From the NCBI GenBank assembly GCA_965222035.1, contig OZ244940.1, forward strand, positions 1,529,537 to 1,593,536: a DNA stretch of 64,000 nucleotides, written 5' to 3'. Below are positions 1 through 64,000 of the stretch, in pieces. Each line of letters starts with the position of its first letter. Positions within the stretch are counted from its first letter, which is position 1. The notes beneath the pieces were generated by a model that saw nothing but the letters and a program-made list of their open reading frames with translations, was not told the origin of the DNA and did no database searches. The translations under genes and the position numbers were made by a program. This DNA comes from Candidatus Amphirhobacter sp. (GTDB lineage Bacteria; Pseudomonadota; Gammaproteobacteria; Tethybacterales; Tethybacteraceae).

Positions 1-990
1 GGCCTGTACATCGACCAGGACCGCGGCATCATCCGGGTGGTCTCGCCCATCGACGACTCGCCCGCCGCCCGCAAGGGGCTGCGCGCGAACGACTTCATCG
101 TCGAGATCGACGGCGAGAGTACCGAGGGCATGGCGGTGAGCGCGGCGGCCGATCTCATGCGCGGCAAGCCCGGGACGCCGGTGACCCTGTCGATCGTGCG
201 GCTCAGCGACGACGAGCGCGATGACTTCGAGGTCGAGATCGTGCGCGAGGAGATCAACTCCCCTTCGGTGCGCTCGGCGCTGGGGCCCGACGGCATCGGC
301 TTCGTGCGCATCTCGCAGTTCCTGCGCAGCAACCGCACTTCCAAGGAATTGGCCGAGGCGCTCGACGAGCTGTATGCGGAGAACGGCGCGCCGCTGCGCG
401 GGCTCATCATCGACCTGCGCAACAACCCCGGCGGCGATTTGCAGGCGAGCATCTGCGTGGCCTCGGTCTTTCTCGAGCGCGGCATGACGGTGGTTAGCGA
501 CCGCGGGCGCACGAGCAACAGCGAGCACAAGTCCGACCTGTCCTCGTGCCAGGCTCCCTACAACGTCAGCGAGCTGCGACAGGTCAACATCGCGCTGCTG
601 GTGAACAACGGCTCGGCCTCGGCCTCGGAGATCGTCGCCGGCGCCTTGCAGGACAACAGCCGGGCCGAGATCGTCGGGACCGCTACCTTCGGCAAGGCCT
701 CGGTGCAGCGCATCTTCAACATCGAGGCGACCGACTACAAGTCGGCGATCAAGCTGACTTCGGCCCGCTACTACACGCCGGCGGGCAAGTCGATCCACAA
801 GGTCGGCATCCAGCCCGACCATGAGATCGAGTTCGAAGCGCCGGAGCGGGAGGAAGAGGAAACCGCGGACATCAAGGCCGACGAGCTCACCAATCTCAAG
901 GAAGTGACCGAGAAGAAGACCTCAGTGCTGCCGCTGGACGACAACCAGTACGACAAGGCGCTGGCGCTGCTGCAGGCGAAGTTCTCCTGA
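1..990 (+). CDS. ctpA: Carboxy-terminal processing (tail-specific) protease, S41 family; 5' end lies outside the window
   Basis: The reading frame is open from nt 1. It has a PDZ-like segment (GLRANDFIVEIDG) and an S41 peptidase core (GLIIDLRNNPGGDL ... ALLVNNGSASASEI), followed by a C-terminal acidic tail. Confidence 0.8.
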   Translation, partial: GLYIDQDRGIIRVVSPIDDSPAARKGLRANDFIVEIDGESTEGMAVSAAADLMRGKPGTPVTLSIVRLSDDERDDFEVEIVREEINSPSVRSALGPDGIGFVRISQFLRSNRTSKELAEALDELYAENGAPLRGLIIDLRNNPGGDLQASICVASVFLERGMTVVSDRGRTSNSEHKSDLSSCQAPYNVSELRQVNIALLVNNGSASASEIVAGALQDNSRAEIVGTATFGKASVQRIFNIEATDYKSAIKLTSARYYTPAGKSIHKVGIQPDHEIEFEAPEREEEETADIKADELTNLKEVTEKKTSVLPLDDNQYDKALALLQAKFS

Positions 991-1032
991 TTCTTTAGCC
1001 GCCGGAACTCTGGCTGGCAGAGTCAAACGCCA

Positions 1033-1055
1033 CATTGACAACAGCATCGTCAATG
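1033..1055 (+). promoter_or_regulatory. Perfect inverted repeat CATTGAC-N9-GTCAATG 32 nt upstream of the ATPase paralog A1 start; candidate operator
   Basis: Read directly from the sequence. It lies in the ctpA-ATPase intergenic region. Confidence 0.3.
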
Positions 1056-1086
1056 CCAGATACCGCAGCGGGCTTAAAATACAGCC

Positions 1087-2283
1087 ATGGCTGAAGAACA
1101 GCGCTCAAACAATCCATTTCGTCCAGGCACAGGCTTTGCGCCCAAATATCTGGCTGGCCGGGAGCCGGAGCAGGCCTTGCTGAAGGGGGCGCTGGATGCG
1201 ATCTGCGGCGAGCGGGATGGCAGGTATGGCCCTTTGATCGACGGGGCGCCCCGGCCTTTGAATATCATCGGCCCGCGCGGAGCGGGCAAGACAGCGCTGC
1301 TGACTTGGGCGGAGCGCGAGATCGAGCCCACGAAGGCTGACGTCGTGCGCCTGGCCGATCCGCCGGACGGCGATTCAGAGAAAGGACCCTCCATATTCCT
1401 GCGCAAGCTGGCGGACATCCCGGGCTTTGACTGGAAGCAGGCCGAAGCCCAGGTGTCCAAGTATTTCCATTTGGCGCGGAACTGGCAGCCGGGCCAGCCA
1501 CCGCTAGAGGACTTCGAGAAGGTCCTGCAGGAGCGCCTGCGGCTCCGTCCGCTGCTGATGTTGATGGACGAGGTCATGCATTTTGATCCGAAGATGCTGA
1601 AAACGATTCTGCAGCAGAGCCAGGTTTTGATGGACCGGGAATGGCCGCTGGCATTGGTGCTGGCGGGTACGCCGGCGCTGGAAGCGCACTTGGATGATGT
1701 GGATGCGACCTTCATTTTCCGCGCCGGGGACATCCACATCAACCGTCTGGAGCCTGAGGCGACGCGCGAGGCTTTGAGCAAGCCGTTCGCGGACCGCGGC
1801 GTCAAGGTGTCGGACGAAGCATTGAAGTTGATGCTGAGCTGGACCGACGATTATCCATTTTCCATCCAAGCTGTGGGCAGCGAAGTGTGGAAGGCCAAGG
1901 AGAAGCAAGGCCGGACGGAGGTGGATGTTGCCTTGGTGCAGAGCACCGCACAAGCTGTGCATAGTGAACGCGGCGGCCTGTATAAAAAGATCTACCGCAG
2001 AATCAAGAATGCCGACTTGCTGGAACAGGCACACAAGGCGGTGGCCTTCATCGAGGCTGATCCCGAGCCTCCGAAACCTGAGCAAGTGATTGACTACCTG
2101 GAGGAAGACACCAGCTTGGAATTCAAAGACGCTCTTGGAATCTACAACCAGCTGCTGGATGCCAGTCTGTTCTGGGAGTTCAATGATGACCGGGTGTACC
2201 CGGCGATTCCGTCATTTTTCAATTATTTCAAGAAAGAATACAAGCAAGGACGCAAAGCAGGACGCGCCAAGCCCAAACCGTGA
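1087..2283 (+). CDS. P-loop NTPase of the Arch_ATPase/AAA_16-like family (paralog A1)
   Basis: N-terminal NPFRPGTGFAPKYLAGREPEQ, Walker A GPRGAGKTALL, Walker B LLMLMDEV, C-terminal AIPSFFNYFKKEYK. It is similar to ORFs 53052..54215, 28207..29409 and 30546..31757. Confidence 0.7.
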   Translation: MAEEQRSNNPFRPGTGFAPKYLAGREPEQALLKGALDAICGERDGRYGPLIDGAPRPLNIIGPRGAGKTALLTWAEREIEPTKADVVRLADPPDGDSEKGPSIFLRKLADIPGFDWKQAEAQVSKYFHLARNWQPGQPPLEDFEKVLQERLRLRPLLMLMDEVMHFDPKMLKTILQQSQVLMDREWPLALVLAGTPALEAHLDDVDATFIFRAGDIHINRLEPEATREALSKPFADRGVKVSDEALKLMLSWTDDYPFSIQAVGSEVWKAKEKQGRTEVDVALVQSTAQAVHSERGGLYKKIYRRIKNADLLEQAHKAVAFIEADPEPPKPEQVIDYLEEDTSLEFKDALGIYNQLLDASLFWEFNDDRVYPAIPSFFNYFKKEYKQGRKAGRAKPKP

Positions 2284-2327
2284 AGTTAAAGGCATAGTTC
2301 CCCAAACTTAGAATCATCGCTGCACCG

Positions 2328-3245
2328 ATGGCCACCAAGTTGCAGCGCGCCCGCGAGCGGCTGGCGCCCGAGCTGGGCGCCTTCTTGGAAGTACTGCAGC
2401 TCGAGGACGGCCTGGCGCAGGCGACCATCGACAGCTACACCCTCGACCTCGACGGCTTCGCCACCTGGCTTAAGTCCGAGCGCAAGCGGGCGCCGGCGCA
2501 GGCGGGCGCCGACGACATCCTGCGGTATCTGGAAGCGCGCGCGGCGAACGGCGTCAAGGGCAGTACTCAGGCGCGGCTGCTCAGCTGCCTGCGGCGCTTG
2601 TACCGCTATTTGTTGCGCGAGGGCATCATCAGCGCCGATCCGACGGTGCGGGTGCGCAATCCGCTGCAGCTGCAGCGCCTGCCGAAGTCCTTGACCGCCG
2701 CGGAGATCGAGGCTCTGCTGCAACAGCCGAAGGTCAACACGTCGCTGGGCCTGCGCGACCGCGCCATGCTGGAGCTGATGTACGCCAGCGGCCTGCGGGT
2801 GTCGGAACTGACCGCATTGCGACTGGAGCAGCTCGGCCACGACGCCCGCTGCGCGCGATTGATGGGCAAGGGCAGCAAGGAGCGGCTGGTGCCCTACGGC
2901 GAGGAAGCGGCGCGATGGCTGGAAGCATACCTGCGCGACGCGCGCCCGCAATTGCTGCGGGCGCCGGTCGACGCGGTGTTCCTGTCGCGGCGCGGGACCG
3001 GCCTGACCCGGCAGATGTTCTGGGTGATCGTGCGCAAGCATGCCGCGGCCGCCGGCATCACCAAGGCCATCTCTCCGCATGCCCTGCGGCACTCCTTCGC
3101 CACCCATCTGGTCGACCACGGGGCTGACCTGCGCAGCGTCCAGCTGCTGCTGGGGCACAGCAACATCTCGACCACCCAGATCTACGTCCAGGTTGCCAAG
3201 GCGCGCCTGCGGCAACTGCATGCCGAGCACCACCCGCGCGGCTGA
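2328..3245 (+). CDS. xerD: Tyrosine site-specific recombinase XerD
   Basis: 305 aa. It has the XerD N-terminal core-binding region (RLYRYLLREGIISADPT), the catalytic RHSFATHL...LLGHSNISTTQIYV and the Tyr motif. Confidence 0.85.
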   Translation: MATKLQRARERLAPELGAFLEVLQLEDGLAQATIDSYTLDLDGFATWLKSERKRAPAQAGADDILRYLEARAANGVKGSTQARLLSCLRRLYRYLLREGIISADPTVRVRNPLQLQRLPKSLTAAEIEALLQQPKVNTSLGLRDRAMLELMYASGLRVSELTALRLEQLGHDARCARLMGKGSKERLVPYGEEAARWLEAYLRDARPQLLRAPVDAVFLSRRGTGLTRQMFWVIVRKHAAAAGITKAISPHALRHSFATHLVDHGADLRSVQLLLGHSNISTTQIYVQVAKARLRQLHAEHHPRG

Positions 3246-6200
3246 CCCGGCCGGCGCGGCCTGGCGCTTTTGGATCGACCGCGGCGGTACGTTCACCGAC
3301 GTCATCGGCATCGACGGCAAGGGCCGGCTGCATGTCGCCAAGATCCCGTCGCGCGAGCAGGCCGAGGACGCGGCCCTGCTCGGCATCCGCGAGCTGCTCG
3401 GCCTCGGCCCGCAGCAGCGCCTGGGGCGCAAGCGGGTCGCGGCGGTGCGCATGGGGACGACGGTCGCGACCAACGCCCTGCTCGAGCGCAAGGGCTGCAA
3501 ACTCGCCTTGCTGATCACCGAAGGTTTCGGCGATGTCCTGCGCATCCGCCGGCAGGACCGCCCGCGTCTGTTCGATTTGTTCCCGCAGCCGCCGCAGCCC
3601 CTATATAAGAAGGCGGTCGAAATCAAGGGCCGGCTGGCGGTAGATGGCACGGAGCTGGCGCCGTTGGACGAGCGCGCGGTCGTGCGCGCGGCCAAGCAGC
3701 TCGCGCGCGCCGGCTATGAGGCCGCCGCCATCGTCGGCATGCACGGCTACGCATATCCCGCCCACGAGCGCCGCATCGCGCGCTTATGCCGCGACCACGG
3801 CCTGGAGCGCGTCTTCATGTCGCATGCGGTCGAAGCGGCGCAGGGCCTGGTCCCGCGCGGTGAGACCACCGTCATCGACGCATACCTGACGCCGCTGCTG
3901 CAAGCACACGTCCAGCGCCTGGCGCAGCGGCTGCCCGGCGTTGACTTGCAGTTCATGCAGTCCAACGGCGGCCTGGTAGCGCCGCGCGGCTTCACCGGCA
4001 GCCGGGCGCTGCTGTCTGGCCCGGCGGGCGGCGTGGTGGGCGCGGCGGCGGTCGCTAAGCGCCACGGCATCAAGCGGCTGGTATCCTTCGATATGGGCGG
4101 TACCTCCACCGACGTCGCGCACTGCCAGGGCGATCTCGAGCGCACGGCCGACGCCTCCATCGACGGCCTGGCGATTGCCACGCCGATGCTGCGCGTGAAC
4201 ACCGTCGCGGCCGGCGGCGGGTCGATCTGCAGCTTTGCCGCCGGCCGCCTGCGCGTCGGGCCGCGCTCGGCCGCCGCCGATCCGGGTCCGGCGTGCTACG
4301 GCCGGGGCGGGCCCTTGACGGTCACTGATTGCAACCTGGTGTTGGGTCGCTTGGATGTTGCTAGTTTTCCTCGGGTGTTGGGCCGCGATGGCCGCAGCGG
4401 GATTGATGTGGATGCGAGCAAGAAGCGGCTGCGCGCCCTGGCGCAAGAGTGCGGCTATCCGGCCAAGCACGACGAGCGCCTGGCTTCCGAATGCATCGAC
4501 GTCGCCATCGAGAACATGGCCAAGGCGGTCAAGGCGGTGTCGCTGGAGCAGGGCCACGATGTGGGCCGCGGCTACGCCTTGGTTGCGTTCGGTGGCGCCG
4601 GCGGGCAGCACGCCTGCCAGTTGGCCGAGCGCCTCGGCATCGGCCGGGTGCTGCTGCATCCGCTCGCCGGGGTGCTGTCGGCCGCGGGCATCGGCCTCGC
4701 AGCGCTGCGGGAAGTGCGCCGGCAGGCGCAGTCGGTACCGCTGGCGGGCAACCTGCGCCTGCTGCGCATGCGCCTGGTCAAACTCGAGCGCGCCGCGGTG
4801 CGGCGCTTGCGCGTGCAGGGCGTGGCGGCCAAGGACATAATCGTCGCGCGCCGGGTACTGCTGCGCTATCCGGGAAGCTCCGCGAGCATCGCGGTGCCGT
4901 GGGGTACGCTCGCGGCGATGCGGCGATCGTTCGCGGCCGAGCACCAGCGCTTGTACGGCCTGGAGCGACCCGCCTTGCGGCTGCAAGTGGCGGCGGTGGA
5001 GATCGAAGCCAGCGGACCGGAGGGCAAATTGCCGCGGCTGCGCCGCGGGCGGATTGCTCCGGTTGCGGAACGGCAGGTATCGATGTTCATCAACGGCCGT
5101 CGTCGTCGCGCGCCGGTCTACCATGCTGAAGCGCTGCGTCCGGGTACGCGAGTAGACGGGCCGTGCCTGGTGCTCGAGAGCACTGCGACCACCTATGTCG
5201 CGCCCGCCTGGCGCGGCCGCGTCGAAGCTGACGGCAGTTTGCTGCTGCAGCATCGGCCAGCCCGCAACCGGCGCCAGCACAGCTCCGCGAGCAGTACCGC
5301 CAAGCCCAATCCCGCGCGGTTGGAGATGTTCCACAGCATCTTCATGAGCGTCGCCGAGCAGATGGGGCATGTCTTGCGCAACACCGCTTATTCAGTGAAC
5401 ATCAAAGAGCGCCTTGATTTTTCCTGTGCGGTCTTCGACGCCAAGGGCGACTTGATCGCAAACGCCCCGCACATCCCGGTGCATTTGGGTTCGATGGGCG
5501 CGACGGTCAAAGCGGCGATCGCGGCCAACCCGCGCATGCGTCCCGGCGACGCCTGGCTGACCAACGCGCCGTCAGCCGGCGGGACCCACTTGCCCGACCT
5601 GACCGTGGTGACGCCGATGTTCCTGCCGCGCGAGAGGAGGCCGCGTTTTTTCCTGTGCTCGCGCGGGCATCACACCGACATCGGCGGGCGCAGCCCGGGC
5701 TCGATGCCGGTTGACGCCACCAGCCTGGCCGAGGAGGGCGTGGTCTTCGCCAATTTTCCCATCGTCAGCGGCGGACGCTTCGCCGAGCGCATGTTCCGCG
5801 CGGCCTTGGCCGGACATGCCTGGCCGGCGCGCAATCCGGACCAGAACGTCGCCGACCTGCTCGCGCAGCTGGCGGCCAACGCCAAGGGCGTCGAGGAATT
5901 GAAGCGCGCTTGCGACGAGCAGGGTCTGCGGGAGGTACTGGCCTATATGGGGCACATCAAGGCCAACGCCCGCCAGGCGGTAGCTGACCTGCTGCCCAAG
6001 TTGCGCAACGGGCGCTTCGCGGTCGAAGCGGACAGCGGCGCGCGCATCCGCTTGAATCTGCAGGTACGGCGCCGGCGCCTGCTGCTGGACTTCAGCGGGA
6101 CCAGCCCGCAGGAGCCGAGCACCATGAATGCGCCGCCGGCGGTAACCCAAGCGGCGGTGTGCTATGTGCTGCGCTGCTTGGTGGATGAGGACATTCCGCT

Positions 6201-6822
6201 GAACGCCGGCTGCCTGGATGCGGTTGCGATCAAGACGCCGGCCGGCTGCATGCTCGCGCCCGGGCCGGAGGCCGCGGTCGCTGCGGGCAATGTCGAGCTG
6301 TCCCAGCTGCTAGCGAGTACCTTGTTGGGCGCTGCGCGGGCTGCGGCAGAATCTCAAGGTACCATGAACAACCTGATCTTCGGCAATGACGGCTTCCAGC
6401 ATTATGAGACCATCTGCGGCGGCGCCGGCGCCGGCCCGGGCCGGCCGGGCGCCGATGCGGTCCACACCCACATGACCAACACCTTGATCACCGATCCTGA
6501 AGTGCTCGAGGAGCGGTGCCCGGTGGTGCTCGAAGAGTTCGCGATCCGCCGCGGCTCCGGCGGCCGCGGCGCGGCGCGCGGCGGCTGCGGGGTGATTCGC
6601 CGCCTGCGCCTGCTCGAGCCGATGGAAGTGATGCTGATCGCGAACAAGCGCCGGGTGCCGCCCTACGGCATGGCGGGTGGCCAGTCTGGCAAGCTGGGCA
6701 GCCAGGCCCTCTATCGCCGGGGCCGGCCGGTAAAGCCGCTGAGTCCGGGACGCTGGCAGGCGCGGGCGGGCGATGTCTTCGAAGTGCGCACGCCGGGCGG
6801 CGGCGGCTGGGGCAAGCCATGA
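3220..6822 (+). CDS. Fused hydantoinase A/B, i.e. N-methylhydantoinase or 5-oxoprolinase (ATP-hydrolysing)
   Basis: N-terminal WRFWIDRGGTFTDVIG (hydantoinase A family) and a C-terminal hydantoinase B-like half, about 1200 aa in total. The start is placed at the in-frame ATG at 3220, which overlaps the xerD 3' end; the longer ORF from 3040 is antisense-noise extension. Confidence 0.8.
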   Translation: MPSTTRAADPAGAAWRFWIDRGGTFTDVIGIDGKGRLHVAKIPSREQAEDAALLGIRELLGLGPQQRLGRKRVAAVRMGTTVATNALLERKGCKLALLITEGFGDVLRIRRQDRPRLFDLFPQPPQPLYKKAVEIKGRLAVDGTELAPLDERAVVRAAKQLARAGYEAAAIVGMHGYAYPAHERRIARLCRDHGLERVFMSHAVEAAQGLVPRGETTVIDAYLTPLLQAHVQRLAQRLPGVDLQFMQSNGGLVAPRGFTGSRALLSGPAGGVVGAAAVAKRHGIKRLVSFDMGGTSTDVAHCQGDLERTADASIDGLAIATPMLRVNTVAAGGGSICSFAAGRLRVGPRSAAADPGPACYGRGGPLTVTDCNLVLGRLDVASFPRVLGRDGRSGIDVDASKKRLRALAQECGYPAKHDERLASECIDVAIENMAKAVKAVSLEQGHDVGRGYALVAFGGAGGQHACQLAERLGIGRVLLHPLAGVLSAAGIGLAALREVRRQAQSVPLAGNLRLLRMRLVKLERAAVRRLRVQGVAAKDIIVARRVLLRYPGSSASIAVPWGTLAAMRRSFAAEHQRLYGLERPALRLQVAAVEIEASGPEGKLPRLRRGRIAPVAERQVSMFINGRRRRAPVYHAEALRPGTRVDGPCLVLESTATTYVAPAWRGRVEADGSLLLQHRPARNRRQHSSASSTAKPNPARLEMFHSIFMSVAEQMGHVLRNTAYSVNIKERLDFSCAVFDAKGDLIANAPHIPVHLGSMGATVKAAIAANPRMRPGDAWLTNAPSAGGTHLPDLTVVTPMFLPRERRPRFFLCSRGHHTDIGGRSPGSMPVDATSLAEEGVVFANFPIVSGGRFAERMFRAALAGHAWPARNPDQNVADLLAQLAANAKGVEELKRACDEQGLREVLAYMGHIKANARQAVADLLPKLRNGRFAVEADSGARIRLNLQVRRRRLLLDFSGTSPQEPSTMNAPPAVTQAAVCYVLRCLVDEDIPLNAGCLDAVAIKTPAGCMLAPGPEAAVAAGNVELSQLLASTLLGAARAAAESQGTMNNLIFGNDGFQHYETICGGAGAGPGRPGADAVHTHMTNTLITDPEVLEERCPVVLEEFAIRRGSGGRGAARGGCGVIRRLRLLEPMEVMLIANKRRVPPYGMAGGQSGKLGSQALYRRGRPVKPLSPGRWQARAGDVFEVRTPGGGGWGKP

Positions 6823-7424
6823 TCGAGATCGTCATCTCCATCGTCGCGGGTTTTGTCTGCGGGATGCTGCCGAGCGCGGTCTTGATGGCGCGTGCGTTCG
6901 GTTTGCCTGATCCGCGCTCGTACGGATCTGGCAATCCCGGCGCGACCAACGTCTCGCGTCAGAACAAATGGGTGGGGAGATTGGTGTTCGTACTCGACTG
7001 CGCCAAGGGCTTGCTGCCCGCGCTAGCGTGCGGGGCACTGCTAGAGTATGAGGGTGCGGCGAGCTTGGCTGCGCTGGCGTCGGTCGCGGCCCACGTCTGG
7101 AATCCGTTGCTGAAGTTCAAGGGCGGACGCGGTGTCGCAACCGGTTTCGGCGGTTTGTTCTCGATCGACTGGCGGCTGGGCCTGCTGGCGGTGGGCATGT
7201 GGCTGACGGTCTACGGCATGGCGCGCATTTCCTCGCTGGCCTCGGTCGGCGCGGTGGTCGCAGCGATGCTGCTGGCGGTCTGGCTGCATCCATTCGGCAG
7301 CCACCCGGCAGTGGCGGCTTCGGGCATAGCGATGATCATTGTCCTGCGACACCGGGACAACTTCAAGAGGCTAAAGGAAGGTACCGAGTCTTCGTTCAAA
7401 GACAAGGGTAAAGACAAGAGCTAG
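6819..7424 (+). CDS. plsY: Glycerol-3-phosphate acyltransferase PlsY
   Basis: MIEIVISIVAGFVCGMLPSAVLMARAFGLPDPRSYGSGNPGATNVSR. Its ATGA overlaps the hydantoinase stop. Confidence 0.9.
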   Translation: MIEIVISIVAGFVCGMLPSAVLMARAFGLPDPRSYGSGNPGATNVSRQNKWVGRLVFVLDCAKGLLPALACGALLEYEGAASLAALASVAAHVWNPLLKFKGGRGVATGFGGLFSIDWRLGLLAVGMWLTVYGMARISSLASVGAVVAAMLLAVWLHPFGSHPAVAASGIAMIIVLRHRDNFKRLKEGTESSFKDKGKDKS

Positions 7425-7486
7425 GCTCTGCAGACTAGATGAAGAAGATTTCGAAAAATGGTAAGATAGGCATGGGAGAGAAAAAC

Positions 7487-7972
7487 ATGAAAATCACCAA
7501 GTTTCTGGGAATCTGTGTAGTCCTTCTTGCTGGAGGGCTACTGTTCCCGAGCGCTGAAGCTCAATGGACGAGCGCTGGGAAACTCTTATCAAAGCTAGGC
7601 GAGCGGGGAAGTAAAAGCGCCTGGAATCTTCGCAAGAAAGTCCCTCGCCAAACTGAATCTCCTGGTGGATCTGGCTACTGGTCAGAAGGTCTTTCTCCCG
7701 AAGAAATTCATGGTGCAGCGTCTGGATTGAGGATAGGGGGTAGTCTTCTCTATAGGCACAACCGGGGCTGCACGGATGAAAACTCTACATCTCCTGAATG
7801 TGATCCCAATCGTGTTGAAAGAACACCTATCGTGCGTACAAATCCTCCGTACTCCGGACGCAGGTTGTGGACGCCGCAAGAGCGTCTAAAGCGTAGGCTT
7901 GGGAATAGCCGTAGCGATATTCAATTAAGGCCGAATAGATTGTGGAGACCGCCCAAGGCGCCGCAAAAGTAG
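7487..7972 (+). CDS. Hypothetical small secreted basic protein in a low-GC islet
   Basis: Signal peptide MKITKFLGICVVLLAGGLLFPSAEAQ. A 160-aa ORF in AT-rich DNA (about 48% GC against about 67% background), so it is unlikely to be a chance ORF. It is R/P/S-rich. Confidence 0.45.
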   Translation: MKITKFLGICVVLLAGGLLFPSAEAQWTSAGKLLSKLGERGSKSAWNLRKKVPRQTESPGGSGYWSEGLSPEEIHGAASGLRIGGSLLYRHNRGCTDENSTSPECDPNRVERTPIVRTNPPYSGRRLWTPQERLKRRLGNSRSDIQLRPNRLWRPPKAPQK

Positions 7973-8009
7973 CGTCTCCGGATAGTTTTAGGAATCATCC
8001 CTTGCGACT

Positions 8010-8204
8010 TCAGGTTTTCCAGCAGGCGTAGAGAATCAACGCAAAGGGTAGCCCGACCAGCGTCCACCCCAGAATCGGCGTGATGAACCATCCGTTCGCT
8101 AAGGATACTAAGAACAGGGTGATCAAAACAGGGAAGCCCATGTAGAGCCAGAAAGCTCTCCAGGCGAAAAGACGCCCAGAACTCATGCGCTTACGCTTTG
8201 TCAT
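8010..8204 (-). CDS. Possible small 2-TM membrane protein
   Basis: The 64-aa ORF has two hydrophobic helices (FWLYMGFPVLITLFLVSL; ILGWTLVGLPFALILYACW) and sits in the same low-GC islet. Confidence 0.25.
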   Translation of the reverse strand: MTKRKRMSSGRLFAWRAFWLYMGFPVLITLFLVSLANGWFITPILGWTLVGLPFALILYACWKT

Positions 8205-8223
8205 CCTATAAAATAAATGAGAA

Positions 8224-9090
8224 TTAAAGCCGAGCGGCCTGCGGCCGCTCGAGGCGGCGCAGCAGCAGAGTCGCCGGGTAGCAGATTGCCAGGTACATAG
8301 CAGCGACCAGCAGCAGGGTCTCGAACAGTCGCCCGGTGGTGGTAGCTACCTCGATGCCGGAGAAGGTGAGCTCCTGGACCGAGATTACGGAGATGATCGA
8401 GGAGTCCTTGACCAGCGAGATTAGCTGGTTGGTGTACGGCGGGATGATTTTGCGGAAGGCCTGCGGCAGGATCACCAGCCGCATCGCCGGCCAGCGGCGC
8501 AGCCCGAGGGCCGCTGAAGCTTCCCACTGGCCCTTGCCGATCGACTGGATGCCGCCGCGGAAGATCTCAGCGACGTAGGCCGCTTCGTACAGCGCGATGG
8601 TGAGCAGTCCGGCGAGCAGGTTCTCGATGAGATCGGCCGGGCCGAACATCCAGGTCAGTGTCGTGCTGCCCTCGACGGCGTCGCCGATGGCTGAGACCAG
8701 CGACGGCGGCAGCACCTGGGTACTGACGAAGAAATAAATCACGAAGATAAACACTAGCGGCGGCATGTTGCGGATGCCCTCGACGTAAGAGTTGCCCAGC
8801 ATGCGCAGCGCCATGATGCGGCTTGAGCTCAGCAGCGCGACCGCCAGGCCGAACAGCGTGCAGGCGACGCCGCCCCACAGCGCCAGGCGTAAGGTCATGA
8901 GAAAGCCCTCGAGCAGCAGGCCCGGGGCCCAGCCGTCCTCGGTGAAGCGGATCATGTACGACAGCGGCTGCTTAAAACTCCAGTTGTATTCGAAGTCGCC
9001 CAGCGTCGCGGCTCCCAGCCACCACAGCCCGCCGACGAACAGCACCGCGAAGAAGATGTTGAGGGCGAGGTCGCGGTGCTTTCCGTTCAC
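8224..9090 (-). CDS. Polar amino-acid ABC transporter permease (His/Gln/Glu-type)
   Basis: Permease signature EAAxALG-like (EASAALGLRRWPAMRLVILPQA). The start is taken as a GTG with a GGAGGA SD, overlapping the upstream permease stop (GTGA). Confidence 0.75.
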   Translation of the reverse strand: MNGKHRDLALNIFFAVLFVGGLWWLGAATLGDFEYNWSFKQPLSYMIRFTEDGWAPGLLLEGFLMTLRLALWGGVACTLFGLAVALLSSSRIMALRMLGNSYVEGIRNMPPLVFIFVIYFFVSTQVLPPSLVSAIGDAVEGSTTLTWMFGPADLIENLLAGLLTIALYEAAYVAEIFRGGIQSIGKGQWEASAALGLRRWPAMRLVILPQAFRKIIPPYTNQLISLVKDSSIISVISVQELTFSGIEVATTTGRLFETLLLVAAMYLAICYPATLLLRRLERPQAARL

Positions 9091-9977
9091 AGCCGTCCTC
9101 CGTTCATGCGCTGCAGCAGCCGCGCTTCCCACAGGCGGATTGCTATTGACAGGCTGAAGCACAGTACTATATAGATAACCGCGACGGTGAGCCAGATCTC
9201 GAACGTCAGGTAAGTGTCGGCGATGAGGTTGCGCGCGATGTCGGTGAGCTCGGGCAGGGCGACGACCGAGACGATGGAGGAGTGCTTGATCAGGGCCACG
9301 AACAGATTCGCGAGCGCCGGCAGGATCAACGGCAGGCTTTGCGGCAGGTAGATCAGGCGGAAGGCCGCCAGCGGCCGCAGGCCCAAGCCGGCGGCGGCAT
9401 CACGCTGCCCGCGGGGGATGGCGTCGATGCCGGCGCGGAAGATCTCGGCCGCGAAGGCCCCTTCGAACAGCGCCAGCGCCAGGATCCCGGCGGTGGTGCG
9501 GTCGAGGTCAAGTAGGTTCGCGAGCATGAAATACAGCAGGTACAGCTGCACCAATAGCGGCGTGTTGCGCGCGAGCTCGATGTAGGAGCGGGAGAACACC
9601 CGCAATGCGACCAGCCGGCTTTTCTCCATCAGCGCGATGACCAGGCCGATGACGGCCGCCAGCGGCGCGCTGCACAGCGCGAGGATTACGGTCAGGCGCA
9701 GGCCGGCCGCCAGCGGCCCCCAGGTCCATTCGTCGCCGCGATAGCCGGGCAGCAGCAGCCGCGGGATGCGGTACCACTGCCAGTTGTAGCTGATGTTGGA
9801 GGCGCCGTACCAGATGCCGCCGATGACGGCGGCCAACGCCAGGAACGCGCCCAGCCGAGAGAGAAGACGTTTTTGTGGAGGAGAGTGCATGGGCGCCGCG
9901 TCGTTGTTCCTGCGGTTTAGAGGAAGCAGGAAGGGAAGGCGAGGACGGCCGCGGGAATCATTGTTTGCGAGGCGCAA
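9087..9977 (-). CDS. Polar amino-acid ABC transporter permease
   Basis: Multi-TM protein with the ABC permease loop (DAAAGLGLRPLAAFRLIYLPQS). Confidence 0.8.
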   Translation of the reverse strand: MRLANNDSRGRPRLPFLLPLNRRNNDAAPMHSPPQKRLLSRLGAFLALAAVIGGIWYGASNISYNWQWYRIPRLLLPGYRGDEWTWGPLAAGLRLTVILALCSAPLAAVIGLVIALMEKSRLVALRVFSRSYIELARNTPLLVQLYLLYFMLANLLDLDRTTAGILALALFEGAFAAEIFRAGIDAIPRGQRDAAAGLGLRPLAAFRLIYLPQSLPLILPALANLFVALIKHSSIVSVVALPELTDIARNLIADTYLTFEIWLTVAVIYIVLCFSLSIAIRLWEARLLQRMNGGRL

Positions 9978-10105
9978 TCGAGCGACGGAGAGCGCTCCGA
10001 ATTATCCCCATTAATTATATGTTGTTGCCAGTGTTGCAGGGTATCATGTTAGAATTTTTCGCCACGCAGGCCACCCAGCCTAATCCCCCGCAAGGTTACG
10101 CCTTT

Positions 10106-10945
10106 ATGATCAAGACTGCCAAGTCCCTTCTCTTATCTGCAGCCGCGCTCGTCGCGTCCAGCACCGCCATCGCCGACGGCCACTCGGACTCGGTGATCGA
10201 GAAAATCCTCCGCGAGGGCGAGATCCGCGTCGGCATGAGCACCTTCGTGCCCTGGGTCATGCGCAGCAAGGACGGCGAGTACATCGGCTTTGAGGTCGAT
10301 GTCGCCCGCGAGGTCGCCAAGGACATGGGCGTCGAGCTCGTCATCGTCCCCACCCAGTGGGATGGCATCATCCCGGCGCTGCTCGCCGGCAAGTTCGACG
10401 TCATCATCGGCGGCATGTCAATCACGCCCGAGCGCAACCTCAAGGTCAACTTCAGCACCCCCTACGCCCAGTCCGGCCTGCTGATCGTCGCCAACCGCAA
10501 AGAGATCGAGGACATCACCGGCAACGATGAGGACGAGCTGGAATTCGCGGACTTCGACGACGAGGATGTCGTCTTCGCGATGCGCCGCGGCGTGACCGCG
10601 ATCGACGCGGTCAAAGAGCAGTTTCCCGAGGCCGGTACCCGCCTGTTCGATGAGGAAGCGACCGCCATCCAGGAAGTCGTCAACGGCAACGCCACCGCCT
10701 GGGTGTCCGCCTCGCCGAGCGCGGCGGTCGCCGTCAGCGACCACGGCAGCAAGCTGTTCCTGCCCTTTATCGAGACCTTCGACAACAGCAACGAGGGCTT
10801 CGCGCTGCGCAAGGGCGATCCCGACGCGCTCAATTTCTTCAACAACTGGATCTTGACCAAGCACGAGAGCGGCTGGCTCGAAGAGCGCCACACCTATTGG
10901 TTCAAGACCCGCGACTGGGCCGGGATGGTGGCCCAAGACCAGTAA
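10106..10945 (+). CDS. Periplasmic amino-acid-binding protein (ABC substrate-binding protein, family 3)
   Basis: Signal peptide MIKTAKSLLLSAAALVASSTAIA and family-3 SBP core motifs. It is divergent from the permeases. The ORF-track start at 9875 is an upstream noise extension. Confidence 0.75.
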   Translation: MIKTAKSLLLSAAALVASSTAIADGHSDSVIEKILREGEIRVGMSTFVPWVMRSKDGEYIGFEVDVAREVAKDMGVELVIVPTQWDGIIPALLAGKFDVIIGGMSITPERNLKVNFSTPYAQSGLLIVANRKEIEDITGNDEDELEFADFDDEDVVFAMRRGVTAIDAVKEQFPEAGTRLFDEEATAIQEVVNGNATAWVSASPSAAVAVSDHGSKLFLPFIETFDNSNEGFALRKGDPDALNFFNNWILTKHESGWLEERHTYWFKTRDWAGMVAQDQ

Positions 10946-10951
10946 AGCAAA

Positions 10952-11386
10952 ATGCCGGTCCCCTACGGCGCCATGCGCTGGGCGGACCGCCTAGGTCGTC
11001 AGCATAAGAGGGCGGTTTCCCGCTGGCTGCGCGGCAGTGGCCGCAAGAGGCCGACCGGCAAGCCGCTCGATCCCGAGGAGAGCCGCAAGGTCTATCGGCA
11101 GGTTAACGGCGGGCTCCCTGGGCATTGGGAGGTGCGGTCGTTCTCAGGGGGCGACTACTGCTACAGCAAGGAAGAGGGCGGCTACGAGATTAATCTCTAC
11201 GTCAATGCCACGGGCCAGAAATACAATACCTGGGAGATCGGGGACATCGACTTCGTGCGGCTGGACACTGGCGAGGTCATCCATTCCTATGTACCCGAGG
11301 AGCGGCATGATGTCCAAGCCGCGCAGGCCGAGGCCTGGGGGCATCTGCGGGAATGCCTGGCCCTGCTCAAGGAACAGCAGCCCTAG
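10952..11386 (+). CDS. Hypothetical protein
   Basis: A 144-aa ORF with normal GC and no recognisable motif. The start is uncertain. Confidence 0.35.
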   Translation: MPVPYGAMRWADRLGRQHKRAVSRWLRGSGRKRPTGKPLDPEESRKVYRQVNGGLPGHWEVRSFSGGDYCYSKEEGGYEINLYVNATGQKYNTWEIGDIDFVRLDTGEVIHSYVPEERHDVQAAQAEAWGHLRECLALLKEQQP

Positions 11387-11428
11387 GCTGGCTGCGACAG
11401 CCTTCTTAAATCCAAGCAGCGTACTGGA

Positions 11429-12643
<1,215 letters not shown>

Positions 12644-12645
12644 GA

Positions 12646-13710
12646 TCAAGGAGCGAGCGCGAGGCGCCCGCCGCCGGGCAGGCGCCCGTCCACCTCGCCG
12701 GCGAGCTGTCCGCAGGCCGCGAGGATGTCGCCGCCGCGCTGCCGGCGGACGGTCGCGACCACGCCGCGGCTGTTGAGCTCGTCGCGGAACGCCATGACGC
12801 GGTTGCGCGACGGCGCCTGGTAAGGCGCGCCGGGAAAGGGATTGAACGGGATTAGGTTGACCTTGCCCGGTACTTGCTTGAGCAGCTTCGCCACGTCGCG
12901 CGCGAGGGACAGGGCGTCGTTGACGCGGTCGAGCAGGACGTATTCGAAGGTGATGAAGTCCCGCGGCGCAGCCTGCAGATAGCCCTGGCATGCCTTCATC
13001 AGCTCGCGCAGGGGATAGCGCCGGTTGAGCGGTACCAGTTCGCTGCGCAGCTCGTCATCGGGCGCATGCAGCGAAATCGCCAGCGCCACCGGCGCTTCCT
13101 GCGCCAGGCGCTCGATGCCGGGGACCACGCCGGCGGTACTCACGGTCACCCGCCGCCGCGACAGGCCGCAGGCGTTGTCGTCGATAAGCAGCCGCAGCAC
13201 CGGCGCCACCTGCTCGAGGTTGAGCAGCGGCTCGCCCATGCCCATGAAGACCACGTTGGTGACGGAGCCGGTCTCCCGCAGCGCGTGGTGGTACTGCCCC
13301 ATGATCTGAGCGCTGTCGAGGTTCTTGGCGAAGCCCTGCTTGCCGGTCAGGCAGAAGGTGCAGGCCAGGGCGCAGCCGGCCTGGGATGAAACGCACAGGG
13401 TCGCGCGCTTCTCCTCGGGGATCCACACCGTCTCGACGCGGGCGTCGCCGACATCAAATAGGTATTTGCGGGTCGCGTCGGTCGCGGTGCTGTCGCCGGC
13501 CAGCGCCGGGCCTGCGAGCTCGGCCTCTTCCGCGAGCGTCTGCCTGAGCTTCGCGCTCAGATCGTGCATGTTGGCGAAGTCGCGCTCGCCCTTGCGATGA
13601 ATCCAGCGCAGCAGCTGGACGGCCTTGTAGGCGGGCTGGCCGCGCTCGGCCAGCCAGGCGGTCAGCTGCTGGCGGTCGAGCCCGAGCAGGTTGCGGGGCG
13701 CGGAGTCCAT
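12646..13710 (-). CDS. rlmN: 23S rRNA m2A2503 / tRNA m2A37 methyltransferase RlmN (radical SAM)
   Basis: Radical SAM CxxxCxxC ([11 protein letters not shown]) in an RlmN-like architecture. The ndk-rlmN-ispG synteny is conserved. Confidence 0.9.
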
Positions 13711-13740
13711 GGCTTGCTGAGACGGCCCCGGGGCATGGGG

Positions 13741-14178
13741 CTAGAAGTCGAGGAAGCCCGCTTCCTTGGCCGCGTCGGGAAAGAAAATGCCGATCTCGCG
13801 CTTGGCGCTCTCGGTCGAGTCCGAGCCATGGATGACGTTCTCGGTGATGTCCTGGGCGAAGTCGGCGCGGATGGTCCCCGGCTCGGCGTCCTTGGGATTG
13901 GTCGCGCCCATCAGGCGGCGGTGCAGAGCAACGGCGTCTTCGCCGGCGACGACCGCGACGAACACTGGCGCGCTGGTGATGTAGCTGAGCAGCTCGCCGA
14001 AGAAGGGCTTGTCAGCGTGCTCGGCGTAGAACTCCTTGGCGATCGCCTCGTCGAGCGAGCGCATATCGGCGCGCACCAGCTGGAGGCCGTTCTGCTCGAA
14101 GCGGCCCACGATGTTGCCGATGACGCGCTTGGCCACGCCGTCGGGCTTGATGATGGACAGGGTTTTCTCTACTGACAT
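13741..14178 (-). CDS. ndk: Nucleoside diphosphate kinase
   Basis: [35 protein letters not shown] ... NVIHGSDS. Confidence 0.95.
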
Positions 14179-14248
14179 GGCTGTTGATCCTTAGAGTTAG
14201 AAAAGCCTTGGCTGGGCCCAATCAAGTCACCCGGCTGCGTCGGCAAAA

Positions 14249-14325
14249 TGGTTGCGGGGACAGGATTTGAACCTGCGACCTCCAGGTTATGAGCCTGGTG
14301 AGCTACCGGGCTGCTCCACCCCGCA
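14249..14325 (-). tRNA. tRNA-Met (anticodon CAU), initiator-like
   Basis: Hand-folded cloverleaf of 77 nt with encoded CCA. It has a 7-bp acceptor stem, D-stem GAGC/GCUC with A11:U24 (an initiator hallmark), anticodon loop CUCAUAA and T-loop UUCAAAU. Position 1:72 is U:A rather than the C x A mismatch. Confidence 0.85.
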
Positions 14326-14376
14326 GGATTATTATAAGCCAAAAAGGCGAATAACCCAAGCCGGGGGCGGGGCATC

Positions 14377-15195
14377 TCAGTCGAAATCAGGGGCCCAGGG
14401 GACCAGGTTCTTGTCGACGATGCGGTGATTCGCGGCCGTCAGGGCGGTAATCGCCTCCATCTCGGCGGCGCTCAGCTCGAAGTCGTCGATGGCGTAATTG
14501 GCCTCAATGTGCGCGGGCGTACCGGCCTTGGCGATGGCGAAGACCCCCTGCTGCATGATCCAGCGCAGGGCGGTTTGCGCCGCGCTCTTGCCGTGCCGTG
14601 CCCCGATCTCGGCGAGCACCGGCTGCTCGAGCACGGCGCCGCGCGCCACCGCGCAGTAGGCCGCCAGCGGGATGCCGAGCTCGCGGGCGCCGGCGAGCAG
14701 CCGGGTCTGGTCGAGCAGCGGATGGAACTCCACCTGGTTGACGTCGATGGGCGCGGCGGCCGAGGCGGCGGCGGTCTGCAGCATGGCGACGGTGTAGTTG
14801 GAGACGCCGACGTGCGCGGCGAGGCCCCGCGCCCGGGCCTCGGCGAGGAGCTCCAGCGACGGCCCGACCTCGCCGTCGCCCGGCGGCCAGTGCAGCAGAA
14901 GCAGGTCGACCTTGGCGGTGCGCAGCAAGCGCAGGCTCTCTTCGACCGAGGGCATGAAGTCGCGCTCGTTCATGCGGTCGGGCTTGACCTTAGTGGTGAC
15001 GCAGAACTCGGCGCGCGGGATCCCGCAGGACTCGAGCACCTTGCCGAGCTCGGCCTCGTTGCCGTACATCTGCGCGATGTCGAAGGAGCGGTAGCCGACC
15101 TCGATGGCCGCCGCGAACGCCCGCTCGGCGTCGGCGCCGTTGAGGCCGAAGGTCCCGAAGACCCGGCTGAACTCAGGGCGTGCGAGGATGCTCAT
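14377..15195 (-). CDS. Aldo/keto reductase (DkgA-like 2,5-diketo-D-gluconate reductase family)
   Basis: AKR motifs: IEVGYRSFDIAQMYGNE, catalytic Tyr/Lys context, and LLLHWPP. Its start overlaps the stop of the upstream HNH paralog (ATGA). Confidence 0.85.
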   Translation of the reverse strand: MSILARPEFSRVFGTFGLNGADAERAFAAAIEVGYRSFDIAQMYGNEAELGKVLESCGIPRAEFCVTTKVKPDRMNERDFMPSVEESLRLLRTAKVDLLLLHWPPGDGEVGPSLELLAEARARGLAAHVGVSNYTVAMLQTAAASAAAPIDVNQVEFHPLLDQTRLLAGARELGIPLAAYCAVARGAVLEQPVLAEIGARHGKSAAQTALRWIMQQGVFAIAKAGTPAHIEANYAIDDFELSAAEMEAITALTAANHRIVDKNLVPWAPDFD

Positions 15196-16352
15196 GGCTC
15201 GCGCCAGTAGTCGAAGCCCTGCTGCTTGGCGAGGGCCAGCTGCGCCTTGATGGTGTTCTCATATGCATTGGCCAAGCTGTCTTGCTTCTTCAAGTCATTC
15301 AGGTCGGCGTTGAGGCCGACGATGTAATCGTCGACCAGCTTATTCCAGCCGCTCTTTTGCTCCGGATTTTCCCGGAAAAACCGCAGCAGCTTGAAGTGCT
15401 GTTCTGCCAGTTCGCCGATCTGGCTGGCTGCCGGCAGCATGTTGCTCTTGGAGCTGTTGCATTTGGGACTGGCGGGAATCAGGTTCCACATCTGATCGTG
15501 CCCGACCCAGCTCCAAGGCAGGAAATGGTCAAGGTCGTATTGCTTGCTGTTGATCTGATCCGGGCAGTACAAACAGCGCAGCTTGCTTGCCCGCAGGTAG
15601 ATTTTCCAAAACTCCCGCTGCTGTGTCAGGCTGGTGCGCGCATCGACGGGCGGCACCCACAGTTTGTTCTGCAAGAAGGGCACGTTGGGATTGCGCCCGG
15701 CGAGAAAACGCAGCCACAGGTTGTCGAGCCAGCCGTTGATGATCTGTCCGTTGCTGATGAAGTATTCGCGCCAGCGCGGGTTGACGATGATCCTGCCGTC
15801 CTGCCGGGGCGGCTTGTCAATCATGTACAGGGGCGGATTGTCCTGGTCATGAAAGCACTTGGCGCTGAGCTTGGCAATGAGCTTGTAGCGCCTGCCTTCA
15901 TCCAACCCGGTCGGGATGAGGTCCTCGAACCATGGCTGTAGCATGACGGGGATGGGATGGCGCGTCAGCTTCCTGACCTTAGGCAATTTGGCAAGCTTCT
16001 CTTTGGCGGCCTCGAAGCCGCTGCGCGCCTTATCGATGCTGTCGAAGGCGGCGCTGTCGATGATGCCTTGCTTGTCTGCGAGGTTCAGGCTGTCCTCGAT
16101 CATGTCCTGGAGGCCGAAGTGCAGCCGGAAGTGCCGGACCGGAAAACATGAGAGGATGAGCATCTCCCGCCGGATTGTGTCGAAGTCGATTGCCAACTCT
16201 TCCTTGCCGGCGTGGAGCGCTACCTGCTGCAGGATGATCTTGAACAGCAGGAACTTGTAGGAAGAGGTCGCATGCTCGAGGGCATCGATGAGGCAGTCGA
16301 CCTTGACCTGCGCGCTCGGCGGCGGCGCGGTCTGCATGGGCGGGGCGCTCAT
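15192..16352 (-). CDS. HNH (DUF1524-like His-Me finger) nuclease-domain protein, paralog 1 of 3
   Basis: C-terminal [45 protein letters not shown] matches the DH..P.S / WNL / N..K.N HNH pattern. The N-terminal domain, with conserved SYKFLLFKIIL, is unknown. Confidence 0.6.
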   Translation of the reverse strand: MSAPPMQTAPPPSAQVKVDCLIDALEHATSSYKFLLFKIILQQVALHAGKEELAIDFDTIRREMLILSCFPVRHFRLHFGLQDMIEDSLNLADKQGIIDSAAFDSIDKARSGFEAAKEKLAKLPKVRKLTRHPIPVMLQPWFEDLIPTGLDEGRRYKLIAKLSAKCFHDQDNPPLYMIDKPPRQDGRIIVNPRWREYFISNGQIINGWLDNLWLRFLAGRNPNVPFLQNKLWVPPVDARTSLTQQREFWKIYLRASKLRCLYCPDQINSKQYDLDHFLPWSWVGHDQMWNLIPASPKCNSSKSNMLPAASQIGELAEQHFKLLRFFRENPEQKSGWNKLVDDYIVGLNADLNDLKKQDSLANAYENTIKAQLALAKQQGFDYWREP

Positions 16353-17503
16353 CGGCGCTGCTTCCAGTCCTCGAAGCCCTGCCGCCTGGCGAGGGCCAGC
16401 TGTGCCTTGATGGTGCTGTCGTACGCGTTGGCGAGATTGTCTTTCTTGAGCAGGTCGTTGAAATCAGTACTCAGACCCACCACGTAATCATCGACCCATC
16501 GTTGCCAGACGTTTTCCGACAGCTGCTCGTTGGTGAAAGTCAAGAACTTCAGGTGCATGTCTACCAGCGCGTTGATGCGCTCGGCGCTCGGCAGCAGGTT
16601 GTTCTTGCTGCTGTTGATGTTGGGGTTGGCGGGCACCAGGTTCCATAGTTGATCATGCCCGATCCAGGTCCAGGGCAGGAAATGATCGAGATGGTAGTGC
16701 CGATTGTCCAGAACCTGATTCGAATACAGGCAGCATAGCTTGTTGTCTTCCATGTAATAGCGCCAGTATTTGCGCTGCCGCGCCAGCGAGCGGCGGTCGG
16801 GCAGTTCCCACAGCTTGTTCGACAGCGAAGGGACATTGGGATTGCAGTTGGCCAGGTAACGCAGCCACTGGCTGTCCAGCCAGCCGTTGATGATCTGCTG
16901 GTTGTCCTCGAAGTAGGTACGCCAGCGATGGTGCACGACGATGCGTTGCTGTTCCGCGTCAATCCGGTACAAGGGCGGGTTCTTGGTGTCGGCGAAGCAC
17001 TCGTTGCTGAGCTCGGTGATGAGTCTGTAGGCTTTGTTGTGCACCATGCCTTTGGTGTGTTCCCTGTACCACGGATTGATCATGACATAGAGAGGATGAT
17101 GGGTCAGGTTTTTGACCTGGACCAGCTCGGCGACGCGGTCAGCGACCTTGGCGAAGCTGCGCCGCACCTGGTCGGTGTTGGTGAAAGCCTCGCTGGCGAT
17201 GAGTCCTAGTTTGCGCTTGTCGGTCAGGTCCTGCAGCACCGAGCCGATCATGTCCGAGGTGCCGAAGTGCAGCCGGAAATGCCTGATCGGGAACCAGGAG
17301 AGGATGAGCATCTCGCGCCGGATGGCGTCGAAGCTGATGGCGATCTCCTCGGCGCCGGCCTGTTTCTCCACCCGCTGCAGGATGATCTTGAGCAGCAGGA
17401 ATTTGTAGGAGGCGTTGGCGCGTTCGAGAGACTGGGCCAGGCAGTTGACATCGACCTGCCCGCTCAGAGGCAGGCCGGCGGCTGACGGCGGCGGATTCTT
17501 CAT
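16349..17503 (-). CDS. HNH nuclease-domain protein, paralog 2 of 3
   Basis: Same architecture (SYKFLLLKIIL ... HLDHFLPWTWIGHDQLWNLVPANPNINSSKNN). It has a 4-nt overlap with its neighbours. Confidence 0.6.
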   Translation of the reverse strand: MKNPPPSAAGLPLSGQVDVNCLAQSLERANASYKFLLLKIILQRVEKQAGAEEIAISFDAIRREMLILSWFPIRHFRLHFGTSDMIGSVLQDLTDKRKLGLIASEAFTNTDQVRRSFAKVADRVAELVQVKNLTHHPLYVMINPWYREHTKGMVHNKAYRLITELSNECFADTKNPPLYRIDAEQQRIVVHHRWRTYFEDNQQIINGWLDSQWLRYLANCNPNVPSLSNKLWELPDRRSLARQRKYWRYYMEDNKLCCLYSNQVLDNRHYHLDHFLPWTWIGHDQLWNLVPANPNINSSKNNLLPSAERINALVDMHLKFLTFTNEQLSENVWQRWVDDYVVGLSTDFNDLLKKDNLANAYDSTIKAQLALARRQGFEDWKQRR

Positions 17504-18624
17504 GCTTTGCGTTTCCAGTCGCTGAAACCCTGGCGCTGCGCTAGTTTCAACATCGGCTCAACGGTACCGGCGTAAGCAGCGCGCATGAGGCGTAGGTTTT
17601 GCAGCTCAGCGTCGGTGGCGCGCAGACCAAGGCGATAGTCGTCGAGGATCTTTTTCAATTCGCGTGGCTTGGTCTCTCGGACAATCGCCAGCGCCTGATA
17701 ATGGGCGTCGGCGAGTTTGCCAATCAGTTTCGCAGGCGGCAGACGATCGTTCTTGTCGCTGTTGAGACCCTTTGCGGTGGGAATAAGATTCCATGCTTGG
17801 TTGTGTCCCACCCAGGACCAAGGCAGGAAATGATCCAGCGCGTAGGGCGCGGCAATAGGGTCGCCGGAGTAGATGCAGGCCATCGGTCTGTGTTTGAGGT
17901 AGATGTCCCAGTACCGATGCTGAAGGTTGAGGTCTTTGCGTTGCCGTGGCCGGTCCCATAGCTTGGCTGACAAGGATGGGACGTTAGGGTTCCTGCTCTC
18001 GAGAAAACGCAGCCATTGGCTGTCGAGCCAGCCTTCGACGATGGTCATGTGCTTGTTGAGGTAAGCCAGCCAAGACGGATGGATGACGATGCGGTCCGCT
18101 GGCAGTTCCAGCTTGTACAACGGCCGGCGCTCGTTGAAATGCTCCGTACTGAGCTCGGCTACCTGCTGGCGAGGTTCTTTCATGTGCCCTAATTCCGGAA
18201 ACCATCTTCTGATCATGACGAAGAGGGGGAATTTCGCCAACTGATGAATCCGCGGCATGCGATCGAGCCGGTCAGCATGCCGGTCCAGAATGCTGCGCAT
18301 CTTGTCGGCGGTGACGCGCGTGGCGTCGTCCAGGAGCCCGACTTGCTCCAGATTGCGAAACATCTCAGCTGTCTTGTCCTCTTGGCCGAGCGCCAGCTTG
18401 AAATGCCGGCTCGGAAACCAAGCTTGCGCGAGCATCGCGCGGCTCAGCGCCTTGCTGTCAATTGCTAGCTCGCGAGCTCCGGGATGTTTCTTGATTTCCT
18501 GCAGAATGGTGCGCAGCAGCAGGAATTTGTAAGATGAGGTGAAGGACTTGAAAGCCTCAATCAGCGGCTCGACATCAATATCGGTGTCGGGCGGCAGATT
18601 GGCCGGCGGCAAGCCTTGCTTCAT
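17500..18624 (-). CDS. HNH nuclease-domain protein, paralog 3 of 3
   Basis: Same architecture ([11 protein letters not shown] ... [32 protein letters not shown]). Confidence 0.6.
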
Positions 18625-18704
18625 GCCGGCTGGGCCGGCGCCCGGGCGGTTTGCGGGCTGGAAAACATATAATTACCTTCGCTGATTCTACTAGGCATCC
18701 AGCC

Positions 18705-19730
18705 ATGCGTATCGACAACGAAGTCAAGCTTGATTACGACGACGTCCTGATCAGGCCCAAGAGGTCCACCCTCGACAGCCGCGCCACCGTCGACCTCGAG
18801 CGCGATTTCGGTTTCTTCAAGGGCGTGCCGATCATCGCCTCGAACATGGACACCACCGGGACCATCCCCATGGCCGAGGCGCTCGCGGCGCACCGCATGC
18901 TCACCTGCCTGCACAAGCACCACGAGGTCAAGGACCTGATTGAGTTCTTCGCGGAGGAGCGCGCCCACGCCGCCTACAGTACCGGCATCAGCAGCAAGGA
19001 CTGGGACCGCTGGCAGGAGGTCTCCAGCCAGGTCAAGGCCGGCAACATCCGCATCGTGTGCATCGACGTCGCCAACGGCTACTCGGAGCAGTTCATCCAC
19101 TTCGTCGAGCGCTTCCGCAAGGAGCACAAGGACCTGACCATCATCGCCGGCAACGTGGTGACCGGCGACATCACCGAGCAGCTGATCCTCGCCGGCGCCG
19201 ACATCGTCAAGGTCGGCATTGGCCCCGGCAGCGTGTGTACCACCCGGCTCAAGACCGGCGTTGGCTACCCGCAGCTGAGCGCCGTGATCGAATGCGGCGA
19301 CGCCGCCCACGGCCTCGGCGGGCGCATCATCGCCGACGGCGGCTGCGCGCGGACCGGCGACGTGGTCAAGGCCTTCGGCGCCAACGCCGACTTCGTCATG
19401 CTCGGCGGCATGCTCGCCGGCCACGCCGAGAGCGGCGGCGACCTGACCGAGGAGGACGGCAAGCAGTACAAGGAGTTCTACGGCATGTCGTCGGAGCATG
19501 CCAACGAGATCTACAGCGGCGGCCTCAAGGACTACAAGGCGGCCGAGGGCCGCAAGGTGCGCATTCCCTACCGGGGCAAGGTCGAGGTTACCGTCCAGGA
19601 CATCCTCGGCGGGCTGCGCTCCGCATGCACTTATGTCGGCGCCCGCGAGCTGCGTGAGTTGCCCAAATGCACGACCTTCGTGCGCGTCAACAGCACGCAC
19701 AACCGCGTGTTCGAAGATCTCGAAATCTGA
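18705..19730 (+). CDS. guaC: GMP reductase
   Basis: [23 protein letters not shown], an IMPDH/GMPR barrel ([11 protein letters not shown]) and about 341 aa. The ORF-track start at 18651 is an upstream extension. Confidence 0.9.
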
Positions 19731-20283
19731 GGCCCTGACGGACGCCACCGGCCGCGACGGCCGCCTGCTGGCGGTCTGCGTCGGCATGCCCGCGGAGCTG
19801 CCCGGCTTCGGCGAGTGCTCGGGCATCGTCAAGAGCCCGACGGAAGAACGCGTCGTCCTGGGCCCGCGCGGCCTGGCCGGCGACGGCGTCGCCGACTCGG
19901 AAAACCACGGCCGGCCCGAGCAGGCGGTCTACGCGCTCGGCGACCGCGACCGCGACTACTGGCAGGAGCAGCTGCAGCGCGATTTGCCGCCAGGGACCTT
20001 CGGCGAGAACCTCGTCATCTCCAACATGGACACCCATGACGTGCAGATCGGCGAGCGCCTGGTGCTGCCGGACGCGGTGCTCGAGGCGGTGTGGCCGCGC
20101 ATCCCGTGCTCGAAGCTCACCCACGTCATCGGCGACCCGCGCTTCGGCAAGCGCTTCCTGCGCTCGGGCCATGTCGGCGTGTATTTCCGCGTCATCACCG
20201 CCGGCTCACTCGCCGTCGGCGACGCGACCCGCTGGGACAGAGCCCATGCGGACGGCCGCGCGATCCTCGAGCTCGCGACCTGA
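19717..20283 (+). CDS. MOSC-domain protein (YiiM-like)
   Basis: [15 protein letters not shown] ... [11 protein letters not shown] ... [18 protein letters not shown] is a MOSC beta-barrel pattern. The start codon is uncertain: there is no clean ATG between the guaC stop and the domain. Confidence 0.55.
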
Positions 20284-20284
20284 C

Positions 20285-20740
20285 CTAAGCGCCGCGCAGC
20301 TCGCGGCTGTCGAGCTGCATGGTAACCGGCCCCTGGTTGTGCAGATGCACGTCCATGTCGGCTCCGAACACCCCCTGCTTGACCGTCAGGCCCTCTTGCT
20401 CCAGGTTGGCCGCGAAGCGCGAGAGCAGCTGCTGCGCCTGCTCTGGCGGGGCCGCGCGCGCGAAAGACGGACGGTTGCCGCGGCGTGCGTCGGCCGCCAG
20501 GGTGAACTGGCTCACCAGCAGGATCGCGCCGCCGGCCTCGCCCACCGCGCGGTTCATCTTGCCGGCGTCGTCAGCGAAGATGCGAAGCCGCGCCACCTTG
20601 GCCGCCAGCAGGTCCGCGTCTTTCTCATCGTCGCCCTCCACGACACACAGCAGTACTAGAAGGCCCGCCTCGATGCCGGCGACTTCCTTGCCGGCCACCG
20701 CCACCCGGGCGCTCGCCACCCGCTGCAGCAGGGCCAGCAC
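20285..20740 (-). CDS. dtd: D-aminoacyl-tRNA deacylase
   Basis: LVSQFTLAADARRGNRPSF ... NQGPVTMQLD, 151 aa. Confidence 0.9.
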   Translation of the reverse strand: MLALLQRVASARVAVAGKEVAGIEAGLLVLLCVVEGDDEKDADLLAAKVARLRIFADDAGKMNRAVGEAGGAILLVSQFTLAADARRGNRPSFARAAPPEQAQQLLSRFAANLEQEGLTVKQGVFGADMDVHLHNQGPVTMQLDSRELRGA

Positions 20741-20741
20741 C

Positions 20742-21206
20742 TCAGCTGTCGCAGTCCTGCCGTTGCAGCAGGCGCTCCTCTTCGAGCTCGAGGCGCTCGC
20801 CGGCGAAGCGCAGGCGCCACTGCGTGTACTGGCAGCGGTCGCGGCCGTCCCAGGCCTCGATGATGACGCCGTTGTGGATGATGTCGCCGCCGAGGCGATA
20901 GCCCAGCGCCGCCGCGATCAAACGATTGCGCAGCCGCACCACGATCGAAGCCGGCGAGGCGATCACCAGGCCCTGCTCGTCCGCGCTCGGGGCCGCCGTG
21001 GCCGAGCGCACTTCCAGCACCAGCGGCCCGAAGCGCTCCTTGCTCACCACCGGGCCCGCGGGCTCGTAGCCGCGCAGCTGCTCGTGGTCGATCAGCAGGG
21101 CGATGTCGGTCCCGGCCGTGCCGTCCGGCACCGCGGACCAGGCGGTATCCTGCGCGCTAGCCGCCCCGCTTAGCAGCGCCAGGGCCAGCAGGCCTAGGGA
21201 TCGCAC
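20742..21206 (-). CDS. Small secreted hypothetical protein (Cys-pair), distant paralog of the 21194..21717 gene
   Basis: The start is taken as a GTG giving signal peptide VRSLGLLALALLSGAASAQ. It shares the pattern GY...N..I...W.G...C....W with its upstream neighbour. Confidence 0.45.
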   Translation of the reverse strand: MRSLGLLALALLSGAASAQDTAWSAVPDGTAGTDIALLIDHEQLRGYEPAGPVVSKERFGPLVLEVRSATAAPSADEQGLVIASPASIVVRLRNRLIAAALGYRLGGDIIHNGVIIEAWDGRDRCQYTQWRLRFAGERLELEEERLLQRQDCDS

Positions 21207-21717
21207 TTGGCCTCGGTGGGATAGTCGCGGTACTCCGAGCCCAGGTAGTCGACGCTGTCGGCGTCGAACTCGAACCACCAGGCCGAGATCGAGCAGCCCG
21301 GCTCGCCGTTCCAGTGCTTGACGATCAGGTTTTCGCTGTCTTGCTCGAGCTCGAACTGGTACCCCTTGGCGCCGACGACATACTCGCCGTCGACGGCGAT
21401 TACCAGCGAGGCCGGCACCAGCGGCTCATCGTCGCCGGGGAGCGCGCGGTAGTTGGTGATGTCGACGCGCGGGCCGATCTGCATGCGCTGGTGTGGCGCG
21501 CCGACCGGCACGAACGAGCGCAGATCGTCGCGGTCGACGGTCAGCATGCCGTCGCGCAGCGAACTGTCCCACAGCGCCATGTCCAGCCATGCGGCCGAGA
21601 CCTGCAGCAGCGTGGGCGGGACGAGGTGCTTGAGCGGCGGGGTCTGCTGGGCCAGCGCCGCCGTCGCCAGCAGTAGGCCGGCCGCCAGCGCCGCCAGCGG
21701 GCGTTTGCTAGAATCTT
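21194..21717 (-). CDS. Small secreted hypothetical protein (Cys-pair)
   Basis: GTG start with a GGAGGG SD and signal peptide ISKDSSKRPLAALAAGLLLATAALAQ. Only the 3' 174 codons of the 561-aa ORF are taken as coding. Confidence 0.5.
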
Positions 21718-21739
21718 TGCTTATCACGGTTTCCCTCCA

Positions 21740-22208
21740 TCTACGGACTATGATTCTAGGCAAAAGCTGGCGCGGGCGGGCCCTGGACCGCATGCTGGGC
21801 GACGCCAGCCGCGCGTCCCTGCGCCCCCATGCCGGCAAGGTGGTCCTGCTGCGCGCCGGCCCGGCGCGCCTCGCGCTGCGGGTCGGTACCGACGGCGGCC
21901 TGGAGCCCGCCAGCGCCGCGCTCACCCCTGACGCCAGCATCGCCTTCGCCGCCGGGACCGCGCCGCAGGCCGCCGGCGACGCCGAGCTGCTGCGGGCGCT
22001 GGGCGAGGCCCGCGCCGCCCTCATGCCGGCCGGCCGGCCGGCGGACTGGTGCCGCGACGCTGGCGAGCGCCTGGGCGCGAACGTCGGCAACTGGCTGACG
22101 AACGAGTACCCGCTGCTGGCGAGCCAGGACGAGCTGCGCGATTTGGGCCGCGCCGCCCGCGCGCTGGATCGCCGCCTCGACGCGCTGCTGGCGCGCGCCG
22201 GAGCCTGA
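21740..22208 (+). CDS. Hypothetical protein, possibly an SCP2/UbiJ-like lipid-binding accessory protein
   Basis: A 156-aa ORF divergent from the secreted-protein gene. There is a weak resemblance of the N-terminal segment (HAGKVVLLRAGPARLALRV) and the coiled C-terminus to UbiJ/SCP2. Confidence 0.3.
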
Positions 22209-22213
22209 GCGCC

Positions 22214-22783
22214 ATGGCCAACGACCGCCAGCACATCATCAAGAAGTACGCCAACCGCCGGCTGTACGACACCAAGGCGAGCAGCTACATCACCCAGGAC
22301 CAGATCAAGGAATACGTCTTCAGCGGCGTGTCCTTCCGCATCGTCGAGGACAAGACCGGCAAGGACGTCACCCGCGCGGTGCTGCTGCACATCATCCTCG
22401 ACGAGGAGATCATGGGCGTGCCGCTGTTCACCGAAGAGGCGCTGCGCAGCGTGATCCTGTTCTCGGGCTCGGGCATGCGCAGCTCGTTCTCGGGCTTTCT
22501 CGAGCAGATGCTGCCGGCGCTGCTCAAGCAGCAGCTGCGCGAGCCGCCGTTCGCGCCCGGCGGCGCCATGCCCGGCCAGGACCGCATCCGCGACCAGTTC
22601 GCGACCTTGCAGGGCATGCTGCTCGGGAACTCCTTCCAGGAGTATGTCAACAGCAGCATGAAGATGATGGAGGACGTCAACCGCGAGATCCTCGCGAACA
22701 CCTCGCGCATGATGCAGCCGACGGGTACGGCGGCGGAGCCCGAGCGGCCGGCGGCGCGGCGGCGGAAAAAACGCGATGGCTGA
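22214..22783 (+). CDS. phaR: Polyhydroxyalkanoate synthesis repressor PhaR
   Basis: [31 protein letters not shown] (PhaR N-terminal DNA-binding signature). Confidence 0.85.
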
Positions 22784-23363
22784 GCCCAAGCCCGCGGTCG
22801 TCAAGCGCAGCACCGGCGAGACCGCGATCGAGGTGCGGCTGCGGCTGCGGCCGGGCCAGCGGAAGATCGCGACCGGCATCGCCTTCTTCGATCACATGCT
22901 CGCCCAGATCGCGCAGCACGGCCTGCTCGAGCTCGCGATCAAGGCCAAGGGGGACCTCGACGTCGACTTCCACCACACCGTCGAGGACACCGGCATCGCG
23001 CTGGGCTTGGCGCTGGAGCAGGCGCTGGGTGACAAGCGCGGCATCGCGCGCTTCGCCGATGCCTGCGCGCCGCTGGACGAGGCCCTCGCCCGGGTGGTGC
23101 TCGACCTGTCCGGCCGGCCGGGGCTGTACTACCGCGCGACGTTTACCCGCGGGAGCGTCGGCGACTTCGACCTGCAGCTGGTGCGCGAGTTCTTCCAGGG
23201 CTTCGCCAACGCCGCCAAGGCCACGCTGCACATCGACCTGCTCGAGGGCGTCAACGCCCACCACCAGGCCGAGGCGATCTTCAAGGCCTTCGCGCTCGCC
23301 CTGCGCCAGGCCATCGCGCCAGTGGCCGCCGGCGAGGTGCCGTCGACCAAAGGCAGCCTTTGA
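22776..23363 (+). CDS. hisB: Imidazoleglycerol-phosphate dehydratase
   Basis: [14 protein letters not shown] ... [13 protein letters not shown] ... [12 protein letters not shown]. Confidence 0.9.
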
Positions 23364-24031
23364 GCGCCGCCCGCCTGGCCGTCGTCGATCTCGGCCTGGG
23401 CAACATCCATTCGCTGCTCGGCTGCCTGCGCCGCCTGGCCGGCGATGAGTCCGTAGTGCTCGTCGATGACGCGGCGGCGGTGCGGGAGGCGGATGCCGTG
23501 GTGCTGCCGGGCGACGGCTCCTTCAGCGCCTGCGTGGCCGAGGTCGATGCCCGGCCCGGCATGCGCGCGGCGCTGGAGACAGCCGCGCAAGAACGGCCGT
23601 TCCTGGCGATCTGCGTGGGCATGCAGCTGCTGTATGAAGGCAGCGAGGAGGGCGCGGGCGAAGGCTTGGGATTGCTGCCCGGTACGGTGCGGCGCTTTCC
23701 GTCCCAGCCTGGCGCCAAGGTCCCGCTGATGGGCTGGCTCGACGCGCGGCTCGACGCCGCCTCGCCGTATTGCGCTGGCTTGCGGGCGGACGAGCGGTTT
23801 TACTTTTTGCACAGCTATTACGCCGCAGCCGGCGGCGAGGAGGTGCTGATGCGGGCCGAGCACACCGCGCCGTTCGCCGCCGCCGCTGCCCGCGACGGAC
23901 TGCTCGCGACCCAGTTCCATCCGGAGAAGAGCGCCGCCGCGGGCTGCCGGCTGCTCGCCAATTTCCTGCGGCGCGCCGGCTTGCCTGTGGATAAGGCTGT
24001 GGACGGGCCCGTGCATAAGCCTGTGGCCTGA
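23360..24031 (+). CDS. hisH: Imidazole glycerol phosphate synthase, glutamine amidotransferase subunit
   Basis: Class-I GATase: [13 protein letters not shown] ... [11 protein letters not shown] ... HSYY. TTG start overlapping the hisB stop. Confidence 0.9.
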
Positions 24032-24041
24032 TTGTGGATAA
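23986..24041 (+). promoter_or_regulatory. Two perfect DnaA boxes (TGTGGATAA, i.e. TTATCCACA) in the same orientation, 47 bp apart
   Basis: Exact 9-mers at 23986..23994 (inside the hisH 3' end) and 24033..24041 (hisH-Sel1 intergenic region). Confidence 0.4.
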
Positions 24042-24090
24042 ACTGTTGATAGCGGCCGCTTGCAAAATCTAGTAAAATTAACCCGACTTA

Positions 24091-24915
24091 ATGGCTACTG
24101 ATTCGACTGGCGAGAAACCTACCGCAGGTTTGCGCCACCCGCCGCTCGAACGTCTCATCGACGCTTATCACGACGGCCGCTTCGCCGACGCCATCAAGGG
24201 CTTCCGCCGCCTCGCGCGCCAGGGCAACGCCCGCGCCTCTTACTATCTCGGCGAGATGTACAAGGAAGGGCTCGGCGTCAAAGTCAACCTCACCAAGGCC
24301 TTCGAGCTGTTCCGCGATTCAGCCCGGCGCGATGACAGCGACGGCATGGTCGCGCTCGCCGACGCCTATTTGCGCGGCGAAGGCGTCGAGCGCGACGCGC
24401 ACCTCGCCGGCGTCTATTACCAGCGCGCCGCCGAGCAGGGCAACTCCGAAGGCTGGCGCAGCCTGGGTGACATGTACTTCCGCGGCGAAGGCGTCGATCG
24501 CGACTACGTCCGGGCCTACGGCCTGTACCGCCAGGCCGACCGCCACGAGCACCCCTGGGCGCAGTACCGCCTCGGCCTGTGCCACCTCGAGGGCCTGGGC
24601 GTGCGCACCAACCTGGGCAAGGCGCTCAAGTACCTCATGCTGGCCGCCGCCCGCGGCGTCATCGCCGCCAAGTACCAGCTGGGCCTGATGCATCTCGACG
24701 GCCGCGGCGTCGATCGCGACCCGGCCTTCGGCTATCGCTACATCCTCGAAGCGGCGCTCGCGGACACCGCCAACCCGGCCGGCGAGCTGCTGAGCCAGAC
24801 CCTCGGCTGCGACATCCGGGACATGGATCCCGCCGAGATCGTGCGGCGGGCCTATCGCCTGATCCACGTCGCGCCGACGCGCCGGCACCGCGCGCCCGCC
24901 GGCACCGTCAACTAA
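24091..24915 (+). CDS. Sel1-repeat (TPR-like) protein
   Basis: Multiple Sel1 repeats (A..YLGEMYKEGLGV..N...A, A.AYLRGEGVERD, LGDMYFRGEGVDRD, LGLCHLEGLGV, LGLMHLDGRGV). Confidence 0.8.
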   Translation: MATDSTGEKPTAGLRHPPLERLIDAYHDGRFADAIKGFRRLARQGNARASYYLGEMYKEGLGVKVNLTKAFELFRDSARRDDSDGMVALADAYLRGEGVERDAHLAGVYYQRAAEQGNSEGWRSLGDMYFRGEGVDRDYVRAYGLYRQADRHEHPWAQYRLGLCHLEGLGVRTNLGKALKYLMLAAARGVIAAKYQLGLMHLDGRGVDRDPAFGYRYILEAALADTANPAGELLSQTLGCDIRDMDPAEIVRRAYRLIHVAPTRRHRAPAGTVN

Positions 24916-24945
24916 GTTACGTCGCGGCCGCGAGCCGCGGGGGAA

Positions 24946-25215
24946 TCAATCCAACAGGTCTTCGACCTGGTATAGTTCAATCAGCCGGCTGATCTTCTCC
25001 GGCAGGTTGACGAAGCTGAGCTTCACGCCGTTGACCTGTGCTTTGCGCCGCAGCGCCAGCAGCAGGGCCACGCCGGCCGAATCGGCTTCTTCGACGCCGC
25101 TGAAATCCAACTGGACCTCCTTGGTGTCGCCGAGCAGCGCCAGGGTCTTGGCATAGGCCGCGTGGTTGCCGATGGTCAGGGGCTCGGCGATGGCGATGGG
25201 AGCGGGCGCGCTCAT
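24946..25215 (-). CDS. mlaB: STAS-domain protein MlaB-like
   Basis: An 89-aa STAS fold (LDFSGVEEADSAGVALLLAL), the last gene of the mla operon. Its ATGA overlaps mlaC. Confidence 0.7.
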   Translation of the reverse strand: MSAPAPIAIAEPLTIGNHAAYAKTLALLGDTKEVQLDFSGVEEADSAGVALLLALRRKAQVNGVKLSFVNLPEKISRLIELYQVEDLLD

Positions 25216-25838
25216 GCGTCCTTGGCCACGTCCCGGCGCAGCCGGGCGATGAAGCCCTCGATGCCTTCCTTGCGGATCAGGACCGAGAACTGGCTGCGGA
25301 AGTTCTGGGTCAGGCTGACGTTCTCGACCAGGAAGTCGTTGATGACCCATTCGCCGCGCACGAACGTCAGGATGTAGTGCAGGTAGATGGTGTTGCCGCG
25401 GTGCTCGATGTCGATGCCGATCTTGACGTCGCCGTTGCCCTGGGCCACCGCCGGCGGGAAGCTGATCTGCTGGTTGTCGAACTTCGACAGCGAGCGGGCG
25501 TAGGTCTTCTCGATCTTGGCGCGGAACAGCCGGATGATCTCGGCGCGCTGCTCGTCGTTGACGCGCGCCCAGTACTTGCCCATGGTGCGGCGGGTCAGAT
25601 GGGCGAAATCGAACTGCGGCGACAGCGTGAACTGAATCAGCTCCAGCGCGCTGGCGTCATCGAGCTTGCCTTCCTTTTTGAGCTGCGCCAACTTGGACAC
25701 CGACTTGATCGAGGCCTGCTGGATATCGCTCTCCTTGGCGTTCAGCGTCTCTTGCAGATCGATGTGCGAATCCGCGCCTGCGCCTGCGGCCAGCGCCAGC
25801 GCCAGGACTGGGGCCGCCAGGCGCGCCGCCAGCCTCAT
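25212..25838 (-). CDS. mlaC: Phospholipid-binding periplasmic protein MlaC (Ttg2D family)
   Basis: Signal peptide plus the Tgt2/MlaC family pattern (IQFTLSPQFDFAHLTRRTMGKYW). Confidence 0.85.
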   Translation of the reverse strand: MRLAARLAAPVLALALAAGAGADSHIDLQETLNAKESDIQQASIKSVSKLAQLKKEGKLDDASALELIQFTLSPQFDFAHLTRRTMGKYWARVNDEQRAEIIRLFRAKIEKTYARSLSKFDNQQISFPPAVAQGNGDVKIGIDIEHRGNTIYLHYILTFVRGEWVINDFLVENVSLTQNFRSQFSVLIRKEGIEGFIARLRRDVAKDA

Positions 25839-26287
25839 TCAGCGGCCTTGTCGAAGAGGAACTTGCCGATCAGCTCCTCGAGGATGATCGCCGAATCGCC
25901 GAGGGCGCGGTCGCCCTCTTGCAGCGCGGTCTCGGAGCCGCCGGCGACGATGTTGATGTACTGCTCGCCGAGCAGGTTGGTCGAGACGATCGCGAAGCTC
26001 GAATCGTCGGGAAACTGGTAGCGCTGGTCGAGGTCGATGCGAGCGACCGCCTCATAGCTCTCCTGGTCGAGGCTCAGCGCGGCGATGCGGCCGACGACGA
26101 TGCCGGAGCTCTTGATCGGCGACTGCTCCTTGAGGTTGCCGATGTTCTCGAAGTAGACGTCGACCGAGTAGGTCGCGCTGGTCCCGATGGCGTCGAGGTT
26201 GGCCGCGCGCATGGCGATGAAGGCCAGGCTGATGATGGCGACGAGCAGCAGCAGGCCCGCGCCCAGATCGATATGCTGGCGGTTCAT
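25835..26287 (-). CDS. mlaD: MCE-domain protein MlaD
   Basis: An N-terminal TM helix and an MCE domain (SPIKSSGIVVGRI). The start is set at MNRQHIDLGAG; the longer ORF is noise. Confidence 0.85.
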   Translation of the reverse strand: MNRQHIDLGAGLLLLVAIISLAFIAMRAANLDAIGTSATYSVDVYFENIGNLKEQSPIKSSGIVVGRIAALSLDQESYEAVARIDLDQRYQFPDDSSFAIVSTNLLGEQYINIVAGGSETALQEGDRALGDSAIILEELIGKFLFDKAAE

Positions 26288-26316
26288 CTGCGGTGATTCT
26301 ATCCTTTCCGCTCCGC

Positions 26317-27156
26317 TCAGCGGGCCAGCAGCGAGGTGAGGATGAAATCCAGCCCCAGCAGGGTCAGCGAGGCGTACACCACGGTGCTGGTGGTCGCATG
26401 CGCGACGCCCTCGGCGGTCGGCCGGGCGTTGTAGCCATGGTACAGCGCGATGATGCTGGAAGTCAGGCCGAAGACCGCGCTCTTGAGCATCCCTTCGGTG
26501 AAGTCGCCGAAGAACTTGGTGAAGCTCTGCATGTTGCCCCAGAAGTAGCCCTCGTCCATGCCGATGCGCAGCACGACGATGGCGTAGGTCCCGACGATCG
26601 CGACCGCGAGCAGGATGATCGTCAGCAGCGGCAGGCACAATGAGCCGGCGATGAAGCGCGGCGCGATCTCGCGCTCGAGCGGGTCGACCGCCATGACCTC
26701 CATGGCCGCGAGCTGCTCGGAGGAGCGCTTGAGGCCGATCGCCGCGGTGACCGCGGTGCATGAGCAGCCGATGAACAGTAGGCCGGCGAGTACCGGGCCG
26801 AGCTCCCGGAACAGCGCGATGGCGGCCGCGGCGCCGACGACCTGGGTCTGGCCGTAGCGGTCAAGGATGGTGTGGAACTGCAGCCCGAGCACCAGCCCGA
26901 TGAACAGCCCGGAGACCACGATGATGGGCATCGAGCGCGTCCCGAGGTGGTACATCTGGATCCAAATCAGGTGCGGCCGCGCCAGGCTGGCGGGTACCCG
27001 CTTGGCGACCATCCAGCAAAAGCGCGCGAAGCCCCCGAGGTAGAAGACGTTCTCGACCAGCGGCCAGCCGAGGCGCTGGATGAAGGCGGACAGGCCTTTG
27101 CGCCGGCGGTTGCGGCCCAGGCTGCGGGGCTGGTCGGGTTGCGAGGGCTCGGTCAC
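26317..27156 (-). CDS. mlaE: ABC transporter permease MlaE
   Basis: MlaE family multi-TM protein (MPIIVVSGLFIGLVLGLQ ...). Confidence 0.9.
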   Translation of the reverse strand: MTEPSQPDQPRSLGRNRRRKGLSAFIQRLGWPLVENVFYLGGFARFCWMVAKRVPASLARPHLIWIQMYHLGTRSMPIIVVSGLFIGLVLGLQFHTILDRYGQTQVVGAAAAIALFRELGPVLAGLLFIGCSCTAVTAAIGLKRSSEQLAAMEVMAVDPLEREIAPRFIAGSLCLPLLTIILLAVAIVGTYAIVVLRIGMDEGYFWGNMQSFTKFFGDFTEGMLKSAVFGLTSSIIALYHGYNARPTAEGVAHATTSTVVYASLTLLGLDFILTSLLAR

Positions 27157-27174
27157 CGGCGGGATTGGAGTGGC

Positions 27175-27987
27175 TCAGTCGCGGCCGAGGCGCAGGTCGC
27201 CGCGGTAGTCGCTGCCCGGCAGGTGGAAGGGCAGCGGCCCGTCGGCGCGGCCGTGGATGAACTGATTGACGATGGGATCGTCCGCGGCGTTCATCTCAGC
27301 GGGGGTGCCCGTGGCGATGACCCGGCCGTGCCACATCAGGCAGACGTGGTCGGCGATGGCGAAAGTCTGCTCGACGTCGTGGGTGATGATGATCGAGGTC
27401 GAGCCGAGATGGTCGTTGAGCTCCTTGATCAGGTTGGCGATGATGGTCTGCGAGACCGGATCGAGGCCGGCGAAGGGCTCGTCGTAGAGCAGGATATGCG
27501 GGTCGAGGGCGATGGCGCGCGCCAGCGCCACCCGCCGCTGCTGTCCGCCGGAGAGCTCGGAGGGATAGCGCTCGGCGGCCGACCGCAGCCCGACCGCGTG
27601 CAGCTTCAGCAGCACCAGGTCGTGGATGGCGGCCTCCGGCAGGCGGCTGTGCTCGCGCAGCGGGAAGGCGACGTTCTCGCCGACCGACAGGTCGGTGAAC
27701 AGCGCCGGGTTCTGGAACAGCATGCCCAGCCGCAGCCGCAGCCGGTAGAGCCCGGCGAGGTTGAGCTTCTCGACGTCCTCGCCATCGACGTTGACCGATG
27801 CTCCTGCCGGAATCGGGTACTGTCCGGTCATCAGGCGGACCATGGTGGTCTTGCCGCTGCCGGAGCCGCCCATCAGCGCCACGATCGAGCCGCGCGGTAC
27901 GCTCAGATCGACGCCGTGCAGGATCTGGGTGTCGCGGCCCGGATAGGTGAAGCTGAGGTTCTTGATCTCGACAGCGGGCGTGCTCAT
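27175..27987 (-). CDS. mlaF: ABC transporter ATP-binding protein MlaF
   Basis: Walker A GGSGSGKTT, signature LSGGQQRRVALARA and Walker B ILLYDEP. Confidence 0.9.
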   Translation of the reverse strand: MSTPAVEIKNLSFTYPGRDTQILHGVDLSVPRGSIVALMGGSGSGKTTMVRLMTGQYPIPAGASVNVDGEDVEKLNLAGLYRLRLRLGMLFQNPALFTDLSVGENVAFPLREHSRLPEAAIHDLVLLKLHAVGLRSAAERYPSELSGGQQRRVALARAIALDPHILLYDEPFAGLDPVSQTIIANLIKELNDHLGSTSIIITHDVEQTFAIADHVCLMWHGRVIATGTPAEMNAADDPIVNQFIHGRADGPLPFHLPGSDYRGDLRLGRD

Positions 27988-28059
27988 GAGGCGACCGGAG
28001 GGCAGATGGGAGAGGGGGCGGCGGCAGCGCCGCCGAGTGCTATTTTACTAATGCCTAGG

Positions 28060-28206
28060 CTAAGGAGATATGTGCTTGCTTGACAAGCCTGCGTCTAGTC
28101 CGCTTCAAGCGAGGCTTGGCGTACCCGAAGGCTGGATGTGGCGCGCAACCTGCGAAATCAAAATCTTGTTGGGATTGTGTCAAGCAAAGTATGTGGCTTG
28201 CTATTT
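28060..28206 (-). repeat. Conserved intergenic module of about 140 bp (copy 1 of 4) flanking the ATPase paralogs
   Basis: It shares blocks ...gcNcctagttcgctt ... aggcttggcg ... ggctgNatgtggcgcgcNaNcctgcgaaatcaaaatcttgttggga... with copies at 29410..29568, 30390..30545 and, partially, 31758..31936. Confidence 0.6.
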
Positions 28207-29409
28207 TCAGCCTTGCTGCGCGGCCCGCTGTTTCTTGGCTTGCACGTACGTGAAGAACGAAGGGATGCCGGCCTCCATCTGGTCTTCATCCCCCTCCCAG
28301 ATGAAGCCTAGCCACTGCAAGCTATCAACGATTTCCCGAGCCTTTTCCGCGTCGATATCGCTGTTCTTCTGCCGCAAATCGTACTCAATGGTCTCTCGCT
28401 CTGCCTTGGCCTCTTCTTGCCGGTGGATGGTCTCGGCTACCTGCAAGGCATATGGCGTGAGTTCTTTATCGTTCATCTCCTTATAGATTTTGCGGTAGAA
28501 ATACTTGCGCTCCGTCCTTATCGCTCCTTGGGCTTTCTCCACCAGCGCGACGTCGACGCGCCGCTTCCCCTTGGAAGGCAGGGTCTCCCAGACCTCCGCC
28601 CCCACCAGCTGGACGAAATAAGGGTAGTTGTCAGTCATGCCCCACATCATCTCCAAGGCCTCCGGCTCGACCTCGATGCCGCGGACGGTGAACGGCTTGC
28701 TGAGCGCGTCCTTGCTCTCCTCGGTCGCCAGCAGGTTGATGTAGATGTCCTTGCTCCTTGTGATGAAGGTAGCGCCGATCTTCATCAGATAACTGTTCAA
28801 ATCCGGAGTACCCGCAAGCAGCATCACCAAAGGGTACTTCGCATTGATCAGCCGCTGCCCAATATGCAGCATGAAACCCATGATGTCTTCTTCATAATGA
28901 TGGGCCTCGTCCATTAGCAGGACCATGGGCCCCTTGCGCAGCCTGGCATGCAGAACCTCCTCGTAAGTTTCAGCGGCCTTTCCCAGGTCCAGGCGGACGC
29001 CGAGATCGGCATAGGAAACCTGGAAGCCCGTCACCCTCTTCAGCCACTTCAGCAAGAAATGATCCTTGCCGGCTATCTCCTTGAGCAGGCGCCCCATCGC
29101 ATCGCCTGCCGTCAGGTTCTTGACATGCGCCAGCCGCGCCACGTGGATGCCCTCCTCCTGGGCCCGCTCCTCCATCCAGCCAAGCAGCAGCGTCTTGCCC
29201 ACCCCGCGGGGACCGGTTAGCACCACCGGCGTCATCGACGTATCTTCCAGCAAGCCATTTTTCTGGATCTCGCTCGGGGCGATGCCTTGCAGGGCTCTGT
29301 TCAGCAGCTTGAATTCTCTCTTCCGGCCGACGACATGCTGCGGACGGGTCCCGGCACCGGGAGCAAACGGGTTTTTGTTCTGTTTGGCGGGCGAGGCAGA
29401 CATAACCAT
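28207..29409 (-). CDS. P-loop NTPase of the Arch_ATPase/AAA_16-like family (paralog B1)
   Basis: NPFAPGAGTRPQHVVGRKREF, Walker A TGPRGVGKTLL, Walker B VLLMDEAHH and C-terminal GIPSFFTYVQAKKQRAA. Confidence 0.7.
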   Translation of the reverse strand: MVMSASPAKQNKNPFAPGAGTRPQHVVGRKREFKLLNRALQGIAPSEIQKNGLLEDTSMTPVVLTGPRGVGKTLLLGWMEERAQEEGIHVARLAHVKNLTAGDAMGRLLKEIAGKDHFLLKWLKRVTGFQVSYADLGVRLDLGKAAETYEEVLHARLRKGPMVLLMDEAHHYEEDIMGFMLHIGQRLINAKYPLVMLLAGTPDLNSYLMKIGATFITRSKDIYINLLATEESKDALSKPFTVRGIEVEPEALEMMWGMTDNYPYFVQLVGAEVWETLPSKGKRRVDVALVEKAQGAIRTERKYFYRKIYKEMNDKELTPYALQVAETIHRQEEAKAERETIEYDLRQKNSDIDAEKAREIVDSLQWLGFIWEGDEDQMEAGIPSFFTYVQAKKQRAAQQG

Positions 29410-29568
29410 ATTTTAGGGGATTATATGGAATTTATATGCTTATCTTGACAAGTTTGTGCCTAGTTCGCTTTTAATAAAAGGCTTGGCGGCCCAAGGGACT
29501 AGATGTGGCGCGCCATCCTGCGGCAGCGATATCTTATTGGGATTGCGACACGCAAAGCATGTGGCTTG
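29410..29568 (-). repeat. Conserved intergenic module (copy 2); contains the near-palindrome CTTGACAAG and an SD-less leader
   Basis: See the module alignment. In gene orientation it ends ...TATAATCCCCTAAAATATGGTTATG. Confidence 0.6.
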
Positions 29569-30389
29569 CTAGTTTCTACCCTGCTTCGCGGCCCGCTGTT
29601 TCTTGGCTTGTATATAGGTGAAGAACGAAGGGATGCCAATCTCCAGCCGGTCTTCCTCTCCGCGCCAGATGAAACCCAGCCACCGCAGGCGCTCGACAAT
29701 GCTCCTGGCATCTGCCGCGCCTAGATCGCTGTTCTCTTGCTGCAGAACGATCTCGATGTCCTTCACCCCCACTGCGGCGCATTGTTGCCGGGTGATGGCT
29801 TCGGCTGCCTGCAAGGCATATGATGTGAGACCTTTAGTACTCATCTCATCATAGAGCAGGCTGAAGAAATCCCTGAGGTCGTCGCTTAGCTCCCCTTGCA
29901 CTTGATCGAACAGCGCGACATCTACTTGCCGCCTCCCTTCTTTGGGCAAGGATTTCCAGATCTCCGCTCCCACCAGCTGGACGAAATACGGATAGTTGTC
30001 AGTCATGCCCCACATCATCTCCAGAGCCTCCGGCTCGACCTCAATTCCCCGGTCGGCGAACGGCTTCCTGAGCCCGTCCTTGCTCTCCTCGGTCGCCAGC
30101 GAATTGATGTGAATCACCTCGCTGCGTTCCAGGAACCCCGCGTCGATCTTATTCAGATAGCTGAGCAGGTCCGGCGTGCCCCCCCCCGCGGGCCCGTCAG
30201 CACCAACGGTGCCATTGACGGACGCTCTAGCAGGCCATCTTCCTGGATCTTGCACCTGTCAATGCCTTGCAAGGCCCCTTCTAGCAGGGCAAACTCTCTC
30301 TTGCGGCCAGCGACATGCTCCGGGCGGTGCCCGGTCCCGGGAGTAAATGGTTTTTTCCTCCGCTTGGCAGGCTGGGCGATCATAACCAT
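29569..30389 (-). pseudogene. ATPase paralog B2 disrupted by an internal deletion of about 380 nt plus a frameshift
   Basis: An N-terminal fragment (30153..30389, ending just after Walker A: LTGPRGGARR) and a C-terminal fragment (29569..30255, starting at the post-Walker-B region ...TPDLLSYL...) lie in different frames. The Walker B region is missing. Confidence 0.65.
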
Positions 30390-30545
30390 ATTTTAGGGGA
30401 TTGCAGGGGGTTCGTATGCTTTATTTGAGAAAACTGCGCCTAATTCGCTTTATTGAAAGGCTTGGCGCATCAAGTGCTGGCTGTAGTATGCCAACCTGCG
30501 AAATCAAAATCTTGTTGGGAATCGGCTGGCAAGGGGTGTGGCTGC
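30390..30545 (-). repeat. Conserved intergenic module (copy 3)
   Basis: See the module alignment. Confidence 0.6.
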
Positions 30546-31757
30546 CTAGCCTCCATTCTCCGTTGCGGCCTGCTTTTTTTTGGCTTGCAGGTAGGTGAAG
30601 AAAGAGGGAATGCCAGCTTCCATGCGGTCTTCCTCTCCCTGCCAGATGAAACCTATCCTCTGCAGGCTATCGACAATGTCCATGGCTTCGTCTTCGCTGA
30701 GCTTCTTATTGCTCTTCCTCAAATCGTTCTCAATGGTCTCGCGCTCCGCCCTGGCGTCCTGTTGTCGGTTGATGGTCTCAGCTGCCCGCAAGGCATGTGA
30801 TGTGAGCTTGCCCTTATACAGCTCGGCATAGATGTCTCGGTAGAAATACTTGTGCTTGCGGCTTATGGCCATCTTGGCCTGCTCCACTAGCGCGACATCG
30901 ACGCGCCGTTTTTCGTCGTCTTTGGGCAATAACTTCCAGACCTCCGCCCCCACCAGCTGGACGAAATAAGGGTAATTGTCGGTCATGCCCCACATTATCT
31001 CCAGGGCCTGTGGCTCGACCTCGATGCCGCGGTTGGCGAACGGCTCGCTGAGCGCTTCCTTGCTTTCCTCGGTCGCCAGCAAGTTGATGTAGATTTTCTC
31101 ACTCCTTGACATGAACGTCGCTTCGATGTTCGTCAGATAGCTAGGCAGATCCGGAGTGCCCGCCAACAATATCACCAAAGGGTACTTCTCGTTAATCAGT
31201 CGCTGCCCGCTCTGCAGCATGAATCCCATGATGTTTTCTTGGTAATGATGGGCCTCGTCCATCAGCAAGGCCAAGGGACCCTGGCTCAGCCGGGCCCGCA
31301 AAACTTGCTCGAAACCGTCAGCGGGGTCATCGCGAAGGTCCACGCCTAAGCCGAAGCCGGGAATGGATGCATTGAAGCCCTTCACCGCCTTCAGTGCCTT
31401 CTTGTCCGCGCCGCGGGCCAGCTCTTTGAGCAGGCGCCCCATCGCATCGCCTGCCATCAGGTCCTTGGCATGCGCCAGCCGCGCCACATTGATCTCCATC
31501 TCCTGGGCCCGTTCCTGCATCCAGGTGAGCAACAGCGTCTTGCCCACCCCGCGCGGGCCGGTGAGCACTATCGGCGGTGTCAAATCATGCTCCAGCAGGC
31601 CATCTTCTTCCCGGACCTCGCTCGGAGCGATGCTTTGCAGGGCATCCTCCAGCACGTCGAACACATCCTCCCGGCCGGCGACATACTCCGGGGTGTGCCC
31701 GGTACCGGGAGTGAATGGTTTTTTTCTCCGCTTGGCAGGCTGGGAAGTCATAACCAT
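30546..31757 (-). CDS. P-loop NTPase of the Arch_ATPase/AAA_16-like family (paralog B3)
   Basis: KPFTPGTGHTPEYVAGREDVF, Walker A TGPRGVGKTLL, Walker B ALLMDEAHH and C-terminal GIPSFFTYLQAKKKQAA. Confidence 0.7.
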   Translation of the reverse strand: MVMTSQPAKRRKKPFTPGTGHTPEYVAGREDVFDVLEDALQSIAPSEVREEDGLLEHDLTPPIVLTGPRGVGKTLLLTWMQERAQEMEINVARLAHAKDLMAGDAMGRLLKELARGADKKALKAVKGFNASIPGFGLGVDLRDDPADGFEQVLRARLSQGPLALLMDEAHHYQENIMGFMLQSGQRLINEKYPLVILLAGTPDLPSYLTNIEATFMSRSEKIYINLLATEESKEALSEPFANRGIEVEPQALEIMWGMTDNYPYFVQLVGAEVWKLLPKDDEKRRVDVALVEQAKMAISRKHKYFYRDIYAELYKGKLTSHALRAAETINRQQDARAERETIENDLRKSNKKLSEDEAMDIVDSLQRIGFIWQGEEDRMEAGIPSFFTYLQAKKKQAATENGG

Positions 31758-31936
31758 ATTTTAGGGGATTGCAGAGGGTTTATATGCTTGATTTGAGAAA
31801 ACTGCGCCTAGTTCGCTTGAAAAAAGATTGGGCGTACCAAACGGCTGAATGTAGCGCGCCAGCCTGTCGCAGCAATGTCCGATAAAGAATGGCATCAAGA
31901 AAAGTAGATTATTCCCTATAATAAAAGGCGCTGCTG
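31758..31936 (-). repeat. Partial copy of the conserved intergenic module, upstream of the first ATPase gene of the array
   Basis: The 5' blocks (atgcttgatttgagaaaactgcgcctagttcgctt ... atgtagcgcgcc) are conserved. The remainder diverges towards the trpD start. Confidence 0.5.
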
Positions 31937-32968
31937 ATGAACGAAGACTGCTACCTGCGCGCGCTCGGTACCCTGGGAGCGGGGAAGGAGCTTGAGCCCG
32001 GCCTGCTCGAAGAGGCCCTGGCCGCGATCCTGGCGGGCGAGTGGAACGAGGTCGAGGTCGCGGCCTTCTTGACCGCGCTGCGCATGCGGGGCGTAACCAG
32101 CGCCGAGGTGGCGGTCGCCGCCCGCTACCTGCTGGGCATTATGAGGCCGGTGGAGCTGCCGGACGCCGCCGCGGTGCTCGATACCGCCGGGACCGGCGGC
32201 GACCGCAAGGGGACCTTCAACATCTCGACCGCCGCCGCCTTCGTCGCGGCCGCCTGCGGCGTGCGGGTCGCCAAGCATGGCAACCGCGCCATGTCCGGCA
32301 CCTGCGGGAGCTCGGACATCCTCACGCGCCTCGGCGCGCGCCTCGACCTCGCGCCGGAAGCGCTCGCCGCCTGCCACCAGCGGGCCGGCATCTGCTTCCT
32401 CGCCGCGCCCGCCCACCATCCGGCGCTCAAGGCGGTCGGGCCGGTGCGCGCCAAGCTGCGGGTGCGCACGATGTTCAACCTGCTCGGGCCGCTGCTCAAT
32501 CCCGCCCGCGCCGGCTGCCGCCTGGCGGGCATCTACGACGGCGCCTGGGTGCGGCCCTATGCCGAGGTCCTGCGGGACCTGGGCGTGCGACGGGCGGTGG
32601 TGGTGCATGCCGCTGACGGCACCGATGAGTTCGTGCTCGCCGGCCCGTCGCATTACGCGGTGCTCGATGAGCAGGGCGAGGTCAGCGAGCGCGAGTTCGA
32701 TCCGGCGACGCTCAAGCTGGGCGAGCATGATCCTGCGGCGCTGCTGGCGGCGGACCCAGCGGAGGCCGAGCGTCTGTTCAACGCCGCCATCGACGGCAAG
32801 GAGCCCGCGCCCGCCGCCGCGGTGGTACTCAACGCCGCCGCCGCCTTGTTCGCCGCCGGCAAGGTAGCGGAACTGGCGGACGGCATCGCCCCAGCGCAAG
32901 AGGCGATCGCCAGCGGCCAGGCGCGCGCCAAGCTGGACGAGTTCATCGCAGTCACTCAAGAGCTGTGA
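31937..32968 (+). CDS. trpD: Anthranilate phosphoribosyltransferase
   Basis: LDTAGTGGDRKGTFNISTAAAFVAAACGVRVAKHGNRAMSGTCGSSD. Confidence 0.9.
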   Translation: MNEDCYLRALGTLGAGKELEPGLLEEALAAILAGEWNEVEVAAFLTALRMRGVTSAEVAVAARYLLGIMRPVELPDAAAVLDTAGTGGDRKGTFNISTAAAFVAAACGVRVAKHGNRAMSGTCGSSDILTRLGARLDLAPEALAACHQRAGICFLAAPAHHPALKAVGPVRAKLRVRTMFNLLGPLLNPARAGCRLAGIYDGAWVRPYAEVLRDLGVRRAVVVHAADGTDEFVLAGPSHYAVLDEQGEVSEREFDPATLKLGEHDPAALLAADPAEAERLFNAAIDGKEPAPAAAVVLNAAAALFAAGKVAELADGIAPAQEAIASGQARAKLDEFIAVTQEL

Positions 32969-33753
32969 GCGCCGGCTTGCCGGCGATCCTCGCGCACAAG
33001 CGCGAGGAGGTGGAAGCGGCCAAGCGGGAACTGGACCTGCCTGCGCTGCAAGACCGGGCTGCGGCGCAGGAACCGCTGCGCGGTTTTGCGCAGGCGCTGC
33101 GGCAGTCAAGCGAGGGGCTGGCGATCATCGCCGAGATCAAGCGCCGCAGTCCCAGCGCTGGCGACTTGCGCATCGACGACGATGTCGCGGCACGGGCGCG
33201 GCAGTATCGCGAAGGCGGCGCAGCTTGTCTCTCAGTACTCACCGACGCCGCTTTCTTCGCCGGATCGGCCGATGACCTGGCGGCGGCGCGCGTGAGCGTG
33301 GCGCTGCCGGTACTGCGCAAGGACTTCATCGTCGATGCCTGGCAGGTGCATGAGACCCGGGCGCTGGGAGCCGACTGCATGCTGCTGATCGCCGCTGCCA
33401 TGGAACCAGGTGAACTGGTTGATCTCGCCGGTCTCGGCCGCGAGCTGGGCCTGGATGTGTTGGTCGAAATCCATGCCGAGGGCGAGCTAGAGGCGGCGCT
33501 GGCAGCCGGGACCGGCTTGCTCGGCATCAACAACCGCGACCTGCGTACGATGACGATTGACTTAGGGGTGACCGAGGCCCTGGCGCCGCAGGCGGCTGCG
33601 GCTGGTTGTTTGGTGGTGGCTGAGAGCGGCATCAGCACCGTCGCCGACGCGCGCCGCGCCCGGCAGGCCGGAGCTGGATCGTTGCTGGTGGGCGAGGCGC
33701 TGATGCGCAGCGAGGATCCCGCGGTGCTGCTGGCTGAGTTGGCGGCCGCTTGA
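32965..33753 (+). CDS. trpC: Indole-3-glycerol phosphate synthase
   Basis: ILAHKREEV ... IIAEIKRRSPSAG ... LTDAAFFAGS ... LRKDFIVD. Its GTGA overlaps trpD. Confidence 0.9.
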   Translation: MSAGLPAILAHKREEVEAAKRELDLPALQDRAAAQEPLRGFAQALRQSSEGLAIIAEIKRRSPSAGDLRIDDDVAARARQYREGGAACLSVLTDAAFFAGSADDLAAARVSVALPVLRKDFIVDAWQVHETRALGADCMLLIAAAMEPGELVDLAGLGRELGLDVLVEIHAEGELEAALAAGTGLLGINNRDLRTMTIDLGVTEALAPQAAAAGCLVVAESGISTVADARRARQAGAGSLLVGEALMRSEDPAVLLAELAAA

Positions 33754-33768
33754 GCTAGCTGCCGGCGC

Positions 33769-35349
33769 TCAGCGATTGATGGGTGGCGGCAGGACCTTGG
33801 CGGAGTGCCGCCAGAGGGGCTCGTCATAATAGGTTGGGACGTAGTCGTCGCTGTAGACTAGCAAGTCCCTCAAGTCCTTGTAAATCCTGAGCATCCCGAT
33901 TCGCCTGACGGGGGCATAATTAGTGTCAAGGACAACAACGCCATAGGTGAGGAGGTGTGAGAACAATTTCCGGTCCGGGTGCTTGGATTGGATGTCTTGG
34001 AACTTCTCTTTATCATAGATGGGGACATTGCGATGCAGGTAGTAGTAGCTGAAATGCTGCATATCAAAATACACACCTTCTAAATCCTCTTGTTCATGCA
34101 GCCAGGTGAGGCCGGCAAAGAAGCCAGGGGTGTTGTGCAGGTAGCCGAGCTGGTAGGGGTCTTTGTCAAAGCTCCCGACCTTGTAGATCCAATTGTCCTT
34201 GACGTAGCCGAGCGCGACCAGCAAGCCGAAGACCAGCTGCAAGGCGATCAGGCCGCGGGTCAGGTCATGGCGCAGCTCGCGCAGCTGGGCGTGGCGGAAC
34301 CAGGTGCTCAACAGCCAAGCCGCGGTCGGCATCCACAGGAAGAACATCGGCGCCACATAGCGGAATTCCTTGTGGGGAGATAGCATGTGCGGCAGCATGA
34401 TCGCCAGTGCCATCAGCAGGGTCAGCAGATGCAGGCGCGGCCGCCACAGCCAGGCGAGGACGGCGAGCAGGATGTAGCCAGCCGAGATGAACAGCAGCCG
34501 CTGAGGGTAGAAGATCTCGCCGCCGCCTCTGTGGAAGTCCTCCGGTGGATTGAGATTCCACAGCATGTGCATGTAGATCGAGTTGAACGGGCGTCCCCAG
34601 GTGAGGAAATCCAGCAAGCCGTAGGCGAGTATGGCCAGCAGTCCACCTGCGATAGAACGCAAGGCCCAGCGTGCGGGCATGGCTGCGGCCACCGCCAGCC
34701 ACAGGATGCCGAGCGCCGGCAGGTAGAGGTAGCGCAGGAAGGCGGCGACGCCGAGCATGATGCCGAATACCCAGGCGCCGGCGTCGCCGCGGATGAAGGG
34801 CCGGCCAGCCAGGCCCATGGCCGATGCTAGCATCACGCCGGCCAGCATGCCGGTCAGGGTCTTGGCCGCGAAGGCCAGCAGATAGAAGTTAAAGACGCCG
34901 AGCAGCAGCGCGATCCGCCCGGCGACCTCGCCGTGCTGGTGCCGGGTGAAATGGTATAGGCCCCAGGGGATTAGCAATGAGAAAACACAGAAGAATGCCT
35001 CGACGAAGGGGACGTAGTAAGCGGGGTGGTCGATGCCCAGCCACTTGAACGGCAGCAGCAGCGCCGCGACGACGCCCGGCAGCAGATAGCTGCGCCCCCC
35101 CCAGTGTGATTCCCAGGTGATGATGCCATAGCCAAACGCCAGCCGATGTCCCTGCTCCAGGTATTGCTGGATTTCGTCGAGGTAGGCGATGAAGTCAGAG
35201 AACATATGCAGGCCGAGCCGCAGCAGCAGCGCCGCCGCCAGGCAATGCGGCAGGTAACGCCAGGACGGCTGGACCGTCGCGCCTGGCGCCTGGTACAGAT
35301 TGAGGTGGCGCAGCTGGAGCAGCATGTTGGAGATGACGTTCGTGCTCAT
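33769..35349 (-). CDS. GT-C membrane glycosyltransferase, GT22/PIG-B/Alg9-like, array copy 1 (distal); hallmark motif partly degenerate
   Basis: Multi-TM N-terminus with first-loop motif YLDEIQQYLEQGHRLAFGYGIITWESHWGGRSYLLPG (LDE/TWES instead of PDE/TWEW) and a C-terminal soluble domain of about 150 aa. Confidence 0.65.
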   Translation of the reverse strand: MSTNVISNMLLQLRHLNLYQAPGATVQPSWRYLPHCLAAALLLRLGLHMFSDFIAYLDEIQQYLEQGHRLAFGYGIITWESHWGGRSYLLPGVVAALLLPFKWLGIDHPAYYVPFVEAFFCVFSLLIPWGLYHFTRHQHGEVAGRIALLLGVFNFYLLAFAAKTLTGMLAGVMLASAMGLAGRPFIRGDAGAWVFGIMLGVAAFLRYLYLPALGILWLAVAAAMPARWALRSIAGGLLAILAYGLLDFLTWGRPFNSIYMHMLWNLNPPEDFHRGGGEIFYPQRLLFISAGYILLAVLAWLWRPRLHLLTLLMALAIMLPHMLSPHKEFRYVAPMFFLWMPTAAWLLSTWFRHAQLRELRHDLTRGLIALQLVFGLLVALGYVKDNWIYKVGSFDKDPYQLGYLHNTPGFFAGLTWLHEQEDLEGVYFDMQHFSYYYLHRNVPIYDKEKFQDIQSKHPDRKLFSHLLTYGVVVLDTNYAPVRRIGMLRIYKDLRDLLVYSDDYVPTYYDEPLWRHSAKVLPPPINR

Positions 35350-36926
35350 GGTTTGATGGGCGGCGGTAGGATTTTAGCGGAATGCTGCCAGAGAGGCTCG
35401 TCATAATAGGTTGGGACGTAGTCGTCGCTGTAGACTGGCAAGTCCCTCAAGTCCTTGTAAATCCTGAGCATCCCGATTCGGCTGACGGGGGCATAATTAG
35501 TGTCAAGGACAACAACGCCATAGGTGAGGAGGTGTGAGAACAATTTCCGGTCCGGGTGCTTGGATTGGATGTCTTGGAGCTTCTCTTTATCATAGATGGG
35601 GACATTGCGATGCAGGTAGTAGTAGCTGAAATGCTGCATATCAAAATACACACCTTCTAAATCCTCTTGTTCTTGCAGCCAGGTGAGGCCGGCAAAGAAG
35701 CCAGGGGTGTTGTGCAGGTAGCCGAGCTGGTAGGGGTCTTTGTCAAAGCTCCCGACCTTGTAGATCCAATTGTCCTTGACGGCGCCAAGCGCTACCAGCA
35801 TCCCGAAAATCAGCTGGATGCCAATCAGGCCGCGGGTCAGGTCATGGCGCAGCTCGCGCAGCTGGGCGTGGCGGAACCAGGTGCTCAACAGCCAGGCCGC
35901 GGTCGGCATCCACAGGAAGAACATCGGCGCCACATAGCGGAATTCCTTGTGGGGAGATAGCATGTGCGGCAGCATGATCGCCAGTGTCATCAGCAGGGTC
36001 AGCAGATGCAGGCGCGGCCGCCACAGCCAGGCGAGGACGGCGAGCAAGATGTAGCCAGCCGAGATGAACAGCAGCCGCTGAGGGTAGAAGATCTCGCCGC
36101 CGCCTCTGTGGAAGTCCTCCGGCGGGCTGAGGTTCCACAGCATGTGCATGTAGATCGAGTTGAACGGGCGTCCCCAGGTGAGGTAATCGAGCAAGCCATA
36201 GGCGAATATGGCCAGCAGTCCACCTGCGATAGAACGCAAGGCCCAGCGTGCGGGCATGGCTGCGGCCACCGCCAGCCACAGGATGCCGAGCGCCGGCAGG
36301 TAGAGGTAGCGCAGGAAGGCGGCGACGCCGAGCATGATGCCGAATACCCAGGCGCCGGCGTCGCCGCGGATGAAGGGCCGGCCAGTCAGGCCCATGGCCG
36401 CCGCCAGCACCACGCCGGACAGCATGCCGGTCAGGGTCTTGGCCGCGAAGGCCAGCAGGTGGAAGTTGACGACGCCGAGCAGCAGCGCAATCCGCCCGGC
36501 GGTCTCGCCGTGCTGCTGCCGGGTGAAATGGTACAGCCCCCATGGAATCAGCAGCGAGACGATGCAGAAGAAGGCTTCGACGAAGGGGACGTAGTAAGCG
36601 GGGTGGTCGATGCCCAGCCACTTGAACGGCAGCAGCAGCGCCGCGACGACGCCCGGCAGCAGATAGCTGCGCGCCCCCCAGTGCCATTCCCAGGTTGTCA
36701 GGCCGTAGCCGAAGGCCAATCGATGCCCCTGCTCCAGATACTGATACAACTCGTCCGGATAAGTGATGAAGTCTGAGAACATATGCAGCCCGAGCCGCAG
36801 CAGCAGCGCCGCGGCCAGGCAATGTGGCAGGTAGCGCCAGGACGGCTGGGTCGTTGGTCCGGGAGCTTGGTAAAGTCCAAGGCGGCGCAGCTGGAGAAGC
36901 ATGCTAGGGATGGTGCTTGCGCTCAA
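35346..36926 (-). CDS. GT-C membrane glycosyltransferase, GT22/PIG-B/Alg9-like, array copy 2
   Basis: YPDELYQYLEQGHRLAFGYGLTTWEWHWGARSYLLPG. It is nearly identical to copy 1 over long stretches and has a 4-nt overlap with its neighbours. Confidence 0.7.
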   Translation of the reverse strand: MSASTIPSMLLQLRRLGLYQAPGPTTQPSWRYLPHCLAAALLLRLGLHMFSDFITYPDELYQYLEQGHRLAFGYGLTTWEWHWGARSYLLPGVVAALLLPFKWLGIDHPAYYVPFVEAFFCIVSLLIPWGLYHFTRQQHGETAGRIALLLGVVNFHLLAFAAKTLTGMLSGVVLAAAMGLTGRPFIRGDAGAWVFGIMLGVAAFLRYLYLPALGILWLAVAAAMPARWALRSIAGGLLAIFAYGLLDYLTWGRPFNSIYMHMLWNLSPPEDFHRGGGEIFYPQRLLFISAGYILLAVLAWLWRPRLHLLTLLMTLAIMLPHMLSPHKEFRYVAPMFFLWMPTAAWLLSTWFRHAQLRELRHDLTRGLIGIQLIFGMLVALGAVKDNWIYKVGSFDKDPYQLGYLHNTPGFFAGLTWLQEQEDLEGVYFDMQHFSYYYLHRNVPIYDKEKLQDIQSKHPDRKLFSHLLTYGVVVLDTNYAPVSRIGMLRIYKDLRDLPVYSDDYVPTYYDEPLWQHSAKILPPPIKP

Positions 36927-38476
36927 CGCCTGATGGGCGGCGGCAGGATCTTGGCAGAGTGCTTCCAGTTATCGTCCGAGGCAAAATCGGAACTGTAATC
37001 TTCGGTGTAAAGCGGACCAGTCCTAACATCTTCGTAGATTTTCGCACTGCCGATTTGCTTGACCAGGCGCAAGGAGGGCGAGGAAATCAGATTATAGGTG
37101 AGGATGTGCGAGACCAGTTTCTTGTCGGGGTTCTGCTTGGTGGCATGATCGAACATCGACAGATTGTAAATAGGAATATTGCGATGCAGGTAGTAGTAAT
37201 TAAAATTATGCACGGCAAACAATATGCCTTTCACATCATCTTGTTCTCGTATCCAGGCGATGGCAGGAAAGAAGTCGGGAGTGTTGTGGAAATAGCCGAG
37301 CTCGTTGTTGTCTTTGACATAGTCGCCGACGCTGTAAATCCAGTTATCATTGACGGTGTCGGACGCGACCAGCATGCTGAAAATCAGTTGAATGCCAATC
37401 AGGACGCGCGTTAGGTCATGGCGGTAAGGACGCACCCGGGCGCGCCGGCTCCAGATGCTGAGCAGCCAGGCCGCGGCCGGCATCCACAGGAAGAACAGCG
37501 GTGCCACATAGCGGAACTCCTTGTGGACGGTCAGCATGTGCGGCAACAGGATAGCCAGGTACAGCAGCATGGTCAGCAGATGCCGGCGCGGTTGCCGCAG
37601 CCAGGCGAGGATGGTAAGCGCGAGGCAGCCGGCCGAGATGAACAGCAGCCGCTGTGGATAGAAGATCTCGCCGCCGCCGGTGTGAAAGCCCTCCGGCGGG
37701 CTGAGGTTCCATAGCATGTGCATGTAGATTGAGTTGAACGGCCGCCCCCAGGTGAGATAGTCGAGCAATCCATATGCGATCACCACCAGCATCCCGCCAG
37801 CGATGGAGCGCAAGACCCAGCGCGCGGGCATGGCTATGGCGACCGCCAGCCACAGGATGCCGATGGCGGGCAGGTAGAGGTAGCGCAGGAAGAAGGCGAA
37901 GCCGAGCAGGATGCCGAACAGCCAGGCGCCCGCGTCGCCGCGGATGAATGGCCGTCCCGCCAAACCCATCGCGGCCGCCAGCATCACGCCTGACAGTGTC
38001 TCGGTCAAGGTTTTGGCCGCGAAGGTTATCAGGTAGAAGCTGACGACGCCGAGCAGCAATGCGATCCGCCCGGCGGCCTCGCCGTACTGATGCCGGGTGA
38101 AGTGGTACAGACCCCAGGGGATCAACAGCGAGACAACGCAGAAGAAGGCTTCGACGAAGGGGACGTAATAGGCGGGATGGTCGATGCCTAGCCACTTGAA
38201 TGGCAGCAACAGGGCGGCGACGACCCCGGGCAGCAGATAGCTGCGTGCCCCCCAGTGCCATTCCCAGATCGTAATGCTGTAACCGAAGGCCAGCCGATGG
38301 CCTTGCTCTTGGTAATGCCAGATTTCATCCGGAAAGGCGATGAAGTCCGAGAAGATATGCAGCCCAAGCCGCAGCAGCAGTGCGACAATCAGGCAATGAG
38401 GCAGGTAGCGCCATGACGGCTGGGGAGTCGTACCTGGCGCTTGGTACAGATTGAGGCTGTGCAGTTGGGCAAGCAT
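36923..38476 (-). CDS. GT-C membrane glycosyltransferase, GT22-like, array copy 3
   Basis: FPDEIWHYQEQGHRLAFGYSITIWEWHWGARSYLLPG. Confidence 0.7.
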   Translation of the reverse strand: MLAQLHSLNLYQAPGTTPQPSWRYLPHCLIVALLLRLGLHIFSDFIAFPDEIWHYQEQGHRLAFGYSITIWEWHWGARSYLLPGVVAALLLPFKWLGIDHPAYYVPFVEAFFCVVSLLIPWGLYHFTRHQYGEAAGRIALLLGVVSFYLITFAAKTLTETLSGVMLAAAMGLAGRPFIRGDAGAWLFGILLGFAFFLRYLYLPAIGILWLAVAIAMPARWVLRSIAGGMLVVIAYGLLDYLTWGRPFNSIYMHMLWNLSPPEGFHTGGGEIFYPQRLLFISAGCLALTILAWLRQPRRHLLTMLLYLAILLPHMLTVHKEFRYVAPLFFLWMPAAAWLLSIWSRRARVRPYRHDLTRVLIGIQLIFSMLVASDTVNDNWIYSVGDYVKDNNELGYFHNTPDFFPAIAWIREQDDVKGILFAVHNFNYYYLHRNIPIYNLSMFDHATKQNPDKKLVSHILTYNLISSPSLRLVKQIGSAKIYEDVRTGPLYTEDYSSDFASDDNWKHSAKILPPPIRR

Positions 38477-38496
38477 GCTGGAAACGGACCCTTCGC

Positions 38497-40050
38497 TCAG
38501 CGCTTGCTGGGCGCGGGCAGGACCTTGGCGGAGTTCTGCCAGTTGGGATCTGTTGAGTAATCGGAACTGTAATCTTCAGTGTAGATTGGGCCAGCCCTCA
38601 CATCCTCGTAGATCTTCGCACTGCCGATTTGCTTGACCAGGCGCAAATAAGGCGAGGAAAACAGATGATAGGTGAGGATGTGCGAGACCAGTTTCTTGCC
38701 GGGGTTCTGCTTGGTGGCATGATCGAACATCGACAGATTGTAAATAGGAATATTGCGATGCAGGTAGTAGTAATTAAAATTATGCACGGCAAACAATATG
38801 CCTTTCACATCATCTTGTTCTCGCAGCCAGGCGATGGCGGCGAAGAAATCGGGAGTGTTGTGCAAATAGCCGAGCTCGTCATTGTCCTTGTTGCTACCAC
38901 TGACATCGTAAACCCAGTAATCATTGACGGAGCCGGACGCGATCAGCATGCCGAAGGCCAGCTGAATGCCGACCAGGACGCGTACCAGGTCATGACGATA
39001 CCGGCGCAGCCGGGCGCGGCGGACCCAGTCGCTGAGCAGCCATCCTGCAGCTGGCATCCACAGGAAGAACAGCGGCGCCACAAAGCGGAACTCCTTGTGG
39101 GTGGCGAGCATGTGCGGCAGCAGGATGGACAGCGCCATTAGCAAGGTCAGCAGATGCAGGCGCGGACGTCGCAGCCAGGCGAAGATGGCGAGCAGGAAGC
39201 CGCCGGCCGAGATGAACAGCAGCCGCTGCGGATACACGAGCACGTCCCGTCCCGAATGGTAACCTTCAGTAGGATTGAAATTCCACAGCATATGTATGTA
39301 GATGGAGTTGAACGGCCGTCCCCAAGTGAGGAAATCAAGCAAGCCGTAGGCGATAATCGCCAGCAACCCTCCCGCTATTGAGCGGAGGGCCCAGCGTGCG
39401 GGCATGGTGATGGCGACCGCCAGCCACAGGATGCCGATGGCGGGCAGGTAGAGGTAGCGCAGGAAGAAGGCGAAGCCGAGCAGGATGCCGAACAGCCAGG
39501 CGCCCGCGTCGCCGCGGATGAATGGCCGTCCCGCCAAACCCATCGCGGCCGCCAGCATCACGCCTGACAGTGTCTCGGTCAAGGTTTTGGCCGCGAAGGT
39601 TATCAGGTAGAAGCTGACGACGCCGAGCAGCAATGCGATCCGCCCGGCGGCCTCGCCGTACTGATGCCGGGTGAAGTGGTACAGACCCCAGGGGATCAAC
39701 AGCGAGACAACGCAGAAGAAGGCTTCGACGAAGGGGACGTAATAGGTGGGATGGTCGATGCCTAGCCATTTGAACGGCAGCAGCAAAGCGGCGACGATTC
39801 CGGGCAGCAGATAGCTGCGCGCCCCCCAGTGCCATTCCCAGATCGTAATGCTGTAGCCGAAGGCCAGCCGATGGCCTTGCTCTTGGTAATGCCAGAGTTC
39901 ATCCGCAAAGGTGATGAAGTCGGAGAACATATGGAGGCCGAGCCGCAGCAGCAGTGCGGCTACCAGGCAATGCGGCAGGTACCGCCAGGACGGCTGGAAC
40001 GTCGTACCCGGCGCCTGGTGCATTCCCAGGCGACGCAGCTGTAGGATCAT
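38497..40050 (-). CDS. GT-C membrane glycosyltransferase, GT22-like, array copy 4
   Basis: FADELWHYQEQGHRLAFGYSITIWEWHWGARSYLLPG. The start is set at the conserved MILQLRRL; the ORF track extends to 40155. Confidence 0.65.
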   Translation of the reverse strand: MILQLRRLGMHQAPGTTFQPSWRYLPHCLVAALLLRLGLHMFSDFITFADELWHYQEQGHRLAFGYSITIWEWHWGARSYLLPGIVAALLLPFKWLGIDHPTYYVPFVEAFFCVVSLLIPWGLYHFTRHQYGEAAGRIALLLGVVSFYLITFAAKTLTETLSGVMLAAAMGLAGRPFIRGDAGAWLFGILLGFAFFLRYLYLPAIGILWLAVAITMPARWALRSIAGGLLAIIAYGLLDFLTWGRPFNSIYIHMLWNFNPTEGYHSGRDVLVYPQRLLFISAGGFLLAIFAWLRRPRLHLLTLLMALSILLPHMLATHKEFRFVAPLFFLWMPAAGWLLSDWVRRARLRRYRHDLVRVLVGIQLAFGMLIASGSVNDYWVYDVSGSNKDNDELGYLHNTPDFFAAIAWLREQDDVKGILFAVHNFNYYYLHRNIPIYNLSMFDHATKQNPGKKLVSHILTYHLFSSPYLRLVKQIGSAKIYEDVRAGPIYTEDYSSDYSTDPNWQNSAKVLPAPSKR

Positions 40051-40069
40051 GCTGGAACGGCGCTCGCGC

Positions 40070-41623
40070 TCAGCGTTTAATGGGCGCAGGCAGCACCTTG
40101 GCGGAGTGCCGCCATAGAGGTTCTTCATAATATATCGGATTGTAGTCATCGGCAACCGCCTGGTCCATTGCCATGTTCTTATAGATGCGAGCCAGCCCGA
40201 TGCGTTTGATCAAGGAGAAGCCAGGAGTGTCTAGTTGGTTATAGGTGAGCACATGCGAGACGAGTTTCTTGCCCGGGTGCTTGCTTGAGGCGTATTTTAG
40301 TCGTTCCAAGTTGTAAACAGGAACATTGCGGTGCAGATAATAGTAGTTGAAATTGTTGCCGCCGTAAAAAACTCCTTGCAGGTCTTCTTGCTCGTGCAGC
40401 CACGCAATGCCGGCGAAAAAGTCAGGGGTGTTGTGCAGGTAGCCGAGTTGGTCGGCGTCCTTGTCATAGTCGCCGACCTTGTAAATCCAGTAATCATTGA
40501 CGGCGCCAGTCGCAACCAGCAAGCCAAAAATCAGTTGGCTGGCGATTAGGATGCGAGCCAGATCATGGCGATAAGGGCGCAGCCGGGCGCGCCGGCTCCA
40601 GACGCTGAGCAGCCAGGCCGCGGCCGGCATCCAGAGGAAGAACAGCGGTGCCACAAAGCGGAACTCCTTGTTAGGGGCAAGCATGTGCGGCAAAAGGATG
40701 GCCAGGGATATCAGGATGGTCAGCAGATGCAGACGCGGGAGCCGTATCCAGGCGAAAATAGTGAGTAAGATGCCGCCGGCCGAAACGAATAACAGCCGCT
40801 GTGGATGAAAGATTTCACCGCCGCCAGAGTGAAAATCTTCCGGCGGGCTGAGGTTCCATAGCATGTGCATGTAGATTGAGTTGAACAGCCGCCCCCAGGT
40901 GAGATAGTCGAGCAATCCATATGCGATCACCACCAGCATCCCGCCAGCGATGGAGCGCAAGATCCAGCGCGCGGGCATGGCTATGGCGACCGCCAGCCAC
41001 AGGATGCCGATGGCGGGCAGGTAGAGGTAGCGCAGGAAGAAGGCGAAGCCGAGCAGGATGCCGAACAGCCAGGCGCCCGCGTCGCCGCGGATGAACGGCC
41101 GCCCCGCCAAACCCATCGCCGCCGCCAGCATCACGCCTGACAGTGTCTCGGTCAAGGTTTTGGCCGCGAAGGCTATCAGGTAGAAGCTGACGACGCCGAG
41201 CAGCAATGCGATCCGAGCAGCGGTCTCGCCGTGCTGGTGTCGGGTGAAATGGTACAGGCCCCACGGAATCAGCAGCGATAAAACGCAGAAGAATGCCTCG
41301 ACGCAGGGTACGTAATAGGCGGGATGGTCGATGCCTAGCCATTTGAACGGCAGCAGCAAAGCGGCGATGATCCCTGGCAGCAGATAGCTGCGTGCGCCCC
41401 AGTGCCACTCCCATAGAACGACGCCGTAACCAAAGGCCAGTTTATGGCCTTGCTCCAGGTAATGATGTAGTTCGTCTGGATAGGCGATGAAGTCGGAGAA
41501 CATATGAAGGCCGAGTCGCAGCAGCAGCGCAGCGGCTAGGCAATGCGGCAGATAGCACCAGGATGGCCTGCTCTTTGGCCCCGGTGCTTGGTACAGGTTT
41601 AGGCTCCGCAGGTAGGTTGCCAT
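40070..41623 (-). CDS. GT-C membrane glycosyltransferase, GT22-like, array copy 5
   Basis: YPDELHHYLEQGHKLAFGYGVVLWEWHWGARSYLLPG. The start is set at MATYLRSLNLYQAPG. Confidence 0.65.
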   Translation of the reverse strand: MATYLRSLNLYQAPGPKSRPSWCYLPHCLAAALLLRLGLHMFSDFIAYPDELHHYLEQGHKLAFGYGVVLWEWHWGARSYLLPGIIAALLLPFKWLGIDHPAYYVPCVEAFFCVLSLLIPWGLYHFTRHQHGETAARIALLLGVVSFYLIAFAAKTLTETLSGVMLAAAMGLAGRPFIRGDAGAWLFGILLGFAFFLRYLYLPAIGILWLAVAIAMPARWILRSIAGGMLVVIAYGLLDYLTWGRLFNSIYMHMLWNLSPPEDFHSGGGEIFHPQRLLFVSAGGILLTIFAWIRLPRLHLLTILISLAILLPHMLAPNKEFRFVAPLFFLWMPAAAWLLSVWSRRARLRPYRHDLARILIASQLIFGLLVATGAVNDYWIYKVGDYDKDADQLGYLHNTPDFFAGIAWLHEQEDLQGVFYGGNNFNYYYLHRNVPVYNLERLKYASSKHPGKKLVSHVLTYNQLDTPGFSLIKRIGLARIYKNMAMDQAVADDYNPIYYEEPLWRHSAKVLPAPIKR

Positions 41624-41627
41624 GCTG

Positions 41628-43184
41628 TCAACGTTTGATTGGCGAGGGCAGGAACTTGGCGGAGTGCTGCCATAGGATTTCATCCTCATATGTCGGGATG
41701 TAGTCATCGACGAACACCTGCCCTTCTCTGGAATCTTTATAGAGATAGACTTCGCCTATTTTATGCACTAGCTGAAAGCCAGGCTTATTGATTGGATTGT
41801 AGGCGATGACATGGGAAATTAGTTTCTTGCCTGGATGCTTTCGGGAAGCGAGGCCGAGCTTGACCAAATCATAGATGGGAACATCACGATGCAGATGGTA
41901 GTAGTTGAAATTGTCCTCACTGAAAAACACACCTTCTAAATCCTCTTGTTCATGCAGCCAGGCGAGGCCGGCGAAGAAGTCCGGGGTATTGTGCAGGTAT
42001 CCGAGCTGGTTGTTGCCTTTGTCAATATGCCCGACTTTGTAGATCCAATTATCCTTGACGGCGCCAAGCGCGACCAGCATGCCAAAGGCCAGCTGGGTGC
42101 CGATCAGGACGCGGGTAAGGTCATGGCGGTACCGGCGCAGCCTGGCGCGGCGGCCCCAGTCGCTGAGCAGCCAGCCGGCAGCCGGCATCCACAGGAAGAA
42201 CAGCGGCGCCACATAGCGGAACTCCTTGTGGTAAGTAAGCATGTGCGGCAGCAGGACGGCTAGGGACAGCAGTATGGCCAGCAAATGCGGGCGCGGCTGA
42301 CGCAGCCAGGCAAACAAGGCAAGCAGGATGCCTCCAGCTGAGACGAATAGCAGCCGCTGCGGGTAGAAAATCCCGTCGCCGGTATGGAAGCCTTCCTTGT
42401 CCACTGGATTGAGGTGCCAAACCAAGTGAGCGTAAATCGAGTTGAAAGGCCGTCCCCAGGTGAGGTAATCGAGCAAGCCGGCGGCGAGTACGGCCATCAT
42501 TCCCCCTGCGATGGAGCGCAAGGCCCAGCGCGAAGGCATGGCGACCGCGACCGCCAGCCACAGGATGCCAAGGACGGGCAGGTAGAGATAGCGCAGGAAG
42601 GCGGCGATGCCGAGCACGATTCCGAACAACCAAGCGCCGGCGTCGCCGCGGATGAACGGCCGGCCGGCCAGGCCCATCGCCGCCGCCAGCATTGTTGCGG
42701 TTAGTATGTCGGTCAGGGTCTTGGCCGCGAAGGCCAGCAGGTAGAAGTTGACGACGCCGAGCAGCAGGGCAATCCGAGCAGCGGCCTCGCTGTGATGGTG
42801 CCGGGTGAAGTGGTACAGCCCCCAGGGGAGCAGCAGCGAGAAAACGCAGAAGAAGGCCTCGACGACAGGCACGTAGTAGACAGGATGATCGAAGCCTAGC
42901 CACTTGAACGGCAGCAGCAGCCCAGCGATGATCCCTGGCAGCAGGTAGCTGTGCGTGCCCCAGTTCCACTCCCAGGTGATAAGGCCGTAGCCGAAGGCCA
43001 GTCGATGTCCCTGCTCCAGGTACTGATACAGTTCATCCGGATAGGAGATGAAGTCGGAGAACATATGCAGCCCGAGCCGCAGCAGCAGCGCCACAATCAG
43101 GCAATGCGGCAAGTAGCGCCAGGACGGTTGGGCCGTCGTACCAGGCGCTTGGTATATTCCCATGCGGCGCAGTTGAAGAATCAT
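41628..43184 (-). CDS. GT-C membrane glycosyltransferase, GT22-like, array copy 6
   Basis: YPDELYQYLEQGHRLAFGYGLITWEWNWGTHSYLLPG. The start is set at MILQLRRMGIYQAPG. Confidence 0.65.
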   Translation of the reverse strand: MILQLRRMGIYQAPGTTAQPSWRYLPHCLIVALLLRLGLHMFSDFISYPDELYQYLEQGHRLAFGYGLITWEWNWGTHSYLLPGIIAGLLLPFKWLGFDHPVYYVPVVEAFFCVFSLLLPWGLYHFTRHHHSEAAARIALLLGVVNFYLLAFAAKTLTDILTATMLAAAMGLAGRPFIRGDAGAWLFGIVLGIAAFLRYLYLPVLGILWLAVAVAMPSRWALRSIAGGMMAVLAAGLLDYLTWGRPFNSIYAHLVWHLNPVDKEGFHTGDGIFYPQRLLFVSAGGILLALFAWLRQPRPHLLAILLSLAVLLPHMLTYHKEFRYVAPLFFLWMPAAGWLLSDWGRRARLRRYRHDLTRVLIGTQLAFGMLVALGAVKDNWIYKVGHIDKGNNQLGYLHNTPDFFAGLAWLHEQEDLEGVFFSEDNFNYYHLHRDVPIYDLVKLGLASRKHPGKKLISHVIAYNPINKPGFQLVHKIGEVYLYKDSREGQVFVDDYIPTYEDEILWQHSAKFLPSPIKR

Positions 43185-43203
43185 GCTGGAGGTTGTGCCA
43201 CGC

Positions 43204-44757
43204 TCAACGCTTGACAGGCGGAGGCAGGATCTTGGCGGAGTGCTGCCAGAAGCGTTCATCAGGATAAGTCGGGACGTAGTCTGCGCTGTAAATTGGCAAA
43301 TCCCTTATGTCTTTGTAAATCCTGACGTTGCCGATTCTTTTGACGAGAACGTAATCGGGCTTAATCAAAGCGGCATAGGTGATGACGTGCGAAAACAGTT
43401 TCCGGCCGGGGTGCTTGAGCTGGGCGTTTTCCAATTTCCACTCATCATAGATGGGAACATCGCGATGTAGATAATAGTAGCTGAAATTATTTACATTGAA
43501 ATAAACACTCTCCACATCCTCTTGCTCATGCAGCCAGGCGATGCCGGCGAAAAAATCCGGCGTGTTGTGCAGATAGCCGAGCTCGACGTTGCCTTTGCCA
43601 ATATCCCCGACTTCGTAGATCCAATTGTCATTGATGGCGCCAAGCGCTACTAGTACGCCGAAGGCCAGCTGGATGCCAATCAGGCCGCGCATCAGGTCAT
43701 AGCGACACCAGCGCAGCCGGGCGCGGCGGCCCCAGCCGCTGACCAGCCAGCCAGCGGCCGGCATCCACAGGAAGAACAGCGGCGCTACATAGCGGAACTC
43801 CTTGTGGACGGTCAGCATGTGCGGCAGGAGGATAGCCAGGTACAGCAGCATGAGCAGCAGATGCAGGCGCGGTTGCCGCAGCCAGGCGATGATGGTAAGA
43901 ACGATGCAGCCGGCCGAGATGAACAGCAGCCGCTGTGGATAGAAGGATTCGCCGCCGCCGCTGTGGAAGCCCTCCGGTGGATTGAGATTCCACAGCATGT
44001 GCATGTAGATCGAGTTGAACGGGCGTCCCCAGGTGAGGTAATCGAGCAAGCCATAGGCGAATATGGCCAGCAGCCCGCCCGCGATCGAGCGCAGAGTCCA
44101 TCGCGCGGGCATGGTGATAGCGACCGCCAGCCACAGGATGCCGAGCGCTGGCAGATAGAGATAACGCAGGAAAGCGGCGACGCCGAGCAGGATGCCGAAC
44201 AGCCAGGCGCCGGCGTCGCCGCGGATGAACGGCCGGGAGGCCAGGCCCATGGCCGCCGCCAGCATGGTACCGGCCATGATCTCGGTCAACGTCTTGGCCG
44301 CGAAGGCCAGCAGGTAGAAGTTGACGACGCCGAGCAGCAGCGCGATCCGCCCGGCGGTCTCGCCGTACTGCTGCCGGGTGAAATGGTACAGCCCCCATGG
44401 AATCAGCAGCGAGACGATGCAGAAGAAGGCTTCGACGAAGGGGGCGTAATATGACGGATGGTCGATCCCCAGCCACTTGAACGGCAGCAGCAACGCCGCG
44501 ACGATGCCGGGCAGCAGATAATTGCGCGCGCCCCAGTGCCATTCCCAAAAGACGAGGCCGTAGCCGAACGCCAGCCTATGTCCCTGCTCCAGGTATTGGT
44601 GCAGTTCATCCGGGTAGACGACGAAGTCGGAGAACATATGCAGCCCGAGCCGCAGCAGCAGCGCCGCAAGCAGGCAATGCGGCAGGTAGCGCCAGGACGG
44701 CTGGACCGTCGCACCAGGCGCTTGGTACAGGTTGAGGCGGCGTAGCTGAAGAATCAT
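43204..44757 (-). CDS. GT-C membrane glycosyltransferase, GT22-like, array copy 7
   Basis: YPDELHQYLEQGHRLAFGYGLVFWEWHWGARNYLLPG. Confidence 0.7.
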   Translation of the reverse strand: MILQLRRLNLYQAPGATVQPSWRYLPHCLLAALLLRLGLHMFSDFVVYPDELHQYLEQGHRLAFGYGLVFWEWHWGARNYLLPGIVAALLLPFKWLGIDHPSYYAPFVEAFFCIVSLLIPWGLYHFTRQQYGETAGRIALLLGVVNFYLLAFAAKTLTEIMAGTMLAAAMGLASRPFIRGDAGAWLFGILLGVAAFLRYLYLPALGILWLAVAITMPARWTLRSIAGGLLAIFAYGLLDYLTWGRPFNSIYMHMLWNLNPPEGFHSGGGESFYPQRLLFISAGCIVLTIIAWLRQPRLHLLLMLLYLAILLPHMLTVHKEFRYVAPLFFLWMPAAGWLVSGWGRRARLRWCRYDLMRGLIGIQLAFGVLVALGAINDNWIYEVGDIGKGNVELGYLHNTPDFFAGIAWLHEQEDVESVYFNVNNFSYYYLHRDVPIYDEWKLENAQLKHPGRKLFSHVITYAALIKPDYVLVKRIGNVRIYKDIRDLPIYSADYVPTYPDERFWQHSAKILPPPVKR

Positions 44758-44775
44758 GCTGGAGGTTGTGCCACG

Positions 44776-46326
44776 TCAACGCTTGATAGGCGGCGGCAGG
44801 ATCTTGGCGGAGTGCTGCCAGTTGGGTCCCTCATAATACCTTGAATTGTAGCCGTCGATGTAGGTCGGCGTATCTCTGATGTCTTTGTAAATCCTGACGT
44901 TGCCGATTCTTTTGGCGAGAACGTAATCGGGATTAATCAAAGCGCTATAGGTGATGATGTGCGAAAACAGTTTCTGGCCGGGGTGCTTGAGCTGGGCGTC
45001 TTTCAATGTCCAGCTATTATAGATGGGGACATCGCGATGCAGATAATAGTAGTTGAAATTATTCACATTGAAATAAACGCTCTCCACATCCTCTTGCTCA
45101 TGCAGCCAGGCGATGCCGGCGAAAAAATCCGGCGTGTTGTGCAGATAGCCGAGCTGGTCGTTGACTTTGTCAATATGCCCGACCTTGTAGACCCAATTGT
45201 CATTGATGGCGCCAAGCGCTACTAGCACGCCGAAGGCCAGCTGGATGCCAATCAGGCCGCGCGCTAGGTCATGGCGATACCAGCGCAGCCGGGCGCGGCG
45301 GCTCCCGCTGACCAGCCAGCTAGCAGCCGGCATCCACAGGAAGAACAGCGGTGCCACATAGCGGAACTCCTTGTGGACGGTCAGCATGTGCGGCAACAGG
45401 ATAGCCAGGTACAGCAGCATGGTCAGCAGATGCCGGCGCGGTTGCCGCAGCCAGGCGAGGATGGTAAGCGCGAGGCAGCCGGCCGAGATGAACAGCAGCC
45501 GCTGTGGATAGAAGATCTCGCCGCCGCCGGTGTGAAAGCCCTCCGGTGGATTGAGGTTCCACAGCATGTGCATGTAGATCGAGTTGAACGGACGTCCCCA
45601 GGTGAGGAAATCGAGCAAGCCGTAGGCGATTATCGCCAGCAACCCGCCCGCGATCGAGCGCAAGGCCCAGCGTGCGGGCATGGTTGCGGCGACTGCCAGC
45701 CACAAAATGCCGAGCGCCGGCAGGTAGAGATAACGCAGGAAAGCGGCGACGCCGAGCAGGATGCCGAACAGCCAGGCGCCAGCGTCGCCGCGGATGAACG
45801 GCCGGCCCGTCAGGCCCATCGCCGCCGCCAGCATCACGCCGGCCAGCATGCCGGTCAGCGTCTTGGCTGCGAAGGCCAGCAGGTGGAAGCTGACGACGCC
45901 GAGCAGCAGCGCGATCCGCCCGGCGGCCTCGCCGTACTGCTGCCGGGTGAAATGGTACAGCCCCCACGGAATCAGCAGCGAGACGATGCAGAAGAAGGCT
46001 TCGACGAAGGGAACGTAATAGGAGGGATGGTCGATGCCCAGCCACTTGAACGGCAGCAGCAGTGCCGCGACGATGCCGGGCAGCAGATAATTGCGCGCGC
46101 CCCAGTGCCACTCCCCAAAGACGAGGCCGTAGCCGAACGCCAGCTTGTGTCCTTGCTCCAGGTACTGCTGCAGCTCGTCCGGATAGGCGACGAAGTCCGA
46201 GAACATATGCAGCCCGAGCCGCAGCAGCAGCGCCGCGATCAGGCAATGCGGCAGGTAGCGCCAGGATGGCTGGACCGTCGTACCAGGCGCTTGGTACAGG
46301 TTGAGGCGGCGCAGCTGGAGAAGCAT
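44776..46326 (-). CDS. GT-C membrane glycosyltransferase, GT22-like, array copy 8
   Basis: YPDELQQYLEQGHKLAFGYGLVFGEWHWGARNYLLPG (TWEW is replaced by FGEW). Confidence 0.7.
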   Translation of the reverse strand: MLLQLRRLNLYQAPGTTVQPSWRYLPHCLIAALLLRLGLHMFSDFVAYPDELQQYLEQGHKLAFGYGLVFGEWHWGARNYLLPGIVAALLLPFKWLGIDHPSYYVPFVEAFFCIVSLLIPWGLYHFTRQQYGEAAGRIALLLGVVSFHLLAFAAKTLTGMLAGVMLAAAMGLTGRPFIRGDAGAWLFGILLGVAAFLRYLYLPALGILWLAVAATMPARWALRSIAGGLLAIIAYGLLDFLTWGRPFNSIYMHMLWNLNPPEGFHTGGGEIFYPQRLLFISAGCLALTILAWLRQPRRHLLTMLLYLAILLPHMLTVHKEFRYVAPLFFLWMPAASWLVSGSRRARLRWYRHDLARGLIGIQLAFGVLVALGAINDNWVYKVGHIDKVNDQLGYLHNTPDFFAGIAWLHEQEDVESVYFNVNNFNYYYLHRDVPIYNSWTLKDAQLKHPGQKLFSHIITYSALINPDYVLAKRIGNVRIYKDIRDTPTYIDGYNSRYYEGPNWQHSAKILPPPIKR

Positions 46327-46346
46327 GCTGGGGACGGCGCCCGCGC

Positions 46347-47924
46347 TCAGCGCCTGATGGGCGGCGGCAGGACCTTGGCGGAGTTCTGCCAGTTGGGTTC
46401 TTCAAAGTACATCGGGGTGTATTCCTTGTCATAGATCGGCGCATCCCGAATGTCTTTGTAAATCTTGAGATGGCCGATTTGCTTGACGAGAACGTACTGG
46501 GGCGGGCTGAATTCGCCATAGGTGATGATGTGCGAGACGAATTTCCGATCCGGGTGCTTTCGCTGGGCATATAGATATTTCAAATCATCATAGATAGGGA
46601 CATCGCGATGCAGGTGGTAGTAGTTGAAATTATTCACATTGACATAAAGACCCTCCAAGTCATCTTGCTCATGCAGCCAGGTGAGGCCAGCGAAGTAGGC
46701 TGGGGTGTTATGCAGGTAGCCCATCTGGTCGATGCCCTTGTCATGACTGCCGACATTGTAGATCCAATTGTCCTTGACGGCGCCGATCGCGACCAGCAAG
46801 CCGAAGACCAGCTGCAAGGCGATCAGGCCGCGGGTCAGGTCATGGCGAATGTGGCGCAGCTGGGCGTGGCGGAACCAGGCGCTCAGCAGCCAGGCCGCGG
46901 CCGGTATCCACAGGAAGAACATCGGCGCTATATAGCGGAACTCCTTGTGGACGGTCAGCATGTGCGGCAGCATGATGGCTAGCGCCATCAGCAGGGTCAG
47001 CAGATGCAGGCGGGGCCGCCACAGCCAGGCGAGGACAGCGAACAGGATGTAGCCGGCCGAGATGAACAGCAGCCGCTGCGGATAGAAGATCTCGCCTTCG
47101 CCGGTGTGAAAGCCCTCCGTCGGGTTGAGGTTCCACAGCATGTGCATGTACATGGAGTTGAACATCCGGCCCCAGGTGAGGAAATCCAGCAAGCCGTAAG
47201 CGAGGATGGCCAGCAGTCCGCCCGCGAGTGAGCGCAGGATCCAGCGCGCGGGCATGGTGATAGCGACCGCCAGCCACAGGATGCCGAGCGCTGGCAGGTA
47301 GAGATAACGCAGGAAAGCGGCGACGCCGAGCAGGATCCCGAACAGCCAGGCGCCGGCGTCGCCGCGGATGAACGGCCGGCCACTCAGTCCCATGGCCGCC
47401 GCCAGCATCACGCCGGACAGCATGCCGGTCAGGGTCTTGGCCGCGAAGGCCAGCAGATAGAAGTTGACGACGCCGAGCAGCAGCGCGATCCGCCCGGCGG
47501 TCTCGCCGTACTGCTGCCGAGTGAAATGGTACAGGCCCCACGGGATCAGCAGCGAGACAAAGCAGAAAACAGATTCGACGAAAGGGACGTAATAGGAGGG
47601 ATGGTCGATGCCCAGCCACTTGAACGGCAGCAGCAGTCCAGCGACGATTCCCGGCAGCAGATAATTGCGCGCGCCCCAGTGCCACTCCCAAAAGACGAGG
47701 CCGTAGCCGAACACCAGCTTGTGCCCTTGCTCCAGGTACTGCTGCAGCTCGTCCGGATAGGCGACGAAGTCGGAGAACATATGGAGGCCGAGCCGCAGCA
47801 GCAACGCGGCGATCAGGCAATGCGGCAGGTAGCGCCAGGATGGCTGGACCGTCGGGCCCGGCGCTTGGTATATTCCCAGGCGGCGCAGCTGGAGCAGCAT
47901 GCTAGAGACGACGGTTGCGTTCAA
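46347..47924 (-). CDS. GT-C membrane glycosyltransferase, GT22-like, array copy 9
   Basis: YPDELQQYLEQGHKLVFGYGLVFWEWHWGARNYLLPG. Confidence 0.7.
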   Translation of the reverse strand: MNATVVSSMLLQLRRLGIYQAPGPTVQPSWRYLPHCLIAALLLRLGLHMFSDFVAYPDELQQYLEQGHKLVFGYGLVFWEWHWGARNYLLPGIVAGLLLPFKWLGIDHPSYYVPFVESVFCFVSLLIPWGLYHFTRQQYGETAGRIALLLGVVNFYLLAFAAKTLTGMLSGVMLAAAMGLSGRPFIRGDAGAWLFGILLGVAAFLRYLYLPALGILWLAVAITMPARWILRSLAGGLLAILAYGLLDFLTWGRMFNSMYMHMLWNLNPTEGFHTGEGEIFYPQRLLFISAGYILFAVLAWLWRPRLHLLTLLMALAIMLPHMLTVHKEFRYIAPMFFLWIPAAAWLLSAWFRHAQLRHIRHDLTRGLIALQLVFGLLVAIGAVKDNWIYNVGSHDKGIDQMGYLHNTPAYFAGLTWLHEQDDLEGLYVNVNNFNYYHLHRDVPIYDDLKYLYAQRKHPDRKFVSHIITYGEFSPPQYVLVKQIGHLKIYKDIRDAPIYDKEYTPMYFEEPNWQNSAKVLPPPIRR

Positions 47925-49504
47925 AGATGCACGGGCTGCGGAAGGACCTTGGCGGAGTTCTGCCAGTTGGGTTCCTCATAATACATTGAAGTGTAGTCGT
48001 CGATGTAGATCGGCGCGTCCCTGATGTCTTTGTAAATCCTGACATGCCCTATTTCCTTGGAGAGAATGTAATTTTCATGACGTATCTCGCCATAGGTGAT
48101 GATGTGTGAGAACAGTTTCTGGTCCGGGTGCTTGAGTTGGGCGTAGTAAAGCTTAAACTGATCATAGATGGGAACATTGCGATGCATATAGTAGTAGTTG
48201 AAATTATTATCAGTGAAGTATACGCCCTCCAAATCATCTTGCTCATGCAGCCAGGCGATGCCGGCGAAGAAGTCGGGAGTGTTGTGCAGGTAGCCGAGCT
48301 GATCGATGCCTTTGTCGAAAGCACCGACCTTGTAGATCCAATTATCTTTGATGACGCCGATTGCGACCAGCATGCCGAAGGCCAGCTGGATGCCAATCAG
48401 GCCGTGGGCCAGGCCAAGGCGATACCGGCGCAGCTTGGCATGGCGAAAGATCAACAGCCAGGCGGCGGCCGGCATCCACAAAAACAGCAAGGGCGCCACA
48501 TAGCGGAACTCCTTGTGGACGGTCAGCATGTGCGGCAGCAGGATGGACAGGGCCATCAGCATGGTCAGCAGATGCAGGCGCGGACGCCACAGCCAGGCGA
48601 GGACAGCGAGCAGGATGTAGCCAGCTGTGATGAACAGCAGCCGCTGCGGATAGAAGATCTCGCCGCCGCCGGTGTGGAAACCCTCCGGCGGGTTGAGGTT
48701 CCACAGAATGTGCATGTAGATTGAATTGAATATGCGGCCCCAGGTGAGGAAATCCAGCAAGCCGTAGGCGAGTATGGCCAGCAGTCCGCCCGCGAGTGAG
48801 CGCAGGGCCCAGCGCGCGGGCATGACGACGGCGACCGCCAGCCACAGGATGCCGAGCGCCGGCAGGTAGAGGTAGCGCAGGAAGGCAGCGACGCCGAGCA
48901 TGATGCCGAACAGCCAGGCGCCGGCGTCGCCGCGGATGAACGGGCGGGCGGCCAGGCCCATGGCCGCCGCCAGCACCACGCTGGACAGCATGCCGGTCAG
49001 GGTCTTGGCCGCGAAGGCCAGCAGATAGAAGTTGACGACGCCGAGCAGCAGCGCGATCCTCCCGGCGGCCTCGCCGTGCTGGTGCCGGGTGAAATGGTAC
49101 AGCCCCCAGGGGATCAGCAGTGAGAAAACACAGAAGAATGCCTCGACGAAGGGGACGTAGTAAGCGGGGTGGTCGATGCCCAGCCACTTGAACGGCAGCA
49201 GCAGCGCCGCGACGATGCCCGGCAGCAGATAGCTGCGCGCGCCCCAGTGCCACTCCCAGGTCACCAAGCTGTAGCCGAACGCCAACCTGTGGCCCTGTTC
49301 CAAATACTGCTGCAGCTCGTCCGGATAGGAGACGAAGTCCGAGAACATATGCAGCCCGAGCCGCAGCAGCAGCGCTGCGGCCAGGCAATGCGGCAGGTAG
49401 CGCCAGGACGGCTGGACCGTCGCGCCTGGCGCTTGGTACAGGTTGAGGCTGCGCAGGCGATCTATCAGTACTAGCATCGTGGGTAGCAGCCGCTTGTCCG
49501 CCAA
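47921..49504 (-). CDS. GT-C membrane glycosyltransferase, GT22-like, array copy 10 (promoter-proximal)
   Basis: YPDELQQYLEQGHRLAFGYSLVTWEWHWGARSYLLPG. The TTG start at 49504 is preceded by TATAAAAT. An alternative ATG at 49477 aligns with the paralog N-termini (MLVLIDRLRSLNLYQAPG). Confidence 0.65.
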   Translation of the reverse strand: MADKRLLPTMLVLIDRLRSLNLYQAPGATVQPSWRYLPHCLAAALLLRLGLHMFSDFVSYPDELQQYLEQGHRLAFGYSLVTWEWHWGARSYLLPGIVAALLLPFKWLGIDHPAYYVPFVEAFFCVFSLLIPWGLYHFTRHQHGEAAGRIALLLGVVNFYLLAFAAKTLTGMLSSVVLAAAMGLAARPFIRGDAGAWLFGIMLGVAAFLRYLYLPALGILWLAVAVVMPARWALRSLAGGLLAILAYGLLDFLTWGRIFNSIYMHILWNLNPPEGFHTGGGEIFYPQRLLFITAGYILLAVLAWLWRPRLHLLTMLMALSILLPHMLTVHKEFRYVAPLLFLWMPAAAWLLIFRHAKLRRYRLGLAHGLIGIQLAFGMLVAIGVIKDNWIYKVGAFDKGIDQLGYLHNTPDFFAGIAWLHEQDDLEGVYFTDNNFNYYYMHRNVPIYDQFKLYYAQLKHPDQKLFSHIITYGEIRHENYILSKEIGHVRIYKDIRDAPIYIDDYTSMYYEEPNWQNSAKVLPQPVHL

Positions 49505-49529
49505 TGCTGAATTTTATAAAATGTTAGTT

Positions 49530-49543
49530 GCCTGCTTGCAGGC
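49530..49543 (+). promoter_or_regulatory. Inverted repeat GCCTGC-TT-GCAGGC in the divergent promoter region between the GT array and the transporter gene
   Basis: Read directly from the sequence. It lies 10 nt upstream of the transporter ATG, and no SD is visible. Confidence 0.25.
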
Positions 49544-49552
49544 GCATTTGCT

Positions 49553-50710
49553 ATGAACACCGTCGTCATCCGCCAGGGCCTGAGCCAGATTTCGCAGAAT
49601 TTCAGCGCGGGCAAGAGCATGGCCGGCATCGGCCTGGTCGGGCTGTTCTTCCTCGGCGAGACCGCCCATGAGGCCGTCAAGACCTCGCTGGTGGACGCTT
49701 ACCTGCAGGTCAGCGTCTTCGTCGCCGCGACCCTCGCCTTCCTGTTCCTGCTCGAGCGCATCGGACGGACCAACCTCGAGCACATCATGCGCCGCTTCCG
49801 GCATCTGCAGATTCCGCTCGCCGCGGTGCTCGGCGCCATCCCCGGCTGCGGCGGCGCGATCATGGTGACCACCCAGTACATCCGCGGCTCCATGAGCTTC
49901 GGCGGCGTGGTGACCGTGCTGGTCGCGACCATGGGCGACGCGGCCTTCCTGCTGCTGGCCAAGGAGCCGGGAACCGCGCTGCTGGTCTTCGCCACCTGCT
50001 TCACCGTCGGCATCGTCTCGGGCCTGGTGGTCGACGCCATCCACGGCCGCGACTTCCTGCGCATCAAGGACGACGGCTACGCTGACGAGGAGGAGCTGAT
50101 CGTCGAGAACGAACTGCTGACGCCGATGTACTACGTCTGGATGGCCTGCTTCATCCCTGGCGCGGCCGCCGGCCTGCTGCTGGCGTTCCAAATCGATCCC
50201 GCCGCGCTCAGCTCCGCTTGGCTCGGCGTCGACCTGGTCACCGCCCTGGCGCTGACCGCCGCGCTGCTGTCGGTGTTCATGTGGGCGGTCAATCCCATCT
50301 CCGACTTCAGGCTGTTCACTTCGAGCACGCGCTCGTTCAACCGCCGCGTCTGCGACACCACCAACTTCGTGACCTTCTGGGTCATTGTCGGCTACGTCGC
50401 CTACGAGCTCGCGGTCGGCATCCTCGGCCTGGACCTGCGCACGCTGTTCGGCAGCTGGCTGCCGCTGCTGCCGCTGATTGCGACGCTGGTCGGCTTCGTC
50501 CCCGGCTGCGGTCCGCAGATCGTGGTGACCACGCTGTACCTCAACGGCATCATCCCGCTGTCGGCGCTGATGGCGAACGCCATCTCCAACGACGGCGACG
50601 CTTTGTTCCCCACCATCGTCGCCGCGCCCCGGGTCGCGATCCTCGCGACGCTGTATTCGGGCGTGCCGGCTCTGATCATCGGCTACGGCTTCTACTTCCT
50701 GTTCGAATAA
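49553..50710 (+). CDS. Polytopic membrane protein with an internal duplication (possible heavy-metal/arsenical permease-like transporter)
   Basis: Two homologous halves each carry a PGCG-x3-VTTxY motif (IPGCGGAIMVTTQY / VPGCGPQIVVTTLY). There are 10-12 predicted TM helices. Confidence 0.45.
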   Translation: MNTVVIRQGLSQISQNFSAGKSMAGIGLVGLFFLGETAHEAVKTSLVDAYLQVSVFVAATLAFLFLLERIGRTNLEHIMRRFRHLQIPLAAVLGAIPGCGGAIMVTTQYIRGSMSFGGVVTVLVATMGDAAFLLLAKEPGTALLVFATCFTVGIVSGLVVDAIHGRDFLRIKDDGYADEEELIVENELLTPMYYVWMACFIPGAAAGLLLAFQIDPAALSSAWLGVDLVTALALTAALLSVFMWAVNPISDFRLFTSSTRSFNRRVCDTTNFVTFWVIVGYVAYELAVGILGLDLRTLFGSWLPLLPLIATLVGFVPGCGPQIVVTTLYLNGIIPLSALMANAISNDGDALFPTIVAAPRVAILATLYSGVPALIIGYGFYFLFE

Positions 50711-50732
50711 GCGCGCCCGGCCCGGGCGCGAG

Positions 50733-52166
50733 CTAGACTTCGGTGCCCCCGACGAGCATCTCGTCGACCTTGCAGTGAGGCTGGCCGACGCCGACCGGCA
50801 CCCACTGGCCATCCTTGCCGCACATGCCCTGGCCGGGGTCGAGCTCGAGATCGTTGCCGACCATTGACATCTTCATCATGGACTCGGGCCCGTTGCCGAT
50901 GATGGTGACGTCCTTGAGACTGGGGCCCGGCTTGCCCTTCTCGATCAGATAGGCCTCGCTGACGTTGAAGTTGAAGTTGCCGTTGGTGATGTCGACCGAG
51001 CCGCCGCCGAAGCTCTTGCAGTAGATGCCGCGCTCGACCGAGGCGATGATCTCCTCCGGCGCGAGCTCGCCCGCGAGCATGAAGGTGTTGGTCATGCGCG
51101 GCATGGGCTCGTGGCGATAGGACTCCCGCCGGCCGTTGCCGGTCGGCGCGACGCCGGTCAAGGCCGCGTTGACCGCGTCTTGCATGTAGCCCTTGAGGAT
51201 GCCGTCCTCGATCAAAACGTTGCGGGCCGAAGGCGTGCCCTCGTCGTCGCAGCTGAGCGAGCCGCGCCGGTCCGGCAGGGTGCCGTCGTCGACGACGGTC
51301 ACGCCGGCGGGCGCCACGCGCTCGCCGATGCGACCGCTGAAGGCCGATTGCCCCTTGCGGTTGAAATCGCCCTCCAGGCCGTGGCCGACCGCTTCGTGCA
51401 GCAGGACGCCGGCCCAGGCGTTGCCGAGCACCACCGGCAGCATGCCGCCGGGCGCCGGCTGCGCCCGCAGGTTGACGTCGGCCAGGCGCAGGGCCTCGTC
51501 CACCAGGGCGTCGAGCGTGGCTTCAGCGCAGCAGTCCTCGAGCGAGCCGCGCCGGCCCTTGGCCGCGCCGCCGATCTCGACCCGCTCCCCCTCCTTGACG
51601 AAGACCGCGACGTTGACGCCCACGAGCGGGCGCAAATCGCTGCGGACCTCGCCGTCGCCGCGGCAGACCATCACGGCCGCATGCTCCATGCTGAGCGAGG
51701 CCCGGACGTTGAAGACCCGCTTATCGCGCCGGGCCCGTTCATCGAGATGCTGCAAGATGGCGATACGGCGCTCTTCGGGCAGCACGAGCGGATCGTCGCC
51801 GGCGTAGCGCGGAGTCGCCTTGCCCGGCGCGGGCAGCTCGACGCGCTCGCTGCCGCCGGTGACGAAGGGCAGGCCCTCGGCCACCGTCCGGCCCAGCTGC
51901 GCGAGGGTGTCGGCTTGAATCAAGTCGGCGCAGGTGAGTACCTTGGCCTCGCCACTGACGGCGCGCAGCGCCATGCCCTGCTCCACGCCGAAGCCGCCGG
52001 CGTCGATGCGTCCTTCGTTCAGGCTCCAGGATTCCTCGCGCGTCCGCTCGAGATACAGGTCGGCGAAGTCCGCGTCCTTGCCCTGGACGGCCGCGACCGC
52101 GTCGATGAGACGCTCGGCGTCGAGGTCGGCATGGGCGAGCAGCAGTTCGCTGGCGGTGATGGTCAT
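50733..52166 (-). CDS. tldD: Metalloprotease TldD
   Basis: HExxxH-type motif HEAVGHGLEGDFNRKG and the C-terminal TldD/PmbA domain. The start is set at MTITASELL. Adjacency to a yhdP-like gene resembles the E. coli rng-yhdP-tldD arrangement, although here a C-N hydrolase and ATPase paralog A2 lie between them. Confidence 0.85.
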   Translation of the reverse strand: MTITASELLLAHADLDAERLIDAVAAVQGKDADFADLYLERTREESWSLNEGRIDAGGFGVEQGMALRAVSGEAKVLTCADLIQADTLAQLGRTVAEGLPFVTGGSERVELPAPGKATPRYAGDDPLVLPEERRIAILQHLDERARRDKRVFNVRASLSMEHAAVMVCRGDGEVRSDLRPLVGVNVAVFVKEGERVEIGGAAKGRRGSLEDCCAEATLDALVDEALRLADVNLRAQPAPGGMLPVVLGNAWAGVLLHEAVGHGLEGDFNRKGQSAFSGRIGERVAPAGVTVVDDGTLPDRRGSLSCDDEGTPSARNVLIEDGILKGYMQDAVNAALTGVAPTGNGRRESYRHEPMPRMTNTFMLAGELAPEEIIASVERGIYCKSFGGGSVDITNGNFNFNVSEAYLIEKGKPGPSLKDVTIIGNGPESMMKMSMVGNDLELDPGQGMCGKDGQWVPVGVGQPHCKVDEMLVGGTEV

Positions 52167-52200
52167 GGGCGCGGCAGGGATTTTACGCTTGCGCCCGCAT

Positions 52201-53007
52201 TCACAGCACTCGGCTGGCTTCGACCGGCAGCTTGTCCCGCACCGCCGCCAGCGCCGCGAGGTCCAGCCGTACGCGCAATACGCCGGGATCGCCCTCGAGC
52301 TCGGCGATGACTTTGCCCCACGGGTCGATCGCCTGCGACCGGCCCCAGGTGCGCAGGCCGCCGGCATGCTCCCCGCATTGGGCCGCGGCGAGCACGAAGC
52401 ACTGGTTTTCGATGGCGCGCGCCCGCAGCAGCACCTGCCAATGGTCCCGGCCGGTCGTCCGGGTGAAGGCCGCGGGGACCAGGGTCACGTCACAGGAGCC
52501 CAGCTGGCGGTACAGCTCGGGAAAGCGCAGGTCGTAGCAGACCGACAGGCCAATCCGTCCCAGCGGCGTCGCCAGGGCCACAACCTGCTTGCCCGCCTCG
52601 TACTCCTTGGTCTCGTCGTACTCGCGCGTCGGCGCGCTGAAGCGGAACAGGTGGATCTTGTCGTAATGACCTAGGACTGATCCATCGGGCCCATATAGGA
52701 TGGAGCGGTTCAGCGGCAGCTTGCGCCCCTTGATCAGCAATGATCCGGCAGCGAGATAGACGCCCCGGCGCGCAGACTGCTCCGCGAGGAAATCCTGCAC
52801 CGGCCCGCTCCCCGGCTCCTCGGCCGCTGCTAGCTTGGCGGCCGGGTCCGCGCCCATGCATGCGAACATCTCCGGCAGGCAGACCAGTTCGGCGCCGCTG
52901 TCGGCGGCCGCGCTGATGAGGCTCTCGGCCTCGGACAGGTTCGCCGCGATCTCGGCGCCCGAGCTCATCTGGCACAGCGCGGCCTCGATCGTAGCCCGCT
53001 TGCTCAT
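52201..53007 (-). CDS. Carbon-nitrogen hydrolase family protein (omega-amidase/nitrilase-like)
   Basis: Catalytic triad context: E (LVCLPEMF), K (YDKIHLF) and C (GLSVCYDLRFPE). Confidence 0.85.
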   Translation of the reverse strand: MSKRATIEAALCQMSSGAEIAANLSEAESLISAAADSGAELVCLPEMFACMGADPAAKLAAAEEPGSGPVQDFLAEQSARRGVYLAAGSLLIKGRKLPLNRSILYGPDGSVLGHYDKIHLFRFSAPTREYDETKEYEAGKQVVALATPLGRIGLSVCYDLRFPELYRQLGSCDVTLVPAAFTRTTGRDHWQVLLRARAIENQCFVLAAAQCGEHAGGLRTWGRSQAIDPWGKVIAELEGDPGVLRVRLDLAALAAVRDKLPVEASRVL

Positions 53008-53051
53008 TGGGATCTATTCCTTTGGCTTAACGAGGTTTGGCTTGGCGCGCA

Positions 53052-54215
53052 TCAGGCGTGATCCCGCTTGTATTCTTCCTTGAAATAATTGAAGAATGAC
53101 GGAATCGCCGGGCCTACCCTGCGGGAGCTAGGTTGCCAAAACAAGCCAGCATCCAGCAGCTGGTTGTAGATTTCAAAAATGCGTTGCTCGCCCAAGTCGG
53201 TGCCTTCCGCCAGGGAGGTACGCACTTGCGCAGGCGTTAGGGGCTCAGGCGCGGCCTCAATGGCCGCCACCGCCTTCATCCCATGTTCCACCAAGTGGGC
53301 GGTTTCGATGATCTCGTAGATCGATTCGTAAAAATCATCGCGTTGTTTGTGCACGGCTTGCTCTACGCTCCGCACCAAGTCCACATCCACCTTCGCGGCG
53401 CCCTTCTTGGCCTTCCAGACTTCACTGCCCACGATCTGGGTGAAATAGGGATAATTGTCGGTCCAGCTCACCATCAGCTCCAGCGCCTCGCCCGCCACCA
53501 TCACGCCGCGGTCCTGGAATGGCCTGCCTAAGGCCTCGCGCGTCGCAGCGGGCTCCAGAGCATTGATGTTGATGTCCCTAGAGCGGTGAATGAAGCCCGC
53601 CTTCACCTGAATTAAGCGTGAGTTCAATGCCGGTGTCCCCACCAGTACCAATGCCAGCGGCCATCCTGATCTGGCTAGGAGCTGATACTGATTAAGCATC
53701 AGGTCCAGCATGTCCAAATCGTAATGTATGACATCGTCCAGCACCAGCATCAGCGGACGGAAACGCAGGCGTATCGCCAGGATCCTCTCGAACTCCAGCG
53801 CCGGCTTCCCAGGCTGCCAGTCCAGTGCCCACTGAAGATAATCGCTCTCCCAAGCTGGGATCTGCTTCCGGTCCAAGCCTGGGATGTCGGCCAGTTTGCT
53901 CAGGAGCGCGGAGAGCGCATCATCTGAATCGGCATTCGGCTCATGGGACAGGCGCACGAAATCGGCATCCAGGGACTCAGCTTCGCGCCGCGCCCAGTCC
54001 AACAGCGCCATCTTGCCCATCCCGCGCGGGCCGACGATTTTCAAATGCTGCGGTGGCCGGCCGCGCAAAGGGCCGTAGTCTTTTTCCCGCTCGCCGCAGA
54101 TATCGGCCAGCGACCGCTTGATCAAGGACTGCTCTGGCTCCCGCCCCGCCAGATGATCGGGTACTGAGCCTGAGCCTGTGTAAAACGGATTGCCCGCAGT
54201 CTGTTCTTCCGTCAT
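53052..54215 (-). CDS. P-loop NTPase of the Arch_ATPase/AAA_16-like family (paralog A2)
   Basis: NPFYTGSGSVPDHLAGREPEQ, Walker A GPRGMGKMALL, Walker B LMLVLDDV and C-terminal AIPSFFNYFKEEYK. It is the closest relative of paralog A1 (1087..2283). Confidence 0.7.
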   Translation of the reverse strand: MTEEQTAGNPFYTGSGSVPDHLAGREPEQSLIKRSLADICGEREKDYGPLRGRPPQHLKIVGPRGMGKMALLDWARREAESLDADFVRLSHEPNADSDDALSALLSKLADIPGLDRKQIPAWESDYLQWALDWQPGKPALEFERILAIRLRFRPLMLVLDDVIHYDLDMLDLMLNQYQLLARSGWPLALVLVGTPALNSRLIQVKAGFIHRSRDININALEPAATREALGRPFQDRGVMVAGEALELMVSWTDNYPYFTQIVGSEVWKAKKGAAKVDVDLVRSVEQAVHKQRDDFYESIYEIIETAHLVEHGMKAVAAIEAAPEPLTPAQVRTSLAEGTDLGEQRIFEIYNQLLDAGLFWQPSSRRVGPAIPSFFNYFKEEYKRDHA

Positions 54216-54375
54216 GTCTGTATTTTAATCCCGCAGCGTATTGATTGCCAAGAAAAGGGAACTAATGCATGCGACTTCACGGCTTTGATCCGGAGCATGG
54301 ACGGCCAAGCATCCGTTTCCCAAACAGCTAGCTCGTCTTAGCGGAATCCGTGAAGTTAAAGGAACAATCCCCCGC

Positions 54376-57300
54376 TCATTCGCCCGGCGTCTGGGTGATG
54401 ATCTCCGGCTCGTCCCAGGTGCCGGTCACCTTGTAGTTGAAGTTCGGGCGCCCGAGCAGCGGCGCGTCGAGCACGTTGCCGAACACCAGCAGGATCGCGC
54501 CCGCCAGGGGATTGACGAAGGAGACCGCGCCGGCGGTCAAGGTGTCGGTCGCCGCCAGCTCCACGCTGTAGTCGATGTCGTTGGTTTCGGCGATTATGTC
54601 GGTCGATCCCGATGCGCTGATGTCGACCTCGTCGCCTTCCATCTCCAGCTGGTTGATCAGCAGCAGCCCGTCGGCGAAGGCGAACTGCCCGTTCGCGCTG
54701 TCGAAGCGGGTGCCCTCGAGGTCGAGGTCGGACAGGGTGTTGAGCAAGGTGAACGGCGACAGCAGGTTGAGCAGCCGCACGCCGCCGGAGCCGCGGGTGA
54801 TGATGATGTCTTCCGCCGTGAAGTTCAGCGTCCCACGCAGCGATGGATAGTGCGGGCTGAACAGGTCGTCCCTCCAGCTCAGCAGCCCGGTGACCTGGCC
54901 CGCGCCCTCGGTGACGCTGTCGCTGTCGAGCTGCCGGGAGACGAACTCCTGCAGCTGCGGGACCACGATGTCCACCGTCAGCGCCGTGTACGGATGAGCG
55001 GTGTCGGTACCGCCAGCGACGCTGAAGGATGTGGAAGCCAGGCGCCAGGCCGCGCTCGCCTCCATCCAGCTCCCGTCCCGGGGCTCGAGCAGCAGGCGGA
55101 TGTCGCGGTAGGTCTTGTCCTTGTACTCGAACACATCGATGCGCGCGTCCAGCGCCGGCAGCGCCGGCGTGGGCGCGCCGGCCGCTATCTCCTCGCCTGG
55201 CTCTTCAGCAGGCGCGGGCACGCTCAGGCGCGCCATGCTGATCAACACGGTCCCGCCGGGGCCGATGCGCGCAGCCCCGTCGAGGATCTCCGATGTCAGG
55301 TACGCCGTCGTCAGGGTAGCAGCTATGGTCGCGCGCACGTCGAGATTGGCATGCTCGAACTTGAGCAGCCGCGCCCGGGGCAGGGAGACCGCGATGTCCA
55401 GCGGATAGTGCGGCGCCAAGGCGTCCTCGTCCCCGCCAGCGCTGAGCAGGGCGTCGATGTCGATGCCGGCGACCTCGCCGCGGATGCGAGTGCCCGCCGC
55501 CGGCGCCGGGGGTACCTCGCCGTCCGGGCCGAAGGCAAGCGCCGCGCCGCCGGCCTGTGGCAAGCGCGCGCGCAGCAGGCCGTCGTCGTAATCGAGCATG
55601 GTGGCGTCAGGGCCCACGCTGATGCGCAGCGGACGCTCGCTGGCCGCGTCCTTGCCGAACGGCGCCGGCAGGCGCAGGGAGGTGCCCTGCATCCCGGAAG
55701 CCAGGCTGAAGTCGCCGTCGACGTAACTGGCGGTCACTGCGCTGGTCCCCTGCAGCTCCAGCGCCGTCGGCTGTCCGAGGTCCGCCAGCGCCTGCCGCAG
55801 GTCGTAAAAACCCCGCAGCCGCAGCCGCTCGCGGTCGTCGGCCAAGGCCAAGGAGAGCACGACGTTGCTCCCCAGCACCTTGCCGCCGAGGAGGCCGCTC
55901 ACGCCGCCGTCGCGGATCGTCAGGCGTCCGCCGAGCCCGCTGGCCGTCAAGGTAGCTGGCATGTAGACCGCGGCGCTGCCATCACCCATCTCGAGCGCGC
56001 CGACCACGCTGGGCTCGCCCTCGGTCACGGGTACCGCGACGGTCAGCAGCAGGCGCTGCGTGCCAAACGGCTGGATGACGCCCAGCAGCTCCTGCGCCTT
56101 GGCGCGGGTCGGCGGCAGCTGCAGCAGCACCGCGCCCAGGCCGTCGTTCGGCAGCATGGCGTCCAACGCGACATGGATGGTGATCAGATCCGCTTTGAGA
56201 TCGTCAATGCCGACGCGCGCGACGCGCAGGTCCGCGTCCGCCGTCGCGCCCTCGACGATCGTCAGGGCGAAGCGCGTGCCCTCGATGCCGAACTTGGCCG
56301 CAGCGTCGGTCAACACCGGATAGCCGTCGGCGTAGTCGAGCTCGGCGTCATAGACGTTGACCCCGATCGCGAAGCGCCCCCCGCCGTCCGGCCAGGGAAA
56401 GCCGCGGGCGTCGGAGCCGGCGACGATGATGGTCTGCATGTTCGCGCGCCCGGCGCGCAGGCGCTCGCGCAGGTAGGCCACCCCGTCCTCGCTCAGCGAG
56501 CGCGGCATCAGGTTTACGATGGTCTCGAAATCGCCCTCGGGCGCGCCGCCGACCAGGTTGACTGCGAGCAGCCCTTCCGTACCCTGCGCCAGGTCGAGCT
56601 CAAAACGGCCCACGCCGACCGGGCCGGTCAGCCGCGTGTCGTCCGCCCGCAGGTTCCAGCTATCCGCATTCCAGCGAAAGCCGCCGCTGCTCTCGACCCG
56701 CGCCAGGTCGAGCTGCCCGTCGAGGAAGATCGTCGGCAACAGCAGCTGCATCGCATTGGTGTCCAGCCGCCACTGGCCGGCGACCTGCCGCGTCGGCTCG
56801 AAGGCATCTGCGACCCGCGCGCTCATTTCCATGCTGGATAAGCCGACCGACACCGTCATCGCTAGCGGCGCGGCGTCGCTGGCGTAGGACCCGGCCGGCG
56901 CCTGGGCGCGGGCGTAGATGTTGATGTGGGCACTGCGCTCGACATCGCCCCAGATCCTGATGCTCAGCCCCTCGGCCTCCTGCGGCAGGTCCAGGCGCCG
57001 CAGCAGCGGACCCGCTTTGCTGATGTCCGCGTAGAAGTCCAGTTGATCGCCAGCCTCATCGTCGCGCTCGAGGTCGAACCGGCCTTCATAGGCCCAGGGC
57101 GCGCCGCCCAGGGACTTGAATGACAGCTGCAGCGCGCCGTCGTCAGTCGTGCGCAGGGCGAAATTGGTGCCCGGCAACAGCACCGGCTCGCTCTCGGCGT
57201 CCAGCGCATAGCTCACATTCGCATCGGTCGCGATGAACAGCTCCGGGACCGGCAGCTGCGGCTGCCCGCCGCCGGCCGGCAGCCGGCGCAGCAGCTGCGG

Positions 57301-57726
57301 GACCAGCTCGCGCAGCGCGCGCCGCAGCTGGCCGGCAGTGATGCCGCCGACGGAATGGGTGCCGTCGGCGTTGCGGACCACCGCCAGCTTGGCGTTGTCC
57401 ACCGCCAGCACCGGCTGCTGCTGATAGCCGAAGACCAGCCGCGCGCGCCGCGCGCGAATCGTCTGCTCGCCGATGCTCATGTACGGATCGGTGACGACCA
57501 CGAAGGCCTGCCGCGTCCCGAGGCTGACCTCGAGGCTGCCAAAGCCGATGTCGACCTCGCGGCCGAGCTGCTCGGTCAGGCCCGCGCTGATTCCCGCCAG
57601 CAGCTGGCGGGTGCCCGGCTCGAGCAAGTAGGGCAGGATGACGGCCTTGATGGCGATCACGAGCACGAACAGCGTGACCACAACCCAGACATGGCTGCGC
57701 CAAATCCATACCAGTATCGTGCGCAT
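54376..57726 (-). CDS. yhdP: AsmA-family large inner-membrane protein, YhdP-like
   Basis: 1116 aa with an N-terminal TM anchor and a C-terminal AsmA2 motif (YKVTGTWDEPEI). It is near tldD. Confidence 0.75.
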   Translation of the reverse strand: MRTILVWIWRSHVWVVVTLFVLVIAIKAVILPYLLEPGTRQLLAGISAGLTEQLGREVDIGFGSLEVSLGTRQAFVVVTDPYMSIGEQTIRARRARLVFGYQQQPVLAVDNAKLAVVRNADGTHSVGGITAGQLRRALRELVPQLLRRLPAGGGQPQLPVPELFIATDANVSYALDAESEPVLLPGTNFALRTTDDGALQLSFKSLGGAPWAYEGRFDLERDDEAGDQLDFYADISKAGPLLRRLDLPQEAEGLSIRIWGDVERSAHINIYARAQAPAGSYASDAAPLAMTVSVGLSSMEMSARVADAFEPTRQVAGQWRLDTNAMQLLLPTIFLDGQLDLARVESSGGFRWNADSWNLRADDTRLTGPVGVGRFELDLAQGTEGLLAVNLVGGAPEGDFETIVNLMPRSLSEDGVAYLRERLRAGRANMQTIIVAGSDARGFPWPDGGGRFAIGVNVYDAELDYADGYPVLTDAAAKFGIEGTRFALTIVEGATADADLRVARVGIDDLKADLITIHVALDAMLPNDGLGAVLLQLPPTRAKAQELLGVIQPFGTQRLLLTVAVPVTEGEPSVVGALEMGDGSAAVYMPATLTASGLGGRLTIRDGGVSGLLGGKVLGSNVVLSLALADDRERLRLRGFYDLRQALADLGQPTALELQGTSAVTASYVDGDFSLASGMQGTSLRLPAPFGKDAASERPLRISVGPDATMLDYDDGLLRARLPQAGGAALAFGPDGEVPPAPAAGTRIRGEVAGIDIDALLSAGGDEDALAPHYPLDIAVSLPRARLLKFEHANLDVRATIAATLTTAYLTSEILDGAARIGPGGTVLISMARLSVPAPAEEPGEEIAAGAPTPALPALDARIDVFEYKDKTYRDIRLLLEPRDGSWMEASAAWRLASTSFSVAGGTDTAHPYTALTVDIVVPQLQEFVSRQLDSDSVTEGAGQVTGLLSWRDDLFSPHYPSLRGTLNFTAEDIIITRGSGGVRLLNLLSPFTLLNTLSDLDLEGTRFDSANGQFAFADGLLLINQLEMEGDEVDISASGSTDIIAETNDIDYSVELAATDTLTAGAVSFVNPLAGAILLVFGNVLDAPLLGRPNFNYKVTGTWDEPEIITQTPGE

Positions 57727-57795
57727 GCCCGCTCGTTTCGCCCCTTGGTTCCGACTCTTATCTTACAAGTAAAATAGTAGTGGGAGATAACTTGG

Positions 57796-58320
57796 ATGCT
57801 GGACTTGCTGCGTGTGCTGCTGCTGCGCACGGCGATCATCGCCGTGTCCAGCGCCTGCTTTTACCTCGTGCTGGCCAACATCCACGACTACCCGCAGACC
57901 AAGCAGGCCCTGGCCGGCTATCGCAACGGCGACCGGGTGTTCTTCCTCATCGCCTTCAACTTCGTCAATGAGGCCGGCAACGGCATCCGCTACGCTCTCA
58001 CCGGCAATTCGAGCCACCTGGGCTACTTTCCCAAGAGCGACCCGCGCCAGGATGACAGCGATCGTGAACTCACCCATAGCTCGTTTGAAGTCGCCCTCGT
58101 CGGCGCCCAGGCCGGTGAATGGCGCGAGCAGCTGCGGCTGAGCCACATGTACGCCATCGGCTGGGGCACTGACGTGCGCGGCGCGGACGCGCTCGAATGG
58201 TACCGCAAGTCCGAGACGGCTGCCAACGAGCAGGACGAGCATGACCTGTGGCTGATCAGCAGCCGGCGCCAGCTGGTCGCCGCCATCATCAACACCGAGT
58301 TCGATTACGAGAAGCTGTAG
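57796..58320 (+). CDS. Hypothetical protein (possible degenerate Sel1-like repeat)
   Basis: 174-aa ORF. MYAIGWGTDVRGADALEWYRKS resembles a Sel1 repeat. The promoter region carries CTTATCTTACAAG, resembling the CTTATCTTGACAAG motif of the ATPase intergenic module. Confidence 0.4.
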   Translation: MLDLLRVLLLRTAIIAVSSACFYLVLANIHDYPQTKQALAGYRNGDRVFFLIAFNFVNEAGNGIRYALTGNSSHLGYFPKSDPRQDDSDRELTHSSFEVALVGAQAGEWREQLRLSHMYAIGWGTDVRGADALEWYRKSETAANEQDEHDLWLISSRRQLVAAIINTEFDYEKL

Positions 58321-58337
58321 CGGGGCCGAAACCCTGC

Positions 58338-59723
58338 TCAGAAAGGCATTGCGACCGAGGCGTCGACCGCGGCGATCAAGCCCGCGAACGCGTCGCGGAT
58401 GCGGTCGCGCGCCGCGGGGTCCTTGCCCTCGAAGCGCATGATGATGCTCGGCGTGGTGTTCGAAGCGCGCACCAGGCCGAAGCCGTCCTCCCAGTCGGCG
58501 CGCAGGCCGTCGATGGTGACGATCTGCGGCGCGCCGTCGAATGCCTGCGCCGCGACCAGCCGCTCGACCAGCGCATGGGGATTGGCCGCCGCTCCCAGCG
58601 GGACGGTGTACTCCGGCGTCGCATATGAATCGGGTACGGTCGTACTCAGCTGCGTCGCCGATTCCGCCTCGGCCACCATGCGCAGCAGCCGCACCGCGGT
58701 CAGCAAGGGATCGTCGAAGCTCCAGCCCTCCTCGTTGAAATAGAAATGGCCGGAGAGCTCGCCGCCGAGCGGAGCGCCGCGCTTCGCCAGCTCCTTCTTC
58801 ATGAATGAATGGCCCGTGCGCCAGACATGCGGCTTGCCGCCCGCAGCGACGATGAACGGGCCGAGATTGGCCGTGGACTTGACGTCATAGACCACTTCGC
58901 TGCCGGGCTTGCGCGCCAGCAGCTCGCGGGTCAGCAGCATCAGGATGCGGTCCGGATACAAAATGCCCTCGGGCAGCCACACGCCCAGGCGGTCGCCGTC
59001 GCCGTCGAAGGCCAGCACCATCTCGGCGCCCTCGGCCTCCATCTTCGCGACCGCGTCCTTGAAGTTCTCGGGCACCGCCGGATCGGGATGGTGGTTGGGG
59101 AACTCTCCGTCGATGTCGCAGTACAGCTCGCTGACCTCGCAACCCAGCCGCCGCAGCACTTCCGGATAGGAAGGACCCGCGACGCCGTTGCCGCAGTCGA
59201 CCACCACCTTGACCGGCCGCTGCAGCTGCGGACCTGCCAGGACCGCGTCGGCGTAGGCCGCGACGATGCCGTCGAGCGGCTCGGTCGCCGCCGGCTGGTC
59301 AGCCGGCTGCAGGCCGCTCTCGATCATGGCGCGCAGCTCGGTGACCTCCTCGCCCGCCAGCGGGACCCCGCCGAGCGTCATCTTGATGCCGTTGTAGCTC
59401 TTCGGATTGTGGCTGCCGGTGATGACGACGCTGTTGCCGCCGGTGTGCTGCTTCGCGCCCCAGTAGGCGGTCGGCGTCGGCATCATGCCGGCGTCGCGCA
59501 CCGGCATGCCCATGGCGTTGAGGCCCTCCGCCAGGGCTTGGGCCAGGCCGGGACTGCTCAGGCGGCCGTCGCGCGCGACCAGCACCGCCGGACTGCCGGC
59601 CGCCTTGGCCTTCGCGCCCAGCGCCTGGCCGACCAGGCGGGCCGCGGACTCGTTGAGCATCTCCGGGACCAGGCCGCGGATGTCGTAGGCGCGGAAGATC
59701 TCCGCGGCGGGCAAGTCGCTCAT
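58338..59723 (-). CDS. Phosphomannomutase/phosphoglucomutase (AlgC/ManB family)
   Basis: 461 aa with the active-site loop TGSHNPKSYNGIK, the metal-binding DGDGDR and GELSGH. Confidence 0.9.
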   Translation of the reverse strand: MSDLPAAEIFRAYDIRGLVPEMLNESAARLVGQALGAKAKAAGSPAVLVARDGRLSSPGLAQALAEGLNAMGMPVRDAGMMPTPTAYWGAKQHTGGNSVVITGSHNPKSYNGIKMTLGGVPLAGEEVTELRAMIESGLQPADQPAATEPLDGIVAAYADAVLAGPQLQRPVKVVVDCGNGVAGPSYPEVLRRLGCEVSELYCDIDGEFPNHHPDPAVPENFKDAVAKMEAEGAEMVLAFDGDGDRLGVWLPEGILYPDRILMLLTRELLARKPGSEVVYDVKSTANLGPFIVAAGGKPHVWRTGHSFMKKELAKRGAPLGGELSGHFYFNEEGWSFDDPLLTAVRLLRMVAEAESATQLSTTVPDSYATPEYTVPLGAAANPHALVERLVAAQAFDGAPQIVTIDGLRADWEDGFGLVRASNTTPSIIMRFEGKDPAARDRIRDAFAGLIAAVDASVAMPF

Positions 59724-60664
59724 GCCGAGTGGCGGCTGAAGAAGGAGTGCGCCGCCCGCGCCAGCCAGTCGTGGCGCCCCGGGAAGGGCGGCGTGACGAA
59801 GCCGGCGTGGCCGCCGGCCTTGACGCGCAGGGTCTCGATGGCCGGATTGTCCGGCAGATTGGCCGGCGGGACCAAAGCGTCGTTGCCGCTCTCGACTAGC
59901 AGCAGGGGTGTCGCCACCTGCCCGAGCAGCGGCTGCGCCGAGGCCTTGGCATAGTAGTCGTCGACGCCGTCGAAGCCGTGCAGCGGCGCGGTGAAGCGTT
60001 CGTCGAAGTCGCGGATGCGCCGCAGGCGCCGGATCTCCCGCGCCTTGGCGAGGAACGGATACAGCTTGATCTTCGCCAGCATCTTGGCCCGCAGGCGCCG
60101 CATGAAATAGCTGCCGTACAGCCAGCGGTTGAAGATCATGTCGATGCGGCGCGCGCAGTCGGCCAGGTCGACGGGCGCGCAGACCGTACATGCGGCGCGC
60201 ACCAGCTGCTGCTCGGGCTGCTCGCCCAAAAACTTCGCGAGCACGTTGCCGCCGAGCGAGATGCCCAGGGCGTAGCTGGGCTCGTCCTCCCGCCGGGCGT
60301 AGCCGAGCATCCAGCGGCAGTCGGCGGTGTCGCCGGCGTGGTAGGCGCGCGGCAGGCGGTTCATGACCCCGCAGCTGCGGAAGTGCGGGACGACGATGCT
60401 CCAGCCCTGCTCGTTGAACCACGCGGCGCATTGGCGCACGGTGTGGCTGCGCGAGCAGCCCTCGAGGCCGTGGAAGATCACCAGCCGGGGCTTGCCCGCC
60501 TCGCCGTCGAGGAAATCAAAGGCGACCACGTCGTTGTCCGGCGTCGTCGCCAGCTCGCGGCGCCAGGTGGGATGGGGCCCGAGCCGCCGCGCCCAGATGG
60601 TCTCCAGATGGGTGCTGCATAGCCACCAGGGGCGGATGAATTCCGGCATGGCCGCTGCATTCAT
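59720..60664 (-). CDS. Alpha/beta hydrolase, YheT-like
   Basis: LVIFHGLEG ... nucleophile elbow GISLGGN ... a C-terminal H. The start is set at MNAAAMPEF. Its ATGA overlaps the phosphomannomutase start. Confidence 0.65.
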   Translation of the reverse strand: MNAAAMPEFIRPWWLCSTHLETIWARRLGPHPTWRRELATTPDNDVVAFDFLDGEAGKPRLVIFHGLEGCSRSHTVRQCAAWFNEQGWSIVVPHFRSCGVMNRLPRAYHAGDTADCRWMLGYARREDEPSYALGISLGGNVLAKFLGEQPEQQLVRAACTVCAPVDLADCARRIDMIFNRWLYGSYFMRRLRAKMLAKIKLYPFLAKAREIRRLRRIRDFDERFTAPLHGFDGVDDYYAKASAQPLLGQVATPLLLVESGNDALVPPANLPDNPAIETLRVKAGGHAGFVTPPFPGRHDWLARAAHSFFSRHSA

Positions 60665-60710
60665 GCGAATCCATTCTATTACAGCGCGGCGGGTAATATA
60701 ATAAGCCTGC

Positions 60711-62300
60711 GTGGCGAAATACATCTTCTTCACTGGCGGGGTGGCCTCCTCGATCGGCAAGGGAGTGGCCGCCGCCGCTCTCGGCGCCGTGCTCGAGGCG
60801 CGCCAGCTCAAGACCACCATCATCAAGCTGGACCCGTACATCAACATCGATCCGGGCACCATGAACCCGCATCAGCACGGCGAGGTCTTCGTCACCCACG
60901 ACGGCGCCGAGACCGATCTCGACCTCGGGCACTACGAGCGCTTCCTCAACCGCCGCATGTCGCGGCAGAACAACTGCACCGCCGGGCAGATTTACGAGCG
61001 GGTGATCCGCCGCGAGCGCTCCGGCGAGTTCCTCGGCGAGACCGTCCAGGTGATCCCGCACATCACCAACGAGATCATCGCCTTCATCGAGCAGCAGGAC
61101 GAGGCCCACGACGTCGTCATCATCGAGGTCGGCGGCACCGTCGGCGACATCGAATCGCTGCCCTTTCTCGAGGCCATCCGGCAGATGCGCCTGCGGCGCG
61201 GGCCCGAGGACAGCCTGTTCGCGCACATGACCCTGGTGCCGCAGGTCGCGTCCGCCGGCGAGCTCAAGACCAAGCCAACGCAGCACTCGGTCCGCGAGCT
61301 GCGCGAGATTGGCATCCAGCCCGACCTGCTGCTGTGCCGCGTCACCGGCACGCTGCCCGACGAGCACCGCCGCAAGATCGCCCTGTTCTCCAACCTGCAT
61401 GAGGATAAGGTCTTCGGCATCCCCGACGTCGGCATCATCTACGAGATGCCGCTGGAGATTGCCGCCCGCGGCCTGGACGCCGCCGTCTGCGCGCAGCTGG
61501 GCATCGGCGGCGCCGAGCCCGACCTGTCCGCCTGGCAGCGGTTCAAGGAGGACGCCAACAAGCGCAGCAAGAAGGCCGTCATCGGCTTCGTCGGCAAGTA
61601 CGCCAATCCGAACCAGTCGTACCGCTCGCTGGTCGAGGCGCTCGAGCATGCCGGCATCCACACCGGCCGGCAGGTCGTCATCGAGCACATCGACACCGAG
61701 GAGACCAACGGCATCGCCGCGCGCATCGAGGCCTGCGACGCCATCGTGGTCCCCGGCGCCTTCGGCGACCGCGGCGTCGCCGGCAAGATCGAGGCCATCC
61801 GCATCGCGCGCGAGCAGGGCAAGCCCTTCCTCGGCATCTGCCTGGGCATGCAATTGGCGCTCGTCGAATACGCCACCAACCAGCTCAACCTCGCCGGCGC
61901 CAACTCGGTGGAGTTCGACGAGGACACCCCGCATCCGGTCGTGTGCCTCGAGAAGGCGCAGTCGGCTGACGAAGGCCTGGGCGGGACCATGCGCCTGGGC
62001 GGCTCCAAGTGCCGGATTGATCCCAACAGCATGCTGCATGAGATCTACAGCCAGGACGTCATCGACGAGCGCCACCGGCACCGCTATGAGTTCAACAACG
62101 CCTTCCGCGATTCGTTCGCGCAGTCGAACATGCAGCTGAGCGCATGGTCCGATGACGAGCGGCGCTACTGCGAGGCCATCGAGCTGCACGGCCATCCGTG
62201 GTTCATCGCCACGCAGTTCCATCCCGAGTACGAATCCAATCCGCACAACAGCCATCCGCTGTTCAAGAGCTTCATCCAAGCGGCTTCCCGCCGCCGCTAG
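60711..62300 (+). CDS. pyrG: CTP synthase
   Basis: [15 protein letters not shown] ... [17 protein letters not shown] ... GATase domain GICLGMQ. GTG start. Confidence 0.95.
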
Positions 62301-62302
62301 CG

Positions 62303-63127
62303 ATGCCTGCTGCGGTCGCGGTCGACGGCGTCAAGATCGGCGCCGGCCAGCCGCTAGCGGTCATCGCCGGGCCCTGCGCGGCCGAATCCCTGGAGCTGTG
62401 CCTCGAGGCCGGTACGGCGCTGCAACAGGCATGCGCGGACGCGGGCGTCGGCTATGTGTTCAAGGCTTCCTTCGACAAGGCCAACCGCACGTCGGGTACC
62501 ACCGGCCGCGGGCCGGGCATGGAGGAGGGCCTCGGCATCCTGAAGCAGGTCAAGGCCGAGCTGCAGGTTCCAATCATCACTGACATCCACTTGCCCGAGC
62601 AGGCCGCTCCGGTCGCCGAGGTCTGCGACGCCCTGCAGATTCCGGCCTTTTTGTGCCGGCAGACCGATTTGCTGGCCGCCGCCGCCGCGACCGGCAAGCC
62701 GGTCATGGTCAAGAAAGGGCAGTTCCTCGCGCCGGAGGACATGCAGGCGGTCGTGGACAAGCTGCAGGCGGCCAAGGCGAGCGGCATCATGCTGTGCGAG
62801 CGCGGGACGATGTTCGGCTATCACAACCTGGTGGTCGATATGCGCGCGCTGGTGATCATGCGCGCGACCGGCTGTCCCGTGGTCTTCGACGCGACCCACA
62901 GCACCCAGTTGCCGGGCTCGGCGGGCACGTCTACGGGCGGGCAGCGCGAACTGGCGCCGGTACTGGCGCGGGCCGCGGCTGCGGTCGGCATCGATGCGTT
63001 GTTCATCGAAGCGCATCCGCGGCCGGAGCGGGCGGTCTCCGACGCGGCGGTGCAGCTGCCGCTCGCTGAGGCGGCCGCGACCATCAAGACGGTCGCGCAG
63101 CTAGCTGCTCTATCCCAGCAGGACTAA
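62303..63127 (+). CDS. kdsA: 2-dehydro-3-deoxyphosphooctonate aldolase (KDO-8-P synthase)
   Basis: [12 protein letters not shown] ... [13 protein letters not shown] ... ITDIH ... FDATHS. pyrG-kdsA synteny. Confidence 0.9.
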
Positions 63128-64000
63128 GAGTTTTCCCGGTCGCGCCGGGCGTCCTGGCAGTCGAGGCCGTGCTCCTCGATCATCGCGTCATAATGCTGCA
63201 GCAGCCGATAGCAGGCGATGGCAGTGGGCTCGTCGCCGTAATCGGAAGCTTGCTGGCCAAATGAAATCGTTTTCCGGCGATGCACGAAGATCTCCTCGGC
63301 CGTGATGTTGCACAATTCTCCGCTTGCGAAAGCTTGCTTGTACGTCGCATGATCTTTTTGGATCTTGGCGATGTTCTTTTCGAGTTTCGGATTGGGTTCA
63401 TGGGCGCTGGCTAGTCTCTTGAAGAATTCCGCCTGCAGCAGCAGGGGCGCGAGATAGGCCTGCTTGAATCCTTCTGACAGGGGATAGCGTTTCTCTTGCG
63501 GGCTGTCGGGGTCGGGCGCATGCGGCGGCGGGTCCTCGGGCGGTTTCTCGTCCGGCTGCGGAGACGCGGGCTCTGCTTCCGGACCAAACGTCCTAGCGAT
63601 GTAGGTATAAGGCTGCTGATGGTATTTCTTCTCTACGATTTGAGCCGTTCTGCCGCTACCTAAATCGACCGTTTCCGGAATCTTGACGCCCTCATGGTAG
63701 ACGCTGAAAGCCTGGTGGTTGTCGTGATCGCGCCATAAGCAGATGTAGCCTGGCCCGCGCTCCTGGTCCAGCTTCGCTGCTTCCTTGAGCTTGGCCGCAG
63801 GATCTTCCAAGCTATCGAACCTCCTGCTTTGCTCCTTGGTCTGCAGCCTCTTGCAGATGTCTTCGGCGACGAAGGTGTGAGGATGCTGATGGTGCGTGGT
63901 GCTGATGAGCTGTCCGAGGAAGTTCGCGCCTAGCTTCAGCTCCTTCGGAGCCTTGTCGGGGTCGTAATAGACCGTGAACACCTCCTCGCCGCTGGCATCT
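63124..64000 (-). CDS. Hypothetical protein with a Pro/Glu/Asp-rich low-complexity segment; its 5' end is outside the window
   Basis: The ORF is open to the window edge. It has the low-complexity segment [33 protein letters not shown] is about 55%, below the window mean. Confidence 0.4.

Follow-up and report, generated by a model that had tools for sequence, protein, structure and literature searches.

Ten tandem bacterial GT22 glycosyltransferase genes each end in a tyrosine- and histidine-rich, AT-shifted C-terminal domain

We analysed a 64-kb stretch of DNA from Candidatus Amphirhobacter sp. (the window, meaning that whole stretch), in which ten intact GT22 (PF03901) genes lie head to tail on the minus strand at positions 33769-49504. 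The array is placed between trpD-trpC and ArsP_2-TldD, an order that recurs in two related contigs, and the spacing between genes across it ranges from -4 to +20 nt. In 10/10 copies the last transmembrane (TM) helix of the membrane module is followed by a hydrophilic tail of 142-143 amino acids, the C-terminal domain (CT). With tblastn, ten tails and ten membrane modules were detected in the window, neither more nor fewer, and there were no orphans of either kind.

Within the array, where all features are on the minus strand, copy 1 (ORF 33769-35349) has its CT at 33769-34200 (143 amino acids plus stop; GC 0.52, GC3 0.72) and its GT22 membrane module at 34201-35325, the ORF reaching 35349. This module, which matched PF03901 at 4e-20, was modelled with AF2 and retrieved ALG12 in Foldseek; it carries the catalytic D58/E59 pair, the arginines R86, R206 and R330 and a predicted 11 TM helices. 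The initial annotation had set the copy-1 domain at 33769-34250; its lower bound stands, and its upper bound reaches ~17 codons into the last helix. Copy 2 (ORF 35346-36926) has its CT at 35346-35777, with 94% amino acid identity to that of copy 1, and its membrane module at 35778-36902 (ORF reaching 36926). In copy 3 (ORF 36923-38476), a CT at 36923-37351 (GC 0.48, GC3 0.64) is joined to a module at 37352-38476 that matched PF03901 at 2e-26. Copy 4 is listed as an ORF at 38497-40155, with the CT at 38497-38925 and the module at 38926-40053; translation of this copy probably begins at the ATG at 40053, and the listed start at 40155 overlaps the tail of copy 5 in a different frame. Copy 5 (listed ORF 40070-41707) has its CT at 40070-40498 and its module at 40499-41626, with a likely start at 41626. 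For copy 6 (ORF 41628-43259), the CT at 41628-42056 has the lowest GC3 among the CTs (0.59), and the module spans 42057-43184, with a likely start at 43184. The remaining copies are copy 7 (ORF 43204-44757; CT 43204-43632, module 43633-44757), copy 8 (ORF 44776-46326; CT 44776-45204, module 45205-46326, PF03901 at 3e-21), copy 9 (ORF 46347-47924; CT 46347-46775, module 46776-47900, ORF reaching 47924) and copy 10 (ORF 47921-49504; CT 47921-48349 with GC 0.47, module 48350-49468, ORF reaching 49504).

The tail is a real, Tyr/His-rich and AT-shifted domain of 142 amino acids that ends each copy. Across the ten tails, 39 alignment columns were invariant and mean column identity was 71%, and the His/Tyr-rich motifs that had been quoted at the outset for a soluble C-terminal domain in every copy proved to be the ten-tail consensus. 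Tyr and His make up 9.6% and 4.9% of the tail, compared with 1.8% and 1.7% in housekeeping genes of the window (n=15). H439, R440 and P443 were invariant across phyla at 25% identity, Y435 and L438 were at least 90% conserved in both alignments, and Y436, S464 and H465 reached at least 90% in the 45-sequence alignment only. The AT-shifted tail was observed in all ten copies and in 12 further copies on two related metagenome contigs, and the pattern is thus not due to chance.

The ten genes encode ALG9/ALG12-like GT-C(A) glycosyltransferases. PF03901 matched the copies that were scanned (1, 3, 4 and 8) at 1e-20 to 1e-26, with scores of 72.7-93.4 bits (cut-off 23.8), and the family profile matched ALG12 at 4e-15 and ALG9 at 3.6e-9; a phmmer search of the PDB with copy 1 returned no match. 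The full-length AF2 model reached a pLDDT of 87.8 and a pTM of 0.89, with the tail core at 85-91. Its best Foldseek match was ALG12 (9s6t, E 3e-9, TM-score 0.63/0.68, 533 aligned columns), followed by ALG9 and then by STT3, PglB, ArnT (TM-score 0.58) and AftD. STT3, PglB, ArnT and AftD also bear C-terminal extramembrane domains.

The model fits a GT-C(A) fold of 7+4 TM helices, with the C-terminus predicted on the non-cytoplasmic side. D58 of copy 1, which lies in a (P/L)DE motif and is conserved in 10/10 copies, is the equivalent of ALG9 D82, a residue that is Ala in the deposited mutant structure. Furthermore, R86, R206 and R330 align with the donor-phosphate arginines R67, R185 and R312 of ALG12 and are conserved throughout the array except in copy 6, where His (H86) replaces the Arg86 equivalent. 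By homology to ALG12 we infer 11 TM helices, which would put the tail in the periplasm, next to loop 1 with the catalytic Asp; under this topology, each predicted cytoplasmic loop holds 2-5 Arg. The membrane module would bind a polyprenyl-phosphate sugar, probably mannose, and would transfer it with inversion. No polyprenyl-P-mannose synthase was found in the window.

In ALG9 and ALG12 (PDB 9s6t, 9s6s/9s6u), TM11 is followed by a C-terminal luminal domain, which in ALG12 forms, with LL1, a cavity that holds the B branch of the acceptor (PMC13503287). Our profile aligned to residue 373 of 496 in the ALG12 chain and to residue 425 of 617 in ALG9, and C-terminal domains remain beyond both ends. 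Since the alignment reaches the last TM helix of both enzymes, the bacterial tail stands at the same architectural position, and the initial statement that canonical GT22 enzymes lack such a domain was wrong in terms of architecture. A more limited statement holds: sequence comparison detects no resemblance between the tail and those of ALG9 and ALG12, and no Pfam model covers it. Indeed, hmmsearch of the PDB with the tail profile gave no match at E<=10, and hhalign gave probabilities of 0.1% for the ALG9 tail and 1.2% for the ALG12 tail, neither of them significant (both tail sequences were taken from the PDB using human sequences as queries). In the full proteins, Pfam detected PF03901 alone at E<=1 and nothing over the tail. 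Some motif parallels were noted between ALG9 KEW-Y473-RFP, ALG12 SYTHILME or ALG9 KCHYLVD and the bacterial YYLHRDVP and VSHIVT; they are leads only, because the hhalign comparison was not significant. Any homology of the tail to the eukaryotic luminal domains is at most putative.

When modelled in isolation, the tail reached a pLDDT of 75.9; its ends were of low confidence alone and folded better in the full-length context. Foldseek with this isolated model found no significant fold in the PDB and no match below E 0.1. The best match was the C-terminal globular domain of AglB-S2 (3vu0, probability 0.82, E 0.11, TM-score 0.39), and neither 9s6t nor 9s6u was retrieved. The tail had at first been described as possibly lectin-like or acceptor-recognising. 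With no Pfam family on it and no lectin or CBM among the Foldseek matches, the former description is not upheld; the latter would be a plausible role, by analogy with the ALG12 precedent.

Overall, the enzymes of the window share with ALG12 and ALG9 the PF03901 domain, a catalytic carboxylate in the first helix of loop 1, three donor-phosphate arginines and a C-terminal extramembrane domain. They differ in being bacterial, in forming ten tandem paralogs instead of single dedicated enzymes, and in a tail that shows no detectable sequence similarity to theirs and whose isolated model did not retrieve them by fold. In AglB, PglB, STT3 and ArnT, as in these enzymes, the last TM helix leads into a soluble, mixed alpha/beta domain that lies on the non-cytoplasmic side. 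In GT-C enzymes of that type, the C-terminal domain contributes to acceptor binding. The tail is, however, much smaller than the domains of PglB and STT3, the match to AglB-S2 is insignificant, no WWDYG-type motif occurs in the ten tails, and the YYYLHRDVP and VSH motifs are unique to the present family.

To our knowledge, nearly all that is known of GT22 enzymes comes from the assembly of N-glycans and GPI anchors in eukaryotes, and literature searches for a bacterial or sponge GT22 found nothing. An exhaustive search of 1.84 billion representatives with the tail profile gave 13 matches. Among the six full-length ones, five were GT22 proteins with a C-terminal tail; the sixth, P0061, was an unrelated FG-GAP/reprolysin protein matched over only ~35 positions. 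Of the other seven, four belonged to the array lineage or to AqS1, and three were short or truncated sequences without a Pfam domain. In a second profile search, every match was either a protein annotated with PF03901 or an unannotated fragment. A word-indexed protein search with the tail profiles yielded chiefly short fragments and greatly underestimates the extent of the family, whereas the exhaustive search and the genome scan were usable. The tail occurs on GT22 proteins only, across many phyla.

The nearest named relatives are from the sponge symbionts AqS2 (Ca. Amphirhobacter heronislandensis, Tethybacterales) and AqS1, which are the closest outside relatives of both the tail (36-37% identity) and the membrane module (~50% over the whole protein). 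The YYYLHR..P motif is kept in 128 relatives from many phyla. Bacterial GT22-like proteins, including those of AqS1/AqS2 (MBF2735765.1 and neighbours), have the same two modules and tail motifs and are frequently found in tandem, with two copies in AqS2 and at least three in several MAGs; the clade of the window differs in having about ten copies and strongly AT-shifted tails. A PMT_2+TPR gene adjoins 33 of the 77 homologous loci that were fetched, and no such partner is present in the window. In JGI records, the family is automatically named 'phosphatidylinositol glycan class B' or 'GPI mannosyltransferase 3'.

The per-domain base composition bore out the claim that the tail is AT-richer than the TM domain. 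GC was 0.47-0.52 in the CTs, with 0.35-0.40 in the lowest 100-nt windows, compared with 0.60-0.65 in the TM modules, 0.64 in the window as a whole and 0.68 in housekeeping genes. GC3 was 0.59-0.72 in the CTs, 0.76-0.89 in the TM modules and 0.72-0.83 in whole array genes, against 0.88 in housekeeping genes. Given their amino acid composition and host codon usage, the CTs would be expected to have a GC of 0.54-0.58 and a GC3 of 0.86. Roughly half of the GC drop is due to amino acid composition and the remainder is a true synonymous shift; because the observed GC3 falls below the expectation from codon usage, the dip is partly a genuine synonymous anomaly, and amino acid composition as its only cause was ruled out. 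An intrinsic property of the domain was ruled out as well, since the dip is missing in AqS2 and most homologues: the AqS2 homologue (50% identical) has a GC3 of 0.90 and 0.91 in its two modules, and in most of the distant homologues the modules differ by <=0.10. The dip is thus specific to the clade of the window.

The two modules also differ in their divergence between copies. The TM modules share 81% amino acid identity and the CTs 59%, and the CTs were ~2.5 times more diverged than the membrane modules. Values of dN and dS were 0.12 and 0.46 for the TM module and 0.31 and 1.15 for the CT, and paralog identity correlated with GC3 (r = 0.73 overall, 0.71 in the TM module alone), both the dS contrast and this correlation being partly confounded by codon bias. 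Omega was 0.25 (TM) and 0.27 (CT), and the average omega gave no signal of stronger positive selection on the tail. A mosaic scan detected tracts of 100% nucleotide identity in the TM module only; the module of copy 3, for example, shares such tracts in turn with copies 4, 5 and 8. These tracts point to gene conversion among the membrane modules. Tail-specific orthologues are recognisable in related genomes, and all ten copies are intact.

The reading that we favour, with a probability of about 0.6, is that the tail is a periplasmic acceptor-side specificity module that differs between copies. The tail and loop 1 would probably form an acceptor-glycan pocket, as suggested by analogy with ALG12, in which the family-invariant motifs Y-Y-x-L-H-R-x-x-P and S-H would supply a constant core and a variable surface would set acceptor specificity. 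Gene conversion keeps the membrane modules alike, as the mosaic tracts show, and the tails escape it and stay more diverged under purifying selection; the outcome would be ten glycosyltransferases that share a catalytic chassis and each have an acceptor-side module of their own. Against this, the divergence of the tails could simply be older. The tail could instead be a structural or folding cap that aids stability, oligomerisation or membrane insertion, under weaker constraint and with copies that are redundant and retained for dosage. Such a cap would fit a tail omega no higher than that of the TM module, the lack of a recognisable carbohydrate-binding fold and the better modelling of the tail ends in the full-length protein. 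It is nevertheless unlikely, given motifs that stay invariant across phyla at 25% identity, an aromatic enrichment typical of sugar-binding surfaces, the contact of the ALG12 luminal domain with acceptor branches from the same position, and the maintenance of ten intact copies with tail-specific orthologues in related genomes.

The low GC of the tails has two parts. The first is their Tyr/Asn/Lys/Asp/Ile-rich composition; the second, seen as a pattern, is a clade-specific synonymous AT drift in the segment that escapes conversion. This drift may be caused by AT-biased mutation, together with weaker GC-biased conversion or weaker selection. Polarised third-position substitutions numbered 460 from GC to AT and 183 in reverse in the TM module, and 160 and 95 in the CT, although polarisation by parsimony inflates the number of GC-to-AT changes where the sequence is GC-rich.

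The initial annotation had instead taken the composition to suggest a foreign origin for the whole family. Either the family or only its tail would then have come from a low-GC donor, the AT-rich tail being the least ameliorated remnant. It is true that no stretch of the window has a lower GC than the tails, that whole-gene GC3 is somewhat below that of housekeeping genes, that other multi-copy accessory genes of the window (AAA_22, HNH_4) are also GC3-reduced, and that the patchy distribution over many phyla suggests old horizontal transfers. However, trpC and ArsP_2/TldD enclose the array both in the window and in the two related contigs, and its annotated neighbours showed no integrase or tRNA flank. 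The tail and membrane module share their nearest relatives (AqS1/AqS2), with no domain swap evident, and GC3 of the AqS2 homologue is native in both modules. Within the array, GC3 of the membrane module is near-native and only the tails are atypical, and the excess of GC-to-AT substitutions in both modules amounts to decay, the opposite of amelioration. A recent genomic island would join atypical composition to synteny loss or amelioration, a combination that was not found here. Synteny, the absence of the dip from AqS2 and the GC-to-AT flux thus leave the claim unsupported, and we consider a foreign origin improbable. It is still harder to credit that AT richness was selected in the nucleotides themselves, as internal promoters or as unstructured mRNA for translational coupling: each tail lies directly upstream of the start of the next copy and 13 sigma-70-like matches were counted against 6.4 +/- 2.3 expected, mostly within tails, yet all were weak (9 of 12), on both strands and expected in AT-richer DNA, the GC3 minimum lies 250-400 nt before the next start with GC3 climbing again toward the 3' end, and the AqS2 homologue and most others have no dip.

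Our preferred reading of the tail as an acceptor-side module can be extended to a more doubtful proposal, in which the tail would represent a domain family without an existing model, one that determines acceptor specificity while a bacterial, ALG-like pathway builds periplasmic mannan or oligomannose step by step, the ten tails corresponding to ten acceptors or linkages. If this is true, the array would enable the bacterium to make a mannose-rich surface glycan, complex and possibly eukaryote-like, for its dealings with a probable sponge host, and in other phyla the family would work beside TMTC-like PMT_2+TPR protein O-mannosyltransferases.

The influence of the ALG luminal domain on acceptor choice was shown only in 2026. 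The array belongs to a bacterial GT22 branch with a tail domain of its own, which is absent from database models and is kept across many phyla, many of its carriers being apparently sponge-associated. This tail merits its own family model, which would end the automatic naming as PIG-B or GPI mannosyltransferase. Module-specific concerted evolution is also clearly displayed by the array, a process that can make a sharp intragenic GC discontinuity resembling horizontal transfer, and the ten-fold amplification of the array with a diverging tail represents a natural experiment on how acceptor specificity is encoded in GT-C enzymes.

The ten genes of the array lie head-to-tail on the minus strand at 33769-49504 (516-552 codons as listed), with intergenic spacing of -4 to +20 nt. 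In the four copies scanned (1, 3, 4 and 8), Pfam PF03901 (Glyco_transf_22) matched at 1e-20 to 1e-26, confined to residues ~30-385, and the hydrophilic tail, 142-143 residues at the C-terminal end of each copy (10/10), was covered by no Pfam model. Searching the window by tblastn with one tail and with one membrane module, the remainder of the protein, returned exactly ten matches each. For copies 4-6 the listed ORF starts are too far upstream, inside the tail of the preceding gene in another frame; alignment with the other copies and gene calls in related contigs indicated internal ATG starts, yielding proteins of ~517-519 aa. The extensions listed for these copies (40054-40155, 41627-41707 and 43185-43259) are other-frame 3' ends of upstream tails. 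They look conserved (e.g. GSTPPRSCLR), and a signal peptide was considered and rejected in favor of an ORF-listing artefact. Housekeeping genes flank the array on both sides, trpD and trpC at one end and ArsP_2, TldD, a CN hydrolase, an AAA_22 ATPase and YhdP at the other, and it occurs at the same place in two metagenome contigs, L001 and L002. In each contig one member is divided into two overlapping ORFs (L001 8917-10480, 363+159 aa; L002 9186-10738, 287+245 aa), which points to a pseudogene with a frameshift or to faulty assembly. Because of these split ORFs, the tail was first seen as a stand-alone protein in searches.

The ten copies are ALG9/ALG12-type GT-C(A) enzymes in which the catalytic base and the ligands of the donor phosphate are intact. 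A 45-sequence family profile matched chicken ALG12 (4e-15) and human ALG9 (3.6e-9) in the PDB, with the alignment reaching the last TM helix. The AlphaFold2 model of copy 1 (pLDDT 87.8, pTM 0.89; tail core 85-91) was structurally closest to ALG12 9s6t (E 3e-9, TM 0.63/0.68) and ALG9 9s6u/9s6s, with STT3, PglB, ArnT and AftD placed lower. Functional residues were taken from the ALG9/ALG12 structures (PMC13503287). In the profile alignment, catalytic D82 of ALG9 corresponds to D58 in a conserved (P/L)DE motif, and R86, R206 and R330 align with R67, R185 and R312, which bind the donor phosphate in ALG12. The three Arg of the array are kept in all copies with the sole exception of His86 in copy 6 (42057-43184; WGTHSY instead of WGARSY). 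In copy 5 (40499-41626), NKEFRF replaces HKEFRY; both copies may be functional variants. The acceptor-pyrophosphate ligand R271 of ALG12 aligns with R284 (YPQR), which is conserved within this clade and not in distant homologues, and this match gives no more than a hint that the acceptor is linked to lipid-pyrophosphate. A phosphoglucomutase/phosphomannomutase gene at 58338-60431 (-), 9 kb from the array and syntenic in L001, might supply mannose-1-phosphate; it is a common housekeeping gene.

The ten tails could be aligned without difficulty (39 invariant columns), and their consensus reproduced the motifs quoted in the initial annotation. A low-GC, Tyr/His-rich C-terminal domain on every copy was confirmed by alignment, by composition and by GC and GC3 (GC at third codon positions) per domain. 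For copy 1 it had been placed at 33769-34250; the domain stands, and its end at 34250 falls ~17 codons inside the last TM helix. Tyr (9.6%) and His (4.9%) are enriched relative to 15 housekeeping genes of the window (1.8% and 1.7%); the tail is also rich in Asp, Lys and Asn. Tails have a GC of 0.47-0.52 (minimum 100-nt windows 0.35-0.40) and a GC3 of 0.59-0.72, compared with 0.60-0.65 and 0.76-0.89 in membrane modules and 0.68 and 0.88 in housekeeping genes; the whole window has a GC of 0.64. Encoding the tail amino-acid sequences with housekeeping-gene codon usage predicted a GC of 0.54-0.58 and a GC3 of 0.86, both above the observed values. AT-ending codons for the same amino acids are far commoner in the tail, the G/C-ending fraction in tail versus housekeeping genes being 0.43 versus 0.83 for Asn, 0.57 versus 0.91 for Lys, 0.63 versus 0.89 for Phe and 0.70 versus 0.91 for Arg. 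Thus, protein composition accounts for about half of the GC dip, and a true shift in synonymous codon use for the rest.

The helices of the copy 1 model, mapped to ALG12 numbering, comprise 11 TM helices, and the predicted cytoplasmic loops carry 2-5 Arg apiece, in agreement with the positive-inside rule. By homology, this arrangement would place the tail in the periplasm, on the same side as the catalytic loop. ALG9 and ALG12 both carry a luminal domain C-terminal to TM11, and in ALG12 the B branch of the acceptor sits in a cavity made by LL1, the first non-cytoplasmic loop, and this domain (PMC13503287). In terms of architecture, the suggestion that such a domain is missing from canonical GT22 enzymes is therefore wrong. 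At the sequence level, the tail profile had no match in the PDB at E<=10, and hhalign against the ALG9 and ALG12 tail sequences from the PDB gave probabilities of 0.1% and 1.2%. The isolated tail was modelled as a central sheet with flanking helices (pLDDT 75.9) and had no significant fold match; its best match, the C-terminal globular domain of archaeal AglB-S2 (E 0.11, prob 0.82, TM 0.39), is likewise a GT-C tail. ALG9 Y473, which stacks on the acceptor mannose, lies in KEW-Y-RFP, to be compared with the invariant bacterial YYLHRDVP, and ALG12 SYTHILME and ALG9 KCHYLVD resemble bacterial VSHIVT; these short motif parallels are possible leads. The tail is probably the bacterial form of the acceptor-side domain at the C-terminus of GT-C enzymes, and no family model covers it.

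We searched 1.84 billion representative proteins exhaustively by HMMER with the ten-tail profile (E<=1e-3) and obtained 13 matches. Of the six full-length matches, five belong to PF03901 and end in the tail. The sixth, P0061, an FG-GAP/reprolysin protein with no relation to the family, aligned across just ~35 positions and was taken as spurious. The other seven comprise four from the array lineage or the sponge-symbiont relative AqS1 and three short or truncated proteins without a Pfam domain. A broader tail profile found only PF03901-annotated proteins and unannotated fragments. A promiscuous DUF was therefore rejected: the tail, restricted to GT22 proteins across phyla, has long belonged to a bacterial GT22 subfamily as an integral component. 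In a scan of species-representative genomes, 128 relatives (28-51% identity) keep the motif [NGS]YY[YH]LHR, in Gamma- and Alphaproteobacteria, Nitrospirales, Latescibacterota, Binatia, Acidobacteria, Chloroflexi, Thermodesulfobacteriota, Spirochaetota and cyanobacteria. Judging by record titles, many of them come from sponge symbionts (AqS2, Ca. Porisulfidus, Ca. Poriferihabitaceae), and SB0661, COS4 and IRC1 bins are presumably sponge MAGs. The closest named relatives, at ~50% identity, are the Amphimedon symbionts AqS1 and AqS2, the latter being Ca. Amphirhobacter heronislandensis of the order Tethybacterales.

Tandem triplets of GT22 genes with the tail were found at six loci in unrelated Alpha- and Gammaproteobacterial MAGs (L004, L018, L023, L028, L045 and L070), L023 having a fourth copy at 11764-13497. 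The family has thus multiplied in tandem repeatedly, with ten copies the extreme seen here. In other phyla, 33 of 77 fetched loci have one to five TMTC-like PMT_2+TPR genes within 10 kb of the homologue, often adjoining it (e.g. L020 6582-9884; L010 6065-8155), and the PMT_2 parts of these membrane proteins are 45-75% identical across phyla. Such neighbors point to a role of the wider family in a pathway of periplasmic mannosylation; no PMT_2+TPR gene was found in the window or in L001-L004.

Between paralogs, amino-acid identity is 81% in the membrane module versus 59% in the tail. The membrane module has a median dN of 0.12 and dS of 0.46, and the tail a median dN of 0.31 and dS of 1.15, with similar omega (0.25 and 0.27). 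A sliding-window scan revealed 100%-identical nucleotide tracts between different, non-adjacent copies inside membrane modules (34201-49468). In alignment codon columns, copy 3 is identical to copy 4 over ~138-217, to copy 5 over ~218-257 and to copy 8 over ~298-337, and copies 1 and 10 are 98% identical over ~118-157. The same scan found no mosaic tracts in the tails, except in the recent pairs 1/2, 3/4 and 7/8. This indicates ongoing gene conversion that ends at the tail boundary. The membrane module therefore evolves in concert; the tails, held by purifying selection, have older histories that are independent of one another. Paralog identity per 20-codon window correlated with GC3 (r = 0.73 overall, 0.71 in the membrane module alone), two variables partly coupled by construction. 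It fits these data that GC-biased conversion or stronger constraint maintains a high GC in the membrane module as the tails drift to AT, which would explain the synonymous shift in part.

The AT-rich tail had been taken to suggest a foreign origin of the whole family. The dip is shared by twelve copies in the two related contigs (GC3 ~0.83 in the TM module versus ~0.67 in the tail), but the AqS2 homologue has 0.90/0.91 and in most of the distant homologues the difference is <=0.10; the dip is specific to the window's clade. Moreover, tail and membrane module have the same nearest outside relatives. Third-position changes, polarised by rough parsimony in ten triplets, ran GC-to-AT/AT-to-GC at 460/183 in the membrane module and 160/95 in the tail, although this method over-counts GC-to-AT changes in GC-rich sequence. 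The excess in both modules amounts to decay, the opposite of what amelioration would do to an AT-rich import. With the array also syntenic in related contigs, a recent import is not supported. Given its patchy distribution, the family has likely moved between phyla in the distant past.

Reduced GC3 (0.71-0.77) was also observed in five AAA_22/AAA_16 ATPase paralogs, one a fragment, scattered around the array at 1087-2283 (+), 28207-29409 (-), 29569-30255 (-), 30546-31757 (-) and 53052-54215 (-); one is also kept beside the array in L001. Three tandem ~380-aa HNH_4 endonuclease-domain paralogs at 15192-18624 (-) have a lower GC (0.56-0.59; GC3 0.71-0.83). A protein with five Sel1 repeats, a type that often figures in lists of eukaryote-like proteins from sponge symbionts, is encoded at 24091-24915 (+) and would fit the inferred lifestyle.

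The array combines a family-specific C-terminal domain with module-specific concerted evolution. By analogy with ALG12, the earlier proposal of acceptor recognition by the tail is plausible. The periplasmic tail would pack against loop 1, the two together making the acceptor pocket, with the invariant YY-LHR-P and SH motifs as the putative fixed core of the tail. Variable tail surfaces may then set differing acceptor preferences of the ten paralogs, and the donor would be a polyprenyl-phosphate sugar, probably mannose. Three features give the system most of its interest: the GC discontinuity within a gene, which mimics horizontal transfer; the family's apparent bias towards sponge symbionts; and the ten-fold array itself, in which one homogenised chassis carries ten diverged tails.

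Follow-up and report, generated by a model that had tools for sequence, protein, structure and literature searches.

The terminal gene of a ten-copy glycosyltransferase array (copy 1) is probably a chimera, in which an older, inherited variant of periplasmic loop 1 is joined to a body recently overwritten with copy 2-type sequence, within an array that evolves by segmental conversion and unequal exchange. The variant loop is matched codon for codon in a sister genome, and the remainder of the gene is a mosaic of tracts closest to different copies of the same array. The residues corresponding to those essential in a human homologue are retained.

Results

Organization of the array and assignment of its products

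The window (the whole 64,000-nt stretch of DNA analyzed) contains ten tandem paralogues of ~1.57 kb on the minus strand, identified from its ORF list (33769–49504; Table 1). The repeat period is regular across the array (1561–1577 nt), and the ten genes are probably a single transcription unit. A promoter and terminator scan within the array returned only repeated in-gene consensus matches and was of no value; Rfam and tRNA scans identified one tRNA-Met (14249–14325) and no rRNA. Copy 1 is convergent with trpC, and its start overlaps the stop of copy 2, whose database entry takes the Met at 36902 as its start (a 518-aa protein). Each array gene is predicted to encode a GT22 (ALG9/ALG12-like) GT-C membrane glycosyltransferase. 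The three copies searched against Pfam all match PF03901 (Glyco_transf_22; curated cut-off, 23.8 bits), with scores of 96.4 bits for copy 2, 88.8 bits for copy 7, and 24 bits less than copy 2 for copy 1. No NCBIfam model fits the array proteins. A profile search of the PDB matched ALG12 (E = 3e-15) and also ALG9. The AF2 model of copy 1 (pTM 0.90) supports the GT-C(A) fold, which is defined by a conserved N-terminal TM module, a variable TM module, and a C-terminal extracytoplasmic domain; the best Foldseek matches were GgALG12 (TM 0.63/0.68) and HsALG9 (0.61/0.59), followed by OST, PglB, and ArnT.

Table 1. Coordinates of the array genes and of the segments and codons of copy 1 discussed in the text
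Feature	Position	Strand	Description
Copy 1 (c1/W1)	33769..35349	-	Intact 526-aa ORF, predicted GT22 GT-C; PF03901, 72.7 bits; AF2 pLDDT 87.7
Copy 2 (c2/W2)	35346..36926	-	Predicted GT22 paralogue; protein P0001 100% identical over 518 aa
Copies 3–10	36923..49504	-	Same array; 4–20-nt spacers or 4-nt overlaps; partners in mosaic exchange
Copy 1 head	35078..35349	-	Gene nt 1–272: N-tail, TM1, periplasmic loop 1 with LDE/TWES; orthologous to B2
Copy 1 segment closest to copy 10	34809..35077	-	Gene nt 273–541; copy 10 is at the opposite end of the array
Tract shared by copies 1 and 2, copy 1 side	33818..34808	-	Gene nt 542–1532; 27 mismatches in 991 nt, 15 in 949 nt without the 42-nt patch
Tract shared by copies 1 and 2, copy 2 side	35395..36385	-	From the mismatch profile of copies 1 and 2
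42-nt patch in copy 1 tract	34205..34246	-	12 mismatches to copy 2; copy 9-like instead
Leu57 codon, CTC	35179..35181	-	Precedes catalytic Asp58-Glu59; most other copies Pro (CCG), two base changes
Ser81 codon, TCA	35107..35109	-	Copy 2 has TGG; 52 other aligned homologues aromatic (W/Y/F); B2 has the same codon

Copies 1 and 2 are similar in segments

The original prediction described copies 1 and 2 as near-identical. They are the closest pair of the ten, with identities of 92.5% (nucleotide) and 91.4% (amino acid), and copies 7 and 8 follow closely at 90.6%; the resemblance is nevertheless mosaic rather than uniform. The 119 ungapped mismatches in 1581 nt are strongly clustered, and the longest stretch without a mismatch measures 179 nt (34630–34808 = 36207–36385). 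By gene position, identity is 85% over nt 1–541, 98% over nt 542–1103, 71% over nt 1104–1145, 99% over nt 1146–1532, and 76% in the final 46 nt. The shared tract spans approximately half of the transmembrane core, TM8–11, and the C-terminal periplasmic domain, and the motif differences lie outside it, where the two copies resemble each other least. Other segments of copy 1 have other partners. The region of the 42-nt patch is identical to copy 9 over 60 nt (34213–34272 = 46788–46847), and the copy 10-like segment includes a perfect 95-nt match (34978–35072 = 49121–49215). Overall dN/dS between copies 1 and 2 is 0.24, with an ω of 0.19 and a dS of 0.62 in the 5′ third. Antisense ORFs had also been reported to be reproduced verbatim in the two copies. 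Their translations are identical at 87/97 and 140/147 residues, and one is 147 aa in one copy and 270 aa in the other; they were rejected as genes because they are not identical and differ in length, and their likeness follows from the nucleotide identity of the two copies in GC-rich DNA.

The variant head of copy 1 is inherited

Copy 1 reads YLDEIQQY...TWESHWGG where copy 2 reads YPDELYQY...TWEWHWGA. The difference is real, but the accompanying statement that all other copies share the copy 2 motifs is incorrect: copy 3 has FPDEI, copy 4 has FADEL (and has thus also lost the Pro), copy 8 has FGEWHWGA, and copy 6 has TWEWNWGTH. The first 272 nt of copy 1 are 95–99% identical to B2, a gene of sister genome B, versus 75–82% to copy 2, and B2 contains the identical YLDEIQQY/TWESHWG motifs and uses the same two variant codons, CTC and TCA. 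Over nt 1–273, copy 1 and B2 are 96.7% identical, and their nine differences (a small count) comprise six synonymous and three non-synonymous changes. This divergence equals that of the flanking housekeeping genes (89–97% identical). The genome of copy 1 itself offered no close donor for the head, which is at most 88% identical to any copy in the window. Sequencing error is excluded as the origin of the motif changes, as neither can arise from a single base change (CCG to CTC and TGG to TCA, two changes each) and an independent assembly shows both of them. Since the same head and codons occur in the sister genome, the variant was inherited and reflects neither error nor fresh decay. The LDE/TWES head is present in only two genomes. 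A scan of JGI metagenomes with a degenerate 32-mer for the LDE head found six loci, none of which encodes a GT22 relative; these are chance matches.

Catalytic residues are retained in copy 1

In HsALG9, D82 is the catalytic base, the W103F substitution abolishes activity, the salt bridge between E104 and R112 is important, and activity requires R112 and R370 (PMC13503287). D58-E59 of copy 1 align with D82A-E83 of PDB entry 9s6s (the GgALG12 counterpart is E35), and D58, W79, E80, R86, and R330 align with the key HsALG9 residues. All are kept in copy 1, including the acceptor-contacting Trp, the Glu-Arg salt bridge, and the two donor-phosphate arginines (HsALG9 W103, E104, R112, and R370). Among 54 aligned homologues, the catalytic columns contain D in 53 and E in 53; copy 8 lacks W79 (Gly) and copy 6 lacks R86 (His). 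The column preceding the catalytic Asp is more variable, with Pro in 42 homologues, Ala in six, Leu (the residue in copy 1) in two, Gln in two, and Ser and Thr in one each. The Pro is therefore absent from 12 of the 54 homologues, and from 12 of 46 array genes. Conserved non-Pro paralogues include genes resembling copies 3 and 4 in sister genomes (Ala, Ser, or Thr) and the last gene of three alphaproteobacterial arrays, which has FDEY. HsALG9 has Cys at this position, so a Pro hallmark is not general to GT22. On the evidence of the alignment, this Pro is dispensable and is not a defining GT22 feature. In contrast, the residue following the loop-1 Trp-Glu (the HsALG9 Y105 position) is Tyr in 22 homologues, Trp in 18, Phe in 12, and Ser in two, namely copy 1 and B2. 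Of the two substitutions, only aromatic-to-Ser appears truly unusual, being without precedent among the 54 homologues. The claim of a lost GT22 signature in the original prediction fails because the catalytic residues are intact.

A dead or decaying terminal pseudoenzyme, in which the Trp-to-Ser and Pro-to-Leu changes destroyed acceptor binding, is an unlikely explanation for these observations. The rarity of Ser at position 81 is consistent with it, as is the location of this residue beside two functionally important positions (those corresponding to W103 and E104 of HsALG9, in which W103F alone is enough to kill activity). The trpC-adjacent array gene is also degraded in sister genomes, by a frameshift in genome B and an internal deletion in genome E. 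However, those degraded terminal genes are of a different type (YPDELYNY, not LDE), whereas copy 1 is a full-length 526-aa ORF with no stops or frameshifts, an ω of 0.24 relative to copy 2, and a confident fold prediction. It keeps every essential residue tested in ALG9, and its variant head has been conserved across genomes, most of the changes being synonymous. Copy 1 probably remains an active enzyme whose acceptor pocket is altered; an inactive protein is disfavored, and a putatively neo-functionalised one is plausible.

Gene conversion operates across the array

The closest partner switches along each gene of the array, and sharp-edged mosaic tracts join many pairs. Perfect tracts, checked directly in the window sequence, link copies 3 and 4 over 337 nt (37836–38172/39410–39746; the longest in the array), copies 3 and 8 over 221 nt (37476–37696/45326–45546), and copies 3 and 5 over 132 nt (37817–37948/40964–41095). 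Because perfect tracts longer than any between copies 1 and 2 join copy 3 with copies 4 and 8, gene conversion spans the whole array. A GENECONV-like column-permutation test gave a global p ≤ 0.002 for the pairs 1–2, 3–4, and 3–8, and several further pairs were significant at a pairwise p ≤ 0.002. Over nt 542–1532, copies 1 and 2 are 98–99% identical, whereas the best sister-genome match is 94–98% (C2 of genome C, only over nt 1220–1459) and at most 93% elsewhere. These paralogous tracts are thus closer within the genome than to the best sister-genome orthologue, as expected under gene conversion. The dS of the tract (0.03–0.06) is lower than that of the flanking genes relative to sister genomes (0.09–0.15), which places the exchange after the lineages split. 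Across the array, homogenization is concentrated in the transmembrane core (dS 0.3–0.4); loop 1 and the C-terminal domain are deeply diverged (dS 1.1–1.2).

Sister genomes show the consequences of such exchange. The window has 10 copies; genome B has 11 (two disrupted), genome C has 11, and genome E has at least eight. Modules are recombined between genomes; for example, C2 combines a copy 6-type body with a C terminus of the copy 1/2 type. For the body and C terminus of B2, none of the four genomes compared contains a close relative (mostly 70–88% identity per 120-nt window, with the exception of one short C9-like segment); the body of copy 1 is 98–99% identical to that of its neighbor, copy 2. 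The genomes are ~95% identical, and the GT22 locus differs far more than the surrounding genes. Collectively, these results support the prediction that gene conversion is ongoing and is accompanied by copy-number and chimeric-gene variation.

The other origin proposed for the pair, a very recent tandem duplication followed by 5′ differences and loss of motif residues under relaxed selection on a redundant terminal copy, is very improbable. It would account for the adjacency of copies 1 and 2, their status as the closest pair, the identity of their 3′ 1 kb, and the lower Pfam score of copy 1, but it is already largely refuted by the orthologue B2, which the 5′ 272 nt match closely, both variant codons included. 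In addition, the dS and ω of the 5′ third indicate old, constrained divergence instead of fresh decay, and nt 273–541 match copy 10. An assembly artefact (mis-joined or strain-mixed repeats) is highly unlikely: although all genomes compared are metagenome assemblies in which repeat errors are possible, short-read contigs break in arrays (the L004, L007, and AqS2 scaffolds start or end inside one), and the frameshifted copies in genome B could be read errors, the window array lies on a 1.86-Mb contig with a regular repeat period, four independent assemblies have the same locus and module types (with 10–11 copies in the three whole arrays), and independent assemblies agree on the head of copy 1 codon for codon.

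Discussion

The observations are best explained by a chimeric origin of copy 1 in an array that would evolve through segmental gene conversion and unequal exchange between copies. Copy 1 would descend from a distinct, older paralogue type with an LDE...TWES loop 1 and would not be a newly made duplicate of the neighboring copy 2. Once the lineages had separated, nt 273–541 would have been overwritten from a copy 10-like donor and nt 542–1532 from copy 2, with the small copy 9-like patch inside the latter. The resulting gene would combine a variant loop 1 with the transmembrane body and the C-terminal periplasmic domain found in copy 2. As the LDE/TWES head occurs in only two genomes, the proposed direction of conversion rests on parsimony; the youth of the chimera means that selection on the new combination is not measurable. 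Copy 1 most likely still transfers a sugar from a polyprenyl-phosphate donor at the periplasmic face. A polyprenyl-phosphate-mannose synthase was not found among the window ORFs scanned, where only a PGM/PMM gene was seen (58338–60431). The Leu before the catalytic Asp and the Ser after Trp-Glu are predicted to alter the shape of the acceptor pocket and not to abolish catalysis.

To our knowledge, bacterial GT22 enzymes are essentially unstudied. The relationship between copies 1 and 2 is itself a modest case of concerted evolution, but the exchange is patterned, with a homogenized core and a loop 1 and C-terminal domain that are kept distinct. In ALG12, loop 1 and the C-terminal domain form the acceptor cavity. 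The array may conceivably be a combinatorial generator of glycosyltransferase diversity, in which the core is kept uniform and the acceptor-pocket modules of loop 1 and the C terminus are reshuffled among 10–11 paralogues; we raise this possibility tentatively and do not consider it the probable one. If it were true, related sponge-symbiont strains would carry different enzyme chimeras and hence different surface glycans, with plausible roles in host recognition or in evading phage or the lectins of the host, and copy 1 would be a chimera observed soon after its formation. Should such arrays set strain-specific surface glycans, they would provide a testable way into the question of how sponges distinguish symbionts from the bacteria they eat. 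The chimeric reading of copy 1 also makes copies 1 and 2 a natural experiment, with the same body and a different loop 1.

Eukaryotic ALG9 and ALG12 (CAZy GT22; PDB 9s6s, 9s6u, and 9s6t) are Dol-P-Man-dependent mannosyltransferases of the ER lumen that share the Pfam family and GT-C(A) fold of the array proteins. The similarities extend to a C-terminal lumenal or periplasmic domain, a catalytic Asp/Glu that opens the first loop helix, and alignable Trp-Glu...Arg and His-Lys-Glu-x-Arg motifs. The array proteins are only 15–18% identical to them, however, and are encoded in a bacterium by ten tandem paralogues instead of single-copy genes; ALG9 further differs in the Cys before its catalytic Asp.

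Closer relatives are found in the sponge symbiont AqS2 and in AqS1. AqS2 (Amphirhobacter heronislandensis, Tethybacterales), to which the host of the window appears to be related, has tandem GT22 genes next to trpC/trpD (~50% amino acid identity) in the same synteny, in which the GT22 genes are followed by convergent trpC-trpD and the Mla operon. Its scaffold breaks inside the array, where the contig ends with two copies visible, and the LDE/TWES variant is absent. AqS1 contains an adjacent pair of GT22 genes, also with ~50% amino acid identity. The Tethybacterales literature searched contained no description of a tandem GT22 array, and searches for GT22 in symbionts, sponge mannosyltransferases, and Tethybacterales glycosyltransferases found nothing relevant. 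An alignment-based scan of GTDB genome contigs (in which copy 7 alone as query gave no confirmed relative) located head-to-tail arrays of 2–6 GT22 genes in other uncultured bacteria, including Nitrospirales, Alpha- and Gammaproteobacteria, and Latescibacterota MAGs. Neighboring genes are 60–85% identical at the amino acid level in the most uniform of these arrays and far more diverged in others, and the conserved FDEY copies of the three alphaproteobacterial arrays are terminal. In contrast to the window, these arrays have fewer copies, only ~30% identity to the window genes, and no trpC synteny. Many MAGs that are apparently sponge-associated contain GT22 relatives, and these frequently form tandem arrays.

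Segmental gene conversion is a general phenomenon among paralogues, both tandem and dispersed, and is seen for example in families of bacterial surface-protein genes. The array resembles families undergoing concerted evolution in having within-genome tracts more similar than orthologues, sharp breakpoints, variable copy number, and chimeras, but its units are enzymes, not antigens.

A head-to-tail array of ten GT22 genes

The interval 33769-36926 holds the final two genes of an array of ten head-to-tail paralogs with a period of 1561-1577 nt, numbered here from copy 1, beside trpC, to copy 10. Intergenic gaps are 4-20 nt, or are replaced by 4-nt overlaps, and from this spacing the ten genes probably form one operon. 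A promoter and terminator scan within the array gave only recurrent consensus hits inside genes. The array lies between the convergent trpD/trpC pair and a divergent ArsP_2 permease gene, beyond which are genes for TldD, a CN-hydrolase, an AAA_22 protein, and YhdP. Copies 1, 2, and 7 matched PF03901 (Glyco_transf_22) in Pfam far above threshold, comparison of the family profile with solved structures returned chicken ALG12 and human ALG9, and the AlphaFold model of copy 1 (pLDDT 87.7, pTM 0.90) was nearest to the same two proteins, with TM-scores of 0.6-0.68. On this evidence, the array encodes bacterial GT22-family enzymes of the GT-C type.

Of the genes seen in the window, just one is related to sugar nucleotides. 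It encodes a phosphoglucomutase/phosphomannomutase (PGM/PMM), and its ortholog in the sister genomes is annotated with 461 aa; the window ORFs scanned yielded no polyprenyl-phosphate-mannose synthase. A second tandem array occupies a stretch of lower G+C, and three of its four genes carry an HNH_4 endonuclease domain. The four AAA_22 ATPase paralogs are scattered, two of them beside trpD in a low-GC (56%) stretch. Between sister genomes, the AAA_22 genes share 72-94% nucleotide identity versus 95-97% for neighboring housekeeping genes, and the trpD site holds one of them in genomes B and C but two in genome E and the window.

Coordinates of the array, shared tracts, neighboring genes, and related loci
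Feature	Position	Strand	Remarks
GT22 array	33769-49504	-	ten genes
Copy 1	33769-35349	-
Copy 2	35346-36926	-
Copy 6	41628-43184	-	His at 42951-42953
Copy 8	44776-46326	-	Gly (GGG) at 46114-46116
Copy 1/copy 2 near-identical 3' tract	33818-34808, 35395-36385
Perfect tract, copies 3 and 4	37836-38172 = 39410-39746		337 nt
Perfect tract, copies 3 and 8	37476-37696 = 45326-45546		221 nt
Perfect tract, copies 3 and 5	37817-37948 = 40964-41095		132 nt
Perfect tract, copies 1 and 10	34978-35072 = 49121-49215		95 nt
Perfect tract, copies 1 and 9	34213-34272 = 46788-46847		60 nt
trpD/trpC	31937-33753	+	convergent, low-coordinate side
trpC	32965-33753	+	adjoins array end
ArsP_2 permease gene	49553-50710	+	divergent, high-coordinate side
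PGM/PMM gene	58338-60431	-	9 kb from array; ORF as listed, 697 aa
Second tandem array	15192-19832	-	four adjacent paralogs, 374-403 aa
AAA_22 gene	1087-2283	+
AAA_22 gene	28207-29409	-
AAA_22 gene	30546-31757	-
AAA_22 gene	53052-54215	-
YPDELYNY gene, genome B	L002 11579-13304		frameshifted; preceded by 335-nt gap
YPDELYNY gene, genome E	L005 10001-11281		internal deletion, 426 aa
AqS2 scaffold_36	L008 1-6532

Sequence exchange across the array

No pair in the array is more alike than copies 1 and 2, at 92.5% nucleotide and 91.4% amino acid identity; copies 7 and 8 share 90.6%, copies 3 and 4 share 86.6%, and every other pair falls at 74-85%. The near-identity originally claimed for copies 1 and 2 holds for a 1-kb tract toward the 3' end but not elsewhere. 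Their gap-free alignment contains 119 strongly clustered mismatches, with 81 in gene nt 1-541 (85% identity), 11 in nt 542-1103 (98%), 12 in the 42 nt of 1104-1145, 4 in nt 1146-1532 (99%), and 11 in the final 46 nt; the longest stretch without a mismatch measures 179 nt. The tract is interrupted by a divergent patch because copy 1 matches copy 9 at that point. Antisense ORFs said to be reproduced verbatim in the two genes proved to be identical at only 87 of 97 and 140 of 147 residues and to differ in length (147 versus 270 aa), and their likeness adds no information beyond nucleotide identity.

When the copies were compared in sliding windows, each one changed its closest partner along the gene. 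A GENECONV-like permutation of polymorphic columns gave globally significant fragments (p<=0.002) for copies 3-4, 3-8, and 1-2, and pairwise-significant fragments for copies 1-10, 1-9, 3-5, 2-7, and others. Perfect tracts were checked directly in the window sequence, and the one shared by copies 1 and 10 joins the array's opposite ends across 14 kb. Since significant fragments and perfect tracts connect many pairs, exchange spans the whole array, the latest events lying outside the copy 1/copy 2 pair, and the gene conversion originally proposed is borne out.

A protein search identified syntenic arrays in several metagenome-assembled contigs, from sister genomes designated B, C, and E (a further genome, F, is a strain near-identical to C). 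The array has 11 copies in B, the first split in two (363 and 159 aa) and the last frameshifted; 11 copies in C, all intact; and at least 8 in E, the last with an internal deletion. The trpC-adjacent gene in the sister genomes is a further paralog type, YPDELYNY; the window array lacks it and ends with copy 1 instead. Flanking genes are 89-97% identical to those of the window, with dS of about 0.09-0.15; trpC, at 0.24-0.31, has two to three times the dS of trpD, ArsP_2, and TldD. Best full-length matches between "orthologous" array genes reach only 83-92%, well under the flanks. When four gene segments were clustered separately, modules were found to be combined differently from genome to genome; for example, the second array gene of C (C2) joins a copy 6 body (92-98%) to the C-terminal domain of copies 1/2 (94-98%). 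These recombined modules and the difference between 10 and 11 copies confirm the predicted chimeric-gene and copy-number variation.

Origin of copy 1

The second array gene of genome B (B2; P0021), which starts MSANVISNMLLQ..., reads YLDEIQQY...TWESHWGA, the copy 1 variant of the motif. Over gene nt 1-273, copy 1 and B2 differ at nine positions (96.7% identity), six synonymous and three nonsynonymous, none of them in the motif. Both genes have CTC for the Leu, where other window copies keeping Pro have CCG, and TCA for the Ser, where the other copies examined have TGG. Because each change requires two substitutions and the same codons occur in B2, neither sequencing error nor recent decay of the copy 1 motif accounts for them. 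Copy 1 inherited its head as an allele that has diverged as much as the flanking genes have.

Past nt 272, copy 1 and B2 diverge. Copy 1 is copy 10-like over nt 273-541 and copy 2-like thereafter; with its head matching B2, this runs counter to a simple recent duplication of copies 1 and 2. Copy 1 and its neighbor copy 2 share 98-99% identity in the body, and dS in the shared tract (0.03-0.06) is less than half of that between genomes. The body and C-terminus of B2 reach mostly 70-88% per window and have no close relative in the four genomes compared, apart from one short segment resembling C9. The parsimonious reading, of moderate confidence and based on two LDE-type genes, is that copy 1 was the recipient of conversion after the lineages split.

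Signature residues and activity

In the ALG3/9/12 structures, D82 of HsALG9 is the catalytic base, W103 contacts the acceptor mannose through a hydrogen bond (W103F abolishes activity), the E104-R112 salt bridge matters, and R112 and R370 are essential and hold the donor phosphate (PMC13503287). Residue equivalences were taken from a profile alignment to 9s6s and a 54-sequence alignment. All five ALG9 functional residues are present in copy 1, as D58, W79, E80, R86, and R330, so the catalytic signature thought to be lost is retained. Of the 54 homologs, 42 have Pro before the Asp and the others have A, Q, S, T, or L; Pro is also absent from 12 of 46 array genes across genomes, ALG9 has Cys at the position, and three alphaproteobacterial GT22 arrays have Phe there in their last gene. 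Given these replacements, Pro is dispensable and not a defining residue. The other half of the predicted hallmark change stands: Ser occupies the site following Trp-Glu in the copy 1 type alone, against an aromatic residue in 52 of the 54 sequences, a genuine and unique departure adjoining two functional residues. Copy 1 may plausibly be neofunctionalized; that this substitution marks a dead enzyme is improbable, with the five functional residues in place.

Copy 8 has Gly at the equivalent of HsALG9 W103, where all other copies and its orthologs C8, B8, and E7 have Trp (TGG). This single base change is confined to this genome and reflects a base error or else a true mutation that inactivates or alters the enzyme. 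Copy 6 has His at the equivalent of the donor-phosphate Arg112 of HsALG9, a column that is Arg in 52 of 54 family members; the His is a stable variant type, since it is conserved in B7 and C2/F2. By the logic of the original prediction, copies 8 and 6 are better candidates than copy 1 for altered or lost activity, because they are changed at residues essential in ALG9.

Selection and proposed function

Pairwise dN/dS over the array is 0.21-0.37 (0.24 for copies 1 and 2, and 0.19 in their 5' third), and that of flanking genes is 0.03-0.18. Pooled over all copy pairs, dS is low in the transmembrane core (0.3-0.4) and high in loop 1 (1.07; omega 0.12) and the C-terminal domain (1.24; omega 0.29; 53% amino acid identity). 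Loop 1 and the C-terminal domain are thus much older than the core, which is homogenized by conversion while both extracytoplasmic elements stay distinct under purifying selection. In ALG12, these two elements (the latter lumenal) jointly build the acceptor-branch cavity (PMC13503287), so the pattern would be consistent with paralogs of differing acceptor specificity. By homology, each enzyme would transfer a polyprenyl-phosphate-carried sugar, likely mannose judging from the family, to an acceptor on the periplasmic face, and a surface glycan could be assembled or modified by ten such enzymes expressed from one operon, acting in sequence or in place of one another. In copy 1, a loop 1 of unusual sequence is joined to the copy 2 body and C-terminal domain, and the enzyme would be expected to act on a related acceptor with altered positioning.

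Relatives and wider occurrence

A scan for the family gave 76 loci spread over many phyla, many of them apparently sponge- or marine-host-associated MAGs, with 2-6 tandem copies at 16 loci. Such tandem arrays turn up repeatedly among unrelated, uncultured bacteria, many of them seemingly from metagenomes of sponges or marine hosts, including Nitrospirales (six copies; L016), Alphaproteobacteria (four each; L019, L036, L062), and Gammaproteobacteria (four each; L026, L054, L009). The final copy of the three alphaproteobacterial arrays is conserved and carries FDEYMQYLEVGH, without the Pro. No published description of tandem bacterial GT22 arrays was found in the literature searched.

The nearest named relatives, at about 50% amino acid identity, are from two symbionts of the sponge Amphimedon queenslandica, AqS2 and AqS1; AqS2 is Amphirhobacter heronislandensis, order Tethybacterales (PMC8546597). 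AqS2 scaffold_36 opens partway through two tandem GT22 genes and continues with convergent trpC-trpD and MlaE, the same synteny as in the window (TrpD 77% and MlaE 83% identical). Because the scaffold starts within the array, the AqS2 array is probably under-assembled. Given these relatives, the window probably belongs to a related sponge symbiont with a small genome. Overall, gene conversion with chimeric and copy-number variation is upheld, and simple recent duplication and loss of the catalytic signature are not; the phenomenon is that of a tandem gene family undergoing concerted evolution, here in an unstudied bacterial branch of GT22.
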